The notes beneath the pieces were generated by a model that had not been told where the DNA came from, did not search any database, and saw only the letters and a program-made list of their open reading frames with translations. The position numbers and the translations under genes are program-made. This document shows, one piece after another, positions 1 to 64,000 of a DNA stretch of 64,000 bases. Origin of the DNA: a plasmid; the sequence record NZ_CP082221.1; one strand, written 5' to 3'. Numbering within the stretch: position 1 is the first letter of the stretch; every line of letters starts with the position of its first letter.

Positions 1-131
1 TAAAACTTCTAAATGAACTTTTAAACAATTATGATATTAGAAATATCGTAATTAGTGAAAAATAATCAAATATGAATGAATCGGATAGGCTGATTCTATT
101 AATATTGAGCTGATAAGCTTAAGGTGAGTTA

Positions 132-830
132 ATGAAATACTTTATAGCAAATTTATATTTTTATACCCGTAAAGAGCTTCTAGCAATTGCTGATGGAAAA
201 GATGAGCTTGTTGATTTTCTAGATAGAATAAAAGGTTCTGAGTTAGAAAGCGCGAAACTTACAAGTGCAGAACGTGCATTTTTGAATGTTTATCAATCTG
301 CTGTGTCAAATACTTTGGAGATGATGAACATTGATGTATCTACATCTAGCTGGATGATTGGCAATGGTTTTTACGTCCCTTCTATGGTTGAAGATTATAA
401 CAAAACAAATATTTCTATTTTAGAAGTAGTACTGTTTTGTAATATCACAGCATTAAAAACATTGATCAAAACTGATACTGCAATAATCGAAACAAGGTTT
501 GTTGAGTTTCTAATTAAGTACGTTGAAAAAATAGAATCGGTACATTGCTCAGATGATAAAATTTTTAAATTAGAACTAGGAAATAAGTATGAGTTTGAGT
601 TACATCAGGAAGGATACATTTTCGTAGAAAGAATTTCAGATGATGAAATTTTTAATGAACAATTTCTAGATTCAGAAATTTTGATAAGTTTGCTGTATGC
701 GAAAGAAAATGAGAATGAGATTATTCCAGTAGGTACTTTTCACAGTGTCTCAGGGGTATATGATGCACTTGATTTTAAAAGTGCTATTAAACCTCTTTTA
801 CCAGATATTGAGTTGCTGGCATCTTTCTAA
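132..830 (+). CDS. hypothetical leading-region protein (paralog of 1419-2177)
   Basis: ORF preceded by conserved hairpin-SD module (gagctgataagcttaaggtg, 7 nt, ATG); rho-independent terminator follows; shares motifs (W-M/I-x-NGF, GNK-x-EF-x-L-x-x-EGY-x-F) with 1419-2177. Confidence 0.6.
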   Translation: MKYFIANLYFYTRKELLAIADGKDELVDFLDRIKGSELESAKLTSAERAFLNVYQSAVSNTLEMMNIDVSTSSWMIGNGFYVPSMVEDYNKTNISILEVVLFCNITALKTLIKTDTAIIETRFVEFLIKYVEKIESVHCSDDKIFKLELGNKYEFELHQEGYIFVERISDDEIFNEQFLDSEILISLLYAKENENEIIPVGTFHSVSGVYDALDFKSAIKPLLPDIELLASF

Positions 831-832
831 AC

Positions 833-861
833 AAACGGGCAATAATGCCCGTTTTTTTTTT
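833..861 (+). terminator. rho-independent terminator
   Basis: aaacgggca-ataa-tgcccgttt stem followed by T10 run. Confidence 0.7.
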
Positions 862-968
862 AAATTAAATTTATATTAAAACAAAAATATGTTTTTGATG
901 TATAATAATTAAAGGAAGTTGGATAGGCTAACTTCAAAATTTGAGCTGAAAAGCTTATGGTGATTAAT

Positions 969-1352
969 ATGAAAGACAATAATCTAAAAGATTTATTCCA
1001 GTTCCTCTTAAACCATAAAAAACTCATCCAGTGTGGGATTACAGTTAGTCAGGGCAGCTACTCAATTACCGATCTTAATGAAGGTGTTTGTGTTTTGGTT
1101 GAACGAAATGTTCCATTCAAAGAATATTTATCTTTTCTAGAAATTATGGATAAATGGCCTGAGAAAAATAATGATCAAGGTTATACAGTTAGAATTGAAG
1201 GCGAGGATCCCTCAGAGATATACCTTGACTATTATGAGAATAACAAAAACATGTATGGCAATTGTTCATATGGCAAGAAACGATGGGATCTGATTTTATT
1301 TGTCTATCAAGAACTATTGGAAGCAAAGGAAGTCAGCTATTTAGAGGCTTGA
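969..1352 (+). CDS. hypothetical protein
   Basis: ORF; ATG 969 sits 6 nt after hairpin-SD module gagctgaaaagcttatggtg (track start 957 lies inside the module). Confidence 0.5.
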   Translation: MKDNNLKDLFQFLLNHKKLIQCGITVSQGSYSITDLNEGVCVLVERNVPFKEYLSFLEIMDKWPEKNNDQGYTVRIEGEDPSEIYLDYYENNKNMYGNCSYGKKRWDLILFVYQELLEAKEVSYLEA

Positions 1353-1418
1353 ATAAAGCAAAAGCAAAACCCTTTTTGAAACTTTTTAACATGAGCTGAA
1401 GAGCTTAAGGTGGCATAA

Positions 1419-2177
1419 ATGAACTTACAAGACTTAATTAGCGAAAATGAATTTTTTATCAGGAATCTTAATGTAGCTCAGTATGACAGGCTGGATGAGT
1501 TGACAAATTTAGATGAATATAAATCTGAATTTTTGGACAAAATTAGAAAACTCAATTTTGGCAGTAATGAAAACAGACTTTTGCAAATTTTAGCGCAAGA
1601 CGTTTTTGAGGAAGTTTACGAATACTGTGTATATCAAACCTTTGTAGAATGTTGCATGAATACAAAATGGATGACTGCAAATGGTTTTTTCTTTCCAGTT
1701 AATTTTGATCTAAACGAAAAATATTATGAAGATCCAGAAGCGGGATATGTGATAAATACATTCGATGTGATCATTAGTGCAAATCTCCATGCAATATACC
1801 AAGTAAGACATAATGGAAAGGTATATTTTGATGAACATCAAGAAGAGATTCTACAGTTTTGGGCTGACTACCTTATCGATATTTTACGTCGAAATAAGCG
1901 TCAGGCAGACAAGTTTATTATAGGTAATAAACTAGAATTTGATCTTCAAACTGAAGGGTATGTATTTCCGTTAGATATGGATGAAGATACATTTTATCAA
2001 ACATTTAACGAAGCAGAAATTAACTTCTATATCCTTCAGCAGAGTGGAAAAGACTACAAGATAGAGAAGTTTACTAACACGTACAATAACGGTGGAGCAG
2101 AAGAAAGTAAGATGGCTTTTGAATGTTTCTTAAAGTTCTATCCATACACAGACTTAACTTTAATAGCCAATTTTTAA
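1419..2177 (+). CDS. hypothetical leading-region protein (paralog of 132-830)
   Basis: ORF after gagctgaagagcttaaggtg module; conserved blocks shared with 132-830. Confidence 0.6.
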   Translation: MNLQDLISENEFFIRNLNVAQYDRLDELTNLDEYKSEFLDKIRKLNFGSNENRLLQILAQDVFEEVYEYCVYQTFVECCMNTKWMTANGFFFPVNFDLNEKYYEDPEAGYVINTFDVIISANLHAIYQVRHNGKVYFDEHQEEILQFWADYLIDILRRNKRQADKFIIGNKLEFDLQTEGYVFPLDMDEDTFYQTFNEAEINFYILQQSGKDYKIEKFTNTYNNGGAEESKMAFECFLKFYPYTDLTLIANF

Positions 2178-2228
2178 ACTTAAGGGGCTTCCCAACGGAG
2201 GCCCTATTTATTTAACAAAGGTGAAAGT

Positions 2229-2564
2229 ATGAAAGACCTAAATGTACATGAAAATATTGACGAAATTGGTGTCAGAGCTGCTCAATTATCTTCGTTTATA
2301 GTTGTATTAACAGGAGCAGCAATAATCTGTATAAGCGCAACTAAAACGAAAGCTGGATTAAGTGTCGTTATGAAAGATCTGTTCCCATCTAATATATATG
2401 TATTAGTTGCTTTAATGGTGATGAGCTTTATCTTATGTACTTTTTCATTATTGAAAAATAATAAAGATAAGCATGTTTCATTTATTAAAGAGTTCTTTCG
2501 GCACATTGGTATACAAAGTGGAGCAATAATTATCATATTTGGTTTACTTTCAAGAATTTTATAA
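2229..2564 (+). CDS. small membrane protein, hypothetical
   Basis: 111 aa, 3 predicted TM segments, SD aaaggtgaaag upstream. Confidence 0.45.
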   Translation: MKDLNVHENIDEIGVRAAQLSSFIVVLTGAAIICISATKTKAGLSVVMKDLFPSNIYVLVALMVMSFILCTFSLLKNNKDKHVSFIKEFFRHIGIQSGAIIIIFGLLSRIL

Positions 2565-2635
2565 AGATAAAATCTAAAAAAGGGTAACTATAACGTGATA
2601 AAAAATTTCAAATTTATAGCTGTAATTAGATCTAA

Positions 2636-2653
2636 TGGTGCGGATCCGCAACC
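2636..2653. repeat. GC-rich palindrome family member (GCGGATCCGC core)
   Basis: tggtgcggatccgcaacca; directly upstream of the SD of the toxin-like ORF. Confidence 0.8.
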
Positions 2654-2667
2654 ATGAGGATTTAGAT

Positions 2668-2799
2668 ATGAAAATTACAAACAGAAGAAGAAGTGAGATT
2701 AGAAAAAATTTATGGAAATGGTGTTCTATTTGCATAATTTTTTTAAGTTTAATCATCATTTTTTTTAGTTTGAAAGTGGATATTTTCGGAGTTATTTAA
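2668..2799 (+). CDS. 43-aa basic/hydrophobic peptide, type I toxin-like candidate
   Basis: MKITNRRRSEIRKNLWKWCSICIIFLSLIIIFFSLKVDIFGVI; SD gagga 9 nt upstream; stop overlaps next ATG (taATGg); antisense ORF 2574-2759 on opposite strand. Confidence 0.35.
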   Translation: MKITNRRRSEIRKNLWKWCSICIIFLSLIIIFFSLKVDIFGVI

Positions 2800-2867
2800 T
2801 GGATCTGATTATGATGTTTGTTGGGTTTTGTGCTTTTGTTTTATGGATTATTCATGGTGTAAAATAG
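2799..2867 (+). CDS. 22-aa hydrophobic peptide translationally coupled to 2668-2799
   Basis: MDLIMMFVGFCAFVLWIIHGVK; ATG overlaps preceding TAA. Confidence 0.25.
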   Translation: MDLIMMFVGFCAFVLWIIHGVK

Positions 2868-3062
2868 GGCGTTCCCTACGGGCCGGGCTAGTTGGCTTCG
2901 CTCGAACTCCAAGCGAAAAAGAGGATCCATCGAGTTTAAAATCTAGTTTCATGCAAAGCCTGAACCTGATTTTAATACTCGATTCAAATCCTCTTTTTTT
3001 ACGCTTGTATTTCGCCCCTTACGGGCAACATCCCTAACGCAGCATGATCGTGCTGTTTATCT

Positions 3063-3424
3063 TTAAAATTGAATCTAGGGGCAATTAGAGCGATTTAGAG
3101 GGCTATTTGTCGCAACCCTGCGGGATTGCTTTGTTATTACCGGATAAGGTCCAATGGGAGAAGTTTCACTTCTTCGGTCGTCTAGTCAAAATCACAGATT
3201 TTGACTGACTCGCTCGAAGTTTGAAACGGTAATCAAGGAGGGGGATGCTCGCAAATTTCATCAGTTCGCAACGTGGACACGTTGCTCTGCAAATGTATTT
3301 TATAATACGAAAAATTACACTAAATATATGTTTTTTCTTAATAAAAAGACATGAAAATGTAGTATAATTAAGGGGTGAAATCGGATAGGCTGGTTTCTAT
3401 ATATGAGCTGAAAAGCTTAAGGTG
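3063..3424 (+). repeat. structured ~360-bp repeat, copy 1 (candidate ssDNA promoter/ssi or structured leader)
   Basis: near-identical to 59834-60193 and partially to 62240-62442; multiple perfect hairpins (gcaaccctgcgggattgc; agtcaaaatc-acag-gattttgact; gcaacgtg-ga-cacgttgc; long-range ttaccg/cggtaa); ends in tagtataat -10-like box and hairpin-SD module. Confidence 0.7.
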
Positions 3425-3428
3425 TACT

Positions 3429-3743
3429 ATGAAAATTTATACAAAAATTGCCCTTAATTACTTCAGAAATTTAATTTCTGCATGTGGAAAAGAACATGGG
3501 ATATTTTTCTCAGAATCACCACAAAATCCAAAACATTTAGTAGCCAATGACGCTATTTATTTCATTACTCAAATTGATGACTCAATTGTATTTATTGATT
3601 GTAAATATGGTCCAGTTTCAACTTATCGGATAGATGGAATTTTAGATTTTACATCTAATTCTATAGAGGATGCCGCTCAAATTGCTACTAATAATTTTCG
3701 TCTAATCTGTGAAAATCATTACACTATCTTGAATTGTGAATAA
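3429..3743 (+). CDS. hypothetical protein
   Basis: ATG 3429 directly after module gagctgaaaagcttaaggtgtact; track start 3375 lies inside the hairpin module. Confidence 0.5.
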   Translation: MKIYTKIALNYFRNLISACGKEHGIFFSESPQNPKHLVANDAIYFITQIDDSIVFIDCKYGPVSTYRIDGILDFTSNSIEDAAQIATNNFRLICENHYTILNCE

Positions 3744-3778
3744 TAAAAATTTGAGCTGTAAAGCTTATGGAGATCAAA

Positions 3779-4276
3779 ATGAAAAAATGGTTTAGTTCTG
3801 ATGTAAACAACGTTGATGATTTAAAGAATGAATACCGAAAACTTTGCTTTAAACATCATCCAGACATGGGCGGCTCGACTGAAGATATGCAAGCCATAAA
3901 TTCAGAATATGAGCAGCTTTTAAAAGTTCTAATTAATACAAAGGCAGACAGTAACTATTCAGAGAAATCTACTTTTAAAAACCGAGATGAAGAAATTGAT
4001 GCAGAAATTCGTTTGAGAGAAGTTCTAGAAAAGTTAGAAATCTTGGAAGGGTTAGAGATTGAGAGAATAGGACTATGGTTATATGTTTCAGGCAATACAA
4101 AAGCGCATAAGGAAGCATTAAAAGAGGCTGGTTTAAAATGGGCACATGCTAGAAAACTTTGGATATATGTTGGTACAGAATGCAGAGGACGAGGAAACAA
4201 AGATATGGACGAGCTTAGAGCAAAATACGGAAATGAAAAGGTAAAAACTAGAAGCAAAATTAAGAAAATTGCTTAA
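3779..4276 (+). CDS. J-domain (DnaJ-like) protein
   Basis: YRKLCFKHHPDMGG: canonical J-domain helix II-HPD motif; module gagctgtaaagcttatggag upstream; terminator downstream. Confidence 0.6.
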   Translation: MKKWFSSDVNNVDDLKNEYRKLCFKHHPDMGGSTEDMQAINSEYEQLLKVLINTKADSNYSEKSTFKNRDEEIDAEIRLREVLEKLEILEGLEIERIGLWLYVSGNTKAHKEALKEAGLKWAHARKLWIYVGTECRGRGNKDMDELRAKYGNEKVKTRSKIKKIA

Positions 4277-4287
4277 CTATTTTCTAC

Positions 4288-4318
4288 AAAAAAAAGCCGA
4301 CATAATCGGCTTTTTTTT
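4288..4318. terminator. bidirectional rho-independent terminator
   Basis: aaaaaaaagccgacataatcggctttttttt. Confidence 0.7.
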
Positions 4319-4421
4319 ACTTAAAATGTATAATTTCAACAACATAAATGATATAATTTATTTGTGAAATCGGATAGGCTGATTTCGAATTTTTGAGCTG
4401 AAAAGCTTATGGAGTTTTAAG

Positions 4422-4706
4422 ATGTATGCAATAGTTGATTCAAATATGAATGTCATTGATGCTTCGATTTGTAAAATTAAATTAGAATATAAATTGGCTG
4501 ATAAATTGTTTTGGATAGCTCACAATTTTGGTCGTCAAGCTGAAGGAGTTAAGCAAGATGAATTTGAAATAGATGAACTAAGTGATCCAGAAGTATGCAA
4601 TGCTATTCACATGGCTTATCAAAATGCTTTTGACTATAAGAAGAATGAAATTAGTGATAGTTATAAAATCGTAAAATGGGATAGTAAACAGGCAATTTGG
4701 ATTTAA
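4422..4706 (+). CDS. hypothetical protein
   Basis: preceded by tataat box, gaaatcggataggctgatttc hairpin, gagctgaaaagcttatggag module. Confidence 0.5.
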   Translation: MYAIVDSNMNVIDASICKIKLEYKLADKLFWIAHNFGRQAEGVKQDEFEIDELSDPEVCNAIHMAYQNAFDYKKNEISDSYKIVKWDSKQAIWI

Positions 4707-4710
4707 TTTT

Positions 4711-4753
4711 GAAACAAAAAAAAAGCCGTGAATAACGGCTTTTTTTTGTTTCA
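4711..4753. terminator. bidirectional rho-independent terminator
   Basis: gaaacaaaaaaaaagccgtgaataacggctttttttttgtttc extended palindrome. Confidence 0.7.
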
Positions 4754-4851
4754 AAGTGATTGAATAAATTAAGGAAAATGTTATAATTTAATCAAGAAAT
4801 CGGATAGGCTGATTTCTATTTTTTGAGCTGAAAAGCTTATGGAGTTTACAA

Positions 4852-5184
4852 ATGATTAAATCAAATAATATGATCGACATTAAAAATCTTATCAATGAAT
4901 TTCGCAATGAAACTTTATTGGAAAAAGAGAAAGTCTTTATTGATGGTAAAGACAAAAAAAGCGTTATTACTGGTTCTAAAATTTTAACTCTAGCACTTAC
5001 TAAAGAGAATATTATTTATACTATTTATCATATAGAAGTATGCCGTGATGAGGAAGGCAAAACTGTCAAACGTTATAAAATCCATCAAAGAAAATCTTTA
5101 GGTTTTTCAATTCCACTTAGCTTTTTGGTAAAGCGTGAATTTGAAAAAGCTGCACCAGAAACTTTAATAAATGCTTTAATTTGA
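4852..5184 (+). CDS. hypothetical protein
   Basis: same promoter/hairpin/SD module upstream. Confidence 0.5.
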   Translation: MIKSNNMIDIKNLINEFRNETLLEKEKVFIDGKDKKSVITGSKILTLALTKENIIYTIYHIEVCRDEEGKTVKRYKIHQRKSLGFSIPLSFLVKREFEKAAPETLINALI

Positions 5185-5199
5185 TTAGGAGTAGATTCA

Positions 5200-5394
5200 A
5201 TGATTGCTCATCGAATTAATGATTCAACTGAAGAACTAAAACTTGAAGTTTTAAAAAGTGCAGCAGGTTTTTACATTGGAACTTTTGATTATGATTCTGA
5301 TAATTATGGTCCTGTTAGCCGTGTATCGGAATACTTCAAGACCAGTGAGGAAGCAGAATATGCATTAAAGAATAATTGCTGGACACTACGTTAA
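5200..5394 (+). CDS. hypothetical small protein
   Basis: 64 aa, SD aggag upstream, terminator 5393-5427 downstream. Confidence 0.4.
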   Translation: MIAHRINDSTEELKLEVLKSAAGFYIGTFDYDSDNYGPVSRVSEYFKTSEEAEYALKNNCWTLR

Positions 5395-5427
5395 AAAAAA
5401 GCTGGCTTTAAGCCAGCTTTTTTTTAT
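5393..5427. terminator. bidirectional rho-independent terminator
   Basis: aaaaaaaagctggctttaagccagctttttttt. Confidence 0.7.
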
Positions 5428-5753
5428 CCTAATAAAATCTTTTTAATATCGTCCATATGTTTTTTCCAAACTTTTGGAGATATTTCAAGAAGCTTATTTC
5501 TATCTAAAAGTTTAAACAAATCATCTTTTACTTTTAATTTTGCTTGTTCAACTTCTTGAGCAATTTGTTCATCAAGTAGTTCTAATTCCCTTTTCATTTG
5601 CTCTTTTCGTTGAGCTAATTTTTTGCCTTTCGGCGATAAATAATCTGCAATATTACCTGATTCATCTTTTGCTTTTGTTTCATTTGAATTTGTATTGGCT
5701 GCATCATTTTCAGCCTTAACAGATTCGTCATTTGTTTGAGCAACATTATTCAT
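5424..5753 (-). CDS. hypothetical charged coiled-coil protein adjacent to oriT
   Basis: 109 aa, K/E-rich predicted coiled coil; location between leading region and oriT. Confidence 0.4.
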   Translation of the reverse strand: MNNVAQTNDESVKAENDAANTNSNETKAKDESGNIADYLSPKGKKLAQRKEQMKRELELLDEQIAQEVEQAKLKVKDDLFKLLDRNKLLEISPKVWKKHMDDIKKILLG

Positions 5754-5759
5754 ATTTAC

Positions 5760-6250
5760 ACCATCTCAAATTTTAACTAGCAAACAAAACTTCTTTGTTT
5801 GGGGACAACTACATACTAAATATTTTCACCAATCTAGCAACAGAATTTTTTTAAAAAACTTAAGATTGATTAAATGATGCGGGACACCCCGCTCATTTTT
5901 TTTCTCACACACCACGCACCTAACGGTGCTTTTAGCTCAAGCCTTTATGGTGCAAGGTTTTGAGTGGATAAAACACTAGGTAAATATGGTTAACTTTTAT
6001 GATCTATAAACTGTTATATGTTATTAATATATAAAAAGAAATAGGTGTTAACTTTCATTTTATTTAAAGTTAACCAATAAACCCATAAAAACAATGTAAG
6101 AACATGTTTTTAAATAATATATATGGAGTAACCGACTTTATTTTATAAAAACAGAAAGTTTTTGATTTATGTTATTGAAATATATGTAAAAACTATAGTT
6201 ACACAACTATTTTGAACATAAAAATATAAATATTTCCAAAAGAACTAAAA
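5760..6250. promoter_or_regulatory. candidate oriT region
   Basis: AT-rich non-coding block immediately upstream of RHH-traD-traI; hairpin gcacc-taac-ggtgc (5916-5929) resembling R388 IR2 followed on the minus strand by GTGGTGTG; inverted repeat gttaacttt...aaagttaac at about 6045-6073. Confidence 0.5.
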
Positions 6251-6330
6251 TGAAATTTAAAAAAATGCATCAAAGTGCTACAATTTTTTCATCTTTTGTT
6301 TATCCACAGCTCTTGAGGAGTGTCAAACTC

Positions 6331-6801
6331 ATGACCCAAAAGAAAGTTTCAATTGGAGGTAAGGTTAGCCCTGAAATTAAGAAATACTATGATGATATGG
6401 CTAATAGATTAGGAATCTCTACAAGTCAGTTACTTGAAAAAATCTTAATTGAAAACCTTACATTATCTAAAGTCCAAATCTTAATTGATGACTTTGACAA
6501 CAAAGTCAATTATATGGTCGAGCTTATCAATCAGAGTTTTACGAACCAATCTCATTTTATTGATGAAAAATTTGATATCTCAAATTCTAGTTTAGCTAAG
6601 TTGATTTATGAAAACGGTTTGAATAAACAAACTGAAGAGTTCATTGCTACTTTAACTTTCTTGGAAGCTGCTAAATATAAAAATCTGCCATTAGTTAAAG
6701 ACTTTAATAAACGCGAAACCACTGGTGAAGCTCTCTTTTTACAAGCATCAAAAGAAGCTAGAGAGTCAGTTGCTAAACGTCGTAATCAATCAGAGGCTTA
6801 A
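6331..6801 (+). CDS. ribbon-helix-helix relaxosome accessory protein (TrwA/TraY-like)
   Basis: N-terminus KKVSIGGKVSPEIKKYYDDMANRLGISTSQLLEKIL fits an RHH fold; SD gaggag 10 nt before ATG 6331; position oriT-RHH-traD-traI. Confidence 0.5.
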   Translation: MTQKKVSIGGKVSPEIKKYYDDMANRLGISTSQLLEKILIENLTLSKVQILIDDFDNKVNYMVELINQSFTNQSHFIDEKFDISNSSLAKLIYENGLNKQTEEFIATLTFLEAAKYKNLPLVKDFNKRETTGEALFLQASKEARESVAKRRNQSEA

Positions 6802-6805
6802 TTGA

Positions 6806-8965
6806 ATGAAAGCAAAGAATAACTCAAAAGCAATCGAATTTACGAGAGGTTCTGAAATATGGATTCATCAATTTCGAATGTTTATTTCAAGCATGATGAA
6901 TGTCATAGTTTTTGGCCTGATGATTACGATTGGCATTGTATGTGCATTTCTATACATTAAATTAAAGGATGTTCATTTTCTTGCTTTAAGTGTGCAATAC
7001 GATATTTGGTTAAAGTCAGTATTTAATAATCCAGATGCGAGAGTAGCATTGAAGCTAAATGGTGTTGTACGTGATTACACTCTTGATCAAGCTCAGCACA
7101 TTATTAATCCCTATTTTAACCAATTAAAGTTTTATGTTTTTCGAGCATTTATTTTAGGTATTCTTTTAAGCTCATTTCTAGTCGGTGGTCTTATTTATTA
7201 CTGGTTTACTTATGGTAAGGAAGTAATGTCTGATGAACAAATTCGTGGTTCAGAACTAGTTTCTAATGACGCATTAATTTATAAAATCCAAAGTACGAAA
7301 GGATTCAGTCCATATAAAATTTCTAACATACCTATGGTAAAAAATACAGAAGGTACGAATGTTGGTATTTTTGGTGCTCCTGGTTCTGGTAAGTCTCAAA
7401 TTTTTAGAGATCATTTATCTCAGGTTAGAAGCAATAAAAGAAAAGCTATCGTTTATGATCCTTCAGGAGAATTCACTTCAGAATTTTATCGACCAGGTAT
7501 AGATATTATTCTAAATCCATTTGATGAACGTATGCCGTATTGGTCACCATTTTTTGAAATTCGTCATGATGAGCATTTCGATAGTATTGCTAATGCTTTT
7601 GTTCCAGTTGAGGGTAAAGATCCTTATTTTGGCGAAGCTGGTAGAACAGTATTAGCTGAAGTCATGCGTGAATTACATGCTAATGGTATACACTCAAATA
7701 AGACTCTCCATGACACAATTGCACATTTTACTATTGAAGAAATATCGTCTGTGCTTGAGGGAACGGCTGCTTCAAAGCATGTTGATAAAAAAGCTGAAAA
7801 GACGGCACTGGCTGTTCTTACAACAGTACAAAATAAATTAAGAGCATTTCGCTATTTACCAGATTCCGGTACACAGTTTTCTATACGTGATTGGGTAAGT
7901 CGGCCTGAAGAAGACTCATGGATTTTCCTTTCGCTTAGAGAAGAACAGAAAACTACTATTGAACCACTTATTACGTTGTGGTTTTCAATATTCATTAAAG
8001 CCGTAATGAACTTAGAACCAATACATCGTGAACTATTATGGATGTATTGTGATGAGTTCCCAACTCTACCAAAAATGGATGATTTACCTTTATCTCTTAC
8101 AAATACTCGTAAATTCGGTTTATGTCATTTTTTAGGACTACAAGATATTCCTCAACTTGAAGAAAAGTACGGAGAAAAAATTGCTCGTTCAATAATTTCA
8201 GCTTTACAAACGAAAGTGTTCTATCGAGTTAATGAAAATGAAACTGCGAAAAGAATGTCTGAAATTCTTGGACAGATGGAAGTTGCTGAAAAAAATATGT
8301 CTAGAAGTATGGGGGTTAATGATTCAAGAGACGGTGATAGTTTTATTACTCAAAGGAGAGAACGCTTTATTGTTTTACCATCTGAAATTATGAAGTTGCC
8401 AGATCTAACAGGATACTTAAGAGTTCCTGGTGATTATCCAGTTACGAAGATTACTCAGAAATATCATCCTCACTTAAAAAATGTTCCAGCATTTATAGAA
8501 CGAGAAAATATGGGTTTCATTTCTGCGTTTGCGGTTGCTGAAGCTTTAGAATCCCAATCGAATTCTGATGGAAAAGAGCCATTAGTAGAACAACAAAATG
8601 AAGAAGGCAATTTCTTTGGGAATTCTACTGAGCCACTTGTTGGAAATAGTAGTTTCTTTGGGAAATCTAATACAACCTCTGAAATTATTTATGAAAATTC
8701 ACCTTTAGATTTATTTCATTCTCAAACAGAAGATAGTGATTTATCACTTAATGAAAAAAACGGTATTCAACCAGATGAAATAATCCCGGACGAAGATGAA
8801 AAGCCTAAAGTTGTTAATAATGACAGACTACATACTTTTGCCAGCTATCTTGCCGCAACCGATGAATCAAGTGCTCAGAAAAATAATGACGTTACTCCTG
8901 ACACTAATTCAAGTAATGATTCTAATGAATCTAGTTTTAAAGACTTGTTCAATAACAATGATTAG
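6806..8965 (+). CDS. traD: type IV coupling protein TraD/TrwB
   Basis: N-terminal TM helices, Walker A GAPGSGKS, FtsK-like core, acidic disordered C-tail with FFG repeats. Confidence 0.9.
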   Translation: MKAKNNSKAIEFTRGSEIWIHQFRMFISSMMNVIVFGLMITIGIVCAFLYIKLKDVHFLALSVQYDIWLKSVFNNPDARVALKLNGVVRDYTLDQAQHIINPYFNQLKFYVFRAFILGILLSSFLVGGLIYYWFTYGKEVMSDEQIRGSELVSNDALIYKIQSTKGFSPYKISNIPMVKNTEGTNVGIFGAPGSGKSQIFRDHLSQVRSNKRKAIVYDPSGEFTSEFYRPGIDIILNPFDERMPYWSPFFEIRHDEHFDSIANAFVPVEGKDPYFGEAGRTVLAEVMRELHANGIHSNKTLHDTIAHFTIEEISSVLEGTAASKHVDKKAEKTALAVLTTVQNKLRAFRYLPDSGTQFSIRDWVSRPEEDSWIFLSLREEQKTTIEPLITLWFSIFIKAVMNLEPIHRELLWMYCDEFPTLPKMDDLPLSLTNTRKFGLCHFLGLQDIPQLEEKYGEKIARSIISALQTKVFYRVNENETAKRMSEILGQMEVAEKNMSRSMGVNDSRDGDSFITQRRERFIVLPSEIMKLPDLTGYLRVPGDYPVTKITQKYHPHLKNVPAFIERENMGFISAFAVAEALESQSNSDGKEPLVEQQNEEGNFFGNSTEPLVGNSSFFGKSNTTSEIIYENSPLDLFHSQTEDSDLSLNEKNGIQPDEIIPDEDEKPKVVNNDRLHTFASYLAATDESSAQKNNDVTPDTNSSNDSNESSFKDLFNNND

Positions 8966-8976
8966 GTAGGTAGATA

Positions 8977-11900
8977 ATGCTAAGTGTTAACAATGTAGTT
9001 GAATCTGGAAAGGCTTTGTCTTACTACCAATTAGATAATTATTATACTAATGAGCAACAATCATTGGATCAAACTGAATGGTATGGTCGTGGTGCTCAAG
9101 TATTAGGTATTAATGGTGAACAAATTGAGGCAAATACTTTTAAAGACTTGCTAGAAGGTAGAGTAGAAGATCAACAGTTGGGGCGAGTTAGGAAAGATGA
9201 AAATGGTCAAAGTTATATTGATCATAGAGCTGGTATAGATTTAACGTTTAGTGCTCCAAAATCTGTTTCGATAATGGCAGAGGTTTTTGAAAATCAAGAT
9301 GTGCTACAAGCACATCTTGATGCTGTTAAAGATACTATTTCCGCTATTGAAGATCATTACACGCAAACTAGAATCAGTGTTGATGGCACAATTCAAAAAT
9401 CAGAGAGTGATAATTTAGTTGTTGCTCTTTTTAATCACAATACTAGTAGAGCATTGGATCCGCAAACTCATACACATGCAGTTGTTATGAACATGACTTT
9501 AAATGATAAAGATTCATGGACGGCATTAAGTAACGAAGTAATTTATGATAATCAGGCAACCATAGGTTCGATATATAATTCTAATCTCGCTCAAAATTTA
9601 AGAGCTATAGGTCTTGATGTAGAGGTAAAAGATAATCAGGGCAATTTTGAAATTGCCGGCTTTACTCCAGAAATGATACAAGAGTTTTCTCAGCGAAGAA
9701 CTCAGATTATTGAAAGTTTAAAAAGTAGAGGAATTGATATTGAAGATGCACCTGCTAGTTTGAGAGAACAAGCAGCTTTAAAAACACGGGAAAGGAAACA
9801 GGCATTTAATGAGGCTGAATTACGTCAAGTTTGGAAGGAACGTGCAAGTGAACTTGGCATTACACAAAGTTTTGTAGATAAGCTAGAAGATAAAATTAAA
9901 ACGAATCAGATGAATGCGGATCCGCAACCTTCAGAAAAAAACCAAAAAGACATATGGAAAACCGGATCCTCAAAAAATGATCCGAATATATCATTTGAAG
10001 GGAAAACGGAAGTTTCTAGCGATAAATCTAATAACGCTGATAAAGAAGCACCAGATAAACGAATTGACAACTCTGAAACGCAAAATCCGAGCGATAGCGC
10101 CATATCAAATGAAAAAGCTAGTCAAGTATCAGGAAAATCCCAAAAAGAGCCAGAAACGCAAAATATGGGCCAAGAAGCGCATATTCAAGATGAAGTTAGA
10201 TTGGGTAAGAAACAAACTGAACCTAAAGCGAGTAACAATTCAAAAGACCAGACTGTACCTAGAGAACGACCTTATCAAAGAAAGAATCGTGAATCTCAAC
10301 AAGTACTCATAAGCCAAAAAACAAAAGAAGCCGTTTACTACGCTATAGGGCATCACACCGAAAGAGAAATGATGATACCTGAAACAAAGATACTAAATAC
10401 GGCTATGAAATTTGACATACAAGAAGTAACTCATGAACAAGTACGAGCTGAGTTAAATAGACTAGAAAAAGAAAAAATCATCGTCCGGGTAGATGGGAAG
10501 TTAACAACTCAGCGTTTGGCACATAGCGAAGTTTGGTCGTTACAACATATACAAAATGAACAAAAAAGCGTGAGTCCAATAGTGGATGAATCTCAAGTTA
10601 AAACAAGACTCGATCAAGAGGAACAGTTGAGAGGGAGGAAGTTTACACCCGGACAAAGAGCAAGTCTTGAAACAATATTTAGTTCTGAAAGTAGATATAT
10701 AGGCGTAGACGGTTTAGCTGGTACGGGTAAAACTACAATGCTGCATACTTTGAATAAAGTAGCCTCAGAAAACGGTTTTATTGTTAAAGGTATGGCCGCC
10801 ACTGGCGTAGCTGCTAAAAACTTAGAATTGGAAACTGGTATACCCTCAAAAACAATGGCCATGTTTCAGATTAAAGAAAATGAGCTTCAGAAAGAAATTG
10901 AAAAGAATGGGGGAGTAAACCGTAAAAATGAAATCTGGATAGTTGATGAATCTTCATTTGTAAGCCAGACAAACTTCAAAGACATTTTGACTTTGGCTAA
11001 GCAAGCTAATAGTCGTGTTGTTTTTTTAGGGGATAAATTGCAGCTTCAGTCAATTAGTGCAGGAAAACCATTTGAACTTGTACAAAATAGAGGTGTGCTA
11101 AAAACTTCACAAATGCATGACATTATCCGTCAAAAAAACCAGGAACTTAAAGACGTGGTTTCTGTTGTCGTTGCAAAAAACAAAGAAGGTAAAATTGATT
11201 TAAGTAACAACGATAAAGCTTTTGATTTACTTGATAAACAGCAAAGGATTCATGAAGTAGTTGTAGCTGCAAAGGGTACACAACCAGCTCTACATGAGCA
11301 GCATGACTTATTTCAGGAAATTCATGAAGTACATCAAAAATTAGTTGGTGATTATATGAGGCTTAATAAGGAATCAAGAGATAATAGCCTTATCATTACT
11401 CCCTTTAACTCAGATAGAGTAATGCTGAACTCACTTGTAAGAAGCGAAATGAAAAAACTAAATGAATTAGATCATAATGATCATAATTTTGAGATCTTAG
11501 TAAATACCAATTTCACTGAAGCGGAGCGTAAACATATTAATAATTATGAGCCTAATATGACGATACGTTTTGGGAAATCATTTACAGATAAAGACACAGG
11601 AATCAAAATTGAAAAAGGTGACTATCTAAAAGTAATGATGAAAGACAAAGAAGGTAAATTGGTATTAATTGATAAGGATAAAAATAAAATTAAATGGAAC
11701 CCTAAAAAAGGAAGTGTAGAAGTATATAAATCAGAACAAAGAAAGATAGCTAAGGGAGATGTAATAAGAATTACCCGGACAAAAGATGATGAACAGATCA
11801 AGAATGGTGAAAGATATAAAATCAAGGATATTCATGAAGATAAAGTAATAGTAGAAGGCCAGGATGGGAAAGAGAAAAGCCTATCAAGAAGTGGGTTTAA

Positions 11901-12252
11901 ACATTTTGATTACGGCTATAGTAGTACTGTTTATTCCTCTCAGGGCTTAACACAGGGTAATGTATTTTTGTTACTAAATAGCCAAAAATTAGCAAATGAT
12001 CTGAAAAGTGATAAGGCTGCCACCAAAGTTTTAGGTAATACATTTGGAACAAGATCATTTTATGTTGCTGTAACGAGGGAAGAGCATAATTTGCAGATTT
12101 ACACTGATAATAAACAAATGACACGAGAAGCAATTACGTTTAAACAAGATAAAACAAGTTATTTGGATACAGTTAAAGAAGTTGGTCAAAAAGTACCAGA
12201 ACATATCATCGAAAATGAAAAAATTGGTGTAACTAATGAGCTAGAAAGATAG
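8977..12252 (+). CDS. traI: MOBF relaxase-helicase (TrwC/TraI family)
   Basis: N-terminal relaxase with HTHAVVMN histidine triad; ~150-aa low-complexity linker; C-terminal helicase with Walker A GLAGTGKTT. Confidence 0.9.
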   Translation: MLSVNNVVESGKALSYYQLDNYYTNEQQSLDQTEWYGRGAQVLGINGEQIEANTFKDLLEGRVEDQQLGRVRKDENGQSYIDHRAGIDLTFSAPKSVSIMAEVFENQDVLQAHLDAVKDTISAIEDHYTQTRISVDGTIQKSESDNLVVALFNHNTSRALDPQTHTHAVVMNMTLNDKDSWTALSNEVIYDNQATIGSIYNSNLAQNLRAIGLDVEVKDNQGNFEIAGFTPEMIQEFSQRRTQIIESLKSRGIDIEDAPASLREQAALKTRERKQAFNEAELRQVWKERASELGITQSFVDKLEDKIKTNQMNADPQPSEKNQKDIWKTGSSKNDPNISFEGKTEVSSDKSNNADKEAPDKRIDNSETQNPSDSAISNEKASQVSGKSQKEPETQNMGQEAHIQDEVRLGKKQTEPKASNNSKDQTVPRERPYQRKNRESQQVLISQKTKEAVYYAIGHHTEREMMIPETKILNTAMKFDIQEVTHEQVRAELNRLEKEKIIVRVDGKLTTQRLAHSEVWSLQHIQNEQKSVSPIVDESQVKTRLDQEEQLRGRKFTPGQRASLETIFSSESRYIGVDGLAGTGKTTMLHTLNKVASENGFIVKGMAATGVAAKNLELETGIPSKTMAMFQIKENELQKEIEKNGGVNRKNEIWIVDESSFVSQTNFKDILTLAKQANSRVVFLGDKLQLQSISAGKPFELVQNRGVLKTSQMHDIIRQKNQELKDVVSVVVAKNKEGKIDLSNNDKAFDLLDKQQRIHEVVVAAKGTQPALHEQHDLFQEIHEVHQKLVGDYMRLNKESRDNSLIITPFNSDRVMLNSLVRSEMKKLNELDHNDHNFEILVNTNFTEAERKHINNYEPNMTIRFGKSFTDKDTGIKIEKGDYLKVMMKDKEGKLVLIDKDKNKIKWNPKKGSVEVYKSEQRKIAKGDVIRITRTKDDEQIKNGERYKIKDIHEDKVIVEGQDGKEKSLSRSGFKHFDYGYSSTVYSSQGLTQGNVFLLLNSQKLANDLKSDKAATKVLGNTFGTRSFYVAVTREEHNLQIYTDNKQMTREAITFKQDKTSYLDTVKEVGQKVPEHIIENEKIGVTNELER
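9913..9928. repeat. palindrome family member inside traI
   Basis: atgcggatccgcaacc; encodes NADPQ in the traI linker. Confidence 0.8.
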
Positions 12253-12342
12253 GAACAGAGTATTATGAAATTGTGGTATATGGTTTATAAATGCTATATT
12301 AAATTAAGCCTAATGTAGTTATCGGTAAAGGTAAAGGGGATA

Positions 12343-12768
12343 ATGGTGGTAACGAGTAATGCAGTAATGCACAATGTTTCAAAACGTGTGTATGATGAAA
12401 GAGAACCATTTCAGGTCCTACTAAGCCCAACTTTGAAAATGATATTAGGTAACTATCAAAAGTTGAAAAAATTACCCTTTAATTACGTGCTTGGAAAGAT
12501 CTTAGAGGATACAGTAAATAATGAGAAAATTACTGCTGAAGTTAGAAAATTACAACCAGCTTATAAGATGATTAAAGGCTCAAGAACTGTAATAAGAATT
12601 GAAGTAGAAATAGCTAAAAGAATCCGGGAAACAGCAGTACAGAAAAAGGGTGAAACACTATCGAGTTTTACTAATGCTGCGGTCTATTACTTCTTAAAGA
12701 ATGGTGATTTTGAAACATTGCCAGAGCTTAAACAAAGCATTGATGAAATAGAGAATATTGAACTTTAA
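12343..12768 (+). CDS. hypothetical protein with C-terminal RHH-like DNA-binding motif
   Basis: GSRTVIRIEVEIAKRIRETAVQKKGETLSSFTNAAVYYFL resembles Arc/MetJ RHH; terminator follows. Confidence 0.4.
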   Translation: MVVTSNAVMHNVSKRVYDEREPFQVLLSPTLKMILGNYQKLKKLPFNYVLGKILEDTVNNEKITAEVRKLQPAYKMIKGSRTVIRIEVEIAKRIRETAVQKKGETLSSFTNAAVYYFLKNGDFETLPELKQSIDEIENIEL

Positions 12769-12794
12769 AAAAAGCCCATAAGGGCTTTTTATTT
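12767..12794. terminator. rho-independent terminator
   Basis: aaaaaagcccataagggctttttattt. Confidence 0.65.
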
Positions 12795-12821
12795 ATTTCG
12801 GAAAGCTTACATAAAGAAAAA

Positions 12822-13150
12822 TTAAATTTTCCATAAATGCGAGGCTTCTTGGTCTACTTTGTCAATATCTAAATGGAATTGCCACTCACCATACAATTGA
12901 CGCCAGCAACAATAATTAAGAAAGCTATCATCGCGCTTAATCATCCATTCAGCCCATTGAACTTCAAGAATATCGAAAGAATAAGAGCCAAATGCAGAAC
13001 CTATAGCTAAATCGCCCCAATGTGCTATCTCAGGATAAAGATATCTAAGAGTTGTAATGTCCTTTCGATCATCATCATTCCACTCACCGGGATCAGAGCC
13101 GTGGCCTGGTGTCACAAAAGTTTCAGGGTTAAAAATAAAATTAGGCATAT
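12822..13150 (-). CDS. hypothetical protein
   Basis: ORF; likely start MPNFIF with SD ggag 7 nt upstream. Confidence 0.35.
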
Positions 13151-13185
13151 TAAATCTCCAAGCAATCAATTATTTGAAAGGAAAA

Positions 13186-13812
13186 TTAGAATAATCCCTT
13201 AACAAAATTGAGAACGAGCATACCTAAAGTTAATGAAGCGATACTGAAGACAAAATTGAAAATCCCTTTCTTTTTGTCATCAACAACAATTGCATTATCA
13301 GCAGAACTATCGGTAATACTAATAAAAGAATACTCTCTGAAATACTTAAAAGTGTAAGGAGTTAGAATGAAATCAATCATTAAAACTAAACAAAAAGTAC
13401 CAAAAGCACTTTTAGTATTTTCAGAAGAAAAACTTAAATTAGAGAAGGAATAAGAAAAAAATAGGATAAGAAATATAAAAATAAGATTTATAATGATTAC
13501 CCCTAGCTCTTTAAAAGGAAACTGATTAAGACCTTTGGAATATTTTAATAAACCAAAAAGATAAAAACTTTTTCCAAAAGACTGAGCGTTAAGGTAGCAT
13601 AAGAAAAAGATTAAAACTTCTGGCTTGGGGATAAAATTTATATAATAAGCTAAAACAGCAAAGAAAATAAAAACCAAATTTAAAATAAAAGGTTGTACTG
13701 CTCCAAATAAAGTTAAAAAAACTTTAGAGGTCGAATCAAGTTTAGTGTTCATAGATAAATCCTTGTTAAATAGAGAAATAGAATTTAGGGCTTTAAAGCA
13801 AAAACAAAGCAA
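13186..13812 (-). CDS. polytopic membrane protein, hypothetical
   Basis: 208 aa, about 5 hydrophobic helices. Confidence 0.45.
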   Translation of the reverse strand: MLCFCFKALNSISLFNKDLSMNTKLDSTSKVFLTLFGAVQPFILNLVFIFFAVLAYYINFIPKPEVLIFFLCYLNAQSFGKSFYLFGLLKYSKGLNQFPFKELGVIIINLIFIFLILFFSYSFSNLSFSSENTKSAFGTFCLVLMIDFILTPYTFKYFREYSFISITDSSADNAIVVDDKKKGIFNFVFSIASLTLGMLVLNFVKGLF

Positions 13813-13967
13813 TTTGTATTAAGGATAAGTCCAGTGAAAATAAATGCTTGACCAATACCAATATGTCGTCCTTTTCTTATGATAAGGATTCCAAGAATTA
13901 TAATCGCATTGGCGGCAATACATAAAACAGTTGTAAGTTCATTAAATCTAAGATGCATATAATTCAC
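13785..13967 (-). CDS. small membrane protein
   Basis: 60 aa, 2 TM; hairpin-SD module (revcomp gagctgaagagcttaagg) upstream on minus strand. Confidence 0.4.
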   Translation of the reverse strand: MNYMHLRFNELTTVLCIAANAIIILGILIIRKGRHIGIGQAFIFTGLILNTNCFVFALKP

Positions 13968-13995
13968 CTTAAGCTCTTCAGCTCGTATGTTGAAA

Positions 13996-14274
13996 CTATC
14001 CGTATTTTCTTTTTACAACAGAATTGTAAAAATTAATGAGGATATGGATTAAAGAAAAAATTGTAAATAGAATTAAAAATATGATACTTGCTATTTTATT
14101 AATAGAAAGTGTGGTTGTAAAAAAAACTAATGAAGCTTTAATTCCTATTCCACACATTAAACTTAAACCAATTAAAGAAGTATCAAATTCTTCAAAGTCA
14201 TCCTTAAAAAGAAAACTCAGTGATTGCAACAATAAAAAACTTGAAAGATATAGAGTAAGTGTAAAACTATCCAT
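13996..14274 (-). CDS. small membrane protein
   Basis: 92 aa hydrophobic. Confidence 0.35.
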   Translation of the reverse strand: MDSFTLTLYLSSFLLLQSLSFLFKDDFEEFDTSLIGLSLMCGIGIKASLVFFTTTLSINKIASIIFLILFTIFSLIHILINFYNSVVKRKYG

Positions 14275-14288
14275 TGTAATAACCTTCT

Positions 14289-14750
14289 TTATTTACAAGA
14301 GTTTTTAATGGCAAATGATTTAATTACTTCTGATCTTTCGTTGTATTTTTTTGCGAGTGATCCATATTCTGATAGTGTATAACTTCCTTTTACAAATACA
14401 GAATTCAGGATTGGATCATTTACAGTTCTAACTGTTGGTAAAGCAATATCTAAAGCCTGTTGATATGGTTTCATAGCATTATTCAAATGATATGGAAATG
14501 ATAAAAAGCCTATAGTAGTTCCTATAAAAAGAGATAAGGCAATTATATTAATATTTAAGTTTACAAATTTAAAAGTTAGCAATTTTAGTGCTATCAAACT
14601 AATGACTATCGACAATATCATATAACTAGCACAATTCATTGCTACATTAATAGATGTTGGATTCAAAAATGAAGTGTCTGTATTAGGAAGCGTAATAAGA
14701 CAATTGTTAATTAAGTCTAGTGGTTGCAATAATTCCATGTTTAACTCCAT
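14289..14750 (-). CDS. membrane protein, hypothetical
   Basis: 153 aa, TM segments; module revcomp gagctgaaaagcttatggag upstream. Confidence 0.45.
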   Translation of the reverse strand: MELNMELLQPLDLINNCLITLPNTDTSFLNPTSINVAMNCASYMILSIVISLIALKLLTFKFVNLNINIIALSLFIGTTIGFLSFPYHLNNAMKPYQQALDIALPTVRTVNDPILNSVFVKGSYTLSEYGSLAKKYNERSEVIKSFAIKNSCK

Positions 14751-14963
14751 AAGCTTTTCAGCTCTAAAATTTTGGTATTGGTTAATTAATTTGTAATATT
14801 GAAGGCGGAAAATTGGATTGAATTAACATAAATGATAATGCTAACACCGCTGCAAGACATGGTGTCACATGATTATTAAATCTATGGATAAATAATATAT
14901 GCCAGCCCATTAAAATTGAAATTCCTGTTAAATAGAATAATGGACCAATTTATTAACCCTCTC

Positions 14964-15161
14964 TTACTGATTAAATTTAATTGAAAAACCAATGCCATTT
15001 ATACTCAGAAATAGACCGATAATTAAAGTCATATGGCCTACATTTTGAACCCATAAATCATTTTGATACTTTTTAGATTTGTACCAATACAAACCTACCA
15101 AAATAAATAGTACACCTAATGCTGTAATAATTAGCGTAATTAAACTAAATTTAAACCCCAT
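14964..15161 (-). CDS. small membrane protein
   Basis: 65 aa, 2 TM; module variant gagctcaatagcttaagg upstream. Confidence 0.4.
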   Translation of the reverse strand: MGFKFSLITLIITALGVLFILVGLYWYKSKKYQNDLWVQNVGHMTLIIGLFLSINGIGFSIKFNQ

Positions 15162-15303
15162 AGTATATCTCCTTAAGCTATTGAGCTCATTCTTTAAAAA
15201 TCTAGGTTAAGTATCTACAAAATTCAAGAAAAAGTAAATGTAATAATACCGAATTGTATTATTTATTTGATTCAATAACATCTCTTGAACCATTTTTAAT
15301 CTG

Positions 15304-15963
15304 TTACTCCTTTTTATCATTAGTGATATTGTTAGCTTCACCGATACGTTCTCTTGCTTCTAAGATCTTTGATTCCTGTATCGTCTCAAATTCCATATCT
15401 TTGAATCTTTTATAAAAATGTTCTATGAATAAAAATTCATAGTCAAAATAGGATATATACCCTCTTTCTTTCATGATCTTTTCGATTGGTTTTTTTAAAG
15501 GGAGATTATAATTATCTTTCAGATACAATACCTTTTTATACATATCTTCATTGATTTCCTTTTCAATGAGAGCTGAACATCGCTCATAATCTGAAAGTAA
15601 TACTAAGTTAATATACATTGGTCTAGATAATTTAAATTCTTTTTCTTTTGAAGAATAAAAAACTTTTCTTAAAATTATTTCTGTTATTTTTTTATTTAAA
15701 TAGTAATTAATAATGATCGATACAAGTCCGCTAATTGCTATCATAAATGCAGTATCAACATTATTAGATTTTTCATGACTAACTAAACCAACTAACCATA
15801 GGGAACCACCGATTAAAGCAATTATGGATAAAAATATGGCTATAATTGAGAAAGTATCCCATTTTTTCATGAGTCCTAGTTTGGATTTCTTAAGCAGATC
15901 GTCTTTTTGATAAACATCGAATATATCGATTACATCATGCATGTAGATATTTTCATGGATCAT
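15304..15963 (-). CDS. membrane-anchored hypothetical protein
   Basis: 219 aa; 2 TM then soluble domain; module gagctgaaaagcttatggag upstream. Confidence 0.45.
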   Translation of the reverse strand: MIHENIYMHDVIDIFDVYQKDDLLKKSKLGLMKKWDTFSIIAIFLSIIALIGGSLWLVGLVSHEKSNNVDTAFMIAISGLVSIIINYYLNKKITEIILRKVFYSSKEKEFKLSRPMYINLVLLSDYERCSALIEKEINEDMYKKVLYLKDNYNLPLKKPIEKIMKERGYISYFDYEFLFIEHFYKRFKDMEFETIQESKILEARERIGEANNITNDKKE

Positions 15964-16219
15964 TTTTTGTACTCCATAAGCTTTTCAGCTCATTCATAAA
16001 GTTTTATGATGTTATATTGAATCAATATAATTTAATATGTATATTTGGTCAATATAACTCAGCAAGGTTGGCTAGGCCATTTTAGATGCTTAAAATTCTA
16101 TTTTAACCATATATAATTCTGAGGTCTTTTTAACTATACCCAAAAAAGCCATATTGATAGTAAATATGGCAATTATAGTTACCCATGATATTTGTTTATA
16201 AATGTAGGAGTCTGATCTG

Positions 16220-16858
16220 TTGAATAACGTAGCTCGTATTTACATGCGTGTCAGTACAGAGAAACAAGATCTTGAGCGACAAGAGAAGGTGATAAATGAT
16301 GCGCGAAATGCTGGTTATTATATTGCAGCAGTCTATAGGGAAAAAGCTTCAGGTATTACACCTGATCGTCCAGAACTTAATAGGATGATACATGACCTTC
16401 AAGCCGGTGAAGTAGTTATTGCAGAGCGAATTGACCGTATTAGTAGATTACCATTACCTGAAGCCGAGAAGTTAATTGTTGCAATTAAAGAAAAAGGTGC
16501 AAAACTTTCAATACCCGGTGTAATTGATTTATCTGAATTTTCAAAAGATGCTAGTGGAATTTCTAAAATTGTATTAGATCAAGTACAAGACATGTTGCTA
16601 AAAATTGCATTGCAAATGGCACATGAAGATTATTTGTTAATTAAAAAAAGAAGGGAAGAGGGAATTGAACTTCGAAAAAATAAAGGTCTTTACAATGGTA
16701 GAAAAGCTGACAAAAAACTTCACGATAAAATTGTAGAGTTAAGAAAGCAGAATATTAGTATTTCAAAAACGGCATTAATAGCAAATTGTAGTGTTTCTTT
16801 AGTTAAGCTAGTTTGGAAGAGATATAGCGAATCAAATTCATCTCAAGCTTTAAAGTAA
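16220..16858 (+). CDS. serine recombinase (resolvase/invertase family)
   Basis: IYMRVSTEKQDLERQ catalytic Ser motif, C-terminal HTH; AT-rich palindromes upstream (16010-16200) as candidate res site. Confidence 0.8.
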   Translation: MNNVARIYMRVSTEKQDLERQEKVINDARNAGYYIAAVYREKASGITPDRPELNRMIHDLQAGEVVIAERIDRISRLPLPEAEKLIVAIKEKGAKLSIPGVIDLSEFSKDASGISKIVLDQVQDMLLKIALQMAHEDYLLIKKRREEGIELRKNKGLYNGRKADKKLHDKIVELRKQNISISKTALIANCSVSLVKLVWKRYSESNSSQALK

Positions 16859-16860
16859 TT

Positions 16861-16882
16861 GTTGTTGCGGATCCGCAACAAC
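16861..16882. repeat. palindrome family member (22-bp perfect)
   Basis: gttgttgcggatccgcaacaac between convergent resolvase and membrane ORF. Confidence 0.85.
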
Positions 16883-16899
16883 AATTGTTTGAGACTTTT

Positions 16900-17331
16900 T
16901 CATTCTTGTTTAGAAATAAAAGCTTTTATAAATTTTGAATTGCTAATGAACAACATAAATGCAAATAAAGTTATTAGGCTAATATTAAAATTATATAAGG
17001 GAATATTGTTCGTAATCACTTCAGGAGTTCGTGTAGCAACCATCCAAAAACTACCAGTTAAAAGAATTAAGAGATTTTGGAAAGGGGTGTCTGCAATTTT
17101 TTTTAATGAATTGAAAAAAAATTGCCCAACAAAAGTGAAGGTACACAGTAGGAGGGAGAGGTAAAAATTAACGGCAAGGGCTGTAAAAATAGATCCGATC
17201 TCTACGGCATTCATGTTTTTAAATAGCAATTTACCAAATACCATCCCAACAAAGTAACTCAGAATAAATATTCCTAAACTTAATAAAGCTACCAGATAGT
17301 GTCTAAATATATGTTTGACAATACTTTGCAT
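16900..17331 (-). CDS. membrane protein, hypothetical
   Basis: 143 aa, 4 hydrophobic helices; preferred over overlapping + ORF 16859-17164. Confidence 0.4.
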   Translation of the reverse strand: MQSIVKHIFRHYLVALLSLGIFILSYFVGMVFGKLLFKNMNAVEIGSIFTALAVNFYLSLLLCTFTFVGQFFFNSLKKIADTPFQNLLILLTGSFWMVATRTPEVITNNIPLYNFNISLITLFAFMLFISNSKFIKAFISKQE

Positions 17332-17356
17332 CTTGCACTCCTTCTATTCTTATTGT

Positions 17357-17692
17357 TTAGAACAACACTTCATTGGGTGTCTTAACTTTTTCATTTTCAA
17401 ATTTATTGCCACAGTCTTTACATTCCAGATCAATTTTTTTGAAAATCTTTGATGCTTCTGATTCCTTTAATTGAAAACATCCATTTTCAAAATGAATTAC
17501 ATCTGCTGTTTGGTATCTAACGCTGCATATGAGATTCCGACTTTTACATTTAGGACATTTTACTTCGGAATTTAATTCTAATGGTTTTAACGGAGTATTG
17601 AGAGCTGCTTCAACAGTTGATAACTTAACATTCATAATTTTTGACTCATAACTATTAATGAGATTTAAAGAATTTATGCCTTTTTTTGCCAT
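17357..17692 (-). CDS. zinc-ribbon protein, hypothetical
   Basis: CPKC...(37 aa)...CKDC pattern. Confidence 0.4.
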   Translation of the reverse strand: MAKKGINSLNLINSYESKIMNVKLSTVEAALNTPLKPLELNSEVKCPKCKSRNLICSVRYQTADVIHFENGCFQLKESEASKIFKKIDLECKDCGNKFENEKVKTPNEVLF

Positions 17693-17869
17693 TTTTCTTA
17701 AGCTTGTATAAACAAAAAAACAACATTATGGCTTGGGGAGTGTTAAATATCGCTTATTTAACCTCAGCAAGTGTATGCCTATTGTAACAAATAATGTAAA
17801 AATATATTAATGAAATCTATAACATACTGAAATTTATAGATAAAAACAAGCAGTTTTATTTTTAAAAAA

Positions 17870-17900
17870 TTGCAGCACTTTGATGTAATTTTTTAGTATG
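17870..17900 (+). promoter_or_regulatory. conserved sigma70-like promoter motif copy 1 (tra operon)
   Basis: TTGCAG-18 nt-TAGTAT; same 30-nt motif at 44706 and 46119. Confidence 0.5.
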
Positions 17901-17922
17901 ATAATAACATATTAATTCGTAC

Positions 17923-18549
17923 ATGATTGAAGCTATGCAAAGAGCTAAAACTTACAACATACATAACTCAATTATAAAACTTTCAGCAATCGTATTTGGA
18001 GCTTGTGTTACATCAACAACATATGCTGTTTGTTGGGATGAAGCCGCAAGTATGTATGGTACGGATCCTATTTTATTAAAAGCAATTGGATGGAAAGAGA
18101 GTAGAGGCCATGTTGGTGCAGTTGGTTCTTTACTTAAAGATGGCAATAGAGCATTAGGACTAATGCAGATAAATACCATTCATTTACCAGCTTTAAGAAA
18201 ACAAGGAATTACTCGTAATGATTTATTCGATCCTTGTACTTCTCAAAAAATTGCTTCATGGGTTCTTGCTGATTGTTTAAAAAAATTTGGTGAAGTCTGG
18301 AGAGCAGTAGGGTGTTACTACGGAGGACCTGCTTCTAAAGCATATACGGCAATGAATCAATATTCTGCCGATGTTCGAAGATACTTTGAAGGCTATAAAA
18401 GAAAAGCGGGCTTACCAGCAGTTTATACCCCATTACAACCTCAAAGTATAAAAGCTCAGTCAGTTAATTATAACGAAGATATTCCAAATTATTCTTCAGT
18501 GAATCAAACAATTAAGAAAACTTCAAATTTCCAAATAATTCGATTCTAA
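17923..18549 (+). CDS. lytic transglycosylase (VirB1/Orf169-like)
   Basis: SLT domain motifs ES...GLMQI...Y; first gene of tra operon. Confidence 0.8.
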   Translation: MIEAMQRAKTYNIHNSIIKLSAIVFGACVTSTTYAVCWDEAASMYGTDPILLKAIGWKESRGHVGAVGSLLKDGNRALGLMQINTIHLPALRKQGITRNDLFDPCTSQKIASWVLADCLKKFGEVWRAVGCYYGGPASKAYTAMNQYSADVRRYFEGYKRKAGLPAVYTPLQPQSIKAQSVNYNEDIPNYSSVNQTIKKTSNFQIIRF

Positions 18550-18565
18550 CCACACGGAGTATGAA

Positions 18566-18802
18566 ATGAATAGATTTTTTTTGCTTCTACTATGTTGCGG
18601 ATCCGCAACCTTAGCAGTAGCAAAAGAACAAAAAAATGAAACAAAACAGCAGAGTATGAATGAACCTAACCCTATCACCCGATATGTGAATGTTCTTCAA
18701 AAGGGTGAAGGCAGAGAATCAAAATTTGTTCTATGTGATCCAGAAAATAAAAGTTGCGTTCAACAAGAGCGCAGTGAAAAGCATTTGGCAGTAGCCAAAT
18801 AA
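18566..18802 (+). CDS. small secreted protein, hypothetical
   Basis: signal peptide MNRFFLLLLCCGSATLAVA; GCGGATCCGC palindrome encodes CGSAT. Confidence 0.45.
   Translation: MNRFFLLLLCCGSATLAVAKEQKNETKQQSMNEPNPITRYVNVLQKGEGRESKFVLCDPENKSCVQQERSEKHLAVAK
18594..18609. repeat. palindrome family member
   Basis: gttgcggatccgcaac inside the signal peptide of ORF 18566. Confidence 0.8.
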
Positions 18803-18852
18803 ATAACCCCATTTAAGGGGGCAAAACCTAAAACCTTAAGAGGAATAAAAAT

Positions 18853-19206
18853 ATGGAATTAGTTGTTCCAGCTCAAACACATCAAATTTACTTTGATATC
18901 AAAAAACTAAAACGTCCAGTAACAATCGCCTTGATGGTTGTCACAGCAATGCTTATTTGGATGACTTTATCAACCGCAGGTACTGGTACAGGTGTTGGTT
19001 CTACATTTAACACTTGGGCGACAACAGTGGAAGGCTGGATTAAAGGCCCATACGGGAAATTAGCAATTCTTGCGAGTTTATTATTCGCAATTGGTGCATT
19101 CGCTTGGACTCGTGATCTTCGCGTTATTGTAATTCCAGCAGTTGCTGCCGTTGTAGTTGGAATTATTGTGTCGTTAGTAACAGGTTCGTTTACAGCCGTT
19201 ATCTAA
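18853..19206 (+). CDS. traA: pilin precursor (TraA/VirB2-like)
   Basis: 117 aa, long leader, two hydrophobic helices, position before traL. Confidence 0.55.
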   Translation: MELVVPAQTHQIYFDIKKLKRPVTIALMVVTAMLIWMTLSTAGTGTGVGSTFNTWATTVEGWIKGPYGKLAILASLLFAIGAFAWTRDLRVIVIPAVAAVVVGIIVSLVTGSFTAVI

Positions 19207-19221
19207 TAACTTTTTAGTGGG

Positions 19222-19521
19222 GTGGGTATGTCTTCAGGTGTAGAACTTTCTCATTATGTTCCAACGTACATCGATGCTAAATCAAAGTTCTTAATGTTTG
19301 ATCAAGATGTTGCTTTAGCTTCATTTCTGATCTTCATTCTGGGTTTTGTTTTTGGTCATCCCTTCTTGGGATTCTTTGTGGGATTCGCAATAGCTTATTA
19401 CTTCAATAAAGCTAAAGCAGGTCTACATCCTGATTATATGCTCCACCTAACTTACTGGGTGGCTAACTCACCGAAATTAAAGGAGTTGCCTGAATCAAAC
19501 AATCGCCACTTTTTCGGATGA
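19222..19521 (+). CDS. traL: TraL-like pilus assembly protein
   Basis: 99 aa membrane protein, synteny. Confidence 0.65.
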   Translation: MGMSSGVELSHYVPTYIDAKSKFLMFDQDVALASFLIFILGFVFGHPFLGFFVGFAIAYYFNKAKAGLHPDYMLHLTYWVANSPKLKELPESNNRHFFG

Positions 19522-19525
19522 CATT

Positions 19526-20104
19526 ATGGATTCAGAAGTTGGAATAGCATCAAATGAAAGCCTTAATTTAAGAAATAGATCACAGACTTATGTGATCTTT
19601 TCTTTAATAGGCTTACTTACTTTATCAATAATTGCAAATATTGTACTTGCACTGAGTGGCAAAACAATAATTAAACCTTCGGATAATTCAGGCCCAACGT
19701 ATATCTTAGGAAGTACTTCGGCAAATAAAGAATATTATTTAGATTTTTCAAACTATGTAATTAATTATCTATTCAATGTTACACCAATAAATGTATCCAA
19801 GAACTTTGAAAAAATTCTAGGCATTACATGTGAACCATCCTTCCCACAAATTCAAAAATATTTAAGTCAATCTGAAGCACAAATTAAACGTGAGGGCCTT
19901 ACCAGTGTGTGGTCATCTTCAGGTGCTTTCACTTTTCAAGAAGCAGATAAGGCCGTAACCATTGAAGGAACAAGGAAAACCTATTTGGCAGATCGTTTAG
20001 TCTCTGAAAAATCACAAAAGATTCAAACTAAATTTGTGATGAGTAAGGGAACGATATGTCTTTATTCATTAAATGAGGTGAAAGATGAAATTGCAACTCA
20101 GTAA
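19526..20104 (+). CDS. traE: TraE-like (VirB5-family) protein
   Basis: 192 aa, N-terminal TM, synteny. Confidence 0.7.
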   Translation: MDSEVGIASNESLNLRNRSQTYVIFSLIGLLTLSIIANIVLALSGKTIIKPSDNSGPTYILGSTSANKEYYLDFSNYVINYLFNVTPINVSKNFEKILGITCEPSFPQIQKYLSQSEAQIKREGLTSVWSSSGAFTFQEADKAVTIEGTRKTYLADRLVSEKSQKIQTKFVMSKGTICLYSLNEVKDEIATQ

Positions 20105-20807
20105 AATTGCATTGTTTATATCTTCTATCTTCCTGACTACATCTACATTTGCGGCTCAACATATTACTAAAGCTGATCAAGAAACTGTTCAAGTAACTGT
20201 GTCGAATACAGAGCCAAATGTGCTTGTTGTTGATGGAAGACGAATTGTTAATTTAGTGCCATCAGATGTAACAGCTTTGGATACCTTGCCAGATAAAGAG
20301 CAAGGGACTCTCTATTTTAAAATATCTCCATATTTCCAGAATACACCTATAACTCTATTTGTTACTGATGATGAAGGAACCCGTTACAAGCTTGTATTGC
20401 AGCCACGTAGCGTTGGGGCCGAAGAGGTTGTATTAGTTCCGCCAAAACCAGGTGCGGGCACAAGCAAACGATCTCAATCCTATTTACAGCAAATAAAAGA
20501 ATTGATGTATGTCATGGGAGATGATGCCGAAAATCCTCAAGAGACACTTGCCGTAGACGGGATATCCCGTTCGTTCGTAAAAGCAGAAATCCCTTTGTGG
20601 AAAGAGTCTAAATTTGTTTTGTTGCGTCGTTACGATACCGACGGTATGTATGGCGAAATGTATCAACTAACTAATTTAACAAATAAAACAATGAATTTGT
20701 TAGAGCAGGAATTTTATAGAAAAGGTGTAAGTGCTGTTTCTATTCAAAATTTAACACTAAGCCCTGGCAGATCGACATTTGTTTATGTTGTTAGAGAAAA
20801 TAATTAG
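20085..20807 (+). CDS. traK: TraK-like (VirB9/secretin-like)
   Basis: 240 aa, signal peptide, synteny. Confidence 0.7.
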   Translation: MKLQLSKIALFISSIFLTTSTFAAQHITKADQETVQVTVSNTEPNVLVVDGRRIVNLVPSDVTALDTLPDKEQGTLYFKISPYFQNTPITLFVTDDEGTRYKLVLQPRSVGAEEVVLVPPKPGAGTSKRSQSYLQQIKELMYVMGDDAENPQETLAVDGISRSFVKAEIPLWKESKFVLLRRYDTDGMYGEMYQLTNLTNKTMNLLEQEFYRKGVSAVSIQNLTLSPGRSTFVYVVRENN

Positions 20808-20816
20808 GAGATATAA

Positions 20817-22133
20817 ATGAGTAACGATATCGATTTAGAAAATCCTAATGACAAACTCAAGAAAAAACAAATTAAATGGTTGGCCATATTAGGCACAATA
20901 TTATTCATTATTGTTGCTATTTTCTTGTTTTCTGGAAGTCCACCAGAAGAAACGAATAAAACTCAAGCACCTGAAAATGCGGTAAATGTGGAAAAACCGG
21001 GTGATGCTGAAGAGCAAGATAAATGGAGACAAACGGCCGCAATTGATCAAGAAGCTCAAAAAAAGCAAATTGATGATTTAACTCAAACCGTTAACTCTCA
21101 AGTTGCTCAAAATGATGCGTTAAAGTCAGAACTATCAATAATGAACGAGCGTATTAGTCAAATTGCTAATCGTTCCGAATCAAGAGTGGTAGCACAACCA
21201 ACAAATACAAATCCACCAAATCTTGGGGGAATAGCTGGTACATCTTCAGCTTATCCAAATAAACAAGGATTGCATGGACAAAGTATTCTATCAGATCCAA
21301 ATGGAACTGGTATCGATCCTCAGACAGGCGAGCGAATACCTTTACCAAATAATATAGCTCCAGTTAAAACCTTTGGCATTATTGACATGAATAAGTCAAT
21401 TGATGAACAAGGAAATACAACATCTACTTCAGTTAAAAGCCAACGACCTGAGAAAACAACATTTATCCCGGATGGGAGTTTTGTTCGTGTCGTAATGATT
21501 AATGGCGTAGATGCACCAACTGGTGGACAAGCACAGTCGGACCCAATTCCAGTTGTATTCCAAACAGTTGGGAAATTCGATATGCCAAATAATTATAAAA
21601 TGAACATCAAAGGATGTCGTTTTGTAGGAGCCGCTTGGGGTGAATTATCGAGTGAACGTGTTAAAGCAACAATTCAAAGTGGTAACTGCATTATTAATGG
21701 TCAAACAGTACCAATTCAAATTAAAGGTCAAGTCGTTGGAGAAGACGGCAAAACTGGTATTCGTGGCCGTGTAGTAAGTAAACAAGGTCAAATTCTTGCT
21801 AAAGCTGCATTAGCATCCGCAATGGAGGCTATAGGTGGACTGTACGGTAGTACAGTTGGTACAGCAAGCCAATCGGCGCTAGGTACTGTTAGAACGATTT
21901 CAGGAAGTGAACTGAAGCAAGCCGCAGTAGGTGGTGCGATTTCAGGTGGAGCAGAAAAACTTTCTGATTTCTATATGCAACGGGCAAATGACTTATTTCC
22001 TGTTATTGAAGTTAGTGCAGGGCGAACTTTAGAGATTGTTGTTCAACAAGGTGGCACAGTAGCGAATCAATTTTTGATAACTAAAAGTGCAACTCCAATG
22101 AATCAACAAAAACGCATTTTAATGGATGACTAA
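20817..22133 (+). CDS. traB: TraB-like (VirB10 family)
   Basis: 438 aa, N-terminal TM, coiled coil, Gly-rich C-terminal domain. Confidence 0.8.
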   Translation: MSNDIDLENPNDKLKKKQIKWLAILGTILFIIVAIFLFSGSPPEETNKTQAPENAVNVEKPGDAEEQDKWRQTAAIDQEAQKKQIDDLTQTVNSQVAQNDALKSELSIMNERISQIANRSESRVVAQPTNTNPPNLGGIAGTSSAYPNKQGLHGQSILSDPNGTGIDPQTGERIPLPNNIAPVKTFGIIDMNKSIDEQGNTTSTSVKSQRPEKTTFIPDGSFVRVVMINGVDAPTGGQAQSDPIPVVFQTVGKFDMPNNYKMNIKGCRFVGAAWGELSSERVKATIQSGNCIINGQTVPIQIKGQVVGEDGKTGIRGRVVSKQGQILAKAALASAMEAIGGLYGSTVGTASQSALGTVRTISGSELKQAAVGGAISGGAEKLSDFYMQRANDLFPVIEVSAGRTLEIVVQQGGTVANQFLITKSATPMNQQKRILMDD

Positions 22134-22134
22134 T

Positions 22135-22857
22135 ATGAAAAAATTTTTATTAACTTTTGCCGTAGCAATTAGTTCCTATTCAATAGCATATGCAGATGTA
22201 GCAGAAGATATTAAGTCTAATATCCAAAAAAACTATCCGGCAACTACTGTTACTCAAGTGAATAAAACTCCTTTAACCGGCATATATGAAGTCGTAATGG
22301 GTAGAAATGTGGCATATACCGATAAAGATGGTAGATACTTCATTTTTGGAAATTTGTTTGATATGAAAACACAAACAGATTTAACAACGACTCCAACAAG
22401 TTCAAACAAAGTTGAAGTTGGTTTCCCGAATGCTGATCGTTTAAAAGATGCAATTAAAACAGTTAAAGGCAATGGGAAAAGAAAGCTCGTAGTATTTAGC
22501 GATCCTGATTGCCCATATTGCCAACAATTAGAACGTAATTTGCAATCGATTGATAATGTAACGATTTATACATTCCTTTATCCGTTAGAGAGTATTCACC
22601 CAACTGCTAAAACAACAGCAGTATCAATTTGGTGTTCTAAGAATCCTGGTAAAGCATTTCAAGATTACATGATTGAAAATATTAAGCCTTCATCCAAAAA
22701 TTGCGCTCACCCAATAGATCGTAATATTGAATTTGCATCAAGTATGAATATTCAAGGTACACCTTCATTAATATTTGAAGACGGTTCAATGGTGCCTGGA
22801 GCAGTGGGTGTTTCTGAACTAGAACGACTTCTCAATTCATCTCAGAAATCAAAATAA
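22135..22857 (+). CDS. DsbC-like thiol:disulfide interchange protein
   Basis: signal peptide, DCPYCQQ thioredoxin active site. Confidence 0.7.
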   Translation: MKKFLLTFAVAISSYSIAYADVAEDIKSNIQKNYPATTVTQVNKTPLTGIYEVVMGRNVAYTDKDGRYFIFGNLFDMKTQTDLTTTPTSSNKVEVGFPNADRLKDAIKTVKGNGKRKLVVFSDPDCPYCQQLERNLQSIDNVTIYTFLYPLESIHPTAKTTAVSIWCSKNPGKAFQDYMIENIKPSSKNCAHPIDRNIEFASSMNIQGTPSLIFEDGSMVPGAVGVSELERLLNSSQKSK

Positions 22858-22899
22858 AGATAGCTAAAGATAGTGAGCCTCACGGCTTCAGGAGAGTCA

Positions 22900-23160
22900 A
22901 TGAAATATTTAATTATTTGTCCATTCATTCTTTTACTTTCAGGATGCAGTGCTCTAGCAACGAGCCCTTATCAAGAAAAGTGTTTAACAGTCAATAACTC
23001 AAAAAATGTTAATCAAGTAATTTCTAAGCTTGAGGTACATCTTCGTCCACCTGTTAAGACAACTAAGAAGCCGAATGAAGAAACTAAATTCAATGAATCA
23101 ATTTTGGCTTTCCAAAATGAAAAAGCCGTTGATTCACATACAGCATTGGAGAATTTATAA
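22900..23160 (+). CDS. small lipoprotein, hypothetical
   Basis: lipobox LLSGCSA; module gagcctcacggcttcaggag upstream. Confidence 0.45.
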   Translation: MKYLIICPFILLLSGCSALATSPYQEKCLTVNNSKNVNQVISKLEVHLRPPVKTTKKPNEETKFNESILAFQNEKAVDSHTALENL

Positions 23161-23805
23161 ATGAAAAGAAAAGGTATTTTACTTTGCTTGGCAATCAATC
23201 TAAGTGGATGTGCAGCATTTAACGGAGGGTTCGACGGTTTAAATGGTCAAAGCTCATTTTCATGCAAAGCGCCAGATGGAATTTTGTGTGACTCAATGTC
23301 AGGTGTAATGGCGAATTTGAATGCAAACAATTTGCCGTCACAGCAGGTTAAACATGGCAATAGTAAAGAAGTAATTGCAAATACATATATGCAGCGTACA
23401 CGTGCGACTAAAGATAATGCAATGCCAGTAGCTCCATACGCAGATGAACCATTACTACGCCAACCGAAAACTCTCAGAATTTGGGTAGCTCCGTGGGAAT
23501 CTTCGGATAGAACTTTATTCGATCAACAATATTTCTATCTAGTAATCGACAATTGGAAGTGGATGATTGAACACAATTCTCGACGTCTACAAGATGCATA
23601 CGCACCAATTGGAGCCCCAATTTCAAACTATTCAAGTCCAGCCATTACAGTTGCGGATCCGCAATCTACTAAAACAGGTTCAGATGGTCCTATACCAGTA
23701 AATGCTTCAGTTAATAGCCAGCCAAATAGTAAAGAAATTTTGAATGGAATAAATACTGAAATAAAAGACTTGAATGTCGATATCTCTAAGTTTACTAGAC
23801 AGTGA
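23161..23805 (+). CDS. traV: TraV-like lipoprotein
   Basis: lipobox NLSGCA, synteny before traC. Confidence 0.6.
   Translation: MKRKGILLCLAINLSGCAAFNGGFDGLNGQSSFSCKAPDGILCDSMSGVMANLNANNLPSQQVKHGNSKEVIANTYMQRTRATKDNAMPVAPYADEPLLRQPKTLRIWVAPWESSDRTLFDQQYFYLVIDNWKWMIEHNSRRLQDAYAPIGAPISNYSSPAITVADPQSTKTGSDGPIPVNASVNSQPNSKEILNGINTEIKDLNVDISKFTRQ
23651..23664. repeat. palindrome family member inside traV
   Basis: ttgcggatccgcaa. Confidence 0.8.
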
Positions 23806-23814
23806 GATTAACTT

Positions 23815-26541
23815 ATGACTGGAAATAACAAACTAATCAATTTTAGAGCCATGCTCGCAAACTGGTTTAAGGTCCACGTATTAGGTGATGATCCGACAGG
23901 TAAAAAATTCTCAACTGTAGATTTAACGAATAAGATTCTTGAAAGCTACGGCATGTATCAGATATTTAAATACAACATGTTTAATGTGAAAAGAAGTCTT
24001 TATTATAATGATGGCCCTTCCGTAAGCTTTGCTCTAGAAATCATACCGCAGACAGGATCAAATGAGGACTTCGTTTCTCGCATAGTATCTATTATTTCAA
24101 GTTTCCCTGCGGAAACAGGTATTCAGATATTAAACTTCGGTAATACAATTTTTGAAGATGATCTTCAAGAGTACTTGGATTTACGTGTGGCGGAATATCA
24201 GAATGGTAAAGTGTCTGATTTCGCAATAGAATTTGCAAAGAATCGAATCAAACATATCCAGTCTCGTAAAGGACGGCCACAGTTCGGAAGAGACTCATAT
24301 TACGTTATTAAAAAACCAAAAATTATTCTATCAGTTACACGTTCGGGTAGTTATAAAGACCCACAACTAATTAAGCAAATGGAAGAGTTGTTGCATCAGA
24401 CAAGTGCTCAACTACAACAAGCTAAATTACCTAATATTGTTTTAACACCAATGTTACTGCTTAAAATAATTAAGCCAATGCTTGACCCTGAGAGTTTATT
24501 TAGAACCGTTCCACCAGAACATGAATTCCAAGTTTCTCGCTCATACTACAGTGAAGATTATAATCGTCTAGAATCAATAAAAAGTCAGTTAACACCACGT
24601 GGTCATTCAGCAACAGTTGGTGTGTCTGAAATAGTATTTGGTCAACCTATAATTGATAAAACTAAGGGAACTAATAGATCAGTAAGAGTCTATGATTCTG
24701 AATGGATTGAAGAAGATGACGATGAAGATCTAGAAGAAGACAATCGAATTGCATTTCGTGGTTTTGGAGTTATGAGGTATCCAAAATTCAAACATCTTTA
24801 TGAAATGGGAAATGTAATTGGCGATTTTTTTGAAAATTCCCTTCAGTATCCATGCCCTTACATAATTTCGATGGGTATTCATATCTTAGATAAAACATCT
24901 TCTGAAACCAAAGCAAGAATAAAGCAAGCTCGTTCAACACAGAATGCTGAAAGTAAAATGGCAAAATGGCAGCCTGAGTATGCTGAAATTGCTAGAGATT
25001 GGAATGCGATCACATATCACCTACATAAAGGTGGAGGGATGTGCGAGCTCTATCATACAATCGGGATATTCGCTCCAAGATCACAACTAGATAGTTATTC
25101 TGCAAACGTTGACAATTTATGGAAGTCAAACGGCTTTAGCGTAATGCCGTTATCTTGCTTACAACTGCCACTTCTTTATTCATCAATGCCTATGATTTTG
25201 ACAAAAAAGGCAAGAGATGATTTGAAGAAATTAAAGCTGATTACGACTAAAACAACTATTAATGCCGTAGATATGATGCCAATTTTGTCAGAATGGCAAG
25301 GTTTCGGTAAACCGGTAATTATGGTATTTGGCCGCAGAGGAACACCTTGTTTTTTTGATTTATTTTCAAATAAACAGGGGAACTATAATTTTTATATTTG
25401 TGGTACGTCAGGCGCTGGTAAATCTGTTTTCTCTCTTGAAATTTTGGCAGCTTACAAAAGCTTGGGCTTCAAAATATATATTATTGACGTAGGACGCTCA
25501 TTTAAAAACTTCGTAGCGCTCGGTAAAGGACAAGCAATTGATTTCGCAAAGCGCGAAAAGATTTGTATGAATCCTTTCACATGGCTAGAGGTAATTGAAG
25601 ATGAGGAACTTTCGGAAAAAGAAGGAACCTTAAATACATTTGCCCAAGAGATGAAAATGCTCTTGCCTATGTATGCAAAAATGGCTTCACCATCCAAACC
25701 ATTAGACGATTACGATAAAGCTCTCCTTTCAAGAGCTATTAGAGAGACATGGTTAAAATTCCGCAATAACAATGGCGTAGACCAAATCTCTGACTTCTTG
25801 AAAGAAATTAGAGATCAAAACGGAAATATTGATGCACGAGGTTGGGCTCTTGGTACTCAGTTAGAAAATTTCAAAACAAACGGGATGTATGGAAGTTACT
25901 TTAATGGTAAAGCCAACATCGATATGAATAACGAGATGATATATCTCGAACTGGAAGAACTAAAAGACTCACCTGAATTAAAAACGGTTGTGCTTTTCGG
26001 TGTTATGAACCGAATCATGCGAGATATGTATTTATCGCGATCTCAAGGGAAAATCGTGTTTGTAGATGAAGCATGGCAACTACTTGATGATACAGAAGAA
26101 ACAGCAGCTTTTATTGAAGAAGGTTATCGTAGAGCACGTAAATACTTTGGTTCATTTGGCATGGGTACTCAAGGTATTGATGACGCATTTGCGAATGATG
26201 CTGCTAGAGCTGCATATAATTCTTCAGACTGGAAATTCTTCTTACGCCAAGATGAACAAAGCTTTGAAAAGTTACTTCAAGAGAAAAAAGCGAACTTTTC
26301 TGAAGCTGTCATTAAACAAATTAAGTCAATTGAAAGTATCCACGGTTGGTATTCAGAAATTATGGTTACTTCACCAAACGGTCAGCACATCGTAAGACAT
26401 GTTGCGGATCCGTTTTCTTTAGCTATGGCATCAACAAACAAAGACGACTACAACTTCATTGAAGAATGCACGAATAAAGGCATGAGTATGACAGAAGCAA
26501 CATACGCTTTAATGCGTAAAAAAGAGGCTGAAGAAGTATGA
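23815..26541 (+). CDS. traC: TraC (VirB4-family ATPase)
   Basis: 908 aa, Walker A GTSGAGKS, Walker B VFVDEAW. Confidence 0.9.
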   Translation: MTGNNKLINFRAMLANWFKVHVLGDDPTGKKFSTVDLTNKILESYGMYQIFKYNMFNVKRSLYYNDGPSVSFALEIIPQTGSNEDFVSRIVSIISSFPAETGIQILNFGNTIFEDDLQEYLDLRVAEYQNGKVSDFAIEFAKNRIKHIQSRKGRPQFGRDSYYVIKKPKIILSVTRSGSYKDPQLIKQMEELLHQTSAQLQQAKLPNIVLTPMLLLKIIKPMLDPESLFRTVPPEHEFQVSRSYYSEDYNRLESIKSQLTPRGHSATVGVSEIVFGQPIIDKTKGTNRSVRVYDSEWIEEDDDEDLEEDNRIAFRGFGVMRYPKFKHLYEMGNVIGDFFENSLQYPCPYIISMGIHILDKTSSETKARIKQARSTQNAESKMAKWQPEYAEIARDWNAITYHLHKGGGMCELYHTIGIFAPRSQLDSYSANVDNLWKSNGFSVMPLSCLQLPLLYSSMPMILTKKARDDLKKLKLITTKTTINAVDMMPILSEWQGFGKPVIMVFGRRGTPCFFDLFSNKQGNYNFYICGTSGAGKSVFSLEILAAYKSLGFKIYIIDVGRSFKNFVALGKGQAIDFAKREKICMNPFTWLEVIEDEELSEKEGTLNTFAQEMKMLLPMYAKMASPSKPLDDYDKALLSRAIRETWLKFRNNNGVDQISDFLKEIRDQNGNIDARGWALGTQLENFKTNGMYGSYFNGKANIDMNNEMIYLELEELKDSPELKTVVLFGVMNRIMRDMYLSRSQGKIVFVDEAWQLLDDTEETAAFIEEGYRRARKYFGSFGMGTQGIDDAFANDAARAAYNSSDWKFFLRQDEQSFEKLLQEKKANFSEAVIKQIKSIESIHGWYSEIMVTSPNGQHIVRHVADPFSLAMASTNKDDYNFIEECTNKGMSMTEATYALMRKKEAEEV

Positions 26542-26933
26542 AACTTTCAACTATGCAAAAAATGACTCAAGGTTTAGTTTTAACAATCATCGTAATAGTT
26601 ATTGCGGGAGCTATGGATTATTACAATGATATGAAACGTCCAAAGATAGCTACGATCGATATTCTGACACTGGTAAAAGAACATGAGAAAAAGCTAACAG
26701 ACTTGTTATATCAAGGCGTTAAAAATCTTGATTCAGCAAATGTTGATTTAGCTCAACAATCAAAAATAGCAGATATCGAAAATCAAAAATTTACTAAGCA
26801 ACTTAATAGTGCAGTTCAAAAAATCAGTGATGAATGCAAATGTATTTTGGTTAATAAAGCAGCGCTTTTAAGTGATACTAATCGTGTAAAAGATTACACA
26901 CAACAGGTTAGAGAAACAATCTATCAAAAATAA
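26538..26933 (+). CDS. TrbI-like small membrane protein
   Basis: 131 aa, single TM, position between traC and traW as in F. Confidence 0.4.
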   Translation: MKLSTMQKMTQGLVLTIIVIVIAGAMDYYNDMKRPKIATIDILTLVKEHEKKLTDLLYQGVKNLDSANVDLAQQSKIADIENQKFTKQLNSAVQKISDECKCILVNKAALLSDTNRVKDYTQQVRETIYQK

Positions 26934-26980
26934 TTAGACAGATTTTTTGATTAAGGAGCCTGACGGCTTAGGGTGTATTC

Positions 26981-27481
26981 ATGAATAATGAAGTTAAAAG
27001 GTTTAAGGTTGTAAACGTCTTACTAGTGACATTTGTTTTGATGTTGATTGTCAGTGTAGGGCTAATGTTATGCCAAAAATGGTTTATCTATACGGTCAAT
27101 CACACAACAAGCTTGAGTGGGAAAGTATATGTAATTAAAAAAGGTGAGCCTGTACAAAAGGGTGATTTAGTTGGTTTTTTATGGCAAGGCCAGATCAAAT
27201 ATCCTAAAGACGTTATTTTTGTAAAAATTGTATCAGGTGTTGAAGGTGATCGTATCGTTGTTAAAGATCGAGACGTCTTTATAAATGATAAATACATTGG
27301 TAGAGCAAAAAAACAAAGTGCAGATGGAAAGCTTCAGCTCGAAGTTATCTCATCACAAGTAATTCCTAAAAATGAAATATTTGTAAGCACTCCTCATAAA
27401 GACTCGCTTGATAGTCGTTACGCAAAGGTCGGAACAATTAACAAGCAATATATTTTGGGGAAAGCTTATGAAATTTTCTAA
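26981..27481 (+). CDS. S26 signal-peptidase-like protein (IncP TraF-like pilin peptidase?)
   Basis: TM anchor plus beta-rich domain with peptidase S26-like architecture; module gagcctgacggcttagggtg upstream. Confidence 0.45.
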   Translation: MNNEVKRFKVVNVLLVTFVLMLIVSVGLMLCQKWFIYTVNHTTSLSGKVYVIKKGEPVQKGDLVGFLWQGQIKYPKDVIFVKIVSGVEGDRIVVKDRDVFINDKYIGRAKKQSADGKLQLEVISSQVIPKNEIFVSTPHKDSLDSRYAKVGTINKQYILGKAYEIF

Positions 27482-28106
27482 ATATCTTTTTTTATTACCA
27501 ATTTTAGCGATTTCATTTAACTCTAATTCCAAAGATTTAGGGGTTAATGGAGCTGTATATAAAATTCAAGAGCCGGATGCATTAGAGCAAATTTATACGA
27601 AATTAAAGGCTCTTGAGAAAACCGGTGAGTTAAAGCGGAAACAGCAAGAAGCTGTTTCACGTGCCATGAACTCTGCTAAAAACCCAAAACCAGTTGAAAA
27701 TATTTCTACTGTTACAGTAAAGAAGGTCAGGTTATTTGACCCAACCATGCACTTATCTAATGACATAAAAACTGATGAAGGGGTTGTGGTTGCTAGAGCA
27801 GGAACAAGTGTAAATCCATTGGATACCGTGACCATGACTAAAACACTAGTTCTTTTTAAAGGCTCAGATCCAGAACAAGTACAAGCGGTAAAAAAATTAA
27901 CTGAATTGTATAAAAATCGAATTACTCCAATTTTAGTAGATGGCTCTTGGTTCGATTTGACTAGAGCTTGGAAACGTCAAGTCTACTTTGACCAGTACGG
28001 TTATATCTCAAAGCGATTACAAATTACATCTGTACCATCGATTGTTAGACAAAATGGAAAAATGCTTGAGATTAGTGAAGTCCCAGCTAAGGAGTTAGTG
28101 AAATGA
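27468..28106 (+). CDS. traW: TraW-like
   Basis: signal peptide MKFSKYLFLLPILAISFNS, synteny. Confidence 0.65.
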   Translation: MKFSKYLFLLPILAISFNSNSKDLGVNGAVYKIQEPDALEQIYTKLKALEKTGELKRKQQEAVSRAMNSAKNPKPVENISTVTVKKVRLFDPTMHLSNDIKTDEGVVVARAGTSVNPLDTVTMTKTLVLFKGSDPEQVQAVKKLTELYKNRITPILVDGSWFDLTRAWKRQVYFDQYGYISKRLQITSVPSIVRQNGKMLEISEVPAKELVK

Positions 28107-29146
28107 AGAAATTTTTTACTATTTTATTCCTTTTAATTTTCACTAATTTAAGCTTCGCCGCTGACTCTGGATCAAATAATAATGGATCTAAAAGCTTACG
28201 TTGCCCAGGCGAATTTGCTAATCCAATTAGCGATATCTGTTGGTCTTGCATTTTTCCTATCAGCATGGGAGGAATGCCATTGTGGAAAGGTGGACAAGAA
28301 GATAATAGTAATCCATCGCAATTGTTCTGTAGTTGTGCGATCCCAAGAATCTATCTAGGAATTCAAACAGGTTTTTGGGAGCCAGTAAGACGAGTAGATG
28401 TAACTCGTACTCCTTATTGTATGGTTTCATTAGGAACTGAATTGGACGTAGGTGTAGAAGCACCGGAAGGTGAAGTACGTTTGCATGATGACAACAATAG
28501 GCACTCATTTTATCAAGCGCACTGGTATACAGATCCAATCATGATGTGGTTAGAAGTGATCTATGAGCATCCATGTACTGAAACTGGATACTTTGATATC
28601 GGATATATGACTGAGTTGGATCCGATGTGGAATGATGATGAGTTGTCTGCAATTTTATCTCCAGAAGCAGCCTTATTCACAAACCCACTTACACAAGCTG
28701 CATGTGCAGGGGATTGCGTATTAGCATCAGCAGGTTTTGGTTCAAATGGTCTGTTCTGGTGTGCTGGATGTAATGGTTCAATTTATCCATTAAATGGGAA
28801 CGTTGGCGCACATGTTAGTCATATTCAAGCTTCATCACTAATTGCACAACGATTAGCAGCAAAAATGCATCGTCAGTTCCTAACTTGGGGAACCAATGGA
28901 GAAGCTGGATTGTGTGGCGTTTATCCGCAACCAATTATGGATAAAACAGCATATAAATATCAGATGCTCTATCCAGTGGCACAAACTAAAAAAATTAATG
29001 GTAAATGCTGCCAGCCATTCGGCAGAACGACAAGTGTATGGGGTGCCGGGAAATCATGGCCGGTAACTGGCGAACATTTCTCCTATGAATTATTCAGAAA
29101 GAAAAATTGCTGTTTGGGCCCTATTTCACCGTTCTATGTGTATTAA
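28103..29146 (+). CDS. traU: TraU
   Basis: 347 aa, signal peptide, Cys/Trp-rich conserved TraU pattern. Confidence 0.8.
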   Translation: MKKFFTILFLLIFTNLSFAADSGSNNNGSKSLRCPGEFANPISDICWSCIFPISMGGMPLWKGGQEDNSNPSQLFCSCAIPRIYLGIQTGFWEPVRRVDVTRTPYCMVSLGTELDVGVEAPEGEVRLHDDNNRHSFYQAHWYTDPIMMWLEVIYEHPCTETGYFDIGYMTELDPMWNDDELSAILSPEAALFTNPLTQAACAGDCVLASAGFGSNGLFWCAGCNGSIYPLNGNVGAHVSHIQASSLIAQRLAAKMHRQFLTWGTNGEAGLCGVYPQPIMDKTAYKYQMLYPVAQTKKINGKCCQPFGRTTSVWGAGKSWPVTGEHFSYELFRKKNCCLGPISPFYVY

Positions 29147-29160
29147 AAGGAGTAACTAGA

Positions 29161-29868
29161 ATGAAAAAATTAATCCTAGCATCAATTTGTTTGTTGTCTT
29201 GCAATGTACACAGTGCAGATTTTCCTAGCGAACAAGAAATTAAAAAGGAAATGGATAAAGTAAAAAATCAGACTTTCAAAAAGTCTGATTGGGAAATGGC
29301 TCAAGAAAAAGCAAGAAAGCAAATTGAAATTTTAAAAAGTGTTGAGGCACGTCCTAACAACTTTCCAAATATTAATGTTCAAAAACCAAATGGTATAAAT
29401 CTTGATGACATTGCAGCAAGATATAAACGTAAAGCAGAAAATAAGAAAAATGTTGATGGTATTTTAGCTTTTGCAAGCTTATCTATGCCCAAAGATGCTT
29501 TAAACAAACTAGTGACAGATGTTACTAAGGCTGGTGGCGTAGTTGTCTTTAGAGGTTTTAAAGACGGTAACTACATGGAAATGGCGAAAGCCATATCCCA
29601 GATAGGCGTTAAATCAGCCAATATTCAAATTAACCCTAACGCGTTTAAACAATACCGGGTTGATTCAGTACCGGCTATAGTTTTAGTAAAACCACGGGCA
29701 GAAGAAAATCTAGATGAAGAAGGCTGTGTATTACCCGAAAATCATAGCAAAATTACGGGTGATATAAGTCTTGAATATGCCTTAGAACAAATGGAGAAAA
29801 AAGAAACGGCTGAACTGAGTCACATCGCAAAGAGATATCTGACCTTTTTAAAAGGAGCTAATCAATGA
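29161..29868 (+). CDS. trbC: TrbC-like
   Basis: signal peptide MKKLILASICLL, synteny after traU. Confidence 0.6.
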   Translation: MKKLILASICLLSCNVHSADFPSEQEIKKEMDKVKNQTFKKSDWEMAQEKARKQIEILKSVEARPNNFPNINVQKPNGINLDDIAARYKRKAENKKNVDGILAFASLSMPKDALNKLVTDVTKAGGVVVFRGFKDGNYMEMAKAISQIGVKSANIQINPNAFKQYRVDSVPAIVLVKPRAEENLDEEGCVLPENHSKITGDISLEYALEQMEKKETAELSHIAKRYLTFLKGANQ

Positions 29869-31922
29869 TTAAGAAACATCATGTATTAGCAACAATATTG
29901 AGTTTTGCATGTATGTCAAGCGTCATACATGCAAAAACAGCAGAAGAGGAAGGGAGAGATTTTGGCCAAAATTCTATTGAGTCCACATCCTCTTTAGTAA
30001 ATTCTCAAAATGGTCAGAATACAGTACCTAATTTTTCAACTAACGCACCTGAATCCGCCTATTATCAAAATGGAATGGGAAACGTTAATAGTATTGGAAA
30101 CCAGAAAGTTACGAACTGCCAAAACCAAAATATGAGTGGAAGCAATCAACTTAACTTGGAATGTGAGGCTATTAATTTAGTTAATAAAAGTGCTACATCT
30201 AGACCAATTTATGAAATTGATCCAAAAAAAGATCCCCTAGTAAAAGACTCTAAGGAAACGATAAAGGTATCTGGTGAAAGTGCTACACAAGCAAGCATTG
30301 AAGGTTCTACAAATCAGTTTTGCTTCAATAAAGAATTCGATGTTAAACCAGTTTTTGAAAATAAACAGTGCTCAGTATTTTCAACTAGTTCTACAGAAAG
30401 CTGCATAAACAAAATTCTCTTTACTGATTGTATTTCTCCAATAAAAGACATGATTTGTGGAGAAGATGGAAGCGGAATTGATCATACTACTTTAAAAGTG
30501 ACTAAGCCATTTCATAATTCAACAATCACAATGGAAAATGGCTTTTTAAAAATTGGCCTATTTGGAACTGATGGTTCTACTGGAGTACATGCTGCCGAAT
30601 ATAGTTTTGAAGTTAAGAATCTGGAATCTTTGGCTGAATTTCGCCTCACTGATTTTATGAATAACGACGGTTCAAGACTTTATATCAATGGTAAAGAAGC
30701 ATGGAGTTTTAATTGGGGGGGCGCTCATTGTTGCTCAGGAACAACGAATGTGGATCTAAAACCATTCCTCAAAGAAGGCATTAATACAGTTAGACTTGAA
30801 AACTGGAATGCACGCACAGATTGGTGGACAAGTGTAAATATTAAAACAAGAATTGCGTGCGCATGTAAAAAACAGAAGGTTAATGGTTGTTATGATAAAT
30901 ACAACCCGACTATTAAACCATGCAAAGAGATAAAATCAGAATGCAAAAAAACAATCGATGGCGAATGTGTTTATGAAGAAAAACAATTCATGTGTGCGGA
31001 AAAAACTAATGTATCTGATTGTCAAAACTTAATAGATGCTGGTTGTTCTCAAATTAAAAGTGTTTGTTCATCCAAAGACTCAGCAGGTAATTGCTTAACT
31101 TATAGTCAAACATATCAATGCAAAACTTCAGAAGCACGAAAAGAAAATCGAAGAGTATGTGTAGAGGCTAAATGTACTGACGGTAAATGCTATCAAGAAT
31201 CTTCAGAACCGGATAAAGATTTTGGTCAAGCAATTGCAATGATGGAAGCTACGCGAGAAGCGGGCGTGTATGGCGAAAAAGATTCTACAGGTTCCTTGAG
31301 AGTATTCAATGGAGAAGGGGGAACATGTACTGTAAAGCTATTAGCTGGTCATAACATCATGAGCTGTTGTAAAGAAATAAAAGTTGACGTTTCTAAAGCT
31401 TCAAACAATGCAACTGGAAGTAAGCAAACTCAAGCTATGGGTAATAACCCGGAACAAGCAGCTCAGCAAACAGAAGGCTCAACTTATCAATATGATGATT
31501 TATATAACGATGATTCAATGATGAAAAACCTTCAGGGAGATCTGACTGGTGGATGGCTTCAATGTAACGAAGAAGAACGGGACTTGGCCGTAAAACGTGG
31601 CGGTAGTTTATGTACTCATGCGCGGACATGGTGCTCATCAAAAACCATTTTTGGTTGTACTGAAGAGAGTCGTTCCTATTGCTGTTTCAAAAGTATCTTG
31701 GCAAAGATAATTAACCGAGAGGGCAGAAAACAGCTTGGTCTTTCATTAGAAACTTGTGAAGGAATTACTGTTGAGCAATTGCAAAAATTAGATTTCTCTA
31801 AAATTGATATGACTGAATTTCAAAACTCAGTAGTGCCAAAAAACGTTGATTTGGGAGATAAAGCAGAAAAGATTAGAGAACGGGTAAATAAGCAAGCCGT
31901 CGGAGGTTATTACAGTGAATAA
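29865..31922 (+). CDS. traN: TraN (mating pair stabilization)
   Basis: 685 aa, signal peptide, many conserved Cys. Confidence 0.8.
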   Translation: MIKKHHVLATILSFACMSSVIHAKTAEEEGRDFGQNSIESTSSLVNSQNGQNTVPNFSTNAPESAYYQNGMGNVNSIGNQKVTNCQNQNMSGSNQLNLECEAINLVNKSATSRPIYEIDPKKDPLVKDSKETIKVSGESATQASIEGSTNQFCFNKEFDVKPVFENKQCSVFSTSSTESCINKILFTDCISPIKDMICGEDGSGIDHTTLKVTKPFHNSTITMENGFLKIGLFGTDGSTGVHAAEYSFEVKNLESLAEFRLTDFMNNDGSRLYINGKEAWSFNWGGAHCCSGTTNVDLKPFLKEGINTVRLENWNARTDWWTSVNIKTRIACACKKQKVNGCYDKYNPTIKPCKEIKSECKKTIDGECVYEEKQFMCAEKTNVSDCQNLIDAGCSQIKSVCSSKDSAGNCLTYSQTYQCKTSEARKENRRVCVEAKCTDGKCYQESSEPDKDFGQAIAMMEATREAGVYGEKDSTGSLRVFNGEGGTCTVKLLAGHNIMSCCKEIKVDVSKASNNATGSKQTQAMGNNPEQAAQQTEGSTYQYDDLYNDDSMMKNLQGDLTGGWLQCNEEERDLAVKRGGSLCTHARTWCSSKTIFGCTEESRSYCCFKSILAKIINREGRKQLGLSLETCEGITVEQLQKLDFSKIDMTEFQNSVVPKNVDLGDKAEKIRERVNKQAVGGYYSE

Positions 31923-32727
31923 ATTAATCTTAGCTTCAATGGTTGTATTTAGTGGGCTAACTCAGCTAACAAAAGCCAATAATGTATTGGATTATGACTC
32001 TGTTTGGAATTGTGATCGAACTAAAGTCAACTGGTATTGTAATAAGCCAAAAGAAGAAACGCCGGTTCAGGAAGTAAAAAAGGAAACTCCTAAACAAGCT
32101 CCTTTATTTGATCCTATTACTGATTTAAATAAATTAAAGACTGCGACTGAACTTCGAGCTGAGTTAAAAAAACGAGAAGATATAGCAGTCATGTATCCGA
32201 CAGAACAGAACATCAAAAATTATCTTGATGCATGGCATCTTGTACAAAACAAAGCAACTGTATTTACAGACCAATGGAGACGAGTAGTTTATCAGAATCC
32301 AGACTATGATTATTCATTAAGAAACCCATCTAATAATGCAGCGATTAAAGTTCAAGCACAGGCAAAGCAAACGCAAATTGATGGATATCTTAAGAACTTA
32401 AGTAAAGAACAAGGATTGATATTCTTCTTCAGATCAGATTGTCCGTACTGTCATCAAATGGCTCCAATACTTAAACAATTATCACAAATGTATGGTTTTG
32501 AAGTGCTTGGCGTTAGTGTTGATGGAGCTGGATTACCTGACTTTCCAAATCCTGTAGATGGCCGTGCAGTGGTACAAAAATGGGGTATTGAAAAAGTACC
32601 CGCTACCTTTATTGCATCTAAAAAAACTAAAGATCACGCACCGATCGGATTTGGTGTAATGTCTTTAAATGAAGTCATAGAAAGAATTTGGGTACTTACA
32701 AATACCCAACCAGGTCAAGATTTTTAA
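31915..32727 (+). CDS. traF: TraF/TrbB-family thioredoxin-fold protein
   Basis: signal peptide, DCPYCHQ motif. Confidence 0.7.
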   Translation: MNKLILASMVVFSGLTQLTKANNVLDYDSVWNCDRTKVNWYCNKPKEETPVQEVKKETPKQAPLFDPITDLNKLKTATELRAELKKREDIAVMYPTEQNIKNYLDAWHLVQNKATVFTDQWRRVVYQNPDYDYSLRNPSNNAAIKVQAQAKQTQIDGYLKNLSKEQGLIFFFRSDCPYCHQMAPILKQLSQMYGFEVLGVSVDGAGLPDFPNPVDGRAVVQKWGIEKVPATFIASKKTKDHAPIGFGVMSLNEVIERIWVLTNTQPGQDF

Positions 32728-32761
32728 ACTTAATTAGAGCCGAAGGGCTTATGGTGTCTCT

Positions 32762-33091
32762 ATGAAAGCAAAATTAATAGTAATTTCCTTATCTTTGATT
32801 TGTTCTGGCCCTATGTTCGCTGGCTCAAACTCAATGCAAGATGTTTTTTTGAAGATTAATAGTGAAAGAGAAACAGCTCATTCACTTCAGAAAAATAGAT
32901 TAATCAAAGTTGAATCTGGCCGTTTTTGTAATGAACATAAAGAATTAACATCTAGTAAAACTAAGATTGCGGATCCGCAACATTTACATTCTAGTTCATT
33001 AAACGAAAGGAGCAGAAAACTTAAAAAACCAGAATTAAGTGGTACTAAAACCTCTGATGAGAATTGCGATAAACCAATTCAAGTATCTTAA
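32762..33091 (+). CDS. small secreted protein, hypothetical
   Basis: signal peptide; palindrome encodes ADPQ; module gagccgaagggcttatggtg upstream. Confidence 0.4.
   Translation: MKAKLIVISLSLICSGPMFAGSNSMQDVFLKINSERETAHSLQKNRLIKVESGRFCNEHKELTSSKTKIADPQHLHSSSLNERSRKLKKPELSGTKTSDENCDKPIQVS
32967..32982. repeat. palindrome family member
   Basis: attgcggatccgcaac inside ORF 32762-33091. Confidence 0.8.
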
Positions 33092-33124
33092 TAATAAAGG
33101 AGCCTCACGGCTTAAGGTGATGTT

Positions 33125-34552
33125 ATGAAAATTAAAGCATTAATTATAGGTGTTCTATTTGGTATTACGGTTTCTGCAAATGCCGATCCAGCCTCAATGC
33201 AAGAAGTTTTTGACCAAATAAATGCGCGTGGAAATGTTACTCAGCCAACCGCAATCCAGGGCCAGACTATGAATTATATGACAGGTGGGAGTTTGTTTAT
33301 GCGAACTCCCAACACCACATATAATCTAGCTGCTATTACCCCTCCTTCAGCTAATGCTGGTTGTGGCGGCATTGACTTGTATATGGGTGGCTTCAGCTTT
33401 GTAAATAAAGAACAATTTGTAGCCATGCTAAAAAATATCGGCTCAAATGCATTGGGATATGGCTTTAAATTAGCTTTACAAAATTTATGTCCGACTTGCG
33501 ATAACGTTCTGCAAGCTCTTCAATCTGCCTCTCAACAAATTAATAGAATGAACATTGATTCGTGTGAGGCAGCGAAAGGGATTGTTAATGCAGCAACTTC
33601 TACTGTTGCATTGCGTGGACGCGAACAATCTTCAATGAATTTTGGAACAATAAAAAATATCTTCAGTGATATGACAGAAGCATGGACCAAGAATAAGGGA
33701 AATTCACAACAAACAAATCAAACTTTAGATAATTTATCTAATCAAGATCCAAATATGAAAAATCATATACCGGATGGTAACTTGACTTGGAAAGCATTAT
33801 CAAAAATTTCAGCATTACCTACAGACCAAAAATACTTAATCATGGCAATGGTGGGTACAGTAGTTATAACTGAAGATCCAACCAATGGAACGCCTAAAAT
33901 AGTCGCTTATCCGCGAAGAATCGATAATATTTCTACACTCATTGGTACTAGTGCAAGTTCACAAGCACAATTTCCAGTTTGGCGTTGTGTCGATGGTACA
34001 CGTGAAGATGAATGTACATCTCTTGTTCAAGACAACTTAACAACTAATGAAACATTCTATTCGCTAGTAGATGAAAAGATGAGATTACTAGCGGATGCTA
34101 TTTCGCAACGTCGCCCAATTACTGATGCTGGTGGAATCATTCAATTCATCAATTTAACAGATATTCCGATCTATAAAATCATAGCACTGAATACTCGATA
34201 TGGTGGTGATAGTACTGCTGCAATGATGGCCTTAGACCAGTACAAAGAACTGATAGCAGCAAAATATGCTCTTGCGTACTTTGAAATAACTTCAAAGATG
34301 GTTGAAGCTGCTTTAGGCAATATTATTGCTGGAACGGCTGATGCTGTAACTGCTCAAGAAGTTACTAAGATTAGAGAAACCTTAGATAAAACAAGAGCAG
34401 ACTTGAACCAAAGCACGCAAGTTGCTTACGCACGTTCCAATGTCTCATTTAATATCGCCCAGGAAGTTCAGCATATGGAGCGAACTTTACATTCAAATTT
34501 AGCTCCAGCTTTAAGACAGTCAATTGTCTTCGCTAACACATTAGATAAATAA
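33125..34552 (+). CDS. traH: TraH
   Basis: 475 aa, signal peptide, synteny. Confidence 0.8.
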   Translation: MKIKALIIGVLFGITVSANADPASMQEVFDQINARGNVTQPTAIQGQTMNYMTGGSLFMRTPNTTYNLAAITPPSANAGCGGIDLYMGGFSFVNKEQFVAMLKNIGSNALGYGFKLALQNLCPTCDNVLQALQSASQQINRMNIDSCEAAKGIVNAATSTVALRGREQSSMNFGTIKNIFSDMTEAWTKNKGNSQQTNQTLDNLSNQDPNMKNHIPDGNLTWKALSKISALPTDQKYLIMAMVGTVVITEDPTNGTPKIVAYPRRIDNISTLIGTSASSQAQFPVWRCVDGTREDECTSLVQDNLTTNETFYSLVDEKMRLLADAISQRRPITDAGGIIQFINLTDIPIYKIIALNTRYGGDSTAAMMALDQYKELIAAKYALAYFEITSKMVEAALGNIIAGTADAVTAQEVTKIRETLDKTRADLNQSTQVAYARSNVSFNIAQEVQHMERTLHSNLAPALRQSIVFANTLDK

Positions 34553-34567
34553 GTAGGGATAATAATT

Positions 34568-37500
34568 ATGGACTTTACAATTGAAACGTACTGGAACGTT
34601 GAAAGTACCTACTTAATCCTTAATGCTGTTGCATCTCTCATGGGAAGTAGCGACTGGGTAGGGGCTTTAAAATTCATCTTTTTAACTGCGATCATGGCTT
34701 CGCTTTTTGTATTTGCTTTAGATAGAGATTTAGGAAAGTTTGTTAGAAATTTTGGTTGGGCTTACTTTATTGTAGTAATCATTATGGCGCCGGTTAGTTC
34801 AGTGGCCGTAGTTGATAAACTTAAGCAAGAGCCTCCAAAAATTGTGGGTAATGTTCCCTGGCTGTTAGCAATGGGAGCATTCACAACAAATTTCACAACG
34901 GGATGGATAACTAAAGAATATGAAACACTTACTTCCGTACCTAGCAGCCTAAGTTTAACAGGAACTGGTGATATGGGCTTTGGTCAAGCCCTAATAAGAA
35001 ACACAAATAAAATGAGTATCACTAGTCCTAGTTTGCGTGCTGATATTATGCAATATATCAAAGAATGTTCAATTTACGACATGCAAGATGGGGTATTGAA
35101 TGCTGAAGATTTGATGCAGAAAACAGATAGTTGGAACAAGCTATTTTCCAATACAAATCCAGCGCGATTTGTAACTCTGGGTATTTTGAAAGGTGCACCT
35201 GAAACCGTCACATGTGTCGAAGGAGCAACAAGATTAAAGCAACAAGTTAACGATGGTATTGCAGCAGCAATGCGCTATTACGGAAAAAATGCATTTATAG
35301 ATTTTAATGAAGCGACTGCTTTATCTATGTATACAAATGCTGTTGGAACAAGTTATAGCTGGATACTTGGAGCTAATCAAAGTGCTTCTGATGCTGTTAA
35401 ACAAAGTATGTTTAATAACATTATGAAAGATGCAAATACTGAATTACCGGCACTTATTAATGATCAAACTCGTATACAAGAATTAATGGCATCGGCAGGT
35501 GCAGCAGCAGCTTCAGAACAAATGAAAGGTGCAGCCGCAGTTTTATCAAAATTAGCATTTGAAGTCATTCCGATAGTGAGAAATTGGCTAGAAGTTGTTC
35601 TATATGCAACATTCCCAATAGCGGTCATGTTAATAGTTTTAAAACCGAGTACGGCAGTAAATATTTTATCCGGTTACTTTACAAGCTTTTTAACGCTTGG
35701 CCTTTTTCCTCTAATTTTCGCATTAATTAATCATGCTTCAATGCTATATCTAAGACGGAAAGCAGAAGCTCTAGATTTTAGTGAGGGCATTCCCTTTACT
35801 AAAATGGGGGTATTAGACTCCACAGTCGTTGATATTCAAACTGTTATTGGATTATTTGTAATTCTAACTATACCTCTAGCTGCATGGATAGCACGAGGAT
35901 TTTATGGTGATATAGCTGCAATTGGAAATCAAATAGTTGGGCGCTTTACATCAGCAGGTTCGTCGATCGGCAGTTCAATGGCAATGGGTAATATGACATT
36001 GGGTGAAACTAATATTGATTCATCTTCAGTCAACAACACTTCAATGAACAAATATGATAGCAATCTTTCACAAAGCCGAGGTTTAACAACTTTAACAAAT
36101 GAGTATGGAACTAGCCATACACTAACCCCATCTGGAGTTATGAATACTCAAAAGCTTGAAGATACAACAGCGCAATCTCTTCATACAGGCCAATCAATAA
36201 GCAGAAGCAACGAAAACCGATATGGACAGAGTACAGATTCTGTATATGGCGTTGGTGCGACATATGACAAAGCAACCGGTTCAACGAATACAAACTCATA
36301 TAACAGATCTGAAACATATGGCTTAACGGATGAGAGAGGTGTATCTAATTCTTCATTAACAGGAGTTGGAAATTCGAAAGGGTATACGACTGGAACGAAC
36401 CAAAACGAATCAGATACTACACATACGGGTGTTTCATTAAGTAAGACAGATTATACGGCCATGTCTGCCGGAGCAAACGGAAATTTAGGCTTAGGTGGTG
36501 GTGCCGGAAGTGGTGGTGGAGGCTCTGAAGAAAAACGTGTTGCTGGCTCTCCAACTAATCCAGGGAATGTTCAACCTGTATCTAAAGGAGAAGGTGGTAA
36601 AGGTGGTAAAGGTGGTAAAGCTGGAGTTGGTATTCAAGCTGGTGTTGGAGTCTATGCACAAGGTCAGAAAGGTATTAACTGGAGTGGTACACAAGATGAA
36701 GGTCAAAACAGAACTTCAGCAGTTGATGAGTATCGCGGTGTATCTACCGGAGTTAATTATCGTAATGATCTAGAACATAACAAACATGAAAGTCAAAATG
36801 AAACTCACACCTCATCAAATGGTCATGAACGTTCGGCCAGCCTTTATGAAAATAATAGTTATGCAGAAAATAGAAATGCACAATTAAGTTCAAGAAATGA
36901 AGAAGCACGTAGTACTTCTTTTGCAAGCTCTCATTCAATGGAAAGTGGTTATAACTTTGCACAAGATCCTAAGTTTAAAAAAGAAGTTGCTCAACATTTT
37001 GGCCTAGACCAGATTCAATTTAGTAATTTAAGTCCGCAGCAACAAACCCAATACATGCAAGATTATTTAGCTAATGAAACTGCACGAATTAAAGAGACTC
37101 CAAGCACATATGCTGACGGAAAGCCAATTGAATTTAATTTGCCAAGTGACTTTAGATCAAATAAAGGCAATGTGGGAAGCCGAAGTGGGATCAGTGCGGA
37201 TTTTGCTAAAAATTCTAGCAATATTGGTACTGGAATTAAACAAGTGTCAGTGAATACGGGGCCATCTTCAGCAATTAGTGGTGTGAAAAATAGTCTGGAT
37301 GATATTGAAGGTAATATGTCAGTTATTCAGCAGAATCAACATAATAAAACTGAGCACACAAAAGATAGAAACTTTGAGCTTGAAGAAAAAGTAGGAGAAT
37401 GGAAACGTAAAGATATTAAGGACACGATTGATTTTGATCCTATTGGTCATGCGAAAGAAGCATTTACCGAGTTGAAAGAAAAGGTTATGCCAAAAAATGA

Positions 37501-37570
37501 AACCCATATAAACAGTAATGGTGCTTCATTTGGCCAGTGGAACAGAAGAGATATTGACCCAAAAAAGTAA
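34568..37570 (+). CDS. traG: TraG (F-type; pilus assembly/mating pair stabilization)
   Basis: 1000 aa, N-terminal polytopic membrane domain, low-complexity Gly-rich C-terminal region. Confidence 0.85.
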   Translation: MDFTIETYWNVESTYLILNAVASLMGSSDWVGALKFIFLTAIMASLFVFALDRDLGKFVRNFGWAYFIVVIIMAPVSSVAVVDKLKQEPPKIVGNVPWLLAMGAFTTNFTTGWITKEYETLTSVPSSLSLTGTGDMGFGQALIRNTNKMSITSPSLRADIMQYIKECSIYDMQDGVLNAEDLMQKTDSWNKLFSNTNPARFVTLGILKGAPETVTCVEGATRLKQQVNDGIAAAMRYYGKNAFIDFNEATALSMYTNAVGTSYSWILGANQSASDAVKQSMFNNIMKDANTELPALINDQTRIQELMASAGAAAASEQMKGAAAVLSKLAFEVIPIVRNWLEVVLYATFPIAVMLIVLKPSTAVNILSGYFTSFLTLGLFPLIFALINHASMLYLRRKAEALDFSEGIPFTKMGVLDSTVVDIQTVIGLFVILTIPLAAWIARGFYGDIAAIGNQIVGRFTSAGSSIGSSMAMGNMTLGETNIDSSSVNNTSMNKYDSNLSQSRGLTTLTNEYGTSHTLTPSGVMNTQKLEDTTAQSLHTGQSISRSNENRYGQSTDSVYGVGATYDKATGSTNTNSYNRSETYGLTDERGVSNSSLTGVGNSKGYTTGTNQNESDTTHTGVSLSKTDYTAMSAGANGNLGLGGGAGSGGGGSEEKRVAGSPTNPGNVQPVSKGEGGKGGKGGKAGVGIQAGVGVYAQGQKGINWSGTQDEGQNRTSAVDEYRGVSTGVNYRNDLEHNKHESQNETHTSSNGHERSASLYENNSYAENRNAQLSSRNEEARSTSFASSHSMESGYNFAQDPKFKKEVAQHFGLDQIQFSNLSPQQQTQYMQDYLANETARIKETPSTYADGKPIEFNLPSDFRSNKGNVGSRSGISADFAKNSSNIGTGIKQVSVNTGPSSAISGVKNSLDDIEGNMSVIQQNQHNKTEHTKDRNFELEEKVGEWKRKDIKDTIDFDPIGHAKEAFTELKEKVMPKNETHINSNGASFGQWNRRDIDPKK

Positions 37571-37635
37571 AGGACCCCCAACTCTATAGGCAGTATGAAA
37601 AAACAGGAGGATTTCTAATTCAAGCTGCTAGGGAA

Positions 37636-38160
37636 GTGGGGGTGGACCCTCAGAAAGTTATTTTAATTTCGGGTTTAGAGAGCTCGTTCAAAGAAGATGC
37701 TGTATCAGCAACTAAAGCAACCGGCTTAGGCCAATTTGTAGCTGGAACGTTTGCTGAACGAATTGCTAAATCGAGACATCCTGAACTGCGAGCACTAAGA
37801 GGTTTATCTAGAGAAGAGCTACTTGAAAAAAGGAAGGATCCAAGAATTGGAGCACTAGCTTTAGCTGAACATATTAAAGATGCAGAAGACCGTGTTAAAT
37901 CTGCTTTTAAAGCCAATGGTATAAGAGATAACGTAACACTTGCAGATATTTATACAGTCCATAACATTGGTAATCCAAGCATGGCTGTAGCAGCAAGACA
38001 AGGTAAAATGGCTTTAGCCGGTGTATCTGTGAAGGCTATGAGAAACAATGCACAACTTTACGAAAATGGAATTAATACGACGGCAAAACAGTATATGGAA
38101 ACGGTCGATCGAAAGTTTGTTGTTATCGATGCTAAGTTAAGGAACGGAAAGAGAAATTAA
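37636..38160 (+). CDS. SLT-domain lytic transglycosylase-like protein
   Basis: ESSF...GLGQF..T motifs; GTG start; reading frame stays open upstream back to the traG stop; terminator downstream. Confidence 0.5.
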   Translation: MGVDPQKVILISGLESSFKEDAVSATKATGLGQFVAGTFAERIAKSRHPELRALRGLSREELLEKRKDPRIGALALAEHIKDAEDRVKSAFKANGIRDNVTLADIYTVHNIGNPSMAVAARQGKMALAGVSVKAMRNNAQLYENGINTTAKQYMETVDRKFVVIDAKLRNGKRN

Positions 38161-38162
38161 AT

Positions 38163-38193
38163 AAAATGCCCTCAAAATTGAGGGCATTTTTTT
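38163..38193. terminator. bidirectional rho-independent terminator
   Basis: aaaatgccctcaaaattgagggcattttttt. Confidence 0.7.
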
Positions 38194-39250
38194 AAGAAAT
38201 TCTACATTTAGCAGTTCGTCTTATTTCATCTGACCATTCAAACAATTTCTCTTCAGATAAAGGAATTTTGCTATTCATAGCAGCCTTGATAAAACACATT
38301 GTTCCATGCTCAGGATCATCGGAACTTCTTTCAGCTCTATAGTTATATAGTGAATTTACTAAGGAATTATAATTATTGTGATCAGCTTTTATTTTCCAGT
38401 ATCCGATAGCAAAAATATCAGAGACGGCTTCACGCCAGAGTTGTGTTTGTTCAGATCTCTCATTAAGCAAATATGATTGCAGATCAGTAACTTTATTAGC
38501 TTGGTCGGGAGCGATGGACAGAGTGGACAATGGGTTCAAAGAGTTTTTGTTAGGTAAATCTCTTGACCTATCAAGACAATGAGCAAATTCATGCATCATG
38601 ATTCCTTGAACCCACAAGTCCTTATCGACTAAAGAAGGTGCAGTATTTAAGACATTTTGGGGTGATAGATTTAAAATGCAATAACCCGATGCTGCTTGCA
38701 TAGAAGCCGGAGAAGCATTAGGGATATTAAGTGTTGTTAATGCCCAACTATCATTTATGTCGCCAAGCTCAACCACAGTTTTATAATTTTTAAAAGCGTA
38801 ATCTTTTAAGATTTTAAACCCGGTTGCAGAACTTAGAAATTCTTGCCTTTGATCATCAAATTGCTTTTGCGAATAGAGTTTTAATGAATTACCTACTATA
38901 ACGGCTATCAATGCAATCAACAGCGTAAAACTTGCAGAAAGAGAACCTGAAATTATGAATTGTTTTAATTTACTAGTAACCGGATGAGGACCCTTTTTAA
39001 TTTGACTATTTAATAAAAAAAATAAGGGAGTCATCGTCATCAAAGAAAGTATAGTTAAACCGATTACCGGGTAATGCAACGGAATTATGAAGCCCAACAG
39101 AGGCCATATCATGATAGAAATCACAAATAGAATGAAAAGGACGGGGATAGTCAAATCATTCAAGTTAATTTTGTGATTAGACATTTTTATATCCTGGTAA
39201 TTAGTTTCAAGCGTTGCGGATCCGCAAATAATTATTATAACTAACGACAA
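38192..39250 (-). CDS. membrane-anchored HExxH metallopeptidase-like protein (paralog A)
   Basis: N-terminal TM helices; IMMHEFAHCLD zinc-binding motif; paralog of 41467-42492. Confidence 0.5.
   Translation of the reverse strand: MSLVIIIICGSATLETNYQDIKMSNHKINLNDLTIPVLFILFVISIMIWPLLGFIIPLHYPVIGLTILSLMTMTPLFFLLNSQIKKGPHPVTSKLKQFIISGSLSASFTLLIALIAVIVGNSLKLYSQKQFDDQRQEFLSSATGFKILKDYAFKNYKTVVELGDINDSWALTTLNIPNASPASMQAASGYCILNLSPQNVLNTAPSLVDKDLWVQGIMMHEFAHCLDRSRDLPNKNSLNPLSTLSIAPDQANKVTDLQSYLLNERSEQTQLWREAVSDIFAIGYWKIKADHNNYNSLVNSLYNYRAERSSDDPEHGTMCFIKAAMNSKIPLSEEKLFEWSDEIRRTAKCRIS
39213..39228. repeat. palindrome family member
   Basis: gttgcggatccgcaaa in the 5' end of the minus-strand HExxH gene. 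Confidence 0.8.
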
Positions 39251-39349
39251 TCAATGTCGTTGTAATGATTTTAAAGAATTTTTTTAATTTGCTTTTTTTA
39301 AGACTCAGCTCTACCATTTATTTTGAATTTGTAACATTTTCAAGATAGC

Positions 39350-40642
39350 ATGAAAGAGCATGTCTTCGCCCTAATCGATATTAATAACTGCTATGCTAGT
39401 ATTGAGCGGTTTTTTAATCCACAACTTATTGATAAACCAGTTATTGTCTTGTCAAATGGGGATGCCACGGTAGTAGCCCGTTCAAATGAGGCGAAATTGC
39501 TTGGAATTCAGATGGGCGTTCCGCTCTTTAAGATAAAAGATATTATTAAGCGTAATAACGTTGTGATGTTGTCTAGTAATTATACAGTTTATGGTGAAAT
39601 GAGTAGACGCTTTCATTCTATTATAAATCAATTTGTTACTGATCAAGAAATGGAAGTCTATAGTATAGATGAAGCTTGGCTCTTACTAACTAATTACGAG
39701 AGTTTATTTGATCTAACTGAATATGCACATACTATAAAAAAAGAAATCTTTCGATTAATTGGTTTGCCCGTCTCAGTTGGATTGGGTAGATCAAAAACAG
39801 AGGCTAAATTAGGTAATTTTCTAGCAAAAAAGATGAAACATTTCAATGGAGTATGCGATTTAGTTAACATGGATCCACTCATAAAAGAAGACATTTTTCA
39901 GGATATTCCCTTGAATGAAGTGTGGGGAGTTGGAAGGCGAATAGCAAAGCAATTAAATAATTTTGGGTTTTCTTCAGTTTATGACTTAGCTGTTGCTAAT
40001 CCAGTATGGATAAAAAAACAATTTAGTGTGGTATTAGCAAGAACAGTAATGGAGCTGCGAGGAATCCCATGTATTGAGATTGAGCATAGTCCACCAAGTC
40101 AAAAGCAAATAATATCATCAAAATCTTTTGGTCAGCGTGTCACAGCATTGGAAGACTTACAAGAAGCAATTTCTCGATATACTCAAGATGCGTTTAGAAG
40201 GCTTAGAAAAGCTAATTTGCTTTGTGGTTGTATCATTGTATTCGCACACTCTAATCCATTTGATAATAAAAGAAAGTACTACTATAAGAGCTCTACAAGT
40301 GGTTTTGTTATTCCTACTGATAATGTTTTAACTTTGGTTGAAGCTGCGGTAAAGCTAATCGAGAAAGTGTATACAGAAGGGATAGAATATAAAAAGTGCG
40401 GGCTTATATTAACCGGGCTGGAACCAAAGTCACTTTTCACATATGACTTATTAACAGATATGGATGATATAGCAAAACAAGAAAATCTCATGTTAGCGTT
40501 CGAGTCGATCACTAATAAATTTGGTAAAAAAAAGCTTGCAGTTGGTACATGTATGTTCCCGGATCGGAAATGGACCATGTGCCGTAATAGCCTAAGCCAA
40601 AATTATTTTTCATGGGATGGGCTATTAAAAATTAACAATTAA
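39350..40642 (+). CDS. umuC: Y-family DNA polymerase UmuC
   Basis: N-terminus FALIDINNCYASIERFFNPQL, 430 aa typical UmuC length and motifs; no umuD adjacent. Confidence 0.85.
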   Translation: MKEHVFALIDINNCYASIERFFNPQLIDKPVIVLSNGDATVVARSNEAKLLGIQMGVPLFKIKDIIKRNNVVMLSSNYTVYGEMSRRFHSIINQFVTDQEMEVYSIDEAWLLLTNYESLFDLTEYAHTIKKEIFRLIGLPVSVGLGRSKTEAKLGNFLAKKMKHFNGVCDLVNMDPLIKEDIFQDIPLNEVWGVGRRIAKQLNNFGFSSVYDLAVANPVWIKKQFSVVLARTVMELRGIPCIEIEHSPPSQKQIISSKSFGQRVTALEDLQEAISRYTQDAFRRLRKANLLCGCIIVFAHSNPFDNKRKYYYKSSTSGFVIPTDNVLTLVEAAVKLIEKVYTEGIEYKKCGLILTGLEPKSLFTYDLLTDMDDIAKQENLMLAFESITNKFGKKKLAVGTCMFPDRKWTMCRNSLSQNYFSWDGLLKINN

Positions 40643-40656
40643 AAGTCGAAATTTAA

Positions 40657-40941
40657 TTATTCTGGACTCGTAAACAGGAAATCAATAGAAATTTTTGGAG
40701 CTTCCTCAATATAAACAGGAATAGTATTTAAACCAAGTGCTAGCGCTGCCCTAAATCGGTTTTCCCCAAGATTAACAATGAATTCTCCTGTTTTATCGGG
40801 ATTCATTCGCACGCTGATAGGGAGTAAAAAGCCATCTTTCTTTATGCTCAATACAAGAGCTTCAATATTTTCGTATACATCATCTTTTTTACTTGATGAG
40901 ATCAATTTCAGTGGCATTTGGATAATTTCTTTGGTTTTCAT
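40657..40941 (-). CDS. ParB N-terminal-domain-like mini protein
   Basis: 94 aa; GENRFRAA motif as in ParB/Srx fold GERRxRA box. Confidence 0.45.
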   Translation of the reverse strand: MKTKEIIQMPLKLISSSKKDDVYENIEALVLSIKKDGFLLPISVRMNPDKTGEFIVNLGENRFRAALALGLNTIPVYIEEAPKISIDFLFTSPE

Positions 40942-40966
40942 ACTTTTTCCAATTAGCTACGATGGT

Positions 40967-41194
40967 TTACTTTATTACGAATATAGCCGAGTCCATTTTC
41001 CTTTGGAATCGCTCAGAATCGGATAATTTGATGAAGCAAAACTTACCAGTTGGAACCATAGATTTAATAACACATTGATGCATATTTGCTAATTTTTCAT
41101 TTATAGATTGTTGCCATTGATCTAAAGTTAGACCAGCTTCATTAGCCCTTTTCATTTGTAAATCAAGTGGCATATTTAAAAGATTTTTCTTCAC
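40967..41194 (-). CDS. hypothetical small protein
   Basis: 75 aa ORF upstream of and same strand as the ParB-like ORF. Confidence 0.3.
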   Translation of the reverse strand: MKKNLLNMPLDLQMKRANEAGLTLDQWQQSINEKLANMHQCVIKSMVPTGKFCFIKLSDSERFQRKMDSAIFVIK

Positions 41195-41466
41195 TAGGAA
41201 CCTCTTTTTTTAGGAGTTCAGCAAACTAATATAAAAAATACCCTCTAGATTGCGTTCATTTACTGTTTAAGCCCTAACTTAAGATTAAGACCTATGTTCA
41301 TACAGATCAATTAAAATGCTCATATACGCGAATCTATGAAGTAAAGGCGCGGTGAAAATACAGGAATTTAAAAATATAAGTTGATTTTTTACCTTATAAG
41401 CACAATATATTGTGATTTTAGTATCATCTCTCCTAAACATACACAAGATATACGGTTCAAACAACA

Positions 41467-42492
41467 ATGAAGTCAATTTCGCATATGATCCTGCTATTTC
41501 TAGCACAAATTGGATTAGTAATATCATCAATATTTATTGTCATTCTGAATTTTTATATACAACCTAATAATAATTTTTTGGGGTTAAATGTTTGTATAGC
41601 CATAATATCAGTAGCTTATATATTGTATTTTATTTGGAAAAATTTTTCAGAAGTATTGAAAGGATGGGATATAAAACTTGTATATGGTGCTCTATCATTG
41701 ATTTTTTTAGTTATTGTAGGCACTTCAGGAACATTTCTTCATTTGTACTCAATTAGAGATCAGCAAAAGTTTACAAAAACAAATGAACAAGATGCTAAGA
41801 GTAAAGAATTCGGAATTATTCAAAAGCTTGGTCATGAAAATGATGTATATATTAAACTTGGAAATACAAGGACAAGTTGGGCTCTAACAAGATTAGTAGT
41901 TGTACCAGATGCATCAGGCGCATCAATGTATTTAATGAACGGATATTGTGCATTAAATTATTCTGATGTTTCGAGCCAAGATATGAAGCAAGAAATGATA
42001 AAAAATATATCAAAAGATAAGCTTGCAAAGGAAAGACTTGATATTCCAAAGATGGCAATAATGATGCATGAGTTTGCACATTGTATTGATATTAAGAGAG
42101 ATTATTTAACATTCAATATAAATGCAGCAAATTCAGATAAGACAACAATTTTAGGTACAAACGCTATAGCACCAAAATTTAGATCCCACGTAAAAGATCT
42201 AATGAGTTACCAAGAGCTTGGTAGCGCCTCTACATTGTGGAAAGAAGTTTTTGCGGATCTTTATATGGCGGGTTATCTGTATGTAAATCATCCTAGCATT
42301 GCAGACCAAGCTGTTAATAATTGGAGTAAATTAAGAGCAAAAAATACAAAAGACGATGAAGGGCATTCAACAAGTTGTTGGTTGAATATTGCTCAGACAT
42401 TGCCAAAACCAAGATCGAATAACGAATTAATAAATTGGGCAGATAATATTAGGTCGACCAGTAAATGCAAAAGTGATTTTTATAAGTCTTAG
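41467..42492 (+). CDS. membrane-anchored HExxH metallopeptidase-like protein (paralog B)
   Basis: TM helices; SWALTRL...ASGASM...GYCALN...IMMHEFAHCID blocks shared with 38192-39250. Confidence 0.5.
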   Translation: MKSISHMILLFLAQIGLVISSIFIVILNFYIQPNNNFLGLNVCIAIISVAYILYFIWKNFSEVLKGWDIKLVYGALSLIFLVIVGTSGTFLHLYSIRDQQKFTKTNEQDAKSKEFGIIQKLGHENDVYIKLGNTRTSWALTRLVVVPDASGASMYLMNGYCALNYSDVSSQDMKQEMIKNISKDKLAKERLDIPKMAIMMHEFAHCIDIKRDYLTFNINAANSDKTTILGTNAIAPKFRSHVKDLMSYQELGSASTLWKEVFADLYMAGYLYVNHPSIADQAVNNWSKLRAKNTKDDEGHSTSCWLNIAQTLPKPRSNNELINWADNIRSTSKCKSDFYKS

Positions 42493-42653
42493 AAAAAATC
42501 TAAAGCTAAACTTCTTATATTTTTGTAATAAAATGCCAAGAGAGTTTTAATAACTATTCTTGGCATTTTTTTATAAAACAAAAGGTTATGACATTTAATT
42601 ACTTTTATCCAGGAGCTGCTGAAGGAGAATGGCCATGGAATATTTTGCAACTT

Positions 42654-43157
42654 TTATCTAGGTTCATTTTCTGTGATTTCTTTAACTTTTATTACATTAA
42701 ATTCTTCAATAAATTTACACAGCTCTAAACTAGTATCGATGTTTAAGACACTCTTAGGTTGAACTTTAAAAGCTTCAGTTTTATCAAGATGTTTTTGCAT
42801 GTCAGTTTTATAAGAATCTAAAGCATAGTGATAATCAAACCCTCTAATATAACCTTTATTTGGATACATACATGGCACTAGAATACGATTTACAAGACCG
42901 TTAGACCCAACACCGGCTTTTGCTTGTTGAATTAAAAGAGTTTTAATATTTTCCTGTAATGCAAAGGGTAGTGGTGCTGCATTTATGCTCAACCAAGCAA
43001 TTAAAGTAAGAAAGAATGATAAGCTGAATGAATTATAGAAAATTGGACGTTTTTTTAATGCAAAGAAAATTAAACTAGCTAGCATTAACATCAAGAAAAA
43101 TATAAACACAAGGGAATAAAAATCTCCTAGATAAAGGAGCTCAAGCAAATTAATCAT
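42654..43157 (-). CDS. membrane-anchored hypothetical protein
   Basis: 167 aa, two N-terminal TM. Confidence 0.4.
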   Translation of the reverse strand: MINLLELLYLGDFYSLVFIFFLMLMLASLIFFALKKRPIFYNSFSLSFFLTLIAWLSINAAPLPFALQENIKTLLIQQAKAGVGSNGLVNRILVPCMYPNKGYIRGFDYHYALDSYKTDMQKHLDKTEAFKVQPKSVLNIDTSLELCKFIEEFNVIKVKEITENEPR

Positions 43158-43194
43158 TTATTAACCCGAAAAAATGAAGGACCGTGTTTAGAGG

Positions 43195-43860
43195 TTATTG
43201 TTTGAAGTCATATTTAATTTGTAAAAAATCATCGAACGTTATACGGATATTATTCCAATATTCATTAATTTCTTGGTTTTCAATGTTTTCCAGAAAATAC
43301 TCAACTCGATCAAGAAATACTTCAGTATCTTTCTGTATTGTTTTGAAAATAGTAATAACTCGAATAGTATCAGACTTATACTTCATCAATTCAAAGTAGC
43401 AATGTATTAAATCGCTTATAAATCTGTCATTTAGAGATTTTAACTGAATTATGGAGCTATTTTTTTGCGCTTTAAGGTTATGTTCTGATATCAATGATTT
43501 GATTTTAGATAAATCTTTCAATTGATTCGGATCTATGGATTTAAGAAAGTCTGTTATTGCATTAATTGGCCGCTTCCAAAAATAAAAATTCTTTCTTTGT
43601 CTTGCAGCGATCACAAAAAGTTCTTTTATGGTTGACGGAATATTATCATTTGAAAGTAATTCCATTGCGCCCGGGATAAATCTTAATGCACTGGGCTTCC
43701 GTAATTCTTCAAAATAAAGTCTTTGGTAAGTGTCATCAATTTGATAAAAGAACTCATTCTTTATTGGTCCTTCAATATAGGACAATAATGTATAAGAAGA
43801 GGTAGCATTTAGATGAACAACTTCACGGATATAACTTTCAACTCTATCTGAGATTTGCAT
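43195..43860 (-). CDS. hypothetical protein
   Basis: 221 aa; module gagcctcacggcttcaggag upstream on minus strand. Confidence 0.45.
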   Translation of the reverse strand: MQISDRVESYIREVVHLNATSSYTLLSYIEGPIKNEFFYQIDDTYQRLYFEELRKPSALRFIPGAMELLSNDNIPSTIKELFVIAARQRKNFYFWKRPINAITDFLKSIDPNQLKDLSKIKSLISEHNLKAQKNSSIIQLKSLNDRFISDLIHCYFELMKYKSDTIRVITIFKTIQKDTEVFLDRVEYFLENIENQEINEYWNNIRITFDDFLQIKYDFKQ

Positions 43861-43901
43861 TATTGACTCCTGAAGCCGTGAGGCTCAAAAATGTGTTTTG
43901 G

Positions 43902-44201
43902 TTATTTGCTTGAAGTAAAAAATGGAGGCGCAAAAGGAGCATATTTGTATGATGTACTAGGATCGCACGGAACAAAATACACTTCTCTTTCTAGAAATTT
44001 ATGAGCTCTTAAAGCTGGATCCTTAACAATTAATCCATAAATAACAAGTAAAATAATTAAAGGAATTATATTGTTAATCATGTAGCTAAGTGTGGAGCCC
44101 ATAATTGCAAATAAAAGAAATAACAAAAATTTCATAAACTTATTTTCAATCATTTTATTCTCCAATAGGTACAACACATACATGAAGTACCGTGTTGGCA
44201 A
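43902..44201 (-). CDS. small membrane protein
   Basis: 99 aa, 2 TM. Confidence 0.35.
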   Translation of the reverse strand: MPTRYFMYVLYLLENKMIENKFMKFLLFLLFAIMGSTLSYMINNIIPLIILLVIYGLIVKDPALRAHKFLEREVYFVPCDPSTSYKYAPFAPPFFTSSK

Positions 44202-44220
44202 AGTCTAAACAATTATCAAA

Positions 44221-44454
44221 TTATTGTTGCTCGATGATAATTGATCTACCTGTTTGTGTTCCAAAGTAACCTACTACTTTCCATCCCAAATCATAAATTT
44301 GTTGGATAGTTAAACGATCTTTTTGGCTAATGGCAGGGCACATATATGTTGAGTTATCACGGGAATAACATTCGCCTCCTTTTTTTTGAGCAAAAGCAGC
44401 ATTTGAAGCAGCAAGTGTTAAACCCAAAGTTAAAGATAAAAAGATTTTTTTCAT
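44221..44454 (-). CDS. small secreted protein
   Basis: signal peptide MKKIFLSLTLGLTLAASNAAFA. Confidence 0.4.
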   Translation of the reverse strand: MKKIFLSLTLGLTLAASNAAFAQKKGGECYSRDNSTYMCPAISQKDRLTIQQIYDLGWKVVGYFGTQTGRSIIIEQQ

Positions 44455-44705
44455 AATGGTTTCCTTGTAATGAGTGGGATTTTTTAAATCAAGTGTATGT
44501 TTAGATCATATGATAACCATATACAAAAAAAAAGTTAAGTTTAAAAATTCAACATTTTTAGTGAATGATTTATTTAAAGATGAATACGCAGAGTGATGCA
44601 CTAGAATAAGGTTACTAAGGCTAGAGTTGAAAAATGTAATTTGTGATAAAAAATAAATTTAAAATTGTGGATAACTAAAATATTTTGTGCTATAAAATAC
44701 GAAAA

Positions 44706-44740
44706 GTTGTAGCACTTTGATGATTTTTTTTGATTAGAAA
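44706..44740 (+). promoter_or_regulatory. conserved promoter motif copy 2 (upstream of rep)
   Basis: ttgtagcactttgatgatttttttt, variant of the motif at 17870 and 46119. Confidence 0.4.
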
Positions 44741-44924
44741 AATGCTATGCTTAAAAAGACGAAAGACTGAACGCGCCAACGTTCAGTCTCTCTGGTTGTT
44801 GTCAAGATCCTTCGCAGGGCATACTTAACAACGGTTATTTGTATAACGTAGATTCATAGTACATCTACTTCATATCTTTTGCAACCCTTTTATATGCGAA
44901 AGATCATTATAATAACCAAGAAAA

Positions 44925-46118
44925 GTGTGTCCAAATTGTACAATGGGCATACTTATGACTGTAAACTTTGTTAATTTAAATTCTAAAAAAGACTTTATAA
45001 TCAATAGATTATATGAAAACCTACCAAAAAAACCTTACTGTACCAGTGACTTCTTCGGATTAAAGATTCGTGACAAGAAACAAGCTATACGTCACTCACA
45101 TATACAAATTAATCATCCGAATTTTAAAAGATATATAGTTATTGATGCTGATTATCCAGGCGCAGCAACAGCTTGGCGGTATGATTTTGATGACAATATT
45201 CCAGTACCAAATTTAATTGTAGTTAATCCAGAAAATACTCATTGCCATTTTTACTATGAACTTGAAGCTCCAGTAAGTTTTACTGAAAGTTCCAGCAAGA
45301 GAGCTCAAGAATTTTATAATTCAGTTTCTAAAAAGCTCACTGAAGTATTAAAAGGTGACAGCAAGTACGTGGGACTAATAGCAAAGAATCCTGCACATGA
45401 AAAATGGATTGTAGAAGTACCACGATTAGAAAAGTATTCATTGCATGAACTTGTTGAACATTTAGAACTTAAGCCACATGAATACAGAAATATAAATTCA
45501 GAAAAACCCGGTATAGAGAAATTTGTAATTAACGGCCGTAATGATCATCTATTTAACGAAATACGGCATCAAGCATATATCGACATTAGAAGTTATAGAA
45601 GTAAAACATTTGTTGAGTGGTTTGATCATGTAAAAAGCTTATTAATAAATGCAAATAAGAATTTTAGCGTTCCGCTACCATATTCAGAAGTTTGTGCTAC
45701 AGCAAAATCAATCGCAAAATATTGTTGGAAAAAAGATAGCTACTGCTTTCAAGAGTTTTGTGAAAGGCAACATATTAAAGCAAAGAAAGGTGGACGTGCA
45801 AAATCCGATAAATATGTTGAAATGAGGCGCACGGCTGCGCGTTTATTGCGTTCTGGTAAAACTAAAACCTATATATCAGAATTACTTCAAGTATCGTACA
45901 GAAGCGTTCTCCGTTGGCTTCAAGGCATAAAAGTACAAGCTGCAATAATGCATTTATCAGAATTAAAAAAGTTATGTGACAATGCCCAAAATCAGATATT
46001 AGCCTGCTTCATTGCTTCTTTAATCGTTATTATTTTAGATGAGCACATTTATGATTTTAATGAATCTGAAGAATTAAAAATTACCATCAAATTCAAATTA
46101 AAAGTTCCAATTCAATAA
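44925..46118 (+). CDS. rep: replication initiator, Replicase/PriCT-type (primase-like Rep)
   Basis: GRNDHLFN matches the RN..LF signature of the replicase family; C-terminal HTH; perfect 9-bp hairpin (44762-44787) about 140 bp upstream; alternative starts at 44943 and 44955. Confidence 0.55.
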   Translation: MCPNCTMGILMTVNFVNLNSKKDFIINRLYENLPKKPYCTSDFFGLKIRDKKQAIRHSHIQINHPNFKRYIVIDADYPGAATAWRYDFDDNIPVPNLIVVNPENTHCHFYYELEAPVSFTESSSKRAQEFYNSVSKKLTEVLKGDSKYVGLIAKNPAHEKWIVEVPRLEKYSLHELVEHLELKPHEYRNINSEKPGIEKFVINGRNDHLFNEIRHQAYIDIRSYRSKTFVEWFDHVKSLLINANKNFSVPLPYSEVCATAKSIAKYCWKKDSYCFQEFCERQHIKAKKGGRAKSDKYVEMRRTAARLLRSGKTKTYISELLQVSYRSVLRWLQGIKVQAAIMHLSELKKLCDNAQNQILACFIASLIVIILDEHIYDFNESEELKITIKFKLKVPIQ

Positions 46119-46151
46119 TTGCAGCACTTTGATTGATTTTTTTTAGTATAG
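46119..46151 (+). promoter_or_regulatory. conserved promoter motif copy 3
   Basis: TTGCAG-N-TAGTAT, near-identical to 17870-17900. Confidence 0.45.
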
Positions 46152-46189
46152 TATGTTCATTGCTTACGATGTTTTACGGTGAACTATAG

Positions 46190-46429
46190 ATGGAAAATCT
46201 TTATTTTTTTAACGAGAGAAATAAATATCTTAAAGATATCAAATATTTAATATTTTTACTTCTACAAAATTCTATTGAAGATGCCTCTATTGAGCATCAA
46301 AAATTGATATCTATGTCAGTAAGGATATTAAATAACGGTGTCCTATATAAGATGGACTTTTCTAGTCTAATTTCTTTTAAAAATGAACTTATAAATCTAA
46401 ATAAGGAACTCAATAATGGTAACAAATAA
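46190..46429 (+). CDS. hypothetical small protein (antitoxin-position ORF)
   Basis: 79 aa, overlaps start of next ORF by 14 nt. Confidence 0.35.
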   Translation: MENLYFFNERNKYLKDIKYLIFLLLQNSIEDASIEHQKLISMSVRILNNGVLYKMDFSSLISFKNELINLNKELNNGNK

Positions 46430-47498
46430 TTTTGAAAATTCTCTAAATTCTAGTTTGAATTCGGAAGAAAGCATTAATCAACAATTTACTCAATTTGTAG
46501 ATAAGTATTTTAGTTTTTCTAAAGCTTTAGCTGTTAGTCAAGAAACTCCAACAGCTATATTAACTGTGGGTACTCATGATTCAGGTAAAGACGTAATCGT
46601 TGCACAAGCACAAGATGAATTAAATAAAAAAGGTGGTTCAATTTTAATTGACCAATCAATTTTTAAAGTTGCGGATCCGCAACAAGATAAAGACCATTCA
46701 ATTCATCAATTGATTTCTACTATTAGTAATGAAAAATATAATTTGCTTTTAAATCATGAATTTAAAAATGAAAATGTTTTAAATGATATTACTGAATCGC
46801 TTAAGAGTAAAAATTATACGATTGAAATCAGAGCAGTATCTTCATTCCCCCCTAATGAAAACTCTTTAGATAAAAATACACATCCTGAAACTTTAAGAGC
46901 AATAGAAGAATTAGAAAATTCAAAAGTTGTGGATAGTTTTAAAGTTTATGATCGTGTTGGTAAAGAAATTTACTCAAACATGCGTAATGATGAAGGGGTA
47001 TGGAACCAAAAAAAAGCTGGTTTAAATATCTATAATCAAGAAACGAATAAAACTTTATCTAAAACGGAGGCTGATTATAATTTGCTGACGCAACAACAAT
47101 TAAAAGAAATTGAAAATGCTCATCTAACAATTAATCCACGTGAAAACCAAAATAAAAATATAAACGGGAAATCAGAAAAGAACTTAGAAATAAATTTAGA
47201 CCCACCAAAGATTATTAAAGATCCTGGTTCATTTAGAGATGTAGTACATGGTATCGTGACGGATGAGTCTGAAAGGGATTTTACACTCAAAATCAATAAC
47301 TTGGTTGGAATAAAATACAGTAAAGATCAATTAAAGGATCAACTCGAAAAAGACAATAACTTTTATCGTGGACGAGAGTTATTTATTAATCATGCTGGGG
47401 ATATACCGCAATTAATGAATGAAAAGGAAATACAAGATTTTCATATTACTCAAGAACAAAGCTTACAACATGATGTTGGCGTAGAACTAGACAGATAA
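46416..47498 (+). CDS. hypothetical protein with zeta-toxin-like N-terminal pattern (degenerate P-loop)
   Basis: PTAILTVGTHDSGKDVIV...GGSILIDQSIFK resembles the zeta/PezT layout, but the Walker A is GxxxxGKD rather than GK[ST]. Confidence 0.35.
   Translation: MVTNNFENSLNSSLNSEESINQQFTQFVDKYFSFSKALAVSQETPTAILTVGTHDSGKDVIVAQAQDELNKKGGSILIDQSIFKVADPQQDKDHSIHQLISTISNEKYNLLLNHEFKNENVLNDITESLKSKNYTIEIRAVSSFPPNENSLDKNTHPETLRAIEELENSKVVDSFKVYDRVGKEIYSNMRNDEGVWNQKKAGLNIYNQETNKTLSKTEADYNLLTQQQLKEIENAHLTINPRENQNKNINGKSEKNLEINLDPPKIIKDPGSFRDVVHGIVTDESERDFTLKINNLVGIKYSKDQLKDQLEKDNNFYRGRELFINHAGDIPQLMNEKEIQDFHITQEQSLQHDVGVELDR
46668..46683. repeat. palindrome family member
   Basis: gttgcggatccgcaac inside ORF 46416-47498. 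Confidence 0.8.
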
Positions 47499-47513
47499 TT
47501 TGGAGTTACTAAT

Positions 47514-48779
47514 ATGAAACTATTATTTGGTGAAGATGTAATTAGTAGTGATTTTGAAGGACTACAATCATTATTAAAACAATACTATGAGAAGCGGAAA
47601 CGTCCACTTTGTTTATGTACTAATAATGGTGTTGAAATGTACATAGCAAAAATAAATGAAAGTTATATTCTAAAAAGAATGCCTAAAACAGGTGGAAGAC
47701 ATTCACCAGTCTGTTTAAGTTTTGAGCCTCCTGAAGAACTTTCCGGGCTTGGAGAGGTACAAGGACAGGCAATACAAGAAAATCCTGAAGATGGTACTAC
47801 AAATTTAAAATTAGATTTCAGTTTAACTAAAATGCCAGGTAAAGCTCCGCCAGCCCCTTCTGGAGCAGATAGTGACTCGGTAAGAACTGATGGAAAAAAA
47901 CTTACATTACGTGGATTACTTCATTATCTTTTTGAAGAAGCTAAGTTAAATTATTTCAATCCAGACATTCCGAAGAGAAATTGGTATACAGTAAGAAAAG
48001 CACTGCTTAATGCTAGTGATTCTAAAATCGCCAAAAGAGCTTCATTAACCGATAATCTCTATATTCCTGAAACATATAATGATCAGAAGAAAAAAGAAAT
48101 AATAGCAAGAAGAAATGAAAAAATGGCCCATATGAATACGGGCAAAGCATCACAAAACCTCATGATTTTAATAGGAATAGTTAAAGAAATTTCAGAAGCC
48201 AGATACGATTTCAAAATGGTTATAAAGCATTGTCCAGATTTCCATTTTTTTATGAATAAGGATCTACATAAAAGAATATTTAAACGGTTCCAAGAGGACT
48301 TAGAGCTTTGGGGTGCTCACGAAAACTCTCAATTAATTACTATCTCAACTTTTACTAGAGGAATTTCTGGTGTAGCTAATTTAGAAGAAGTTAGTTTAAT
48401 TGTTGTAAATGAACAGTGGATTCCTTATGAGAATATGTATGAATATGATCTTATAAATGAAATGATCAGAGAAAATAGACCTTTTATTAAAGGGTTGCGT
48501 TACAATCTGGATAGAAAAAAACCGTTGTCGAGTTTAGTGGCTCTTGATACTTTGCCTGTTCCTACGGCAATGTATATCATTCCGGCAGCACAATCTCACA
48601 CGTATAAAGAAAGTGTAGTTAATTTGATTGAAGCTAGTGAATATGAAGGTTGGATATGGGAGGCTGAAATGGCGATGCCTGATCTTCCAAAACTTGGATT
48701 ATTAACTACAGATTCAGAAATTTTAGAGGACAATTTAAAACCAAATGAGCAGTTATTCGATACAAATCGGACAAGTTAA
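47514..48779 (+). CDS. hypothetical protein
   Basis: 421 aa ORF with SD ggag. Confidence 0.45.
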   Translation: MKLLFGEDVISSDFEGLQSLLKQYYEKRKRPLCLCTNNGVEMYIAKINESYILKRMPKTGGRHSPVCLSFEPPEELSGLGEVQGQAIQENPEDGTTNLKLDFSLTKMPGKAPPAPSGADSDSVRTDGKKLTLRGLLHYLFEEAKLNYFNPDIPKRNWYTVRKALLNASDSKIAKRASLTDNLYIPETYNDQKKKEIIARRNEKMAHMNTGKASQNLMILIGIVKEISEARYDFKMVIKHCPDFHFFMNKDLHKRIFKRFQEDLELWGAHENSQLITISTFTRGISGVANLEEVSLIVVNEQWIPYENMYEYDLINEMIRENRPFIKGLRYNLDRKKPLSSLVALDTLPVPTAMYIIPAAQSHTYKESVVNLIEASEYEGWIWEAEMAMPDLPKLGLLTTDSEILEDNLKPNEQLFDTNRTS

Positions 48780-49269
48780 GGGTTTATATGATGTATTTCT
48801 CGAAACTTGTGTACCAAAAAATTCTCCCCAATATCCAGAGCTTCAGAAAATCGGTGATGATTTTCTAAATAAAGTCGTGATGGAGGACCCTGATTATCAT
48901 AATAGTCAGGTCTTCACTATTTTGAGTCAAGTAGCTGTTCCCGAAATTCAAAATAGACTTAAACGTCTTGAGTCCAAAGCAAAAAATAAAGATTTTGAAA
49001 AAAATTATTTTGATTGGAATTATATTGAGAGAGGGGTTGTTCAAGAAAGAAAGGACTTTATTAATGCTATCCATCTAAAGCAAATATATGAAAAAACAAA
49101 AAAACTTTATGAAGCTCAGAATGGTGAAGAGCTTACAAGTAGTATATATGCAGATCTCTTGAACGCGAATCCTCAAAATCTCAGAAGAATGCTTACACAT
49201 AAAAGAGAAATTGATACTCGTCTATTAGAAGAGGCAAAAAAGTGTCTTGAAAAACTTTCTACTAAATAA
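48745..49269 (+). CDS. hypothetical protein
   Basis: ORF; true start uncertain. Confidence 0.3.
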   Translation: MSSYSIQIGQVKGLYDVFLETCVPKNSPQYPELQKIGDDFLNKVVMEDPDYHNSQVFTILSQVAVPEIQNRLKRLESKAKNKDFEKNYFDWNYIERGVVQERKDFINAIHLKQIYEKTKKLYEAQNGEELTSSIYADLLNANPQNLRRMLTHKREIDTRLLEEAKKCLEKLSTK

Positions 49270-49314
49270 TTTTTTTTGGTATGATTTACTCGTATGATTT
49301 AGATTAGAAATATC

Positions 49315-49695
49315 ATGGTTGATGAAACTCGTTATATTCCGGTTAAAGTTTTAAGACAGGGCAATATTTATTATTTAAATTGCGAAGCGTTTGATATTGT
49401 AGAAAAATCAAGCAATTTACTACATTGTATTGAACAAATGAAAAACAGGATTATCGAAAAAGTGGTCGCTCTGCACCATGCTGGAGAAAAATTACCAGTA
49501 TTTGATCTTTACAAAAGTTTAAAAAGTGGCGGGATTTTATTAGAAATTCCGAGTAGTTGCTTTGATGATACATTAGAAAGAGTTACTTTAACTTTACCTA
49601 AGAGTGTTATTACTGGAATTGATGCCGTTTCTCCAAATAGAAGCGCAAAGTTTACACAATTGGCTAAAGAATTTATTGACGGAGATAATAAGTAA
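49315..49695 (+). CDS. HicB-like antitoxin-fold protein (orphan)
   Basis: N-terminal YIPVKVLRQGNIYYLNCEAFDIV resembles HicB/UPF0150; C-terminal TLTLPKSVITGIDAVSPNRSAKFTQLAKEFI is RHH-like. Confidence 0.35.
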   Translation: MVDETRYIPVKVLRQGNIYYLNCEAFDIVEKSSNLLHCIEQMKNRIIEKVVALHHAGEKLPVFDLYKSLKSGGILLEIPSSCFDDTLERVTLTLPKSVITGIDAVSPNRSAKFTQLAKEFIDGDNK

Positions 49696-49702
49696 AAGTA
49701 GC

Positions 49703-49722
49703 TGTTGCGGATCCGCAACAGT
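49703..49722. repeat. palindrome family member (20-bp perfect)
   Basis: ctgttgcggatccgcaacag, 8 nt after the stop of 49315-49695, followed by a T-run. Confidence 0.85.
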
Positions 49723-49848
49723 TATTTTTTTTGTTTAAATATACAGAACCGTCTGTTAGTATAGCTAAATAATAAACAGTTTGTTTTAAGTATGTTTTAG
49801 TAGTATAATCTACGCAATTAATGAGCAGAAATGCTTAAGGAGTTCAAG

Positions 49849-50223
49849 ATGGTAGAAACCATTCAATTTCTAGCTTTCCCAGATAATATCCTAAATTTTA
49901 AAAGTCACTTAGACTTTGAAACCCTCATTCTTAATTTGCCTGAAAAAATAGTTCAGGACTTAGATCAGAGTATTGCGAAGCTGAAAAGCTTGGAATCCTG
50001 TTTCTTCACTACATATCGTATACCTGAAATCAATTTACATAACTTCATTCATTTACGCCTTCTTAACTTCAAAGGTCCTATTGATTTAGAAGATGTCAAA
50101 ATTTTAGTTAATTCAAAGGGAGTATATGCAGAAATAATTGCTAGTGTAGAAGGTAAGTTTAATTACTGGTTCGTTGAGTTAAAGCTATTTAACACAGAGG
50201 TGGACCATGAAAATGACTGTTAA
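49849..50223 (+). CDS. hypothetical protein
   Basis: module gagcagaaatgcttaaggag then ATG 49849. Confidence 0.45.
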   Translation: MVETIQFLAFPDNILNFKSHLDFETLILNLPEKIVQDLDQSIAKLKSLESCFFTTYRIPEINLHNFIHLRLLNFKGPIDLEDVKILVNSKGVYAEIIASVEGKFNYWFVELKLFNTEVDHENDC

Positions 50224-50394
50224 GCATATATTGAAATTTAATTGTATTCCAAAGAAACGGATAAAAAACCATAGGGTTTTTTATTACATAGACTTTGGCT
50301 ATAAAAAAATCCGAATTAGCCAGTCCTACTACAATTTGATTTTAAACTTCAGCAAAAACAAACAATCCTTGAATTGAATTTAAAAGGGTAACTG

Positions 50395-50991
50395 ATGAGC
50401 TCAAAAACAGACACTATTAACAAATCTAAAGTTATAAATTTCTACCTCAGTCGTTATTCAGAGGGTGGCTTTAATAAGATTTTTTCGGATATCGAAGCGA
50501 CTAAGAAGAAGCAAGTAAATTTAATACTACTTTGTTTACTAGTAATTTTAGCAGCATATGCTGGGTATTCTGGATTAACGAGTGATAACTCCACGTTAGG
50601 ATATTACTTTCTTACAGCAATATTTGCTCTTTCCACAGTTATCTTAAAGCTTTGGTCAAATAGTTGGTCTATCCGCACAAAACTAAACAATTTCAAGGTG
50701 TTGGAAGATAACTTAAATATTATTGAGCATTTCCTTTTTAATGAAATGAATTGCATTAAATCAAAAACTTTGATCGGTTGCTCTCTAGATCCTAATTCTT
50801 CAAATGAAAGTGTTTTTATACTTTCAGCTAATGAAGAAAATAAGTTCTATGCATCTATTTACAATTCAAAAATTGTAGATAAGAAACCACATCTTACTGA
50901 AGTGATTTTATCAGAGTCGCAGCAATCATCGTTTTTTAAATGTTTAGAAGATTCAAACTTGATGACCGAGATAAATGAGGTCTGGAGTTGA
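50395..50991 (+). CDS. membrane protein, hypothetical
   Basis: 198 aa, 2 TM near N-terminus. Confidence 0.45.
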   Translation: MSSKTDTINKSKVINFYLSRYSEGGFNKIFSDIEATKKKQVNLILLCLLVILAAYAGYSGLTSDNSTLGYYFLTAIFALSTVILKLWSNSWSIRTKLNNFKVLEDNLNIIEHFLFNEMNCIKSKTLIGCSLDPNSSNESVFILSANEENKFYASIYNSKIVDKKPHLTEVILSESQQSSFFKCLEDSNLMTEINEVWS

Positions 50992-51188
50992 AGGCTATGA
51001 CTAATAAAGGCTTGTTTGAACAATATTTTTCAACCTTAGATTTTACTGAAGATCAAGATGGTAATTACCTTAATGAGGATACGAAAACTACTTGGCAAGT
51101 ATTTCAAAAACTGCAACAAGATTTTCTATTTATCAAAAGAGACAATTTACCTAAGCCCTTGTTAGAACATTTTCAGGCTATGAGTTAA
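50988..51188 (+). CDS. hypothetical small protein
   Basis: 66 aa, start overlaps upstream stop. Confidence 0.35.
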   Translation: MKAMTNKGLFEQYFSTLDFTEDQDGNYLNEDTKTTWQVFQKLQQDFLFIKRDNLPKPLLEHFQAMS

Positions 51189-51209
51189 TAGAAGAAAGGG
51201 TGATAAGAA

Positions 51210-51377
51210 ATGAAAATTATCGGAATACTTGCTCCTTTAGTAATTTCATTAGCTCTCGTATTTTTAGTGAGTAAGCAGGTTATTAAACATGCTTGTGAAA
51301 GCGGATCTAGCTATGTTGGTGAAACAACTTGTGAAGAAAATGGCTTTAAAAAAAGATCTTTAATTTCTAGTAATTGA
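51210..51377 (+). CDS. 55-aa membrane peptide, hypothetical
   Basis: MKIIGILAPLVISLALVFLV...; SD aaagggtga upstream; not in ORF track (too short). Confidence 0.3.
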   Translation: MKIIGILAPLVISLALVFLVSKQVIKHACESGSSYVGETTCEENGFKKRSLISSN

Positions 51378-51406
51378 TCCAAAACAGATGAGGGTGAGAA
51401 AAAATT

Positions 51407-51622
51407 ATGAATGGTGAAATAATTCAGTTCCCTAAGACTTGCTCGATTTGTGACCAAAATTCACATATTTTTCAAGAAATTGAGCAAGATGAAAATTGTT
51501 TTAATAAAGAATATATATGCCAGGATTGCATTGATCTAGCTAACGGAATAGATATTCTTGAAAAACAAATGCTTGAAGATCATCATAAAACAAAAAAACT
51601 ATATATTGTTAGCGGAAACTGA
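51407..51622 (+). CDS. small zinc-finger protein
   Basis: CSIC...CQDC pattern. Confidence 0.4.
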   Translation: MNGEIIQFPKTCSICDQNSHIFQEIEQDENCFNKEYICQDCIDLANGIDILEKQMLEDHHKTKKLYIVSGN

Positions 51623-51626
51623 CCTT

Positions 51627-52103
51627 ATGAAAGTAACTGGAATAAAGATATTTTTAGGTAGCTTATTGTTAGTAAGTAACATTGCTAACGCAGACTTTGT
51701 TGCAAGAGTAATTGGTGTAACTGATGGAGATACAATAACAGTTTTAGACAGATCAAATAATCAAATAAAGGTGCGTCTAGCAGATATTGATGCACCAGAA
51801 AAAAGCCAGCCATTTGGAGCAAAGGCTAAGCAAGCTTTATCAGATTTAACTTTTAATAGAAATGTTTATATCCAGGAAAAAGGGTATGACAAGTATCATC
51901 GATTGATAGGAACTGTTCTAGTAGGTGTGGATCCTATTAATAGGATAATGGTTAAAAATGGTATGGCATGGGCCTTTCGTGAATATTTAGATGATCCAAT
52001 AATGCTGGATCTAGAGTCATACGCGCGAAAAAATAAAATTGGTCTTTGGCAAGATGCTAAGCCGGTATATCCGAGTATGTGGCGAAAGAATCAATCACAG
52101 TAG
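51627..52103 (+). CDS. nuc: secreted thermonuclease (SNase family)
   Basis: signal peptide; GVTDGDTITV...VRLADIDAPE SNase signature. Confidence 0.8.
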   Translation: MKVTGIKIFLGSLLLVSNIANADFVARVIGVTDGDTITVLDRSNNQIKVRLADIDAPEKSQPFGAKAKQALSDLTFNRNVYIQEKGYDKYHRLIGTVLVGVDPINRIMVKNGMAWAFREYLDDPIMLDLESYARKNKIGLWQDAKPVYPSMWRKNQSQ

Positions 52104-52121
52104 TTATTAGTAGAGAAAGAA

Positions 52122-52141
52122 TGTTGCGGATCCGCAACAAG
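52122..52141. repeat. palindrome family member
   Basis: atgttgcggatccgcaacaa, after the nuc stop. Confidence 0.85.
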
Positions 52142-52168
52142 TAATTAATGTTTAATAAAGAGGTGAAT

Positions 52169-52495
52169 ATGTCGCAAATTAGTGAATTATCAATTGAAGA
52201 GTTAAAAGATCTTCAGCTTGAAGCAGCCAAATTAATTGAAATCAAAAAAGAACAAGCCATTGAGGATGCTTATTTGAAAATAATTTCAATTGCAGAAAGC
52301 GTAGGATATTCAGTAGAGGATCTTTTGAAAGTAGGCGCAGCGAACTCTAAAAAGAAAGCTCGTAAATCTGTAAAACCGCGCTATCGTAGTAAAGCAAACG
52401 AACAAGATACTTGGACTGGACGCGGTAAACAACCACGTTGGTTAGTAGCCGAAATTGAAAAAGGTGCGAAACTTGAAGATTTACGTATCAACTAA
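52169..52495 (+). CDS. hns: H-NS family nucleoid protein
   Basis: C-terminal TWTGRGKQPRW matches the H-NS DNA-binding motif; SD aaagaggtg. Confidence 0.8.
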   Translation: MSQISELSIEELKDLQLEAAKLIEIKKEQAIEDAYLKIISIAESVGYSVEDLLKVGAANSKKKARKSVKPRYRSKANEQDTWTGRGKQPRWLVAEIEKGAKLEDLRIN

Positions 52496-52508
52496 AAAGG
52501 ATCAAATT

Positions 52509-52697
52509 ATGAAAAATGTAATGATTGTAGATGTCGGTTGTACATTTTGGACACTTGAAAAAATCTTCCAAAATGCTCATCAAAATAATGGTTTTGTGGT
52601 TTTACCAGCTAAGGATATTAAACCATTAAGTACAGTTAGAAAATTTGGCCAAAGTGGTTATCTGGCAGAACAAAATATGTCTGACATTAAATCCTAA
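52509..52697 (+). CDS. hypothetical small protein
   Basis: 62 aa, SD aaagga. Confidence 0.35.
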   Translation: MKNVMIVDVGCTFWTLEKIFQNAHQNNGFVVLPAKDIKPLSTVRKFGQSGYLAEQNMSDIKS

Positions 52698-52764
52698 AAA
52701 CTAAGGAGGAATTAAATAAAAGTCTTTTTGTCTAATTCCTCTAATTGTAAAAAGAGAAATTTGA

Positions 52765-53061
52765 ATGAATATTAAAAATCAAAATAAACACTCACTCAAA
52801 GAACAAATTACACCAGAAATAAAATTGTTCGGTCGCTATTCTATTAGTCCGATCAATCTAATACTACAGATTGTTTGGCTAATCGCATGGGTGTGGAAGG
52901 TAATTCAAGATTTACAAACTTTACACTCTTATGAAAACCCTCTATTAGTGTATTCCATAGGTATGATTTTCTGGATTTTCGTTCTATATCTTGGCATCTA
53001 CGTTATGACTGTTGTTTCAAATAAGCTTAATAAATTAATTTATATGAGGCAAATATCATGA
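52765..53061 (+). CDS. small membrane protein
   Basis: 98 aa, 2 TM. Confidence 0.4.
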   Translation: MNIKNQNKHSLKEQITPEIKLFGRYSISPINLILQIVWLIAWVWKVIQDLQTLHSYENPLLVYSIGMIFWIFVLYLGIYVMTVVSNKLNKLIYMRQIS

Positions 53062-53195
53062 TTGATATTACAAGTAAAATTCTTGATTTAAAATTATTTG
53101 AAGCAGAAGTGATCGACATTGATGAAACTAATCATTGGGAAAATAGTGATCAAATTACTCTGCGACAAAGTGAAGGTGCCTTGATTGTTTTAAGA
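53058..53195 (+). pseudogene. 5' part of small ORF disrupted by Tn2006
   Basis: reading frame continues in frame at 58001-58204 across the 9-bp TSD (..GALIVLR / VLRINYESEKK..). Confidence 0.7.
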
Positions 53196-53213
53196 CTCTG
53201 TACACGACAAATT

Positions 53214-53660
53214 TCACAGAACCCTTATCCTATCAGGATTCTGCCTTCTTAAAATTGCCAAAATTTCCTTAAACTCTTCTTTTTTCCCAAAACCAATTAA
53301 ACGCTGAATCGCCATTTGAACATAGTCTAAACCATAGCGAAATAAACTCATTGAGAGTCGTCCATGCTTCTTTATTTTTATCGCTTTTTTTTGATCATGT
53401 TGCCATTCACCCGTTAAGTAACACCAACAGAAGCTTATAGCTAACACCGCAATCAATTTTTTCACTCGTCTAGGGTCTGTCAAGCGCGTATTTCCAAGAT
53501 TAAACCCGCGTCCTTTGAGACAACTGAATAAGGTTTCAATTTCCCAGCGTAATGCATAATCCTGAATAGCATTGGCATTAAACTGAGGAGAAACGACGAG
53601 TAAAAGCTCTCCATTTTCTAACTGTAGTGCACTTATATATAGTTTCACCCGACCAACCAA
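53214..53660 (-). CDS. ISAba1 transposase OrfB portion
   Basis: differs from copy 2 by one residue (GFNLGNT vs GFNLENT). Confidence 0.8.
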   Translation of the reverse strand: MVGRVKLYISALQLENGELLLVVSPQFNANAIQDYALRWEIETLFSCLKGRGFNLGNTRLTDPRRVKKLIAVLAISFCWCYLTGEWQHDQKKAIKIKKHGRLSMSLFRYGLDYVQMAIQRLIGFGKKEEFKEILAILRRQNPDRIRVL

Positions 53661-53734
53661 AATCCGTCGTTTACGACATTCAATTTGACCAACTTTAAGA
53701 TGGCGAAATAAATCACTAATTTTATGATTCTTTC

Positions 53735-54304
53735 CTAAATGATTGGTGACAATGAAGTTTTTTTAACACGAATGCAGAAGTTGATGTCTTGTTCAATTAA
53801 CCATGTAAACCACTGCTCACCGATAAACTCTCTGTCTGCGAACACATTCACAATACGGTCTTTACCAAAAATGGCTATAAAGCGTTGAATCAAAGCAATG
53901 CGCTCTTTCGTATCTGAATTTCCACGTTTATTAAGCAATGTCCAAAGGATAGGTATCGCTATTCCACGATAAACGATTGCGAGCATCAGGATATTAATAT
54001 TTCGTTTTCCCCATTTCCAATTGGTTCTATCTAAAGTCAGTTGCACTTGGTCGAATGAAAACATATTGAAAATCAACTGAGAAATTTGACGATAATCAAA
54101 ATACTGACCTGCAAAGAAGCGCTGCATACGTCGATAAAATGATTGTGGTAAGCACTTGATGGGCAAGGCTTTAGATGCAGAAGAAAGATTACATGTTTGC
54201 TTTAAAATAATCACAAGCATGATGAGCGCAAAGCACTTTAAATGTGACTTGTTCCATTTTAGAGATTTGTTTAAGATAAGATATAACTCATTGAGATGTG
54301 TCAT
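53735..54304 (-). CDS. ISAba1 transposase OrfA
   Basis: 189 aa, identical to OrfA of copy 2. Confidence 0.85.
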   Translation of the reverse strand: MTHLNELYLILNKSLKWNKSHLKCFALIMLVIILKQTCNLSSASKALPIKCLPQSFYRRMQRFFAGQYFDYRQISQLIFNMFSFDQVQLTLDRTNWKWGKRNINILMLAIVYRGIAIPILWTLLNKRGNSDTKERIALIQRFIAIFGKDRIVNVFADREFIGEQWFTWLIEQDINFCIRVKKTSLSPII

Positions 54305-54349
54305 AGTATTCGTCGTTAGAAAACAATTATTATGACATTATTTCAATGA

Positions 54350-55231
<882 letters not shown>

Positions 55232-55335
55232 GAGCTTGACAGAAACTCTAATTTTATAAAAAGCCCATTTGAGATAAATGGGCCTTTTATAATCTGACTA
55301 ATAATGAAACCTGTTAATTTTTCTAGTTTAAAATT

Positions 55336-55977
55336 TTACAGTGCTTTTAGTTGTTGTGATCCAATCCAGTGTTTAGAGAACTGATAGGCGGCACGTCCTG
55401 ACCGTTGACCACGTGCCTGACACCAGCGTAGGGCTTCAGCATGGGCTTCGTCATTCATTGGCATATCTGTTTTAGCAAGATAGTGTTCTACAATGGTTAA
55501 ATACAGGTTTTGATCCATTGGATAGAATGAAAGCCACATTCCAAAACGATCCGAGAGTGAAATTTTTTCCTCAATGGCTTCTTGTGGATGCAACTCGGTA
55601 TATTGCGGTACATCTACACGAGTCACTGGCGTGTTCTCATGCATAAATTCTGGTAACAGATGTCGACGGTTGCTGGTTGCATAAATAATAAAATTACTTG
55701 TACCTGACTGTAATGAGCCATCAAGTACACTTTTTAAGCTGCGATAGTTTTCATCTTCAGCATTAAAGGCCAGATCATCGCAGTAGACAATGAACTTTTC
55801 CGGACGCTTCTGGATGAGCTTCTGGATTTCAGGAAGATCGGACAGATCATCACGTTCAATTTCAATTAAACGTAATCCTTGATCTTTATACTCGGTTAAA
55901 AGGGCACGGACAATTGAAGATTTTCCTGTGCCGCGTGAACCAGTAAGGAGAACATCATTGGCTGGCAGATTCTGCAA
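55336..55977 (-). CDS. AAA-type ATPase (Tn2006)
   Basis: Walker A GSRGTGKS; Tn2006 context. Confidence 0.75.
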   Translation of the reverse strand: MQNLPANDVLLTGSRGTGKSSIVRALLTEYKDQGLRLIEIERDDLSDLPEIQKLIQKRPEKFIVYCDDLAFNAEDENYRSLKSVLDGSLQSGTSNFIIYATSNRRHLLPEFMHENTPVTRVDVPQYTELHPQEAIEEKISLSDRFGMWLSFYPMDQNLYLTIVEHYLAKTDMPMNDEAHAEALRWCQARGQRSGRAAYQFSKHWIGSQQLKAL

Positions 55978-56450
55978 AAATTGTCGTGTATTTTGACTAA
56001 TGTATTATTAAATACATGATCTTCAAGCTCTTCAAAAGCAAATCTTAGTGTGGCATGTGTACATACTAAAATTTGATCTGTACCTTCCATAAAGTGTTTA
56101 AAGGCTTTTACTTTGCTTTTATCGCCACCAGCAGTACATAAGTTGTTTTCAGGTTTGATATCCCAATCTGCAAAAAAGCCACTTTCGCTTAGTTTTGTGC
56201 TAGCAAATGAACCGCCAATTGAGCGTTCAGGTACAGCTACAATAACTTTGCTTAACCCTTGGTTGTGTATCTTGTCTAAACCCAAAAACATTAATGCACG
56301 AGATTTACCTGATGCAGGAGGGGCTTTTAAGAGCAAATACTGACTATTACGAGATTCGAAGGCGCGAGCTTGCATAGCTCGCATCCCCATATTATTAACT
56401 GAGGTGCTTTCTCCAGTTTGTTGATAATTTACTTCTACTAAATTTTTCAT
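55896..56450 (-). CDS. DEAD/DEAH helicase N-terminal fragment (Tn2006)
   Basis: Walker A APPASGKS; truncated. Confidence 0.65.
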   Translation of the reverse strand: MKNLVEVNYQQTGESTSVNNMGMRAMQARAFESRNSQYLLLKAPPASGKSRALMFLGLDKIHNQGLSKVIVAVPERSIGGSFASTKLSESGFFADWDIKPENNLCTAGGDKSKVKAFKHFMEGTDQILVCTHATLRFAFEELEDHVFNNTLVKIHDNFCRICQPMMFSLLVHAAQENLQLSVPF

Positions 56451-56457
56451 TTTTATC

Positions 56458-56850
56458 TCAATTTAACATTGTTTCGTAGTAGTGGAATAATCGCTCTAGA
56501 CGCTCTTCATCTGTCTTAAAATCACTTGATTTATATAGTTTTTCCACTAACGAATCATTCTCTTTATGAGCTTGTTTTAAGTCAAAAGGCATTTTTTCAG
56601 GATCATAAAGTTGAGCCAAACTTAAATGTGAATAGGATTCACGTACAGCTAGTATTTTAAAAGCAGATTCATTTAACTTAAATATCGATGCTTTCATGAG
56701 CTTTGGCACAGGAAAAGTGTTATAGCAAATTGCTGAAGTGTAACGAATACGTTCCTCTAACTTTCCTGCAATAGTTTTAACCCAAACCATGTGCATTTTC
56801 GATTGAAGCAATGCAAATACCTCTGTACACGACAAAAATAGATAACTCAT
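56458..56850 (-). pseudogene. yeeA-like methyltransferase fragment (Tn2006)
   Basis: 130-aa C-terminal fragment abutting the ISAba1 IR. Confidence 0.5.
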
Positions 56851-56891
56851 TGAAATAATGTCATAATAATTGTTTTCTAACGACGAATACT

Positions 56892-57461
56892 ATGACACAT
56901 CTCAATGAGTTATATCTTATCTTAAACAAATCTCTAAAATGGAACAAGTCACATTTAAAGTGCTTTGCGCTCATCATGCTTGTGATTATTTTAAAGCAAA
57001 CATGTAATCTTTCTTCTGCATCTAAAGCCTTGCCCATCAAGTGCTTACCACAATCATTTTATCGACGTATGCAGCGCTTCTTTGCAGGTCAGTATTTTGA
57101 TTATCGTCAAATTTCTCAGTTGATTTTCAATATGTTTTCATTCGACCAAGTGCAACTGACTTTAGATAGAACCAATTGGAAATGGGGAAAACGAAATATT
57201 AATATCCTGATGCTCGCAATCGTTTATCGTGGAATAGCGATACCTATCCTTTGGACATTGCTTAATAAACGTGGAAATTCAGATACGAAAGAGCGCATTG
57301 CTTTGATTCAACGCTTTATAGCCATTTTTGGTAAAGACCGTATTGTGAATGTGTTCGCAGACAGAGAGTTTATCGGTGAGCAGTGGTTTACATGGTTAAT
57401 TGAACAAGACATCAACTTCTGCATTCGTGTTAAAAAAACTTCATTGTCACCAATCATTTAG
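56892..57461 (+). CDS. ISAba1 transposase OrfA
   Basis: 189 aa. Confidence 0.85.
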   Translation: MTHLNELYLILNKSLKWNKSHLKCFALIMLVIILKQTCNLSSASKALPIKCLPQSFYRRMQRFFAGQYFDYRQISQLIFNMFSFDQVQLTLDRTNWKWGKRNINILMLAIVYRGIAIPILWTLLNKRGNSDTKERIALIQRFIAIFGKDRIVNVFADREFIGEQWFTWLIEQDINFCIRVKKTSLSPII

Positions 57462-57535
57462 GAAAGAATCATAAAATTAGTGATTTATTTCGCCATCTTA
57501 AAGTTGGTCAAATTGAATGTCGTAAACGACGGATT

Positions 57536-57982
57536 TTGGTTGGTCGGGTGAAACTATATATAAGTGCACTACAGTTAGAAAATGGAGAGCTTTTACTCGT
57601 CGTTTCTCCTCAGTTTAATGCCAATGCTATTCAGGATTATGCATTACGCTGGGAAATTGAAACCTTATTCAGTTGTCTCAAAGGACGCGGGTTTAATCTT
57701 GAAAATACGCGCTTGACAGACCCTAGACGAGTGAAAAAATTGATTGCGGTGTTAGCTATAAGCTTCTGTTGGTGTTACTTAACGGGTGAATGGCAACATG
57801 ATCAAAAAAAAGCGATAAAAATAAAGAAGCATGGACGACTCTCAATGAGTTTATTTCGCTATGGTTTAGACTATGTTCAAATGGCGATTCAGCGTTTAAT
57901 TGGTTTTGGGAAAAAAGAAGAGTTTAAGGAAATTTTGGCAATTTTAAGAAGGCAGAATCCTGATAGGATAAGGGTTCTGTGA
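57536..57982 (+). CDS. ISAba1 transposase OrfB portion
   Basis: 148 aa. Confidence 0.8.
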   Translation: MVGRVKLYISALQLENGELLLVVSPQFNANAIQDYALRWEIETLFSCLKGRGFNLENTRLTDPRRVKKLIAVLAISFCWCYLTGEWQHDQKKAIKIKKHGRLSMSLFRYGLDYVQMAIQRLIGFGKKEEFKEILAILRRQNPDRIRVL

Positions 57983-58000
57983 AATTTGTCGTGTACAGAG

Positions 58001-58204
58001 GTTTTAAGAATAAATTATGAGTCTGAAAAGAAAGAATCATATAGTGTCAGTCTAGAGGTTGATGAGCTTGATTCTTATGGTGAATGTTATCTAAATGATT
58101 CTATTTGGACGTTGTATGGCTGTGAAAATGATATTCTTGAAAGAATTGTAAAACAGGATTGGAGTCTTAAGAATTTTGGTTCTTATAACCATTATTTTAA
58201 ATAG
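58001..58204 (+). pseudogene. 3' part of ORF disrupted by Tn2006
   Basis: in-frame continuation of 53058-53195 after the TSD gttttaaga. Confidence 0.7.
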
Positions 58205-58460
58205 AGATTTAGAGAATATGAATCAAGAAAAACAACCTCTTTTTATTATTAAAAATGATTTTGAAGTTATCATTTTAATTTTAATTGGTTTATTAGTTGG
58301 TTATGGTTTAATTGAGCTATGTAACAAGATTGATAACTTGTTATTAATAATTGTGGTGCCATGTTTGGTTTTGGCTGAATTTCTTTGGATTGGCTTGATT
58401 CTTTCATCAAGGGATAGAAGTTCCTCTAAAGAGCATGAAGATGATAAACAAAGTAATTGA
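58176..58460 (+). CDS. small membrane protein
   Basis: 94 aa, 2 TM. Confidence 0.4.
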   Translation: MVLITIILNRDLENMNQEKQPLFIIKNDFEVIILILIGLLVGYGLIELCNKIDNLLLIIVVPCLVLAEFLWIGLILSSRDRSSSKEHEDDKQSN

Positions 58461-58544
58461 GCTATTTAATTAGAAAGGTTTTTATTGTTAAGAAGATTTA
58501 GTAAATCTTATCTCAACTGAGCAGAAATGCTTAAGGAGCCAAAA

Positions 58545-59234
58545 ATGGAAGATATGCAAACTATCATAGATAAAATTAGTAAGTGTCTAGCATTATCAAA
58601 AAGTGCCAATGAGCATGAAGCAGCCGTTGCACTTAAGCAAGCACAGACATTGATGCAGAAGTACAAAATAAGTGAAAAACAGATACTAATTAGTGATATT
58701 AAAGAGCGAATTATTCAGACAAAAACTCAAAGAACTAAAGATATTGAAAGACGGCTTAAAGTAATGATCGCAAATGTCTTTGAATGCGGAAGTTACTCAG
58801 GTTTTTACACTTTAGAAGGTGTGAAATATCAACAACATGTTTTTTATGGAGTTGAACCAAATGTGTCTATTGCAACATATGCATATAATGTTTTACTCCC
58901 TATTTTGATTAAAAATAAACAAAGTTATTTAGCCACTTTACATGGAAATACTAAACTTAAATCTAAGAGACGTTTAGGCATAAGCTATCATAGAGGGTGG
59001 ATACTTGGAGTTGAAAAAAAGTGTAGGAACTTAAATCCAGATAAAGAGCTAAAGGAAAAACTGAGCGAATATGAGAAAACTCTTAATCTTATATATTGCG
59101 AAGTTAAAAGTGTTAAACATTATAATAAAGATATGCTTAATCAAGCACGAGTAAAAGGGTATTCGGACGGGAGTAAGGTGAACTTACATCATGCTATTGA
59201 TCCTAATGAAACGAAAAAGATTTTCTTGAGCTGA
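58545..59234 (+). CDS. hypothetical protein
   Basis: module gagcagaaatgcttaaggag upstream. Confidence 0.5.
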   Translation: MEDMQTIIDKISKCLALSKSANEHEAAVALKQAQTLMQKYKISEKQILISDIKERIIQTKTQRTKDIERRLKVMIANVFECGSYSGFYTLEGVKYQQHVFYGVEPNVSIATYAYNVLLPILIKNKQSYLATLHGNTKLKSKRRLGISYHRGWILGVEKKCRNLNPDKELKEKLSEYEKTLNLIYCEVKSVKHYNKDMLNQARVKGYSDGSKVNLHHAIDPNETKKIFLS

Positions 59235-59238
59235 TTGA

Positions 59239-59475
59239 ATGAGTAATGCTGATCCTCAACTTGAGCATGTTGATCCAGCTCATCCTGTTGCACCAGATGC
59301 TTATATTAGAGTTCTGAACTGTAAGAGTAATTATGTAAATATATTGGCTGGATGGTTTCTAAAAGATGGCGAGAAGAAGTTTTATATCGCAGAAGTAAGA
59401 GGCAATGACGTTGAAGCTGGTTTTAACAGGCTTGATTGGTTGACAGAGTTTGACACAATTTATAAGGGCAAATAG
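59239..59475 (+). CDS. hypothetical small protein
   Basis: 78 aa ORF, 4 nt after upstream stop. Confidence 0.4.
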   Translation: MSNADPQLEHVDPAHPVAPDAYIRVLNCKSNYVNILAGWFLKDGEKKFYIAEVRGNDVEAGFNRLDWLTEFDTIYKGK

Positions 59476-59480
59476 GTTTT

Positions 59481-59687
59481 CTATTTGTCCTTACTTTTTT
59501 TATTCTTTTTACGGTTTTCAATAGTTTGTTGAACATCTTCAAAGCTAATCGTATTTATATACCTTTGAACTAATGTTTCAACAATATCTGAAGTTTTAAC
59601 CATTTGACGTTGCTCTTGTTGCATATCTAATGCGGTATCCATAACAAGTTGAGCTGTTGGATCCCGGAGACGTACTGTAGATCCCAT
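59481..59687 (-). CDS. hypothetical small protein (possible RHH regulator)
   Basis: 68 aa ORF with N-terminal beta-strand-like MGSTVRLRDP and a basic tail. Confidence 0.35.
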   Translation of the reverse strand: MGSTVRLRDPTAQLVMDTALDMQQEQRQMVKTSDIVETLVQRYINTISFEDVQQTIENRKKNKKSKDK

Positions 59688-59833
59688 AACAAATCCTCCT
59701 TTCAGTAATTTATTATATGTGATTTATTTAATTTATATACAAAAAATATTACAAGTTTAATTTTGTTTTTGATCATATTTGTTAATTCTAGCCATGTTTT
59801 ATTTCTTTGGTAGTTAGGCTACCTTGTTTCTAT

Positions 59834-60193
59834 AAAATTGAATCTAGGAGCAAATAGAGCGATTTAGAGGGCTATTTGTCGCAACCCTGCGGGATTGCTT
59901 TGTTATTACCGGATAAGGTCCAATGGGAGAAGTTTCACTTCTTCGGTCGTCTAGTCAAAATCACAGATTTTGACTGACTCGCTCGAAGTTTGAAACGGTA
60001 ATCAAGGAGGGGGATGCTCGCAAATTTCATCAGTTCGCAACGTGGACACGTTGCTCTGCAAATGTATTTTATAATACGAAAAATTACACTAAATATATGT
60101 TTTTTCTTAATAAAAAGACATGAAAATGTAGTATAATTGAGGGGTGAAATCGGGTAGGCTGGTTTCTATATATGAGCTGAAAAGCTTAAGGTG
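59834..60193 (+). repeat. structured ~360-bp repeat, copy 2
   Basis: about 97 percent identical to 3063-3424, including the tagtataat box and hairpin-SD module. Confidence 0.75.
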
Positions 60194-60199
60194 AATTGA

Positions 60200-61291
60200 A
60201 TGAAAAATAATGCTTTATATAAAGAGCTTGATAGACATGATGATGTGAATGTTATTCCTAATGTATTAAAAAATGCTATAGGACAGGCACTTGCATCTGA
60301 AGGTAAGTTGTTCTCTGTCTCAGAAATAGATTTAGATATTTATGATTTAATTATCGTCAGTATGAGTGGCGGAAAAGATAGTATTGCTTCTTTGCTCTAT
60401 TTAATAGAGAAAGGCGTGGACATGTCAAAGGTTGAATTGTGGCATAACCTTGTTGACGGTAAGAGTGAGCCGTTTATGGATTGGCTGTTTATGGATAGCT
60501 ACAACAAACAGCTTGCCAAAGCATTTAATTTACCAATTTATAATAGCTGGTTAATGCATGGCTTCGAGGGGGAGATGCTAAAAAATAATTCCATAAGCCA
60601 TGAATATGAGATTGAAACACCGAGTGGGAATATCATTATTCCAAGAAAACGAGCAAAAGCTGGAACGAGATTGCGGTTTCCTCAACAATCAGCAGATCTC
60701 CGTATTAGATGGTGTTCTTCAGCTCTGAAGATCGAGGTAGGGCGTAGAGCTTTATCAAACCAGGAGCGTTTTAATAACTCTAAAGTTTTATTTGTTACTG
60801 GAGAGCGTCGAGAAGAAAGTCCTAATCGAGCAAAATACTTCCAATTAGAAACACATTTTTGTGATAATCGTAATGGGAAAAAAGGTCGTCTAATTGATGC
60901 ATATCGACCAGTTCTTGATTTTACAGAACGTCAAGTGTGGGAAATTTTAGAGCGTCATAATGTCGCAGCGCCAGTACCATATCGCTTAGGATGGTCGAGA
61001 TCAAGCTGTATGACTTGTATCTATAATAGCCCGAAAGTTTGGGCAACCATCAAACATTATTTTCCCAATCGTATTGATCGAATTTTTAAATACGAAGAAC
61101 AATTTGCAACTACAATTAGTCGAAAAAAAATCAATGTCATAAATATAAGTGAGGGTATTCAGCCTTTTAATATCAATGATTTAGTAGCTTTGGATCAGGC
61201 AATGAGAAAAGAATATACCTTGCCTATATTTACAAAAAACTGGGAGCTACCTATGGGGGCCTTTAATAAAGAGGGATGCGGTTCAGATTAA
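60200..61291 (+). CDS. PAPS reductase / PP-loop ATP pyrophosphatase family protein
   Basis: SGGKDS PP-loop, GERREES motif, C-terminal CxxC. Confidence 0.7.
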   Translation: MKNNALYKELDRHDDVNVIPNVLKNAIGQALASEGKLFSVSEIDLDIYDLIIVSMSGGKDSIASLLYLIEKGVDMSKVELWHNLVDGKSEPFMDWLFMDSYNKQLAKAFNLPIYNSWLMHGFEGEMLKNNSISHEYEIETPSGNIIIPRKRAKAGTRLRFPQQSADLRIRWCSSALKIEVGRRALSNQERFNNSKVLFVTGERREESPNRAKYFQLETHFCDNRNGKKGRLIDAYRPVLDFTERQVWEILERHNVAAPVPYRLGWSRSSCMTCIYNSPKVWATIKHYFPNRIDRIFKYEEQFATTISRKKINVINISEGIQPFNINDLVALDQAMRKEYTLPIFTKNWELPMGAFNKEGCGSD

Positions 61292-61348
61292 AAATTATAA
61301 AAGGCTAAAACAATTGAGATTCGAGCAGAAATGCTTAAGGTGAAATTA

Positions 61349-62122
61349 ATGAAATCATATTATCAAATTAGCTTTAGTGGTGGACGTACTTCAGCATATT
61401 TAACCTGGTACTTGCTTAATAACTATAGCCACCTTTATAACTTTATAGTCACATTTGCAAATACAGGCATTGAGCATGAGAAAACTTTAGAGTTTGTCGA
61501 TAAATGTGATAAATATTTTAATTTCAATACAGTTTGGTTAGAAGCAGTTATTCACCCTAAAAAAAGAGTAGGTACGACGCATAAAGTTGTCAATTTTAAG
61601 ACAGCTACCAGGGGGCCAGTACTTTTTGAACAGATGATTGAGAAATACGGAATTCCTAATAAAGTTTATAAGCATTGCACCCGTGAATTAAAAATAAGAC
61701 CAATGGATTCATATATTCGTAGTATTGGGATGAAACCTAAAGATATCCCTACTGCAATCGGTATCCGGGCTGATGAATCTAAACGTTGTGCTAAGGATGC
61801 AGAAGCAAATAACTTTATTTATCCATTAGTCACAGAACATCCAGTGGATAAGCAATTCATATTAGATTGGTGGTCAAAGCAAGCGTTTGATCTAGAGCTA
61901 AATGAATGGGATGGAAATTGTAATATGTGTTTTGAGAAATCATTTCCAAAATTATTGAAGCAGCTTGAATCAAATCCGTTTGCTTTAGAGTTTCATTTAC
62001 GAATGGAAAGGATCCACGGGCAAACTAACAATCAACCAGGCAGGCCTGATAGAGTTTTTTTTCGTCAAAATACTTCAGCAATTGATATCTTAAATATGTT
62101 TAACCAAGCGAATGTAGCTTAG
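61349..62122 (+). CDS. second PAPS reductase-family protein
   Basis: SGGRTS PP-loop, GIRADESKR motif; ATG 61349 follows module gagcagaaatgcttaaggtg. Confidence 0.65.
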   Translation: MKSYYQISFSGGRTSAYLTWYLLNNYSHLYNFIVTFANTGIEHEKTLEFVDKCDKYFNFNTVWLEAVIHPKKRVGTTHKVVNFKTATRGPVLFEQMIEKYGIPNKVYKHCTRELKIRPMDSYIRSIGMKPKDIPTAIGIRADESKRCAKDAEANNFIYPLVTEHPVDKQFILDWWSKQAFDLELNEWDGNCNMCFEKSFPKLLKQLESNPFALEFHLRMERIHGQTNNQPGRPDRVFFRQNTSAIDILNMFNQANVA

Positions 62123-62239
62123 ACATGTGTTATGTGATTTTTAAAGTAGGTGTAGGTAAGTATATCTATCCCTAACACACTAGAATATTAAAAAATGCTG
62201 TCAGTTCCATTAATTAACTAGAGTGGATGAACCTAAAAT

Positions 62240-62442
62240 CAATTAGATTCGCAATTTAGAAGCGCAACCCTGCGGGATTGCTTTGTTACTCCCGGATAAG
62301 CTCCAATGGGAGAAGTTTCACTTCTTCGGTCGTCTAGTCAAAATCACAGATTTTGACTGACTCGCTCGAAGTTTGAAACGGTAATCAAGTAGGGAGATGC
62401 TCGCAAATTCCTTCAGTTCGCAACGTGGACACGTTGCTCTGT
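62240..62442 (+). repeat. structured repeat, partial and diverged copy 3
   Basis: retains the gcaaccctgcgggattgc, agtcaaaatcacagattttgact and gcaacgtggacacgttgc hairpins. Confidence 0.65.
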
Positions 62443-62602
62443 TAGTAATGTTTAATTCGAAAATATATTTCATTAAATTAATGTTTTTTAACAATATTAA
62501 CGTTTAAAGATCTTGATTAAAATACATCATTGTATTACAATTTTGGTTAGAAATCGGATAGGCTGATTTCGTATTTTGAGCTGAAAAGCTTATGGTGAAA
62601 AA

Positions 62603-63100
62603 ATGAATAATTATTTTAATGTATTAATCATAACTGATTTAAAAATTGGTCGTTTAAAGACTCCATCACATTGTGCATGTGCTGTTGGCCATATTGATAT
62701 TATGAAGCCATCTTTTGAATACAATACTGGCTTAGTTGCCTTATCTACTACTATGTATGATTGTAAGGACTTTAATGTTTATACATTAAGTACAAAAGAG
62801 TCATTTAATAAGTTTATTTCAACATTAAAAGTTCTTGAAGAATTGATTGGTATTCCTTGTCCTTTCTTAACCGCTATTCAAGAAACATATGAGTTCTATG
62901 GTGACTTCATTTTTGAATGTTTGACCTGGTTTAATAATAACGCAGATATATTATTCAGACCTGACCACTTGGGAGAATTCACTAAAACAGCAGATGAGTC
63001 TCTTAATTTCCAATTAATGTATTTCAAAGTCTTAGAAACTTTTCGTAAAGCCGGTTTAAATGGTTTTATACAATTCAATACATTGAAAACTATTAATTGA
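62603..63100 (+). CDS. hypothetical protein
   Basis: module with gaaatcggataggctgatttc hairpin upstream. Confidence 0.5.
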   Translation: MNNYFNVLIITDLKIGRLKTPSHCACAVGHIDIMKPSFEYNTGLVALSTTMYDCKDFNVYTLSTKESFNKFISTLKVLEELIGIPCPFLTAIQETYEFYGDFIFECLTWFNNNADILFRPDHLGEFTKTADESLNFQLMYFKVLETFRKAGLNGFIQFNTLKTIN

Positions 63101-63128
63101 TTGAGCTGAAGAGCTTGCGGAGAAAAAA

Positions 63129-63905
63129 GTGAATTCAAAAGTTAACATTGGTAAAACTTATAGTGTTTTGAAAAGTGAGTTTATACATACCTTAAAAAGT
63201 ATCGACCAATCTAAAAACATTTATGAAATATTTCATGACTTTGTTTTTTGTTCAGCAGCAGCATTAAGAAACTCAATTGGTCATAGATATCAAAATTTGT
63301 TTAACCACAATATTGAAAATGAATATCTTCAACGTATCAATCGTTACGACGTTAGTGGACGTTTAAAAATAAAAAAATTGTTTTATCTGTTGGTGGATTT
63401 ATGCGAAGCAAAGGGTGAGCCATATGATGTGTTAGGTAGCATTTACATGGAATTAGAAATTGGGAATGATCATATCGGCCAATATTTTACACCAAGTGAG
63501 GTATCAAATTTATGTGCTCAAGTTGTAATGACCGACCTTAAAAAACAACTTGAGGAAGAGGGGGTGATTTCGATTTCCGATCCAGCTTGTGGAGCTGGCT
63601 CAACTTTACTTTCAACTGTAAAACTCTGTTTGGAATCTAAGATACAAGTGCAAGATCACTTGTATATTGAGGCAGCAGACATTGATAGAAACGTTGCTTT
63701 AATGTGTTATATACAACTAAGTTTGTGGGCAGTGCCTTGCCGTATTTTTGTTGGTGATACCCTCAAGTTAAAGTATCGTGAATGCTGGTGTAGCTTAATG
63801 TATTACGTAAAAGGGTGGGACATAAAATTGCATAGTCAAAAATTAAAGGAAATTGTACATAAAGCTGAAGATTATGTGCCTAATTTCATTTTAATTAATG
63901 ATTGA
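63129..63905 (+). CDS. N6-adenine methyltransferase-like protein (HsdM-type N-terminal half, lacks NPPF/Y)
   Basis: GQYFTP and DPACGAGSTLLS (motif I) present; ORF stops at ..VPNFILIND right where the NPPF catalytic motif is expected; GTG start after the hairpin-SD module. Confidence 0.5.
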   Translation: MNSKVNIGKTYSVLKSEFIHTLKSIDQSKNIYEIFHDFVFCSAAALRNSIGHRYQNLFNHNIENEYLQRINRYDVSGRLKIKKLFYLLVDLCEAKGEPYDVLGSIYMELEIGNDHIGQYFTPSEVSNLCAQVVMTDLKKQLEEEGVISISDPACGAGSTLLSTVKLCLESKIQVQDHLYIEAADIDRNVALMCYIQLSLWAVPCRIFVGDTLKLKYRECWCSLMYYVKGWDIKLHSQKLKEIVHKAEDYVPNFILIND

Positions 63906-63936
63906 TTTTTTTATATGCATAGATGTAACTTACACA

Positions 63937-63962
63937 AGCTTAGGTTGTTGCGGATCCGCAAC
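63937..63962. repeat. palindrome family member (26-bp perfect)
   Basis: taggttgttgcggatccgcaacaaccta after the MTase-like ORF. Confidence 0.85.
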
Positions 63963-64000
63963 AACCTATTTAAGACAAATTGGCGCTATAAAATTTAATC

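Follow-up and report, generated by a model that had tools for sequence, protein, structure and literature searches.

Two adjacent PAPS-reductase-superfamily genes on an Acinetobacter resistance plasmid belong to different known mobile-element families and plausibly serve evasion of host defenses

Do two adjacent PP-loop genes on an Acinetobacter resistance plasmid form a module that helps incoming DNA escape restriction? An initial annotation of the DNA studied here (a 64,000-nucleotide stretch of record NZ_CP082221.1, hereafter the window) had suggested so, naming two ORFs of 363 and 263 amino acids (aa). We found both ORFs to be real and on the plus strand, within a long co-directional gene block. 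ORF1 spans 60200–61291 and encodes 363 aa. ORF2 was called as an ORF at 61331–62122 (263 aa), but its true start is probably 61349, giving a protein of 257 aa (61349–62122), because RefSeq places the start there and because this position lies 6 nt past a copy of a leader/Shine–Dalgarno motif at 61322–61342. This second, degenerate copy, CGAGCAGAAATGCTTAAGGTG, and its spacer to the ORF2 ATG (61322–61348, plus strand) mark where the ORF1 cassette ends on its downstream side. The two genes are separated by a terminator-free gap of 57 nt.

Membership of both proteins in the PAPS-reductase/PP-loop superfamily, as first proposed, is near certain. Both passed the gathering cut-off (22.5 bits) of Pfam PF01507 (PAPS_reduct), with 37.0 bits for ORF1 (E = 4e-9) and 36.7 bits for ORF2 (E = 6e-9), and both matched PHROG 424 (E = 3e-30 and 1.5e-45, respectively). 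Each has the adenine-nucleotide alpha-hydrolase fold with an N-terminal PP-loop (SGGxD/TS), and the motifs that had been read from the DNA were confirmed in the translations (SGGKDS and GERREES in ORF1, SGGRTS and RADES in ORF2). A profile–profile alignment of the two paired RWCSSALKI with KHCTRELKI, GERREES with GIRADES, and SSCMTC with GNCNMC, so that beyond the PP-loop they have in common a conserved three-cysteine layout (WC/HC ... CxxC). The C-terminal CxxC that had been assigned to ORF1 alone is thus neither terminal nor special to it: ORF1 carries C270xxC273, and ORF2 carries C191xxC194. The three cysteines are invariant in each family (37 diverse homologs for ORF1, 34 for ORF2), and their layout resembles that of the iron–sulfur enzymes DndC and APS reductase; DndC is a PP-loop ATP pyrophosphatase with a 4Fe–4S cluster on three cysteines (PMC10853773). 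Judged from their sequences, ORF1 and ORF2 are probably iron–sulfur enzymes as well.

We then compared the two proteins with models of defense systems. The top PADLOC matches were BrxP (3e-13), SspD (1e-9), and DndC (4e-8) for ORF1, and SspD (8e-15) for ORF2, all restricted to the PAPS domain (residues 216–348 of 779 in BrxP, 4–174 of 277 in SspD). Scores against the DndC equivalog TIGR03183 were 32.6 bits for ORF1 and 18.9 bits for ORF2, against a cut-off of 290.4. Neither protein has a DUF4007 domain or DndC-type architecture, and no Dnd, Ssp, or BREX partner gene (DndA/B/D/E, SspB/C, BrxC/PglZ/BrxL) is annotated on the plasmid. We rejected membership in DndC, SspD, or BrxP on these scores and on the absent partner genes; the three established phosphorothioate systems each depend on an NTPase partner (DndD, SspC, or BrxC) together with a component that recognizes DNA.

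The predicted structures of both proteins show an APS/PAPS reductase-like fold (for ORF2, an AlphaFold2 model with pLDDT 94.1, compared using Foldseek). The closest solved structures were sulfonucleotide reductases and not DNA enzymes, in a comparison set that contained no DndC or SspD structure, and the structural neighbors included TtuA, NcsA, TilS, MnmA, and ThiI. These neighbors speak for an alternative in which one or both enzymes act by thiolation or another modification on tRNA, rRNA, or free nucleotides, like TtuA, TtcA, NcsA, TilS, and ThiI; such an activity could adjust how the AT-rich element is translated, give protection from anticodon nucleases, or use up a nucleotide signal. Iron–sulfur chemistry combined with a PP-loop is a hallmark of tRNA thiolases, and the missing DNA-targeting partner fits an enzyme that recognizes folded RNA by itself. 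On the other hand, the top sequence-profile matches are DndC, SspD, and BrxP rather than tRNA thiolase families, a Pfam search of both proteins turned up no RNA-binding domain, THUMP and PUA included, and the neighboring genes are those of DNA replication, recombination, and methylation. We consider action on RNA or nucleotides unlikely.

Both ORFs are new members of already known families. The ORF1 family consists of ∼360-aa proteins confined to plasmids and ICEs; it was found on 1467 plasmids, of which 1121 are conjugative, and includes a gene of the IncC backbone. Homologs retain 55%–60% identity across orders. ORF1 itself has the PP-loop S56-G-G-K-D-S, RWC172SS, GERREES, C270xxC273, and a flexible C-terminal tail, EGC360G, whose C360 is invariant across the family alignment and whose pLDDT is low. 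Across 50 genome loci with 119 distinct neighbors, no neighbor of the family was recurrent, and no Dnd partner gene recurred beside these 50 loci, a single DndB aside. Methyltransferases accounted for two of the 119 neighbors, a raw count that carries no background control. In one case, the homolog overlaps the end of a preceding gene that combines Mrr_N with an N6_N4 methyltransferase. A scan of unusually long homologs for function-revealing domain fusions detected PAPS_reduct alone, and the surplus length is probably an artifact of longest-ORF gene calls. We also noted a weak match (E = 0.0025) between residues 248–310 of the family and the 270-aa “PptA” of PDB 21fy. We found no functional literature on the IncC or RepAci6 copies of these genes.

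ORF2 (motifs SFSGGRTS, HC110TRELK, GIRADES, and GNC191xxC194) falls within the NinC family of phage lambda: 32% of its residues are identical to lambda Nin290 in an alignment spanning 96% of the query (E = 4e-22). The family was present in 518 phage records, lambda Nin290 among them, and its genomic neighborhood consists of DNA replication, recombination, and methylation genes. Among 148 neighbors, the commonest class was DNA methyltransferases (eight C5 and three N6_N4, counted with no background control). ORF2 and its Acinetobacter clade lack the C-terminal G-x-CSESCE cysteine-dyad tail, and a look through all reading frames of the window revealed no remnant of this tail. The clade has a dN/dS of ∼0.06, indicating purifying selection. 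The lambda NinC and 186 orf84 proteins are annotated as being of unknown function or non-essential.

Do the two genes work together? The initial annotation had treated them as a pair forming one module, and the comparative data spoke against it. The families did not co-occur within 5 kb at any of 132 other loci (52 of the ORF1 family, 80 of the ORF2 family). Among 114 ORF2-carrying Acinetobacter plasmids, the gene upstream of ORF2 was ORF1 in 67 and a C5 DNA methyltransferase in 24, with nothing there in 23; the same tail-less ORF2 therefore occurs without ORF1 in 47 plasmids. ORF1-family genes likewise occur singly on plasmids of the IncC group and of Pseudomonas and Shewanella. We therefore rejected a conserved two-gene system and do not regard ORF1 and ORF2 as a functional pair. 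An obligate two-subunit enzyme, in which ORF1 supplies the cysteine tail missing in ORF2 in the manner of Ctu1/Ctu2-type heterodimers of PP-loop paralogs, would agree with the adjoining ORFs, the short gap with no intervening terminator, the presence of a tail in ORF1 and its loss in ORF2, and the few other mobile elements that hold two different PAPS_reduct genes nearby. Each of the distributions above opposes it, making it a very improbable arrangement. We favor a reading of the locus as two stand-alone PP-loop enzymes, presumably acquired independently as separate cassettes. The three natural variants of the slot (ORF1 plus ORF2, ORF2 by itself, C5 methyltransferase plus ORF2) sit in near-identical backbones and offer a ready comparison.

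Phage genes of this kind are usually read as “cysH,” and so we asked whether the two proteins could be true APS/PAPS reductases serving as auxiliary host sulfur metabolism. ORF1 scored 17.8 bits against TIGR00434 (cut-off 165), 16.2 against TIGR02057 (254), 25.6 against TIGR02055 (235), and 24.0 against NF002537 (154), and ORF2 had no match to these four NCBIfam models. The EGC360G tail of ORF1 is similar to the catalytic ECGLH tail of CysH but differs in motif, and ORF2 has no such tail. Sulfite reductase, thioredoxin, and cys genes are absent nearby, both on the plasmid and in homolog neighborhoods. The families are restricted to mobile elements, where they lie in regions for establishment and replication, and a DNA methyltransferase is interchangeable with ORF1 in its slot. 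We judge a role in sulfur metabolism improbable. ORF1 and ORF2 appear to lie nearer to the DNA-sulfur clade (DndC/SspD/BrxP) than to CysH. A QueC or 7-deazaguanine role gained no support from the family profile, structural matches, or DpdA/QueD/QueE context. Neither protein is QueC-like or reaches the level of a CysH equivalog.

The structured repeat said to precede ORF1 was confirmed. It occupies ∼300 nt (59829–60128), with a long imperfect hairpin at ∼59905–60005 as its core, and is 99% identical to a copy at 3060–3359 and 70% identical to one at 62212–62511. Folded as single-stranded DNA, the repeat gave −46.4 and −49.7 kcal/mol, more stable than shuffled controls (z = −5.0 and −4.2). Between the repeat and ORF1 lies a promoter-like and leader segment (60129–60199, plus strand) with TATAAT at 60132–60137, a small hairpin, GAAATCGGGTAGGCTGGTTTC, at 60146–60166, and a hairpin with Shine–Dalgarno motif, TGAGCTGAAAAGCTTAAGGTG, at 60173–60193, 6 nt upstream of the ORF1 ATG. 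We counted 16 occurrences of the 21-nt leader motif in the window, where 0 would be expected. Neither repeat nor leader matched an Rfam family. As for an Frpo-like single-strand promoter, the long hairpin of the upstream repeat is stable; a promoter scan and inspection placed no −35/−10 pair in its stem and yielded no clear sigma-70 promoter there. A single transcript that begins at the promoter-like segment downstream of the repeat probably covers ORF1 and ORF2, with each cassette behind its own copy of the conserved hairpin and Shine–Dalgarno leader. In plasmid pAS58-3, the full leader is joined directly to the ORF2 ATG. The third repeat copy and a promoter-like and leader segment belonging to it (62212–62598, plus strand) head the next transcription unit. 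At 62603–63905 (plus strand) lie a 165-aa ORF (62603–63100), for which profile searches found no family match, and a 258-aa N6-methyltransferase-like protein (63129–63905) that has motif I (DPACGAGS) and ends ahead of any (N/D)PP(F/Y) motif.

When might the genes be expressed during transfer? A candidate oriT nic region lies on the minus strand at 5880–5945 (GCACCGTTAGGTGC-GTGGTGTGT-GAG, a hairpin and, after it, a nic-like sequence), with the candidate nic site near 5900, upstream of a 183-aa ORF (6250–6801) and of two long ORFs. We take this region to resemble the oriT architecture of R388 and F. These long ORFs, at 6806–8965 and 8977–12252, correspond by size and position to TraD and TraI, and the relaxase was typed as MOBF. 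Given this candidate nic site, ORF1 and ORF2 would lie on the leading side, past parAB and a relE toxin–antitoxin pair, and the transferred strand would be the template for both, given a minus-strand nic-like site and plus-strand genes. The leading-region anti-defense islands of Samuel and colleagues are reported to lie near oriT, within the first ∼30 ORFs. The pair sits beyond this, at about the 35th gene and ∼22–24 kb from the candidate nic. The earlier placement at the first-transferred end is therefore overstated: the side agrees and the orientation allows early expression, but at this distance expression “immediately on entry” goes beyond the evidence. The main text of the leading-region paper makes no mention of PAPS reductases (Samuel et al. 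2024, PMC11541004).

What, then, do the enzymes do? Our preferred reading, held tentatively and at somewhat less than an even chance, is that they are two independent stand-alone members of the PAPS-reductase superfamily, one of the IncC family and one of the NinC family, with a role in establishment or anti-restriction. Each would use ATP to adenylate a position in nucleic acid, most probably in the incoming plasmid DNA; sulfur from a host cysteine desulfurase would then be transferred via the enzyme's cysteines or iron–sulfur cluster, and the outcome would be a protective mark on the element or interference with modification-dependent host defenses. In establishment they would serve as orphan DNA methyltransferases do, which take the place of these genes or stand alongside them in sister plasmids and phages. 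The substrate and the anti-defense role are offered as hypotheses, and evasion of host defenses is plausible on circumstantial grounds: sister plasmids hold a C5 DNA methyltransferase in the ORF1 slot, and DNA methyltransferases are the commonest NinC-family neighbors. PAPS reductases have also been noted within Aca-regulated anti-defense operons (PMC13551039). The sole experimental hint of such a role comes from a Vibrio phage, in which introducing a PAPS-domain::Dam fusion together with a neighboring gene led to infection of a Dnd+ host (Piel et al., 10.1101/2021.05.05.442762). Several observations weigh against this reading, among them the sulfonucleotide reductases as the closest solved structures and the distance of the genes from the candidate oriT. 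The methyltransferase link is modest (2/119 ORF1-family and 11/148 ORF2-family neighbors, with no background control), NTPase and DNA-recognition partners are neither present here nor recurrent next to homologs, and ORF2 lacks the cysteine-dyad tail conserved in the rest of its family.

Alternatively, the proteins could be non-catalytic decoys that mimic DndC, SspD, or BrxP and, through partner binding, poison or hijack host phosphorothioate defense complexes. The Vibrio phage gene's link to Dnd escape, the absence of partner genes of their own, and the loss of the ORF2 tail under maintained purifying selection would all fit. However, both families keep the PP-loop, the acidic motif, and every cluster cysteine without variation, which argues for retained catalysis, and the families are far commoner than Dnd and Ssp systems; we judge decoys improbable. 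ORF1-type and NinC-type proteins might even constitute a new class of plasmid- and phage-borne single-polypeptide enzymes that add sulfur or adenylyl groups to nucleic acid, marking the incoming element free of the ATPase and DNA-reader partners on which Dnd, Ssp, and BREX type 4 rely, and interchangeable with orphan methyltransferases as anti-restriction cassettes. This is a speculative proposal that we think rather unlikely; if true, phage lambda NinC would have its function assigned four decades on.

The genes are carried by plasmids of medical concern. RepAci6 plasmids are vehicles of OXA-23 carbapenem resistance and amikacin resistance in Acinetobacter baumannii, and IncC plasmids, whose backbone includes the ORF1 family, disseminate multidrug resistance among Gram-negative pathogens. 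Should the enzymes aid survival on entry, they would be host-range determinants and possible targets against transfer. They would then also account for a class of genes that abounds in phages and is routinely mislabeled as sulfur metabolism.

Compared with known systems, the two proteins share superfamily, PP-loop, and three-cysteine layout with DndC, SspD, and BrxP, their top models in the defense library; those systems come with DndA/D/E, SspB/C, or BrxC/Z/L genes, which this locus lacks. CysH (PDB 2goy, 6vpu, 1sur) has 13%–18% sequence identity to ORF1 and ORF2, and relative to it ORF1 has extra N- and C-terminal elements and no sulfur-assimilation gene context. The IncC (IncA/C) backbone protein WP_000946102.1 is 57% identical to ORF1 over 97% of its length and, with its plasmid and ICE relatives, is alike in length, motifs, and C-terminal EGCG tail; the IncC gene also stands alone among small genes annotated without function near replication and transfer functions. 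It lies ∼3.4 kb from a mapped oriT and adjoins repA (PMC5587640), whereas ORF1 is ∼23 kb from its candidate oriT and, unlike the IncC gene, is optional in its own backbone (67/114 plasmids). The lambda NinC/PHROG 424 proteins share SFSGGRTS, DTG/NTG...E, HCT..LK, GIRxDE, and GNCxxC with ORF2, and their genes are found in early replication and recombination regions, as is ORF2. Lambda and most homologs keep the G-x-CSESCE(V/I)(Y/F) tail, whereas the ORF2 clade stops ∼25 residues early, and ORF2, unlike the phage genes, is on a conjugative plasmid. The Vibrio phage PAPS::Dam protein of Piel et al. differs in being a fusion and in that its effect was mapped to two genes jointly; the likeness is at the level of the domain, a mobile-element PAPS-reductase domain physically tied to a DNA methyltransferase.

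The two PAPS-reductase-family ORFs described in the initial annotation are present, at 60200–61291 (ORF1, 363 aa) and 61331–62122 (ORF2, 263 aa) on the plus strand. The most probable ORF2 start is 61349 (257 aa), which RefSeq also uses; the ATG there lies 6 nt past one occurrence of a leader and Shine–Dalgarno motif conserved on the plasmid. Both proteins exceed the Pfam PAPS_reduct cut-off of 22.5 bits (37.0 bits for ORF1, 36.7 for ORF2) and match PHROG 424, "PAPS reductase" (E = 3e-30 and 1.5e-45, respectively). The expected motifs are legible in the translations (SGGKDS and GERREES in ORF1; SGGRTS and RADES in ORF2). The CxxC assigned to the ORF1 C terminus is in fact internal and occurs in both proteins (C270xxC273 in ORF1, C191xxC194 in ORF2); besides it, the extreme C-terminal tail of ORF1 has an invariant cysteine. 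The family assignment of both proteins is secure; their function is not.

ORF1 represents a tightly conserved family (55%–60% identity across Vibrio, Aeromonas, Shewanella, Pseudomonas, Halomonas, and others) found in 1,467 plasmids, 1,121 of them conjugative. One member is the IncC backbone gene WP_000946102.1, located near repA and mobI; mapping has placed the IncC oriT just upstream of mobI (PMC5587640). Invariant across the family are SGGKD, WH..DG, RWC172SS, GERRxES, RSSC270xxC273, and a C-terminal GAF..EGC360G tail. No neighbor recurred among the 119 distinct neighbors of the family, which included two methyltransferases and one DndB and mostly had no Pfam match. One homolog overlaps an upstream Mrr_N and N6_N4 methyltransferase gene. 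Sequence-profile searching found a single solved chain, PDB 21fy chain C ("PptA," 270 aa), which matched family residues 248–310 (E = 0.0025) over a common ...Y.LG....C..C... segment and the next helix.

ORF2 belongs to the family of phage lambda NinC (Nin290) and is 32% identical to the lambda protein over 96% of its length (E = 4e-22). The family spans 518 phage records and has four invariant cysteines (C53, C110, C191, and C194). In lambda NinC and most homologs, the C terminus is a conserved cysteine-dyad tail, G-x-CSESCE(V/I)(Y/F), whereas ORF2 and its Acinetobacter clade stop ∼25 residues sooner, and no remnant of the tail was found in any reading frame. The tail-less form is not decaying: comparisons with homologs at 84% and 77% identity gave a dN/dS of ∼0.06 (dN 0.10–0.16, with dS saturated at ≥1.7). 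NinC-family genes lie among genes for replication and recombination (DNA polymerase A, PD-(D/E)XK nuclease, helicases, NinG). The commonest neighboring family is C5 DNA methylase (8/148), with N6_N4 methylases at 3/148; as raw counts, these are only suggestive of methylase enrichment. Lambda Nin290 and 186 orf84 are on record as of unknown function or non-essential.

ORF1 and ORF2 are distant paralogs only: BLASTP between them is not significant, and profile–profile alignment brings their HC/WC..LK, acidic, and CxxC motifs into line. The reading of them as a pair did not hold, with the other family found within 5 kb in 0/52 ORF1-family genome loci and 0/80 ORF2-family viral loci. ORF1 homologs are solitary in Shewanella, Aeromonas, Neopusillimonas, IncC, and Pseudomonas elements. 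Even inside the Acinetobacter backbone, the position just upstream of ORF2 is polymorphic. In pAS58-3, which lacks ORF1, the ORF2 ATG directly follows the repeat, promoter-like segment, and leader that otherwise stand ahead of ORF1; in pBJ83, a 505-aa C5 DNA methyltransferase stands in that position. Junction searches accounted for all 114 Acinetobacter ORF2 plasmids (67 with ORF1, 23 with nothing, and 24 with the C5 methyltransferase). An obligate ORF1–ORF2 heteromer is very unlikely. Divergent PAPS-reductase paralogs do recur side by side at low frequency: in a small number of other mobile elements, an ORF1- or NinC-family gene has another, distinct PAPS_reduct gene no more than two genes away (563 aa at 714–2402 in L042/L045, 261 aa at 2220–3002 in L095, and 248 aa at 3908–4651 in L110).

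A leader-motif copy lies on each side of the ORF1 cassette (60173–60193 and 61322–61342), suggesting that the cassette is gained or lost through recombination between leaders. This 21-nt motif, a small hairpin plus Shine–Dalgarno sequence (TGAGCTGAAAAGCTTAAGGTG), has 16 copies in the window against 0 expected by chance. Besides those two, plus-strand copies lie at 106–126, 942–962, 1392–1412, 3404–3424, 3752–3772, 4394–4414, 4824–4844, 49822–49842, 58518–58538, and 62577–62597, and minus-strand copies at 13965–13985, 14745–14765, 15169–15189, and 15972–15992. The copies examined end a few bases 5′ of a start codon, and five are preceded by a second hairpin (GAAATCGGATAGGCTGATTTC); the motif looks like a plasmid-wide common translation-initiation or regulatory leader. 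Upstream of ORF1, the structured repeat reported initially was borne out: 59829–60128 is 99% identical to 3060–3359 and 70% identical to 62212–62511, and forms a long imperfect hairpin that is more stably folded than shuffled sequence (z = −5.0 and −4.2). Inspection of the stem yielded no −35/−10 pair, and the repeat is at most a candidate single-strand promoter.

The region 58527–59475 (plus strand), directly 5′ of the repeat, encodes a DUF2786/DUF7168 protein (PHROG 421) and a 78-aa protein (PHROG 28422), separated by a bidirectional terminator-like hairpin (59463–59493) from a convergent 68-aa gene at 59481–59687 (minus strand). All three are phage-type genes kept in each of the arrangements upstream of ORF2. 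Judged from the ORF lists, two consecutive ORFs of 189 and 148 aa at 56892–57982 (plus strand) resemble an insertion-sequence transposase; the lists also show a 276-aa ORF at 54401–55231. In NZ_CP019115.1 (pMDR-CQ), the stretch spanning the DUF2786 gene, ORF1, and ORF2 is present as two inverted copies (record positions 13047–16624 and 54312–57889) with identical protein accessions; this is either a genuine inverted duplication or an artifact of assembly.

The 5.5 kb around the two genes is 99.4%–99.9% identical to ∼64 Acinetobacter baumannii plasmids of 64–90 kb, typed as conjugative, MOBF, and MPF_F. Functional literature was found neither for these genes under RepAci6, pACICU2, or pAb-G7-2 nor for IncC or RepAci6 PAPS-reductase genes. 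The window holds an F-type transfer region (∼17.9–37.6 kb) and a replication initiator (44925–46118), from which a long plus-strand gene run extends beyond the window end. Upstream of ORFs assigned by size and position to TraD (719 aa, 6806–8965) and TraI (1,091 aa, 8977–12252), the intergenic region 5760–6250 has a minus-strand hairpin followed by a nic-like sequence, GCACCGTTAGGTGC-GTGGTGTGT-GAG. The candidate oriT nic region spans 5880–5945 (hairpin GCACC-GTTA-GGTGC, then GTGGTGTGT/GAG), a layout we take to resemble MOBF oriTs such as those of R388 and F. A 108-aa minus-strand ORF (5433–5760) lies just beyond it.

The transferred strand would be the minus strand, entering toward decreasing coordinates; relaxase genes are usually the last to enter the recipient, which gives the same assignment. 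Plus-strand genes, including ORF1 and ORF2, would thus be read from the transferred strand, and judged from orientation, their early expression is plausible. With the ∼14-kb gap from window end to window start filled from the near-identical CP099785.1 and the pMDR-CQ gene order, the nic-like site is ∼21.8 kb from the ORF2 end and ∼23.7 kb from the ORF1 start, with ∼35 genes between, including parAB and a relE/HTH toxin–antitoxin pair. The genes sit in the leading half and not, as first proposed, at the first-transferred end. Adjoining the candidate oriT, two units (4288–4424 and 4718–4854; 74% identical) head consecutive small genes, each with a terminator-like hairpin, TATAAT, two leader hairpins, and ATG; the small leading genes appear to be made of repeated expression cassettes.

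Downstream, the "N-6 DNA methylase" at 63129–63905 (plus strand) is just 258 aa long. It has motif I (DPACGAGS), ends before any (N/D)PP(F/Y) catalytic motif with a terminator-like hairpin after the stop, and matches over its whole length PHROG 5696, ∼250-aa phage proteins of unknown function. It may be an inactive HsdM-like protein, such as a decoy against Type I restriction-modification, and not a methyltransferase.

ORF1 and ORF2 are new members of known families. The initial annotation correctly picked out two annotated, uncharacterized genes and read them too tightly as a pair at the entry end. New here are the assignment of ORF2 to the lambda NinC family and its tail loss, the placement of ORF1 in the IncC family, the polymorphism of the cassette, including a swap for a methyltransferase, and a corrected distance to oriT. 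By family models both proteins are nearer BrxP, SspD, and DndC than CysH, with all scores far below equivalog cut-offs. True sulfonucleotide reduction seems improbable. Other authors have taken phage PAPS reductases as sulfur-metabolism genes. We tentatively favor, with less than even confidence, stand-alone PP-loop enzymes, probably iron–sulfur, that would act on nucleic acid for the incoming element and be interchangeable with orphan methyltransferases. This reading draws on the nearness to DndC, SspD, and BrxP, on catalytic residues that do not vary, on confinement to mobile elements, on the C5 methyltransferase swap, and on one phage precedent. An RNA or nucleotide target is rather unlikely, and a decoy role, given those catalytic residues, has little probability.

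PAPS-reductase-like enzymes are known from three phosphorothioate systems, as DndC, SspD, and BrxP. Each requires both an NTPase partner and a protein for DNA recognition, and its sulfur comes from a cysteine desulfurase; no such NTPase or DNA-recognition genes were found at this locus or on the plasmid. The sole functional hint for mobile-element versions is a Vibrio phage PAPS-domain::Dam fusion that, transferred with a neighboring gene, let phage infect a Dnd+ host (10.1101/2021.05.05.442762). A 2026 paper places PAPS reductases in Aca-regulated operons and proposes that they evade restriction-modification or phosphorothioate systems (PMC13551039).
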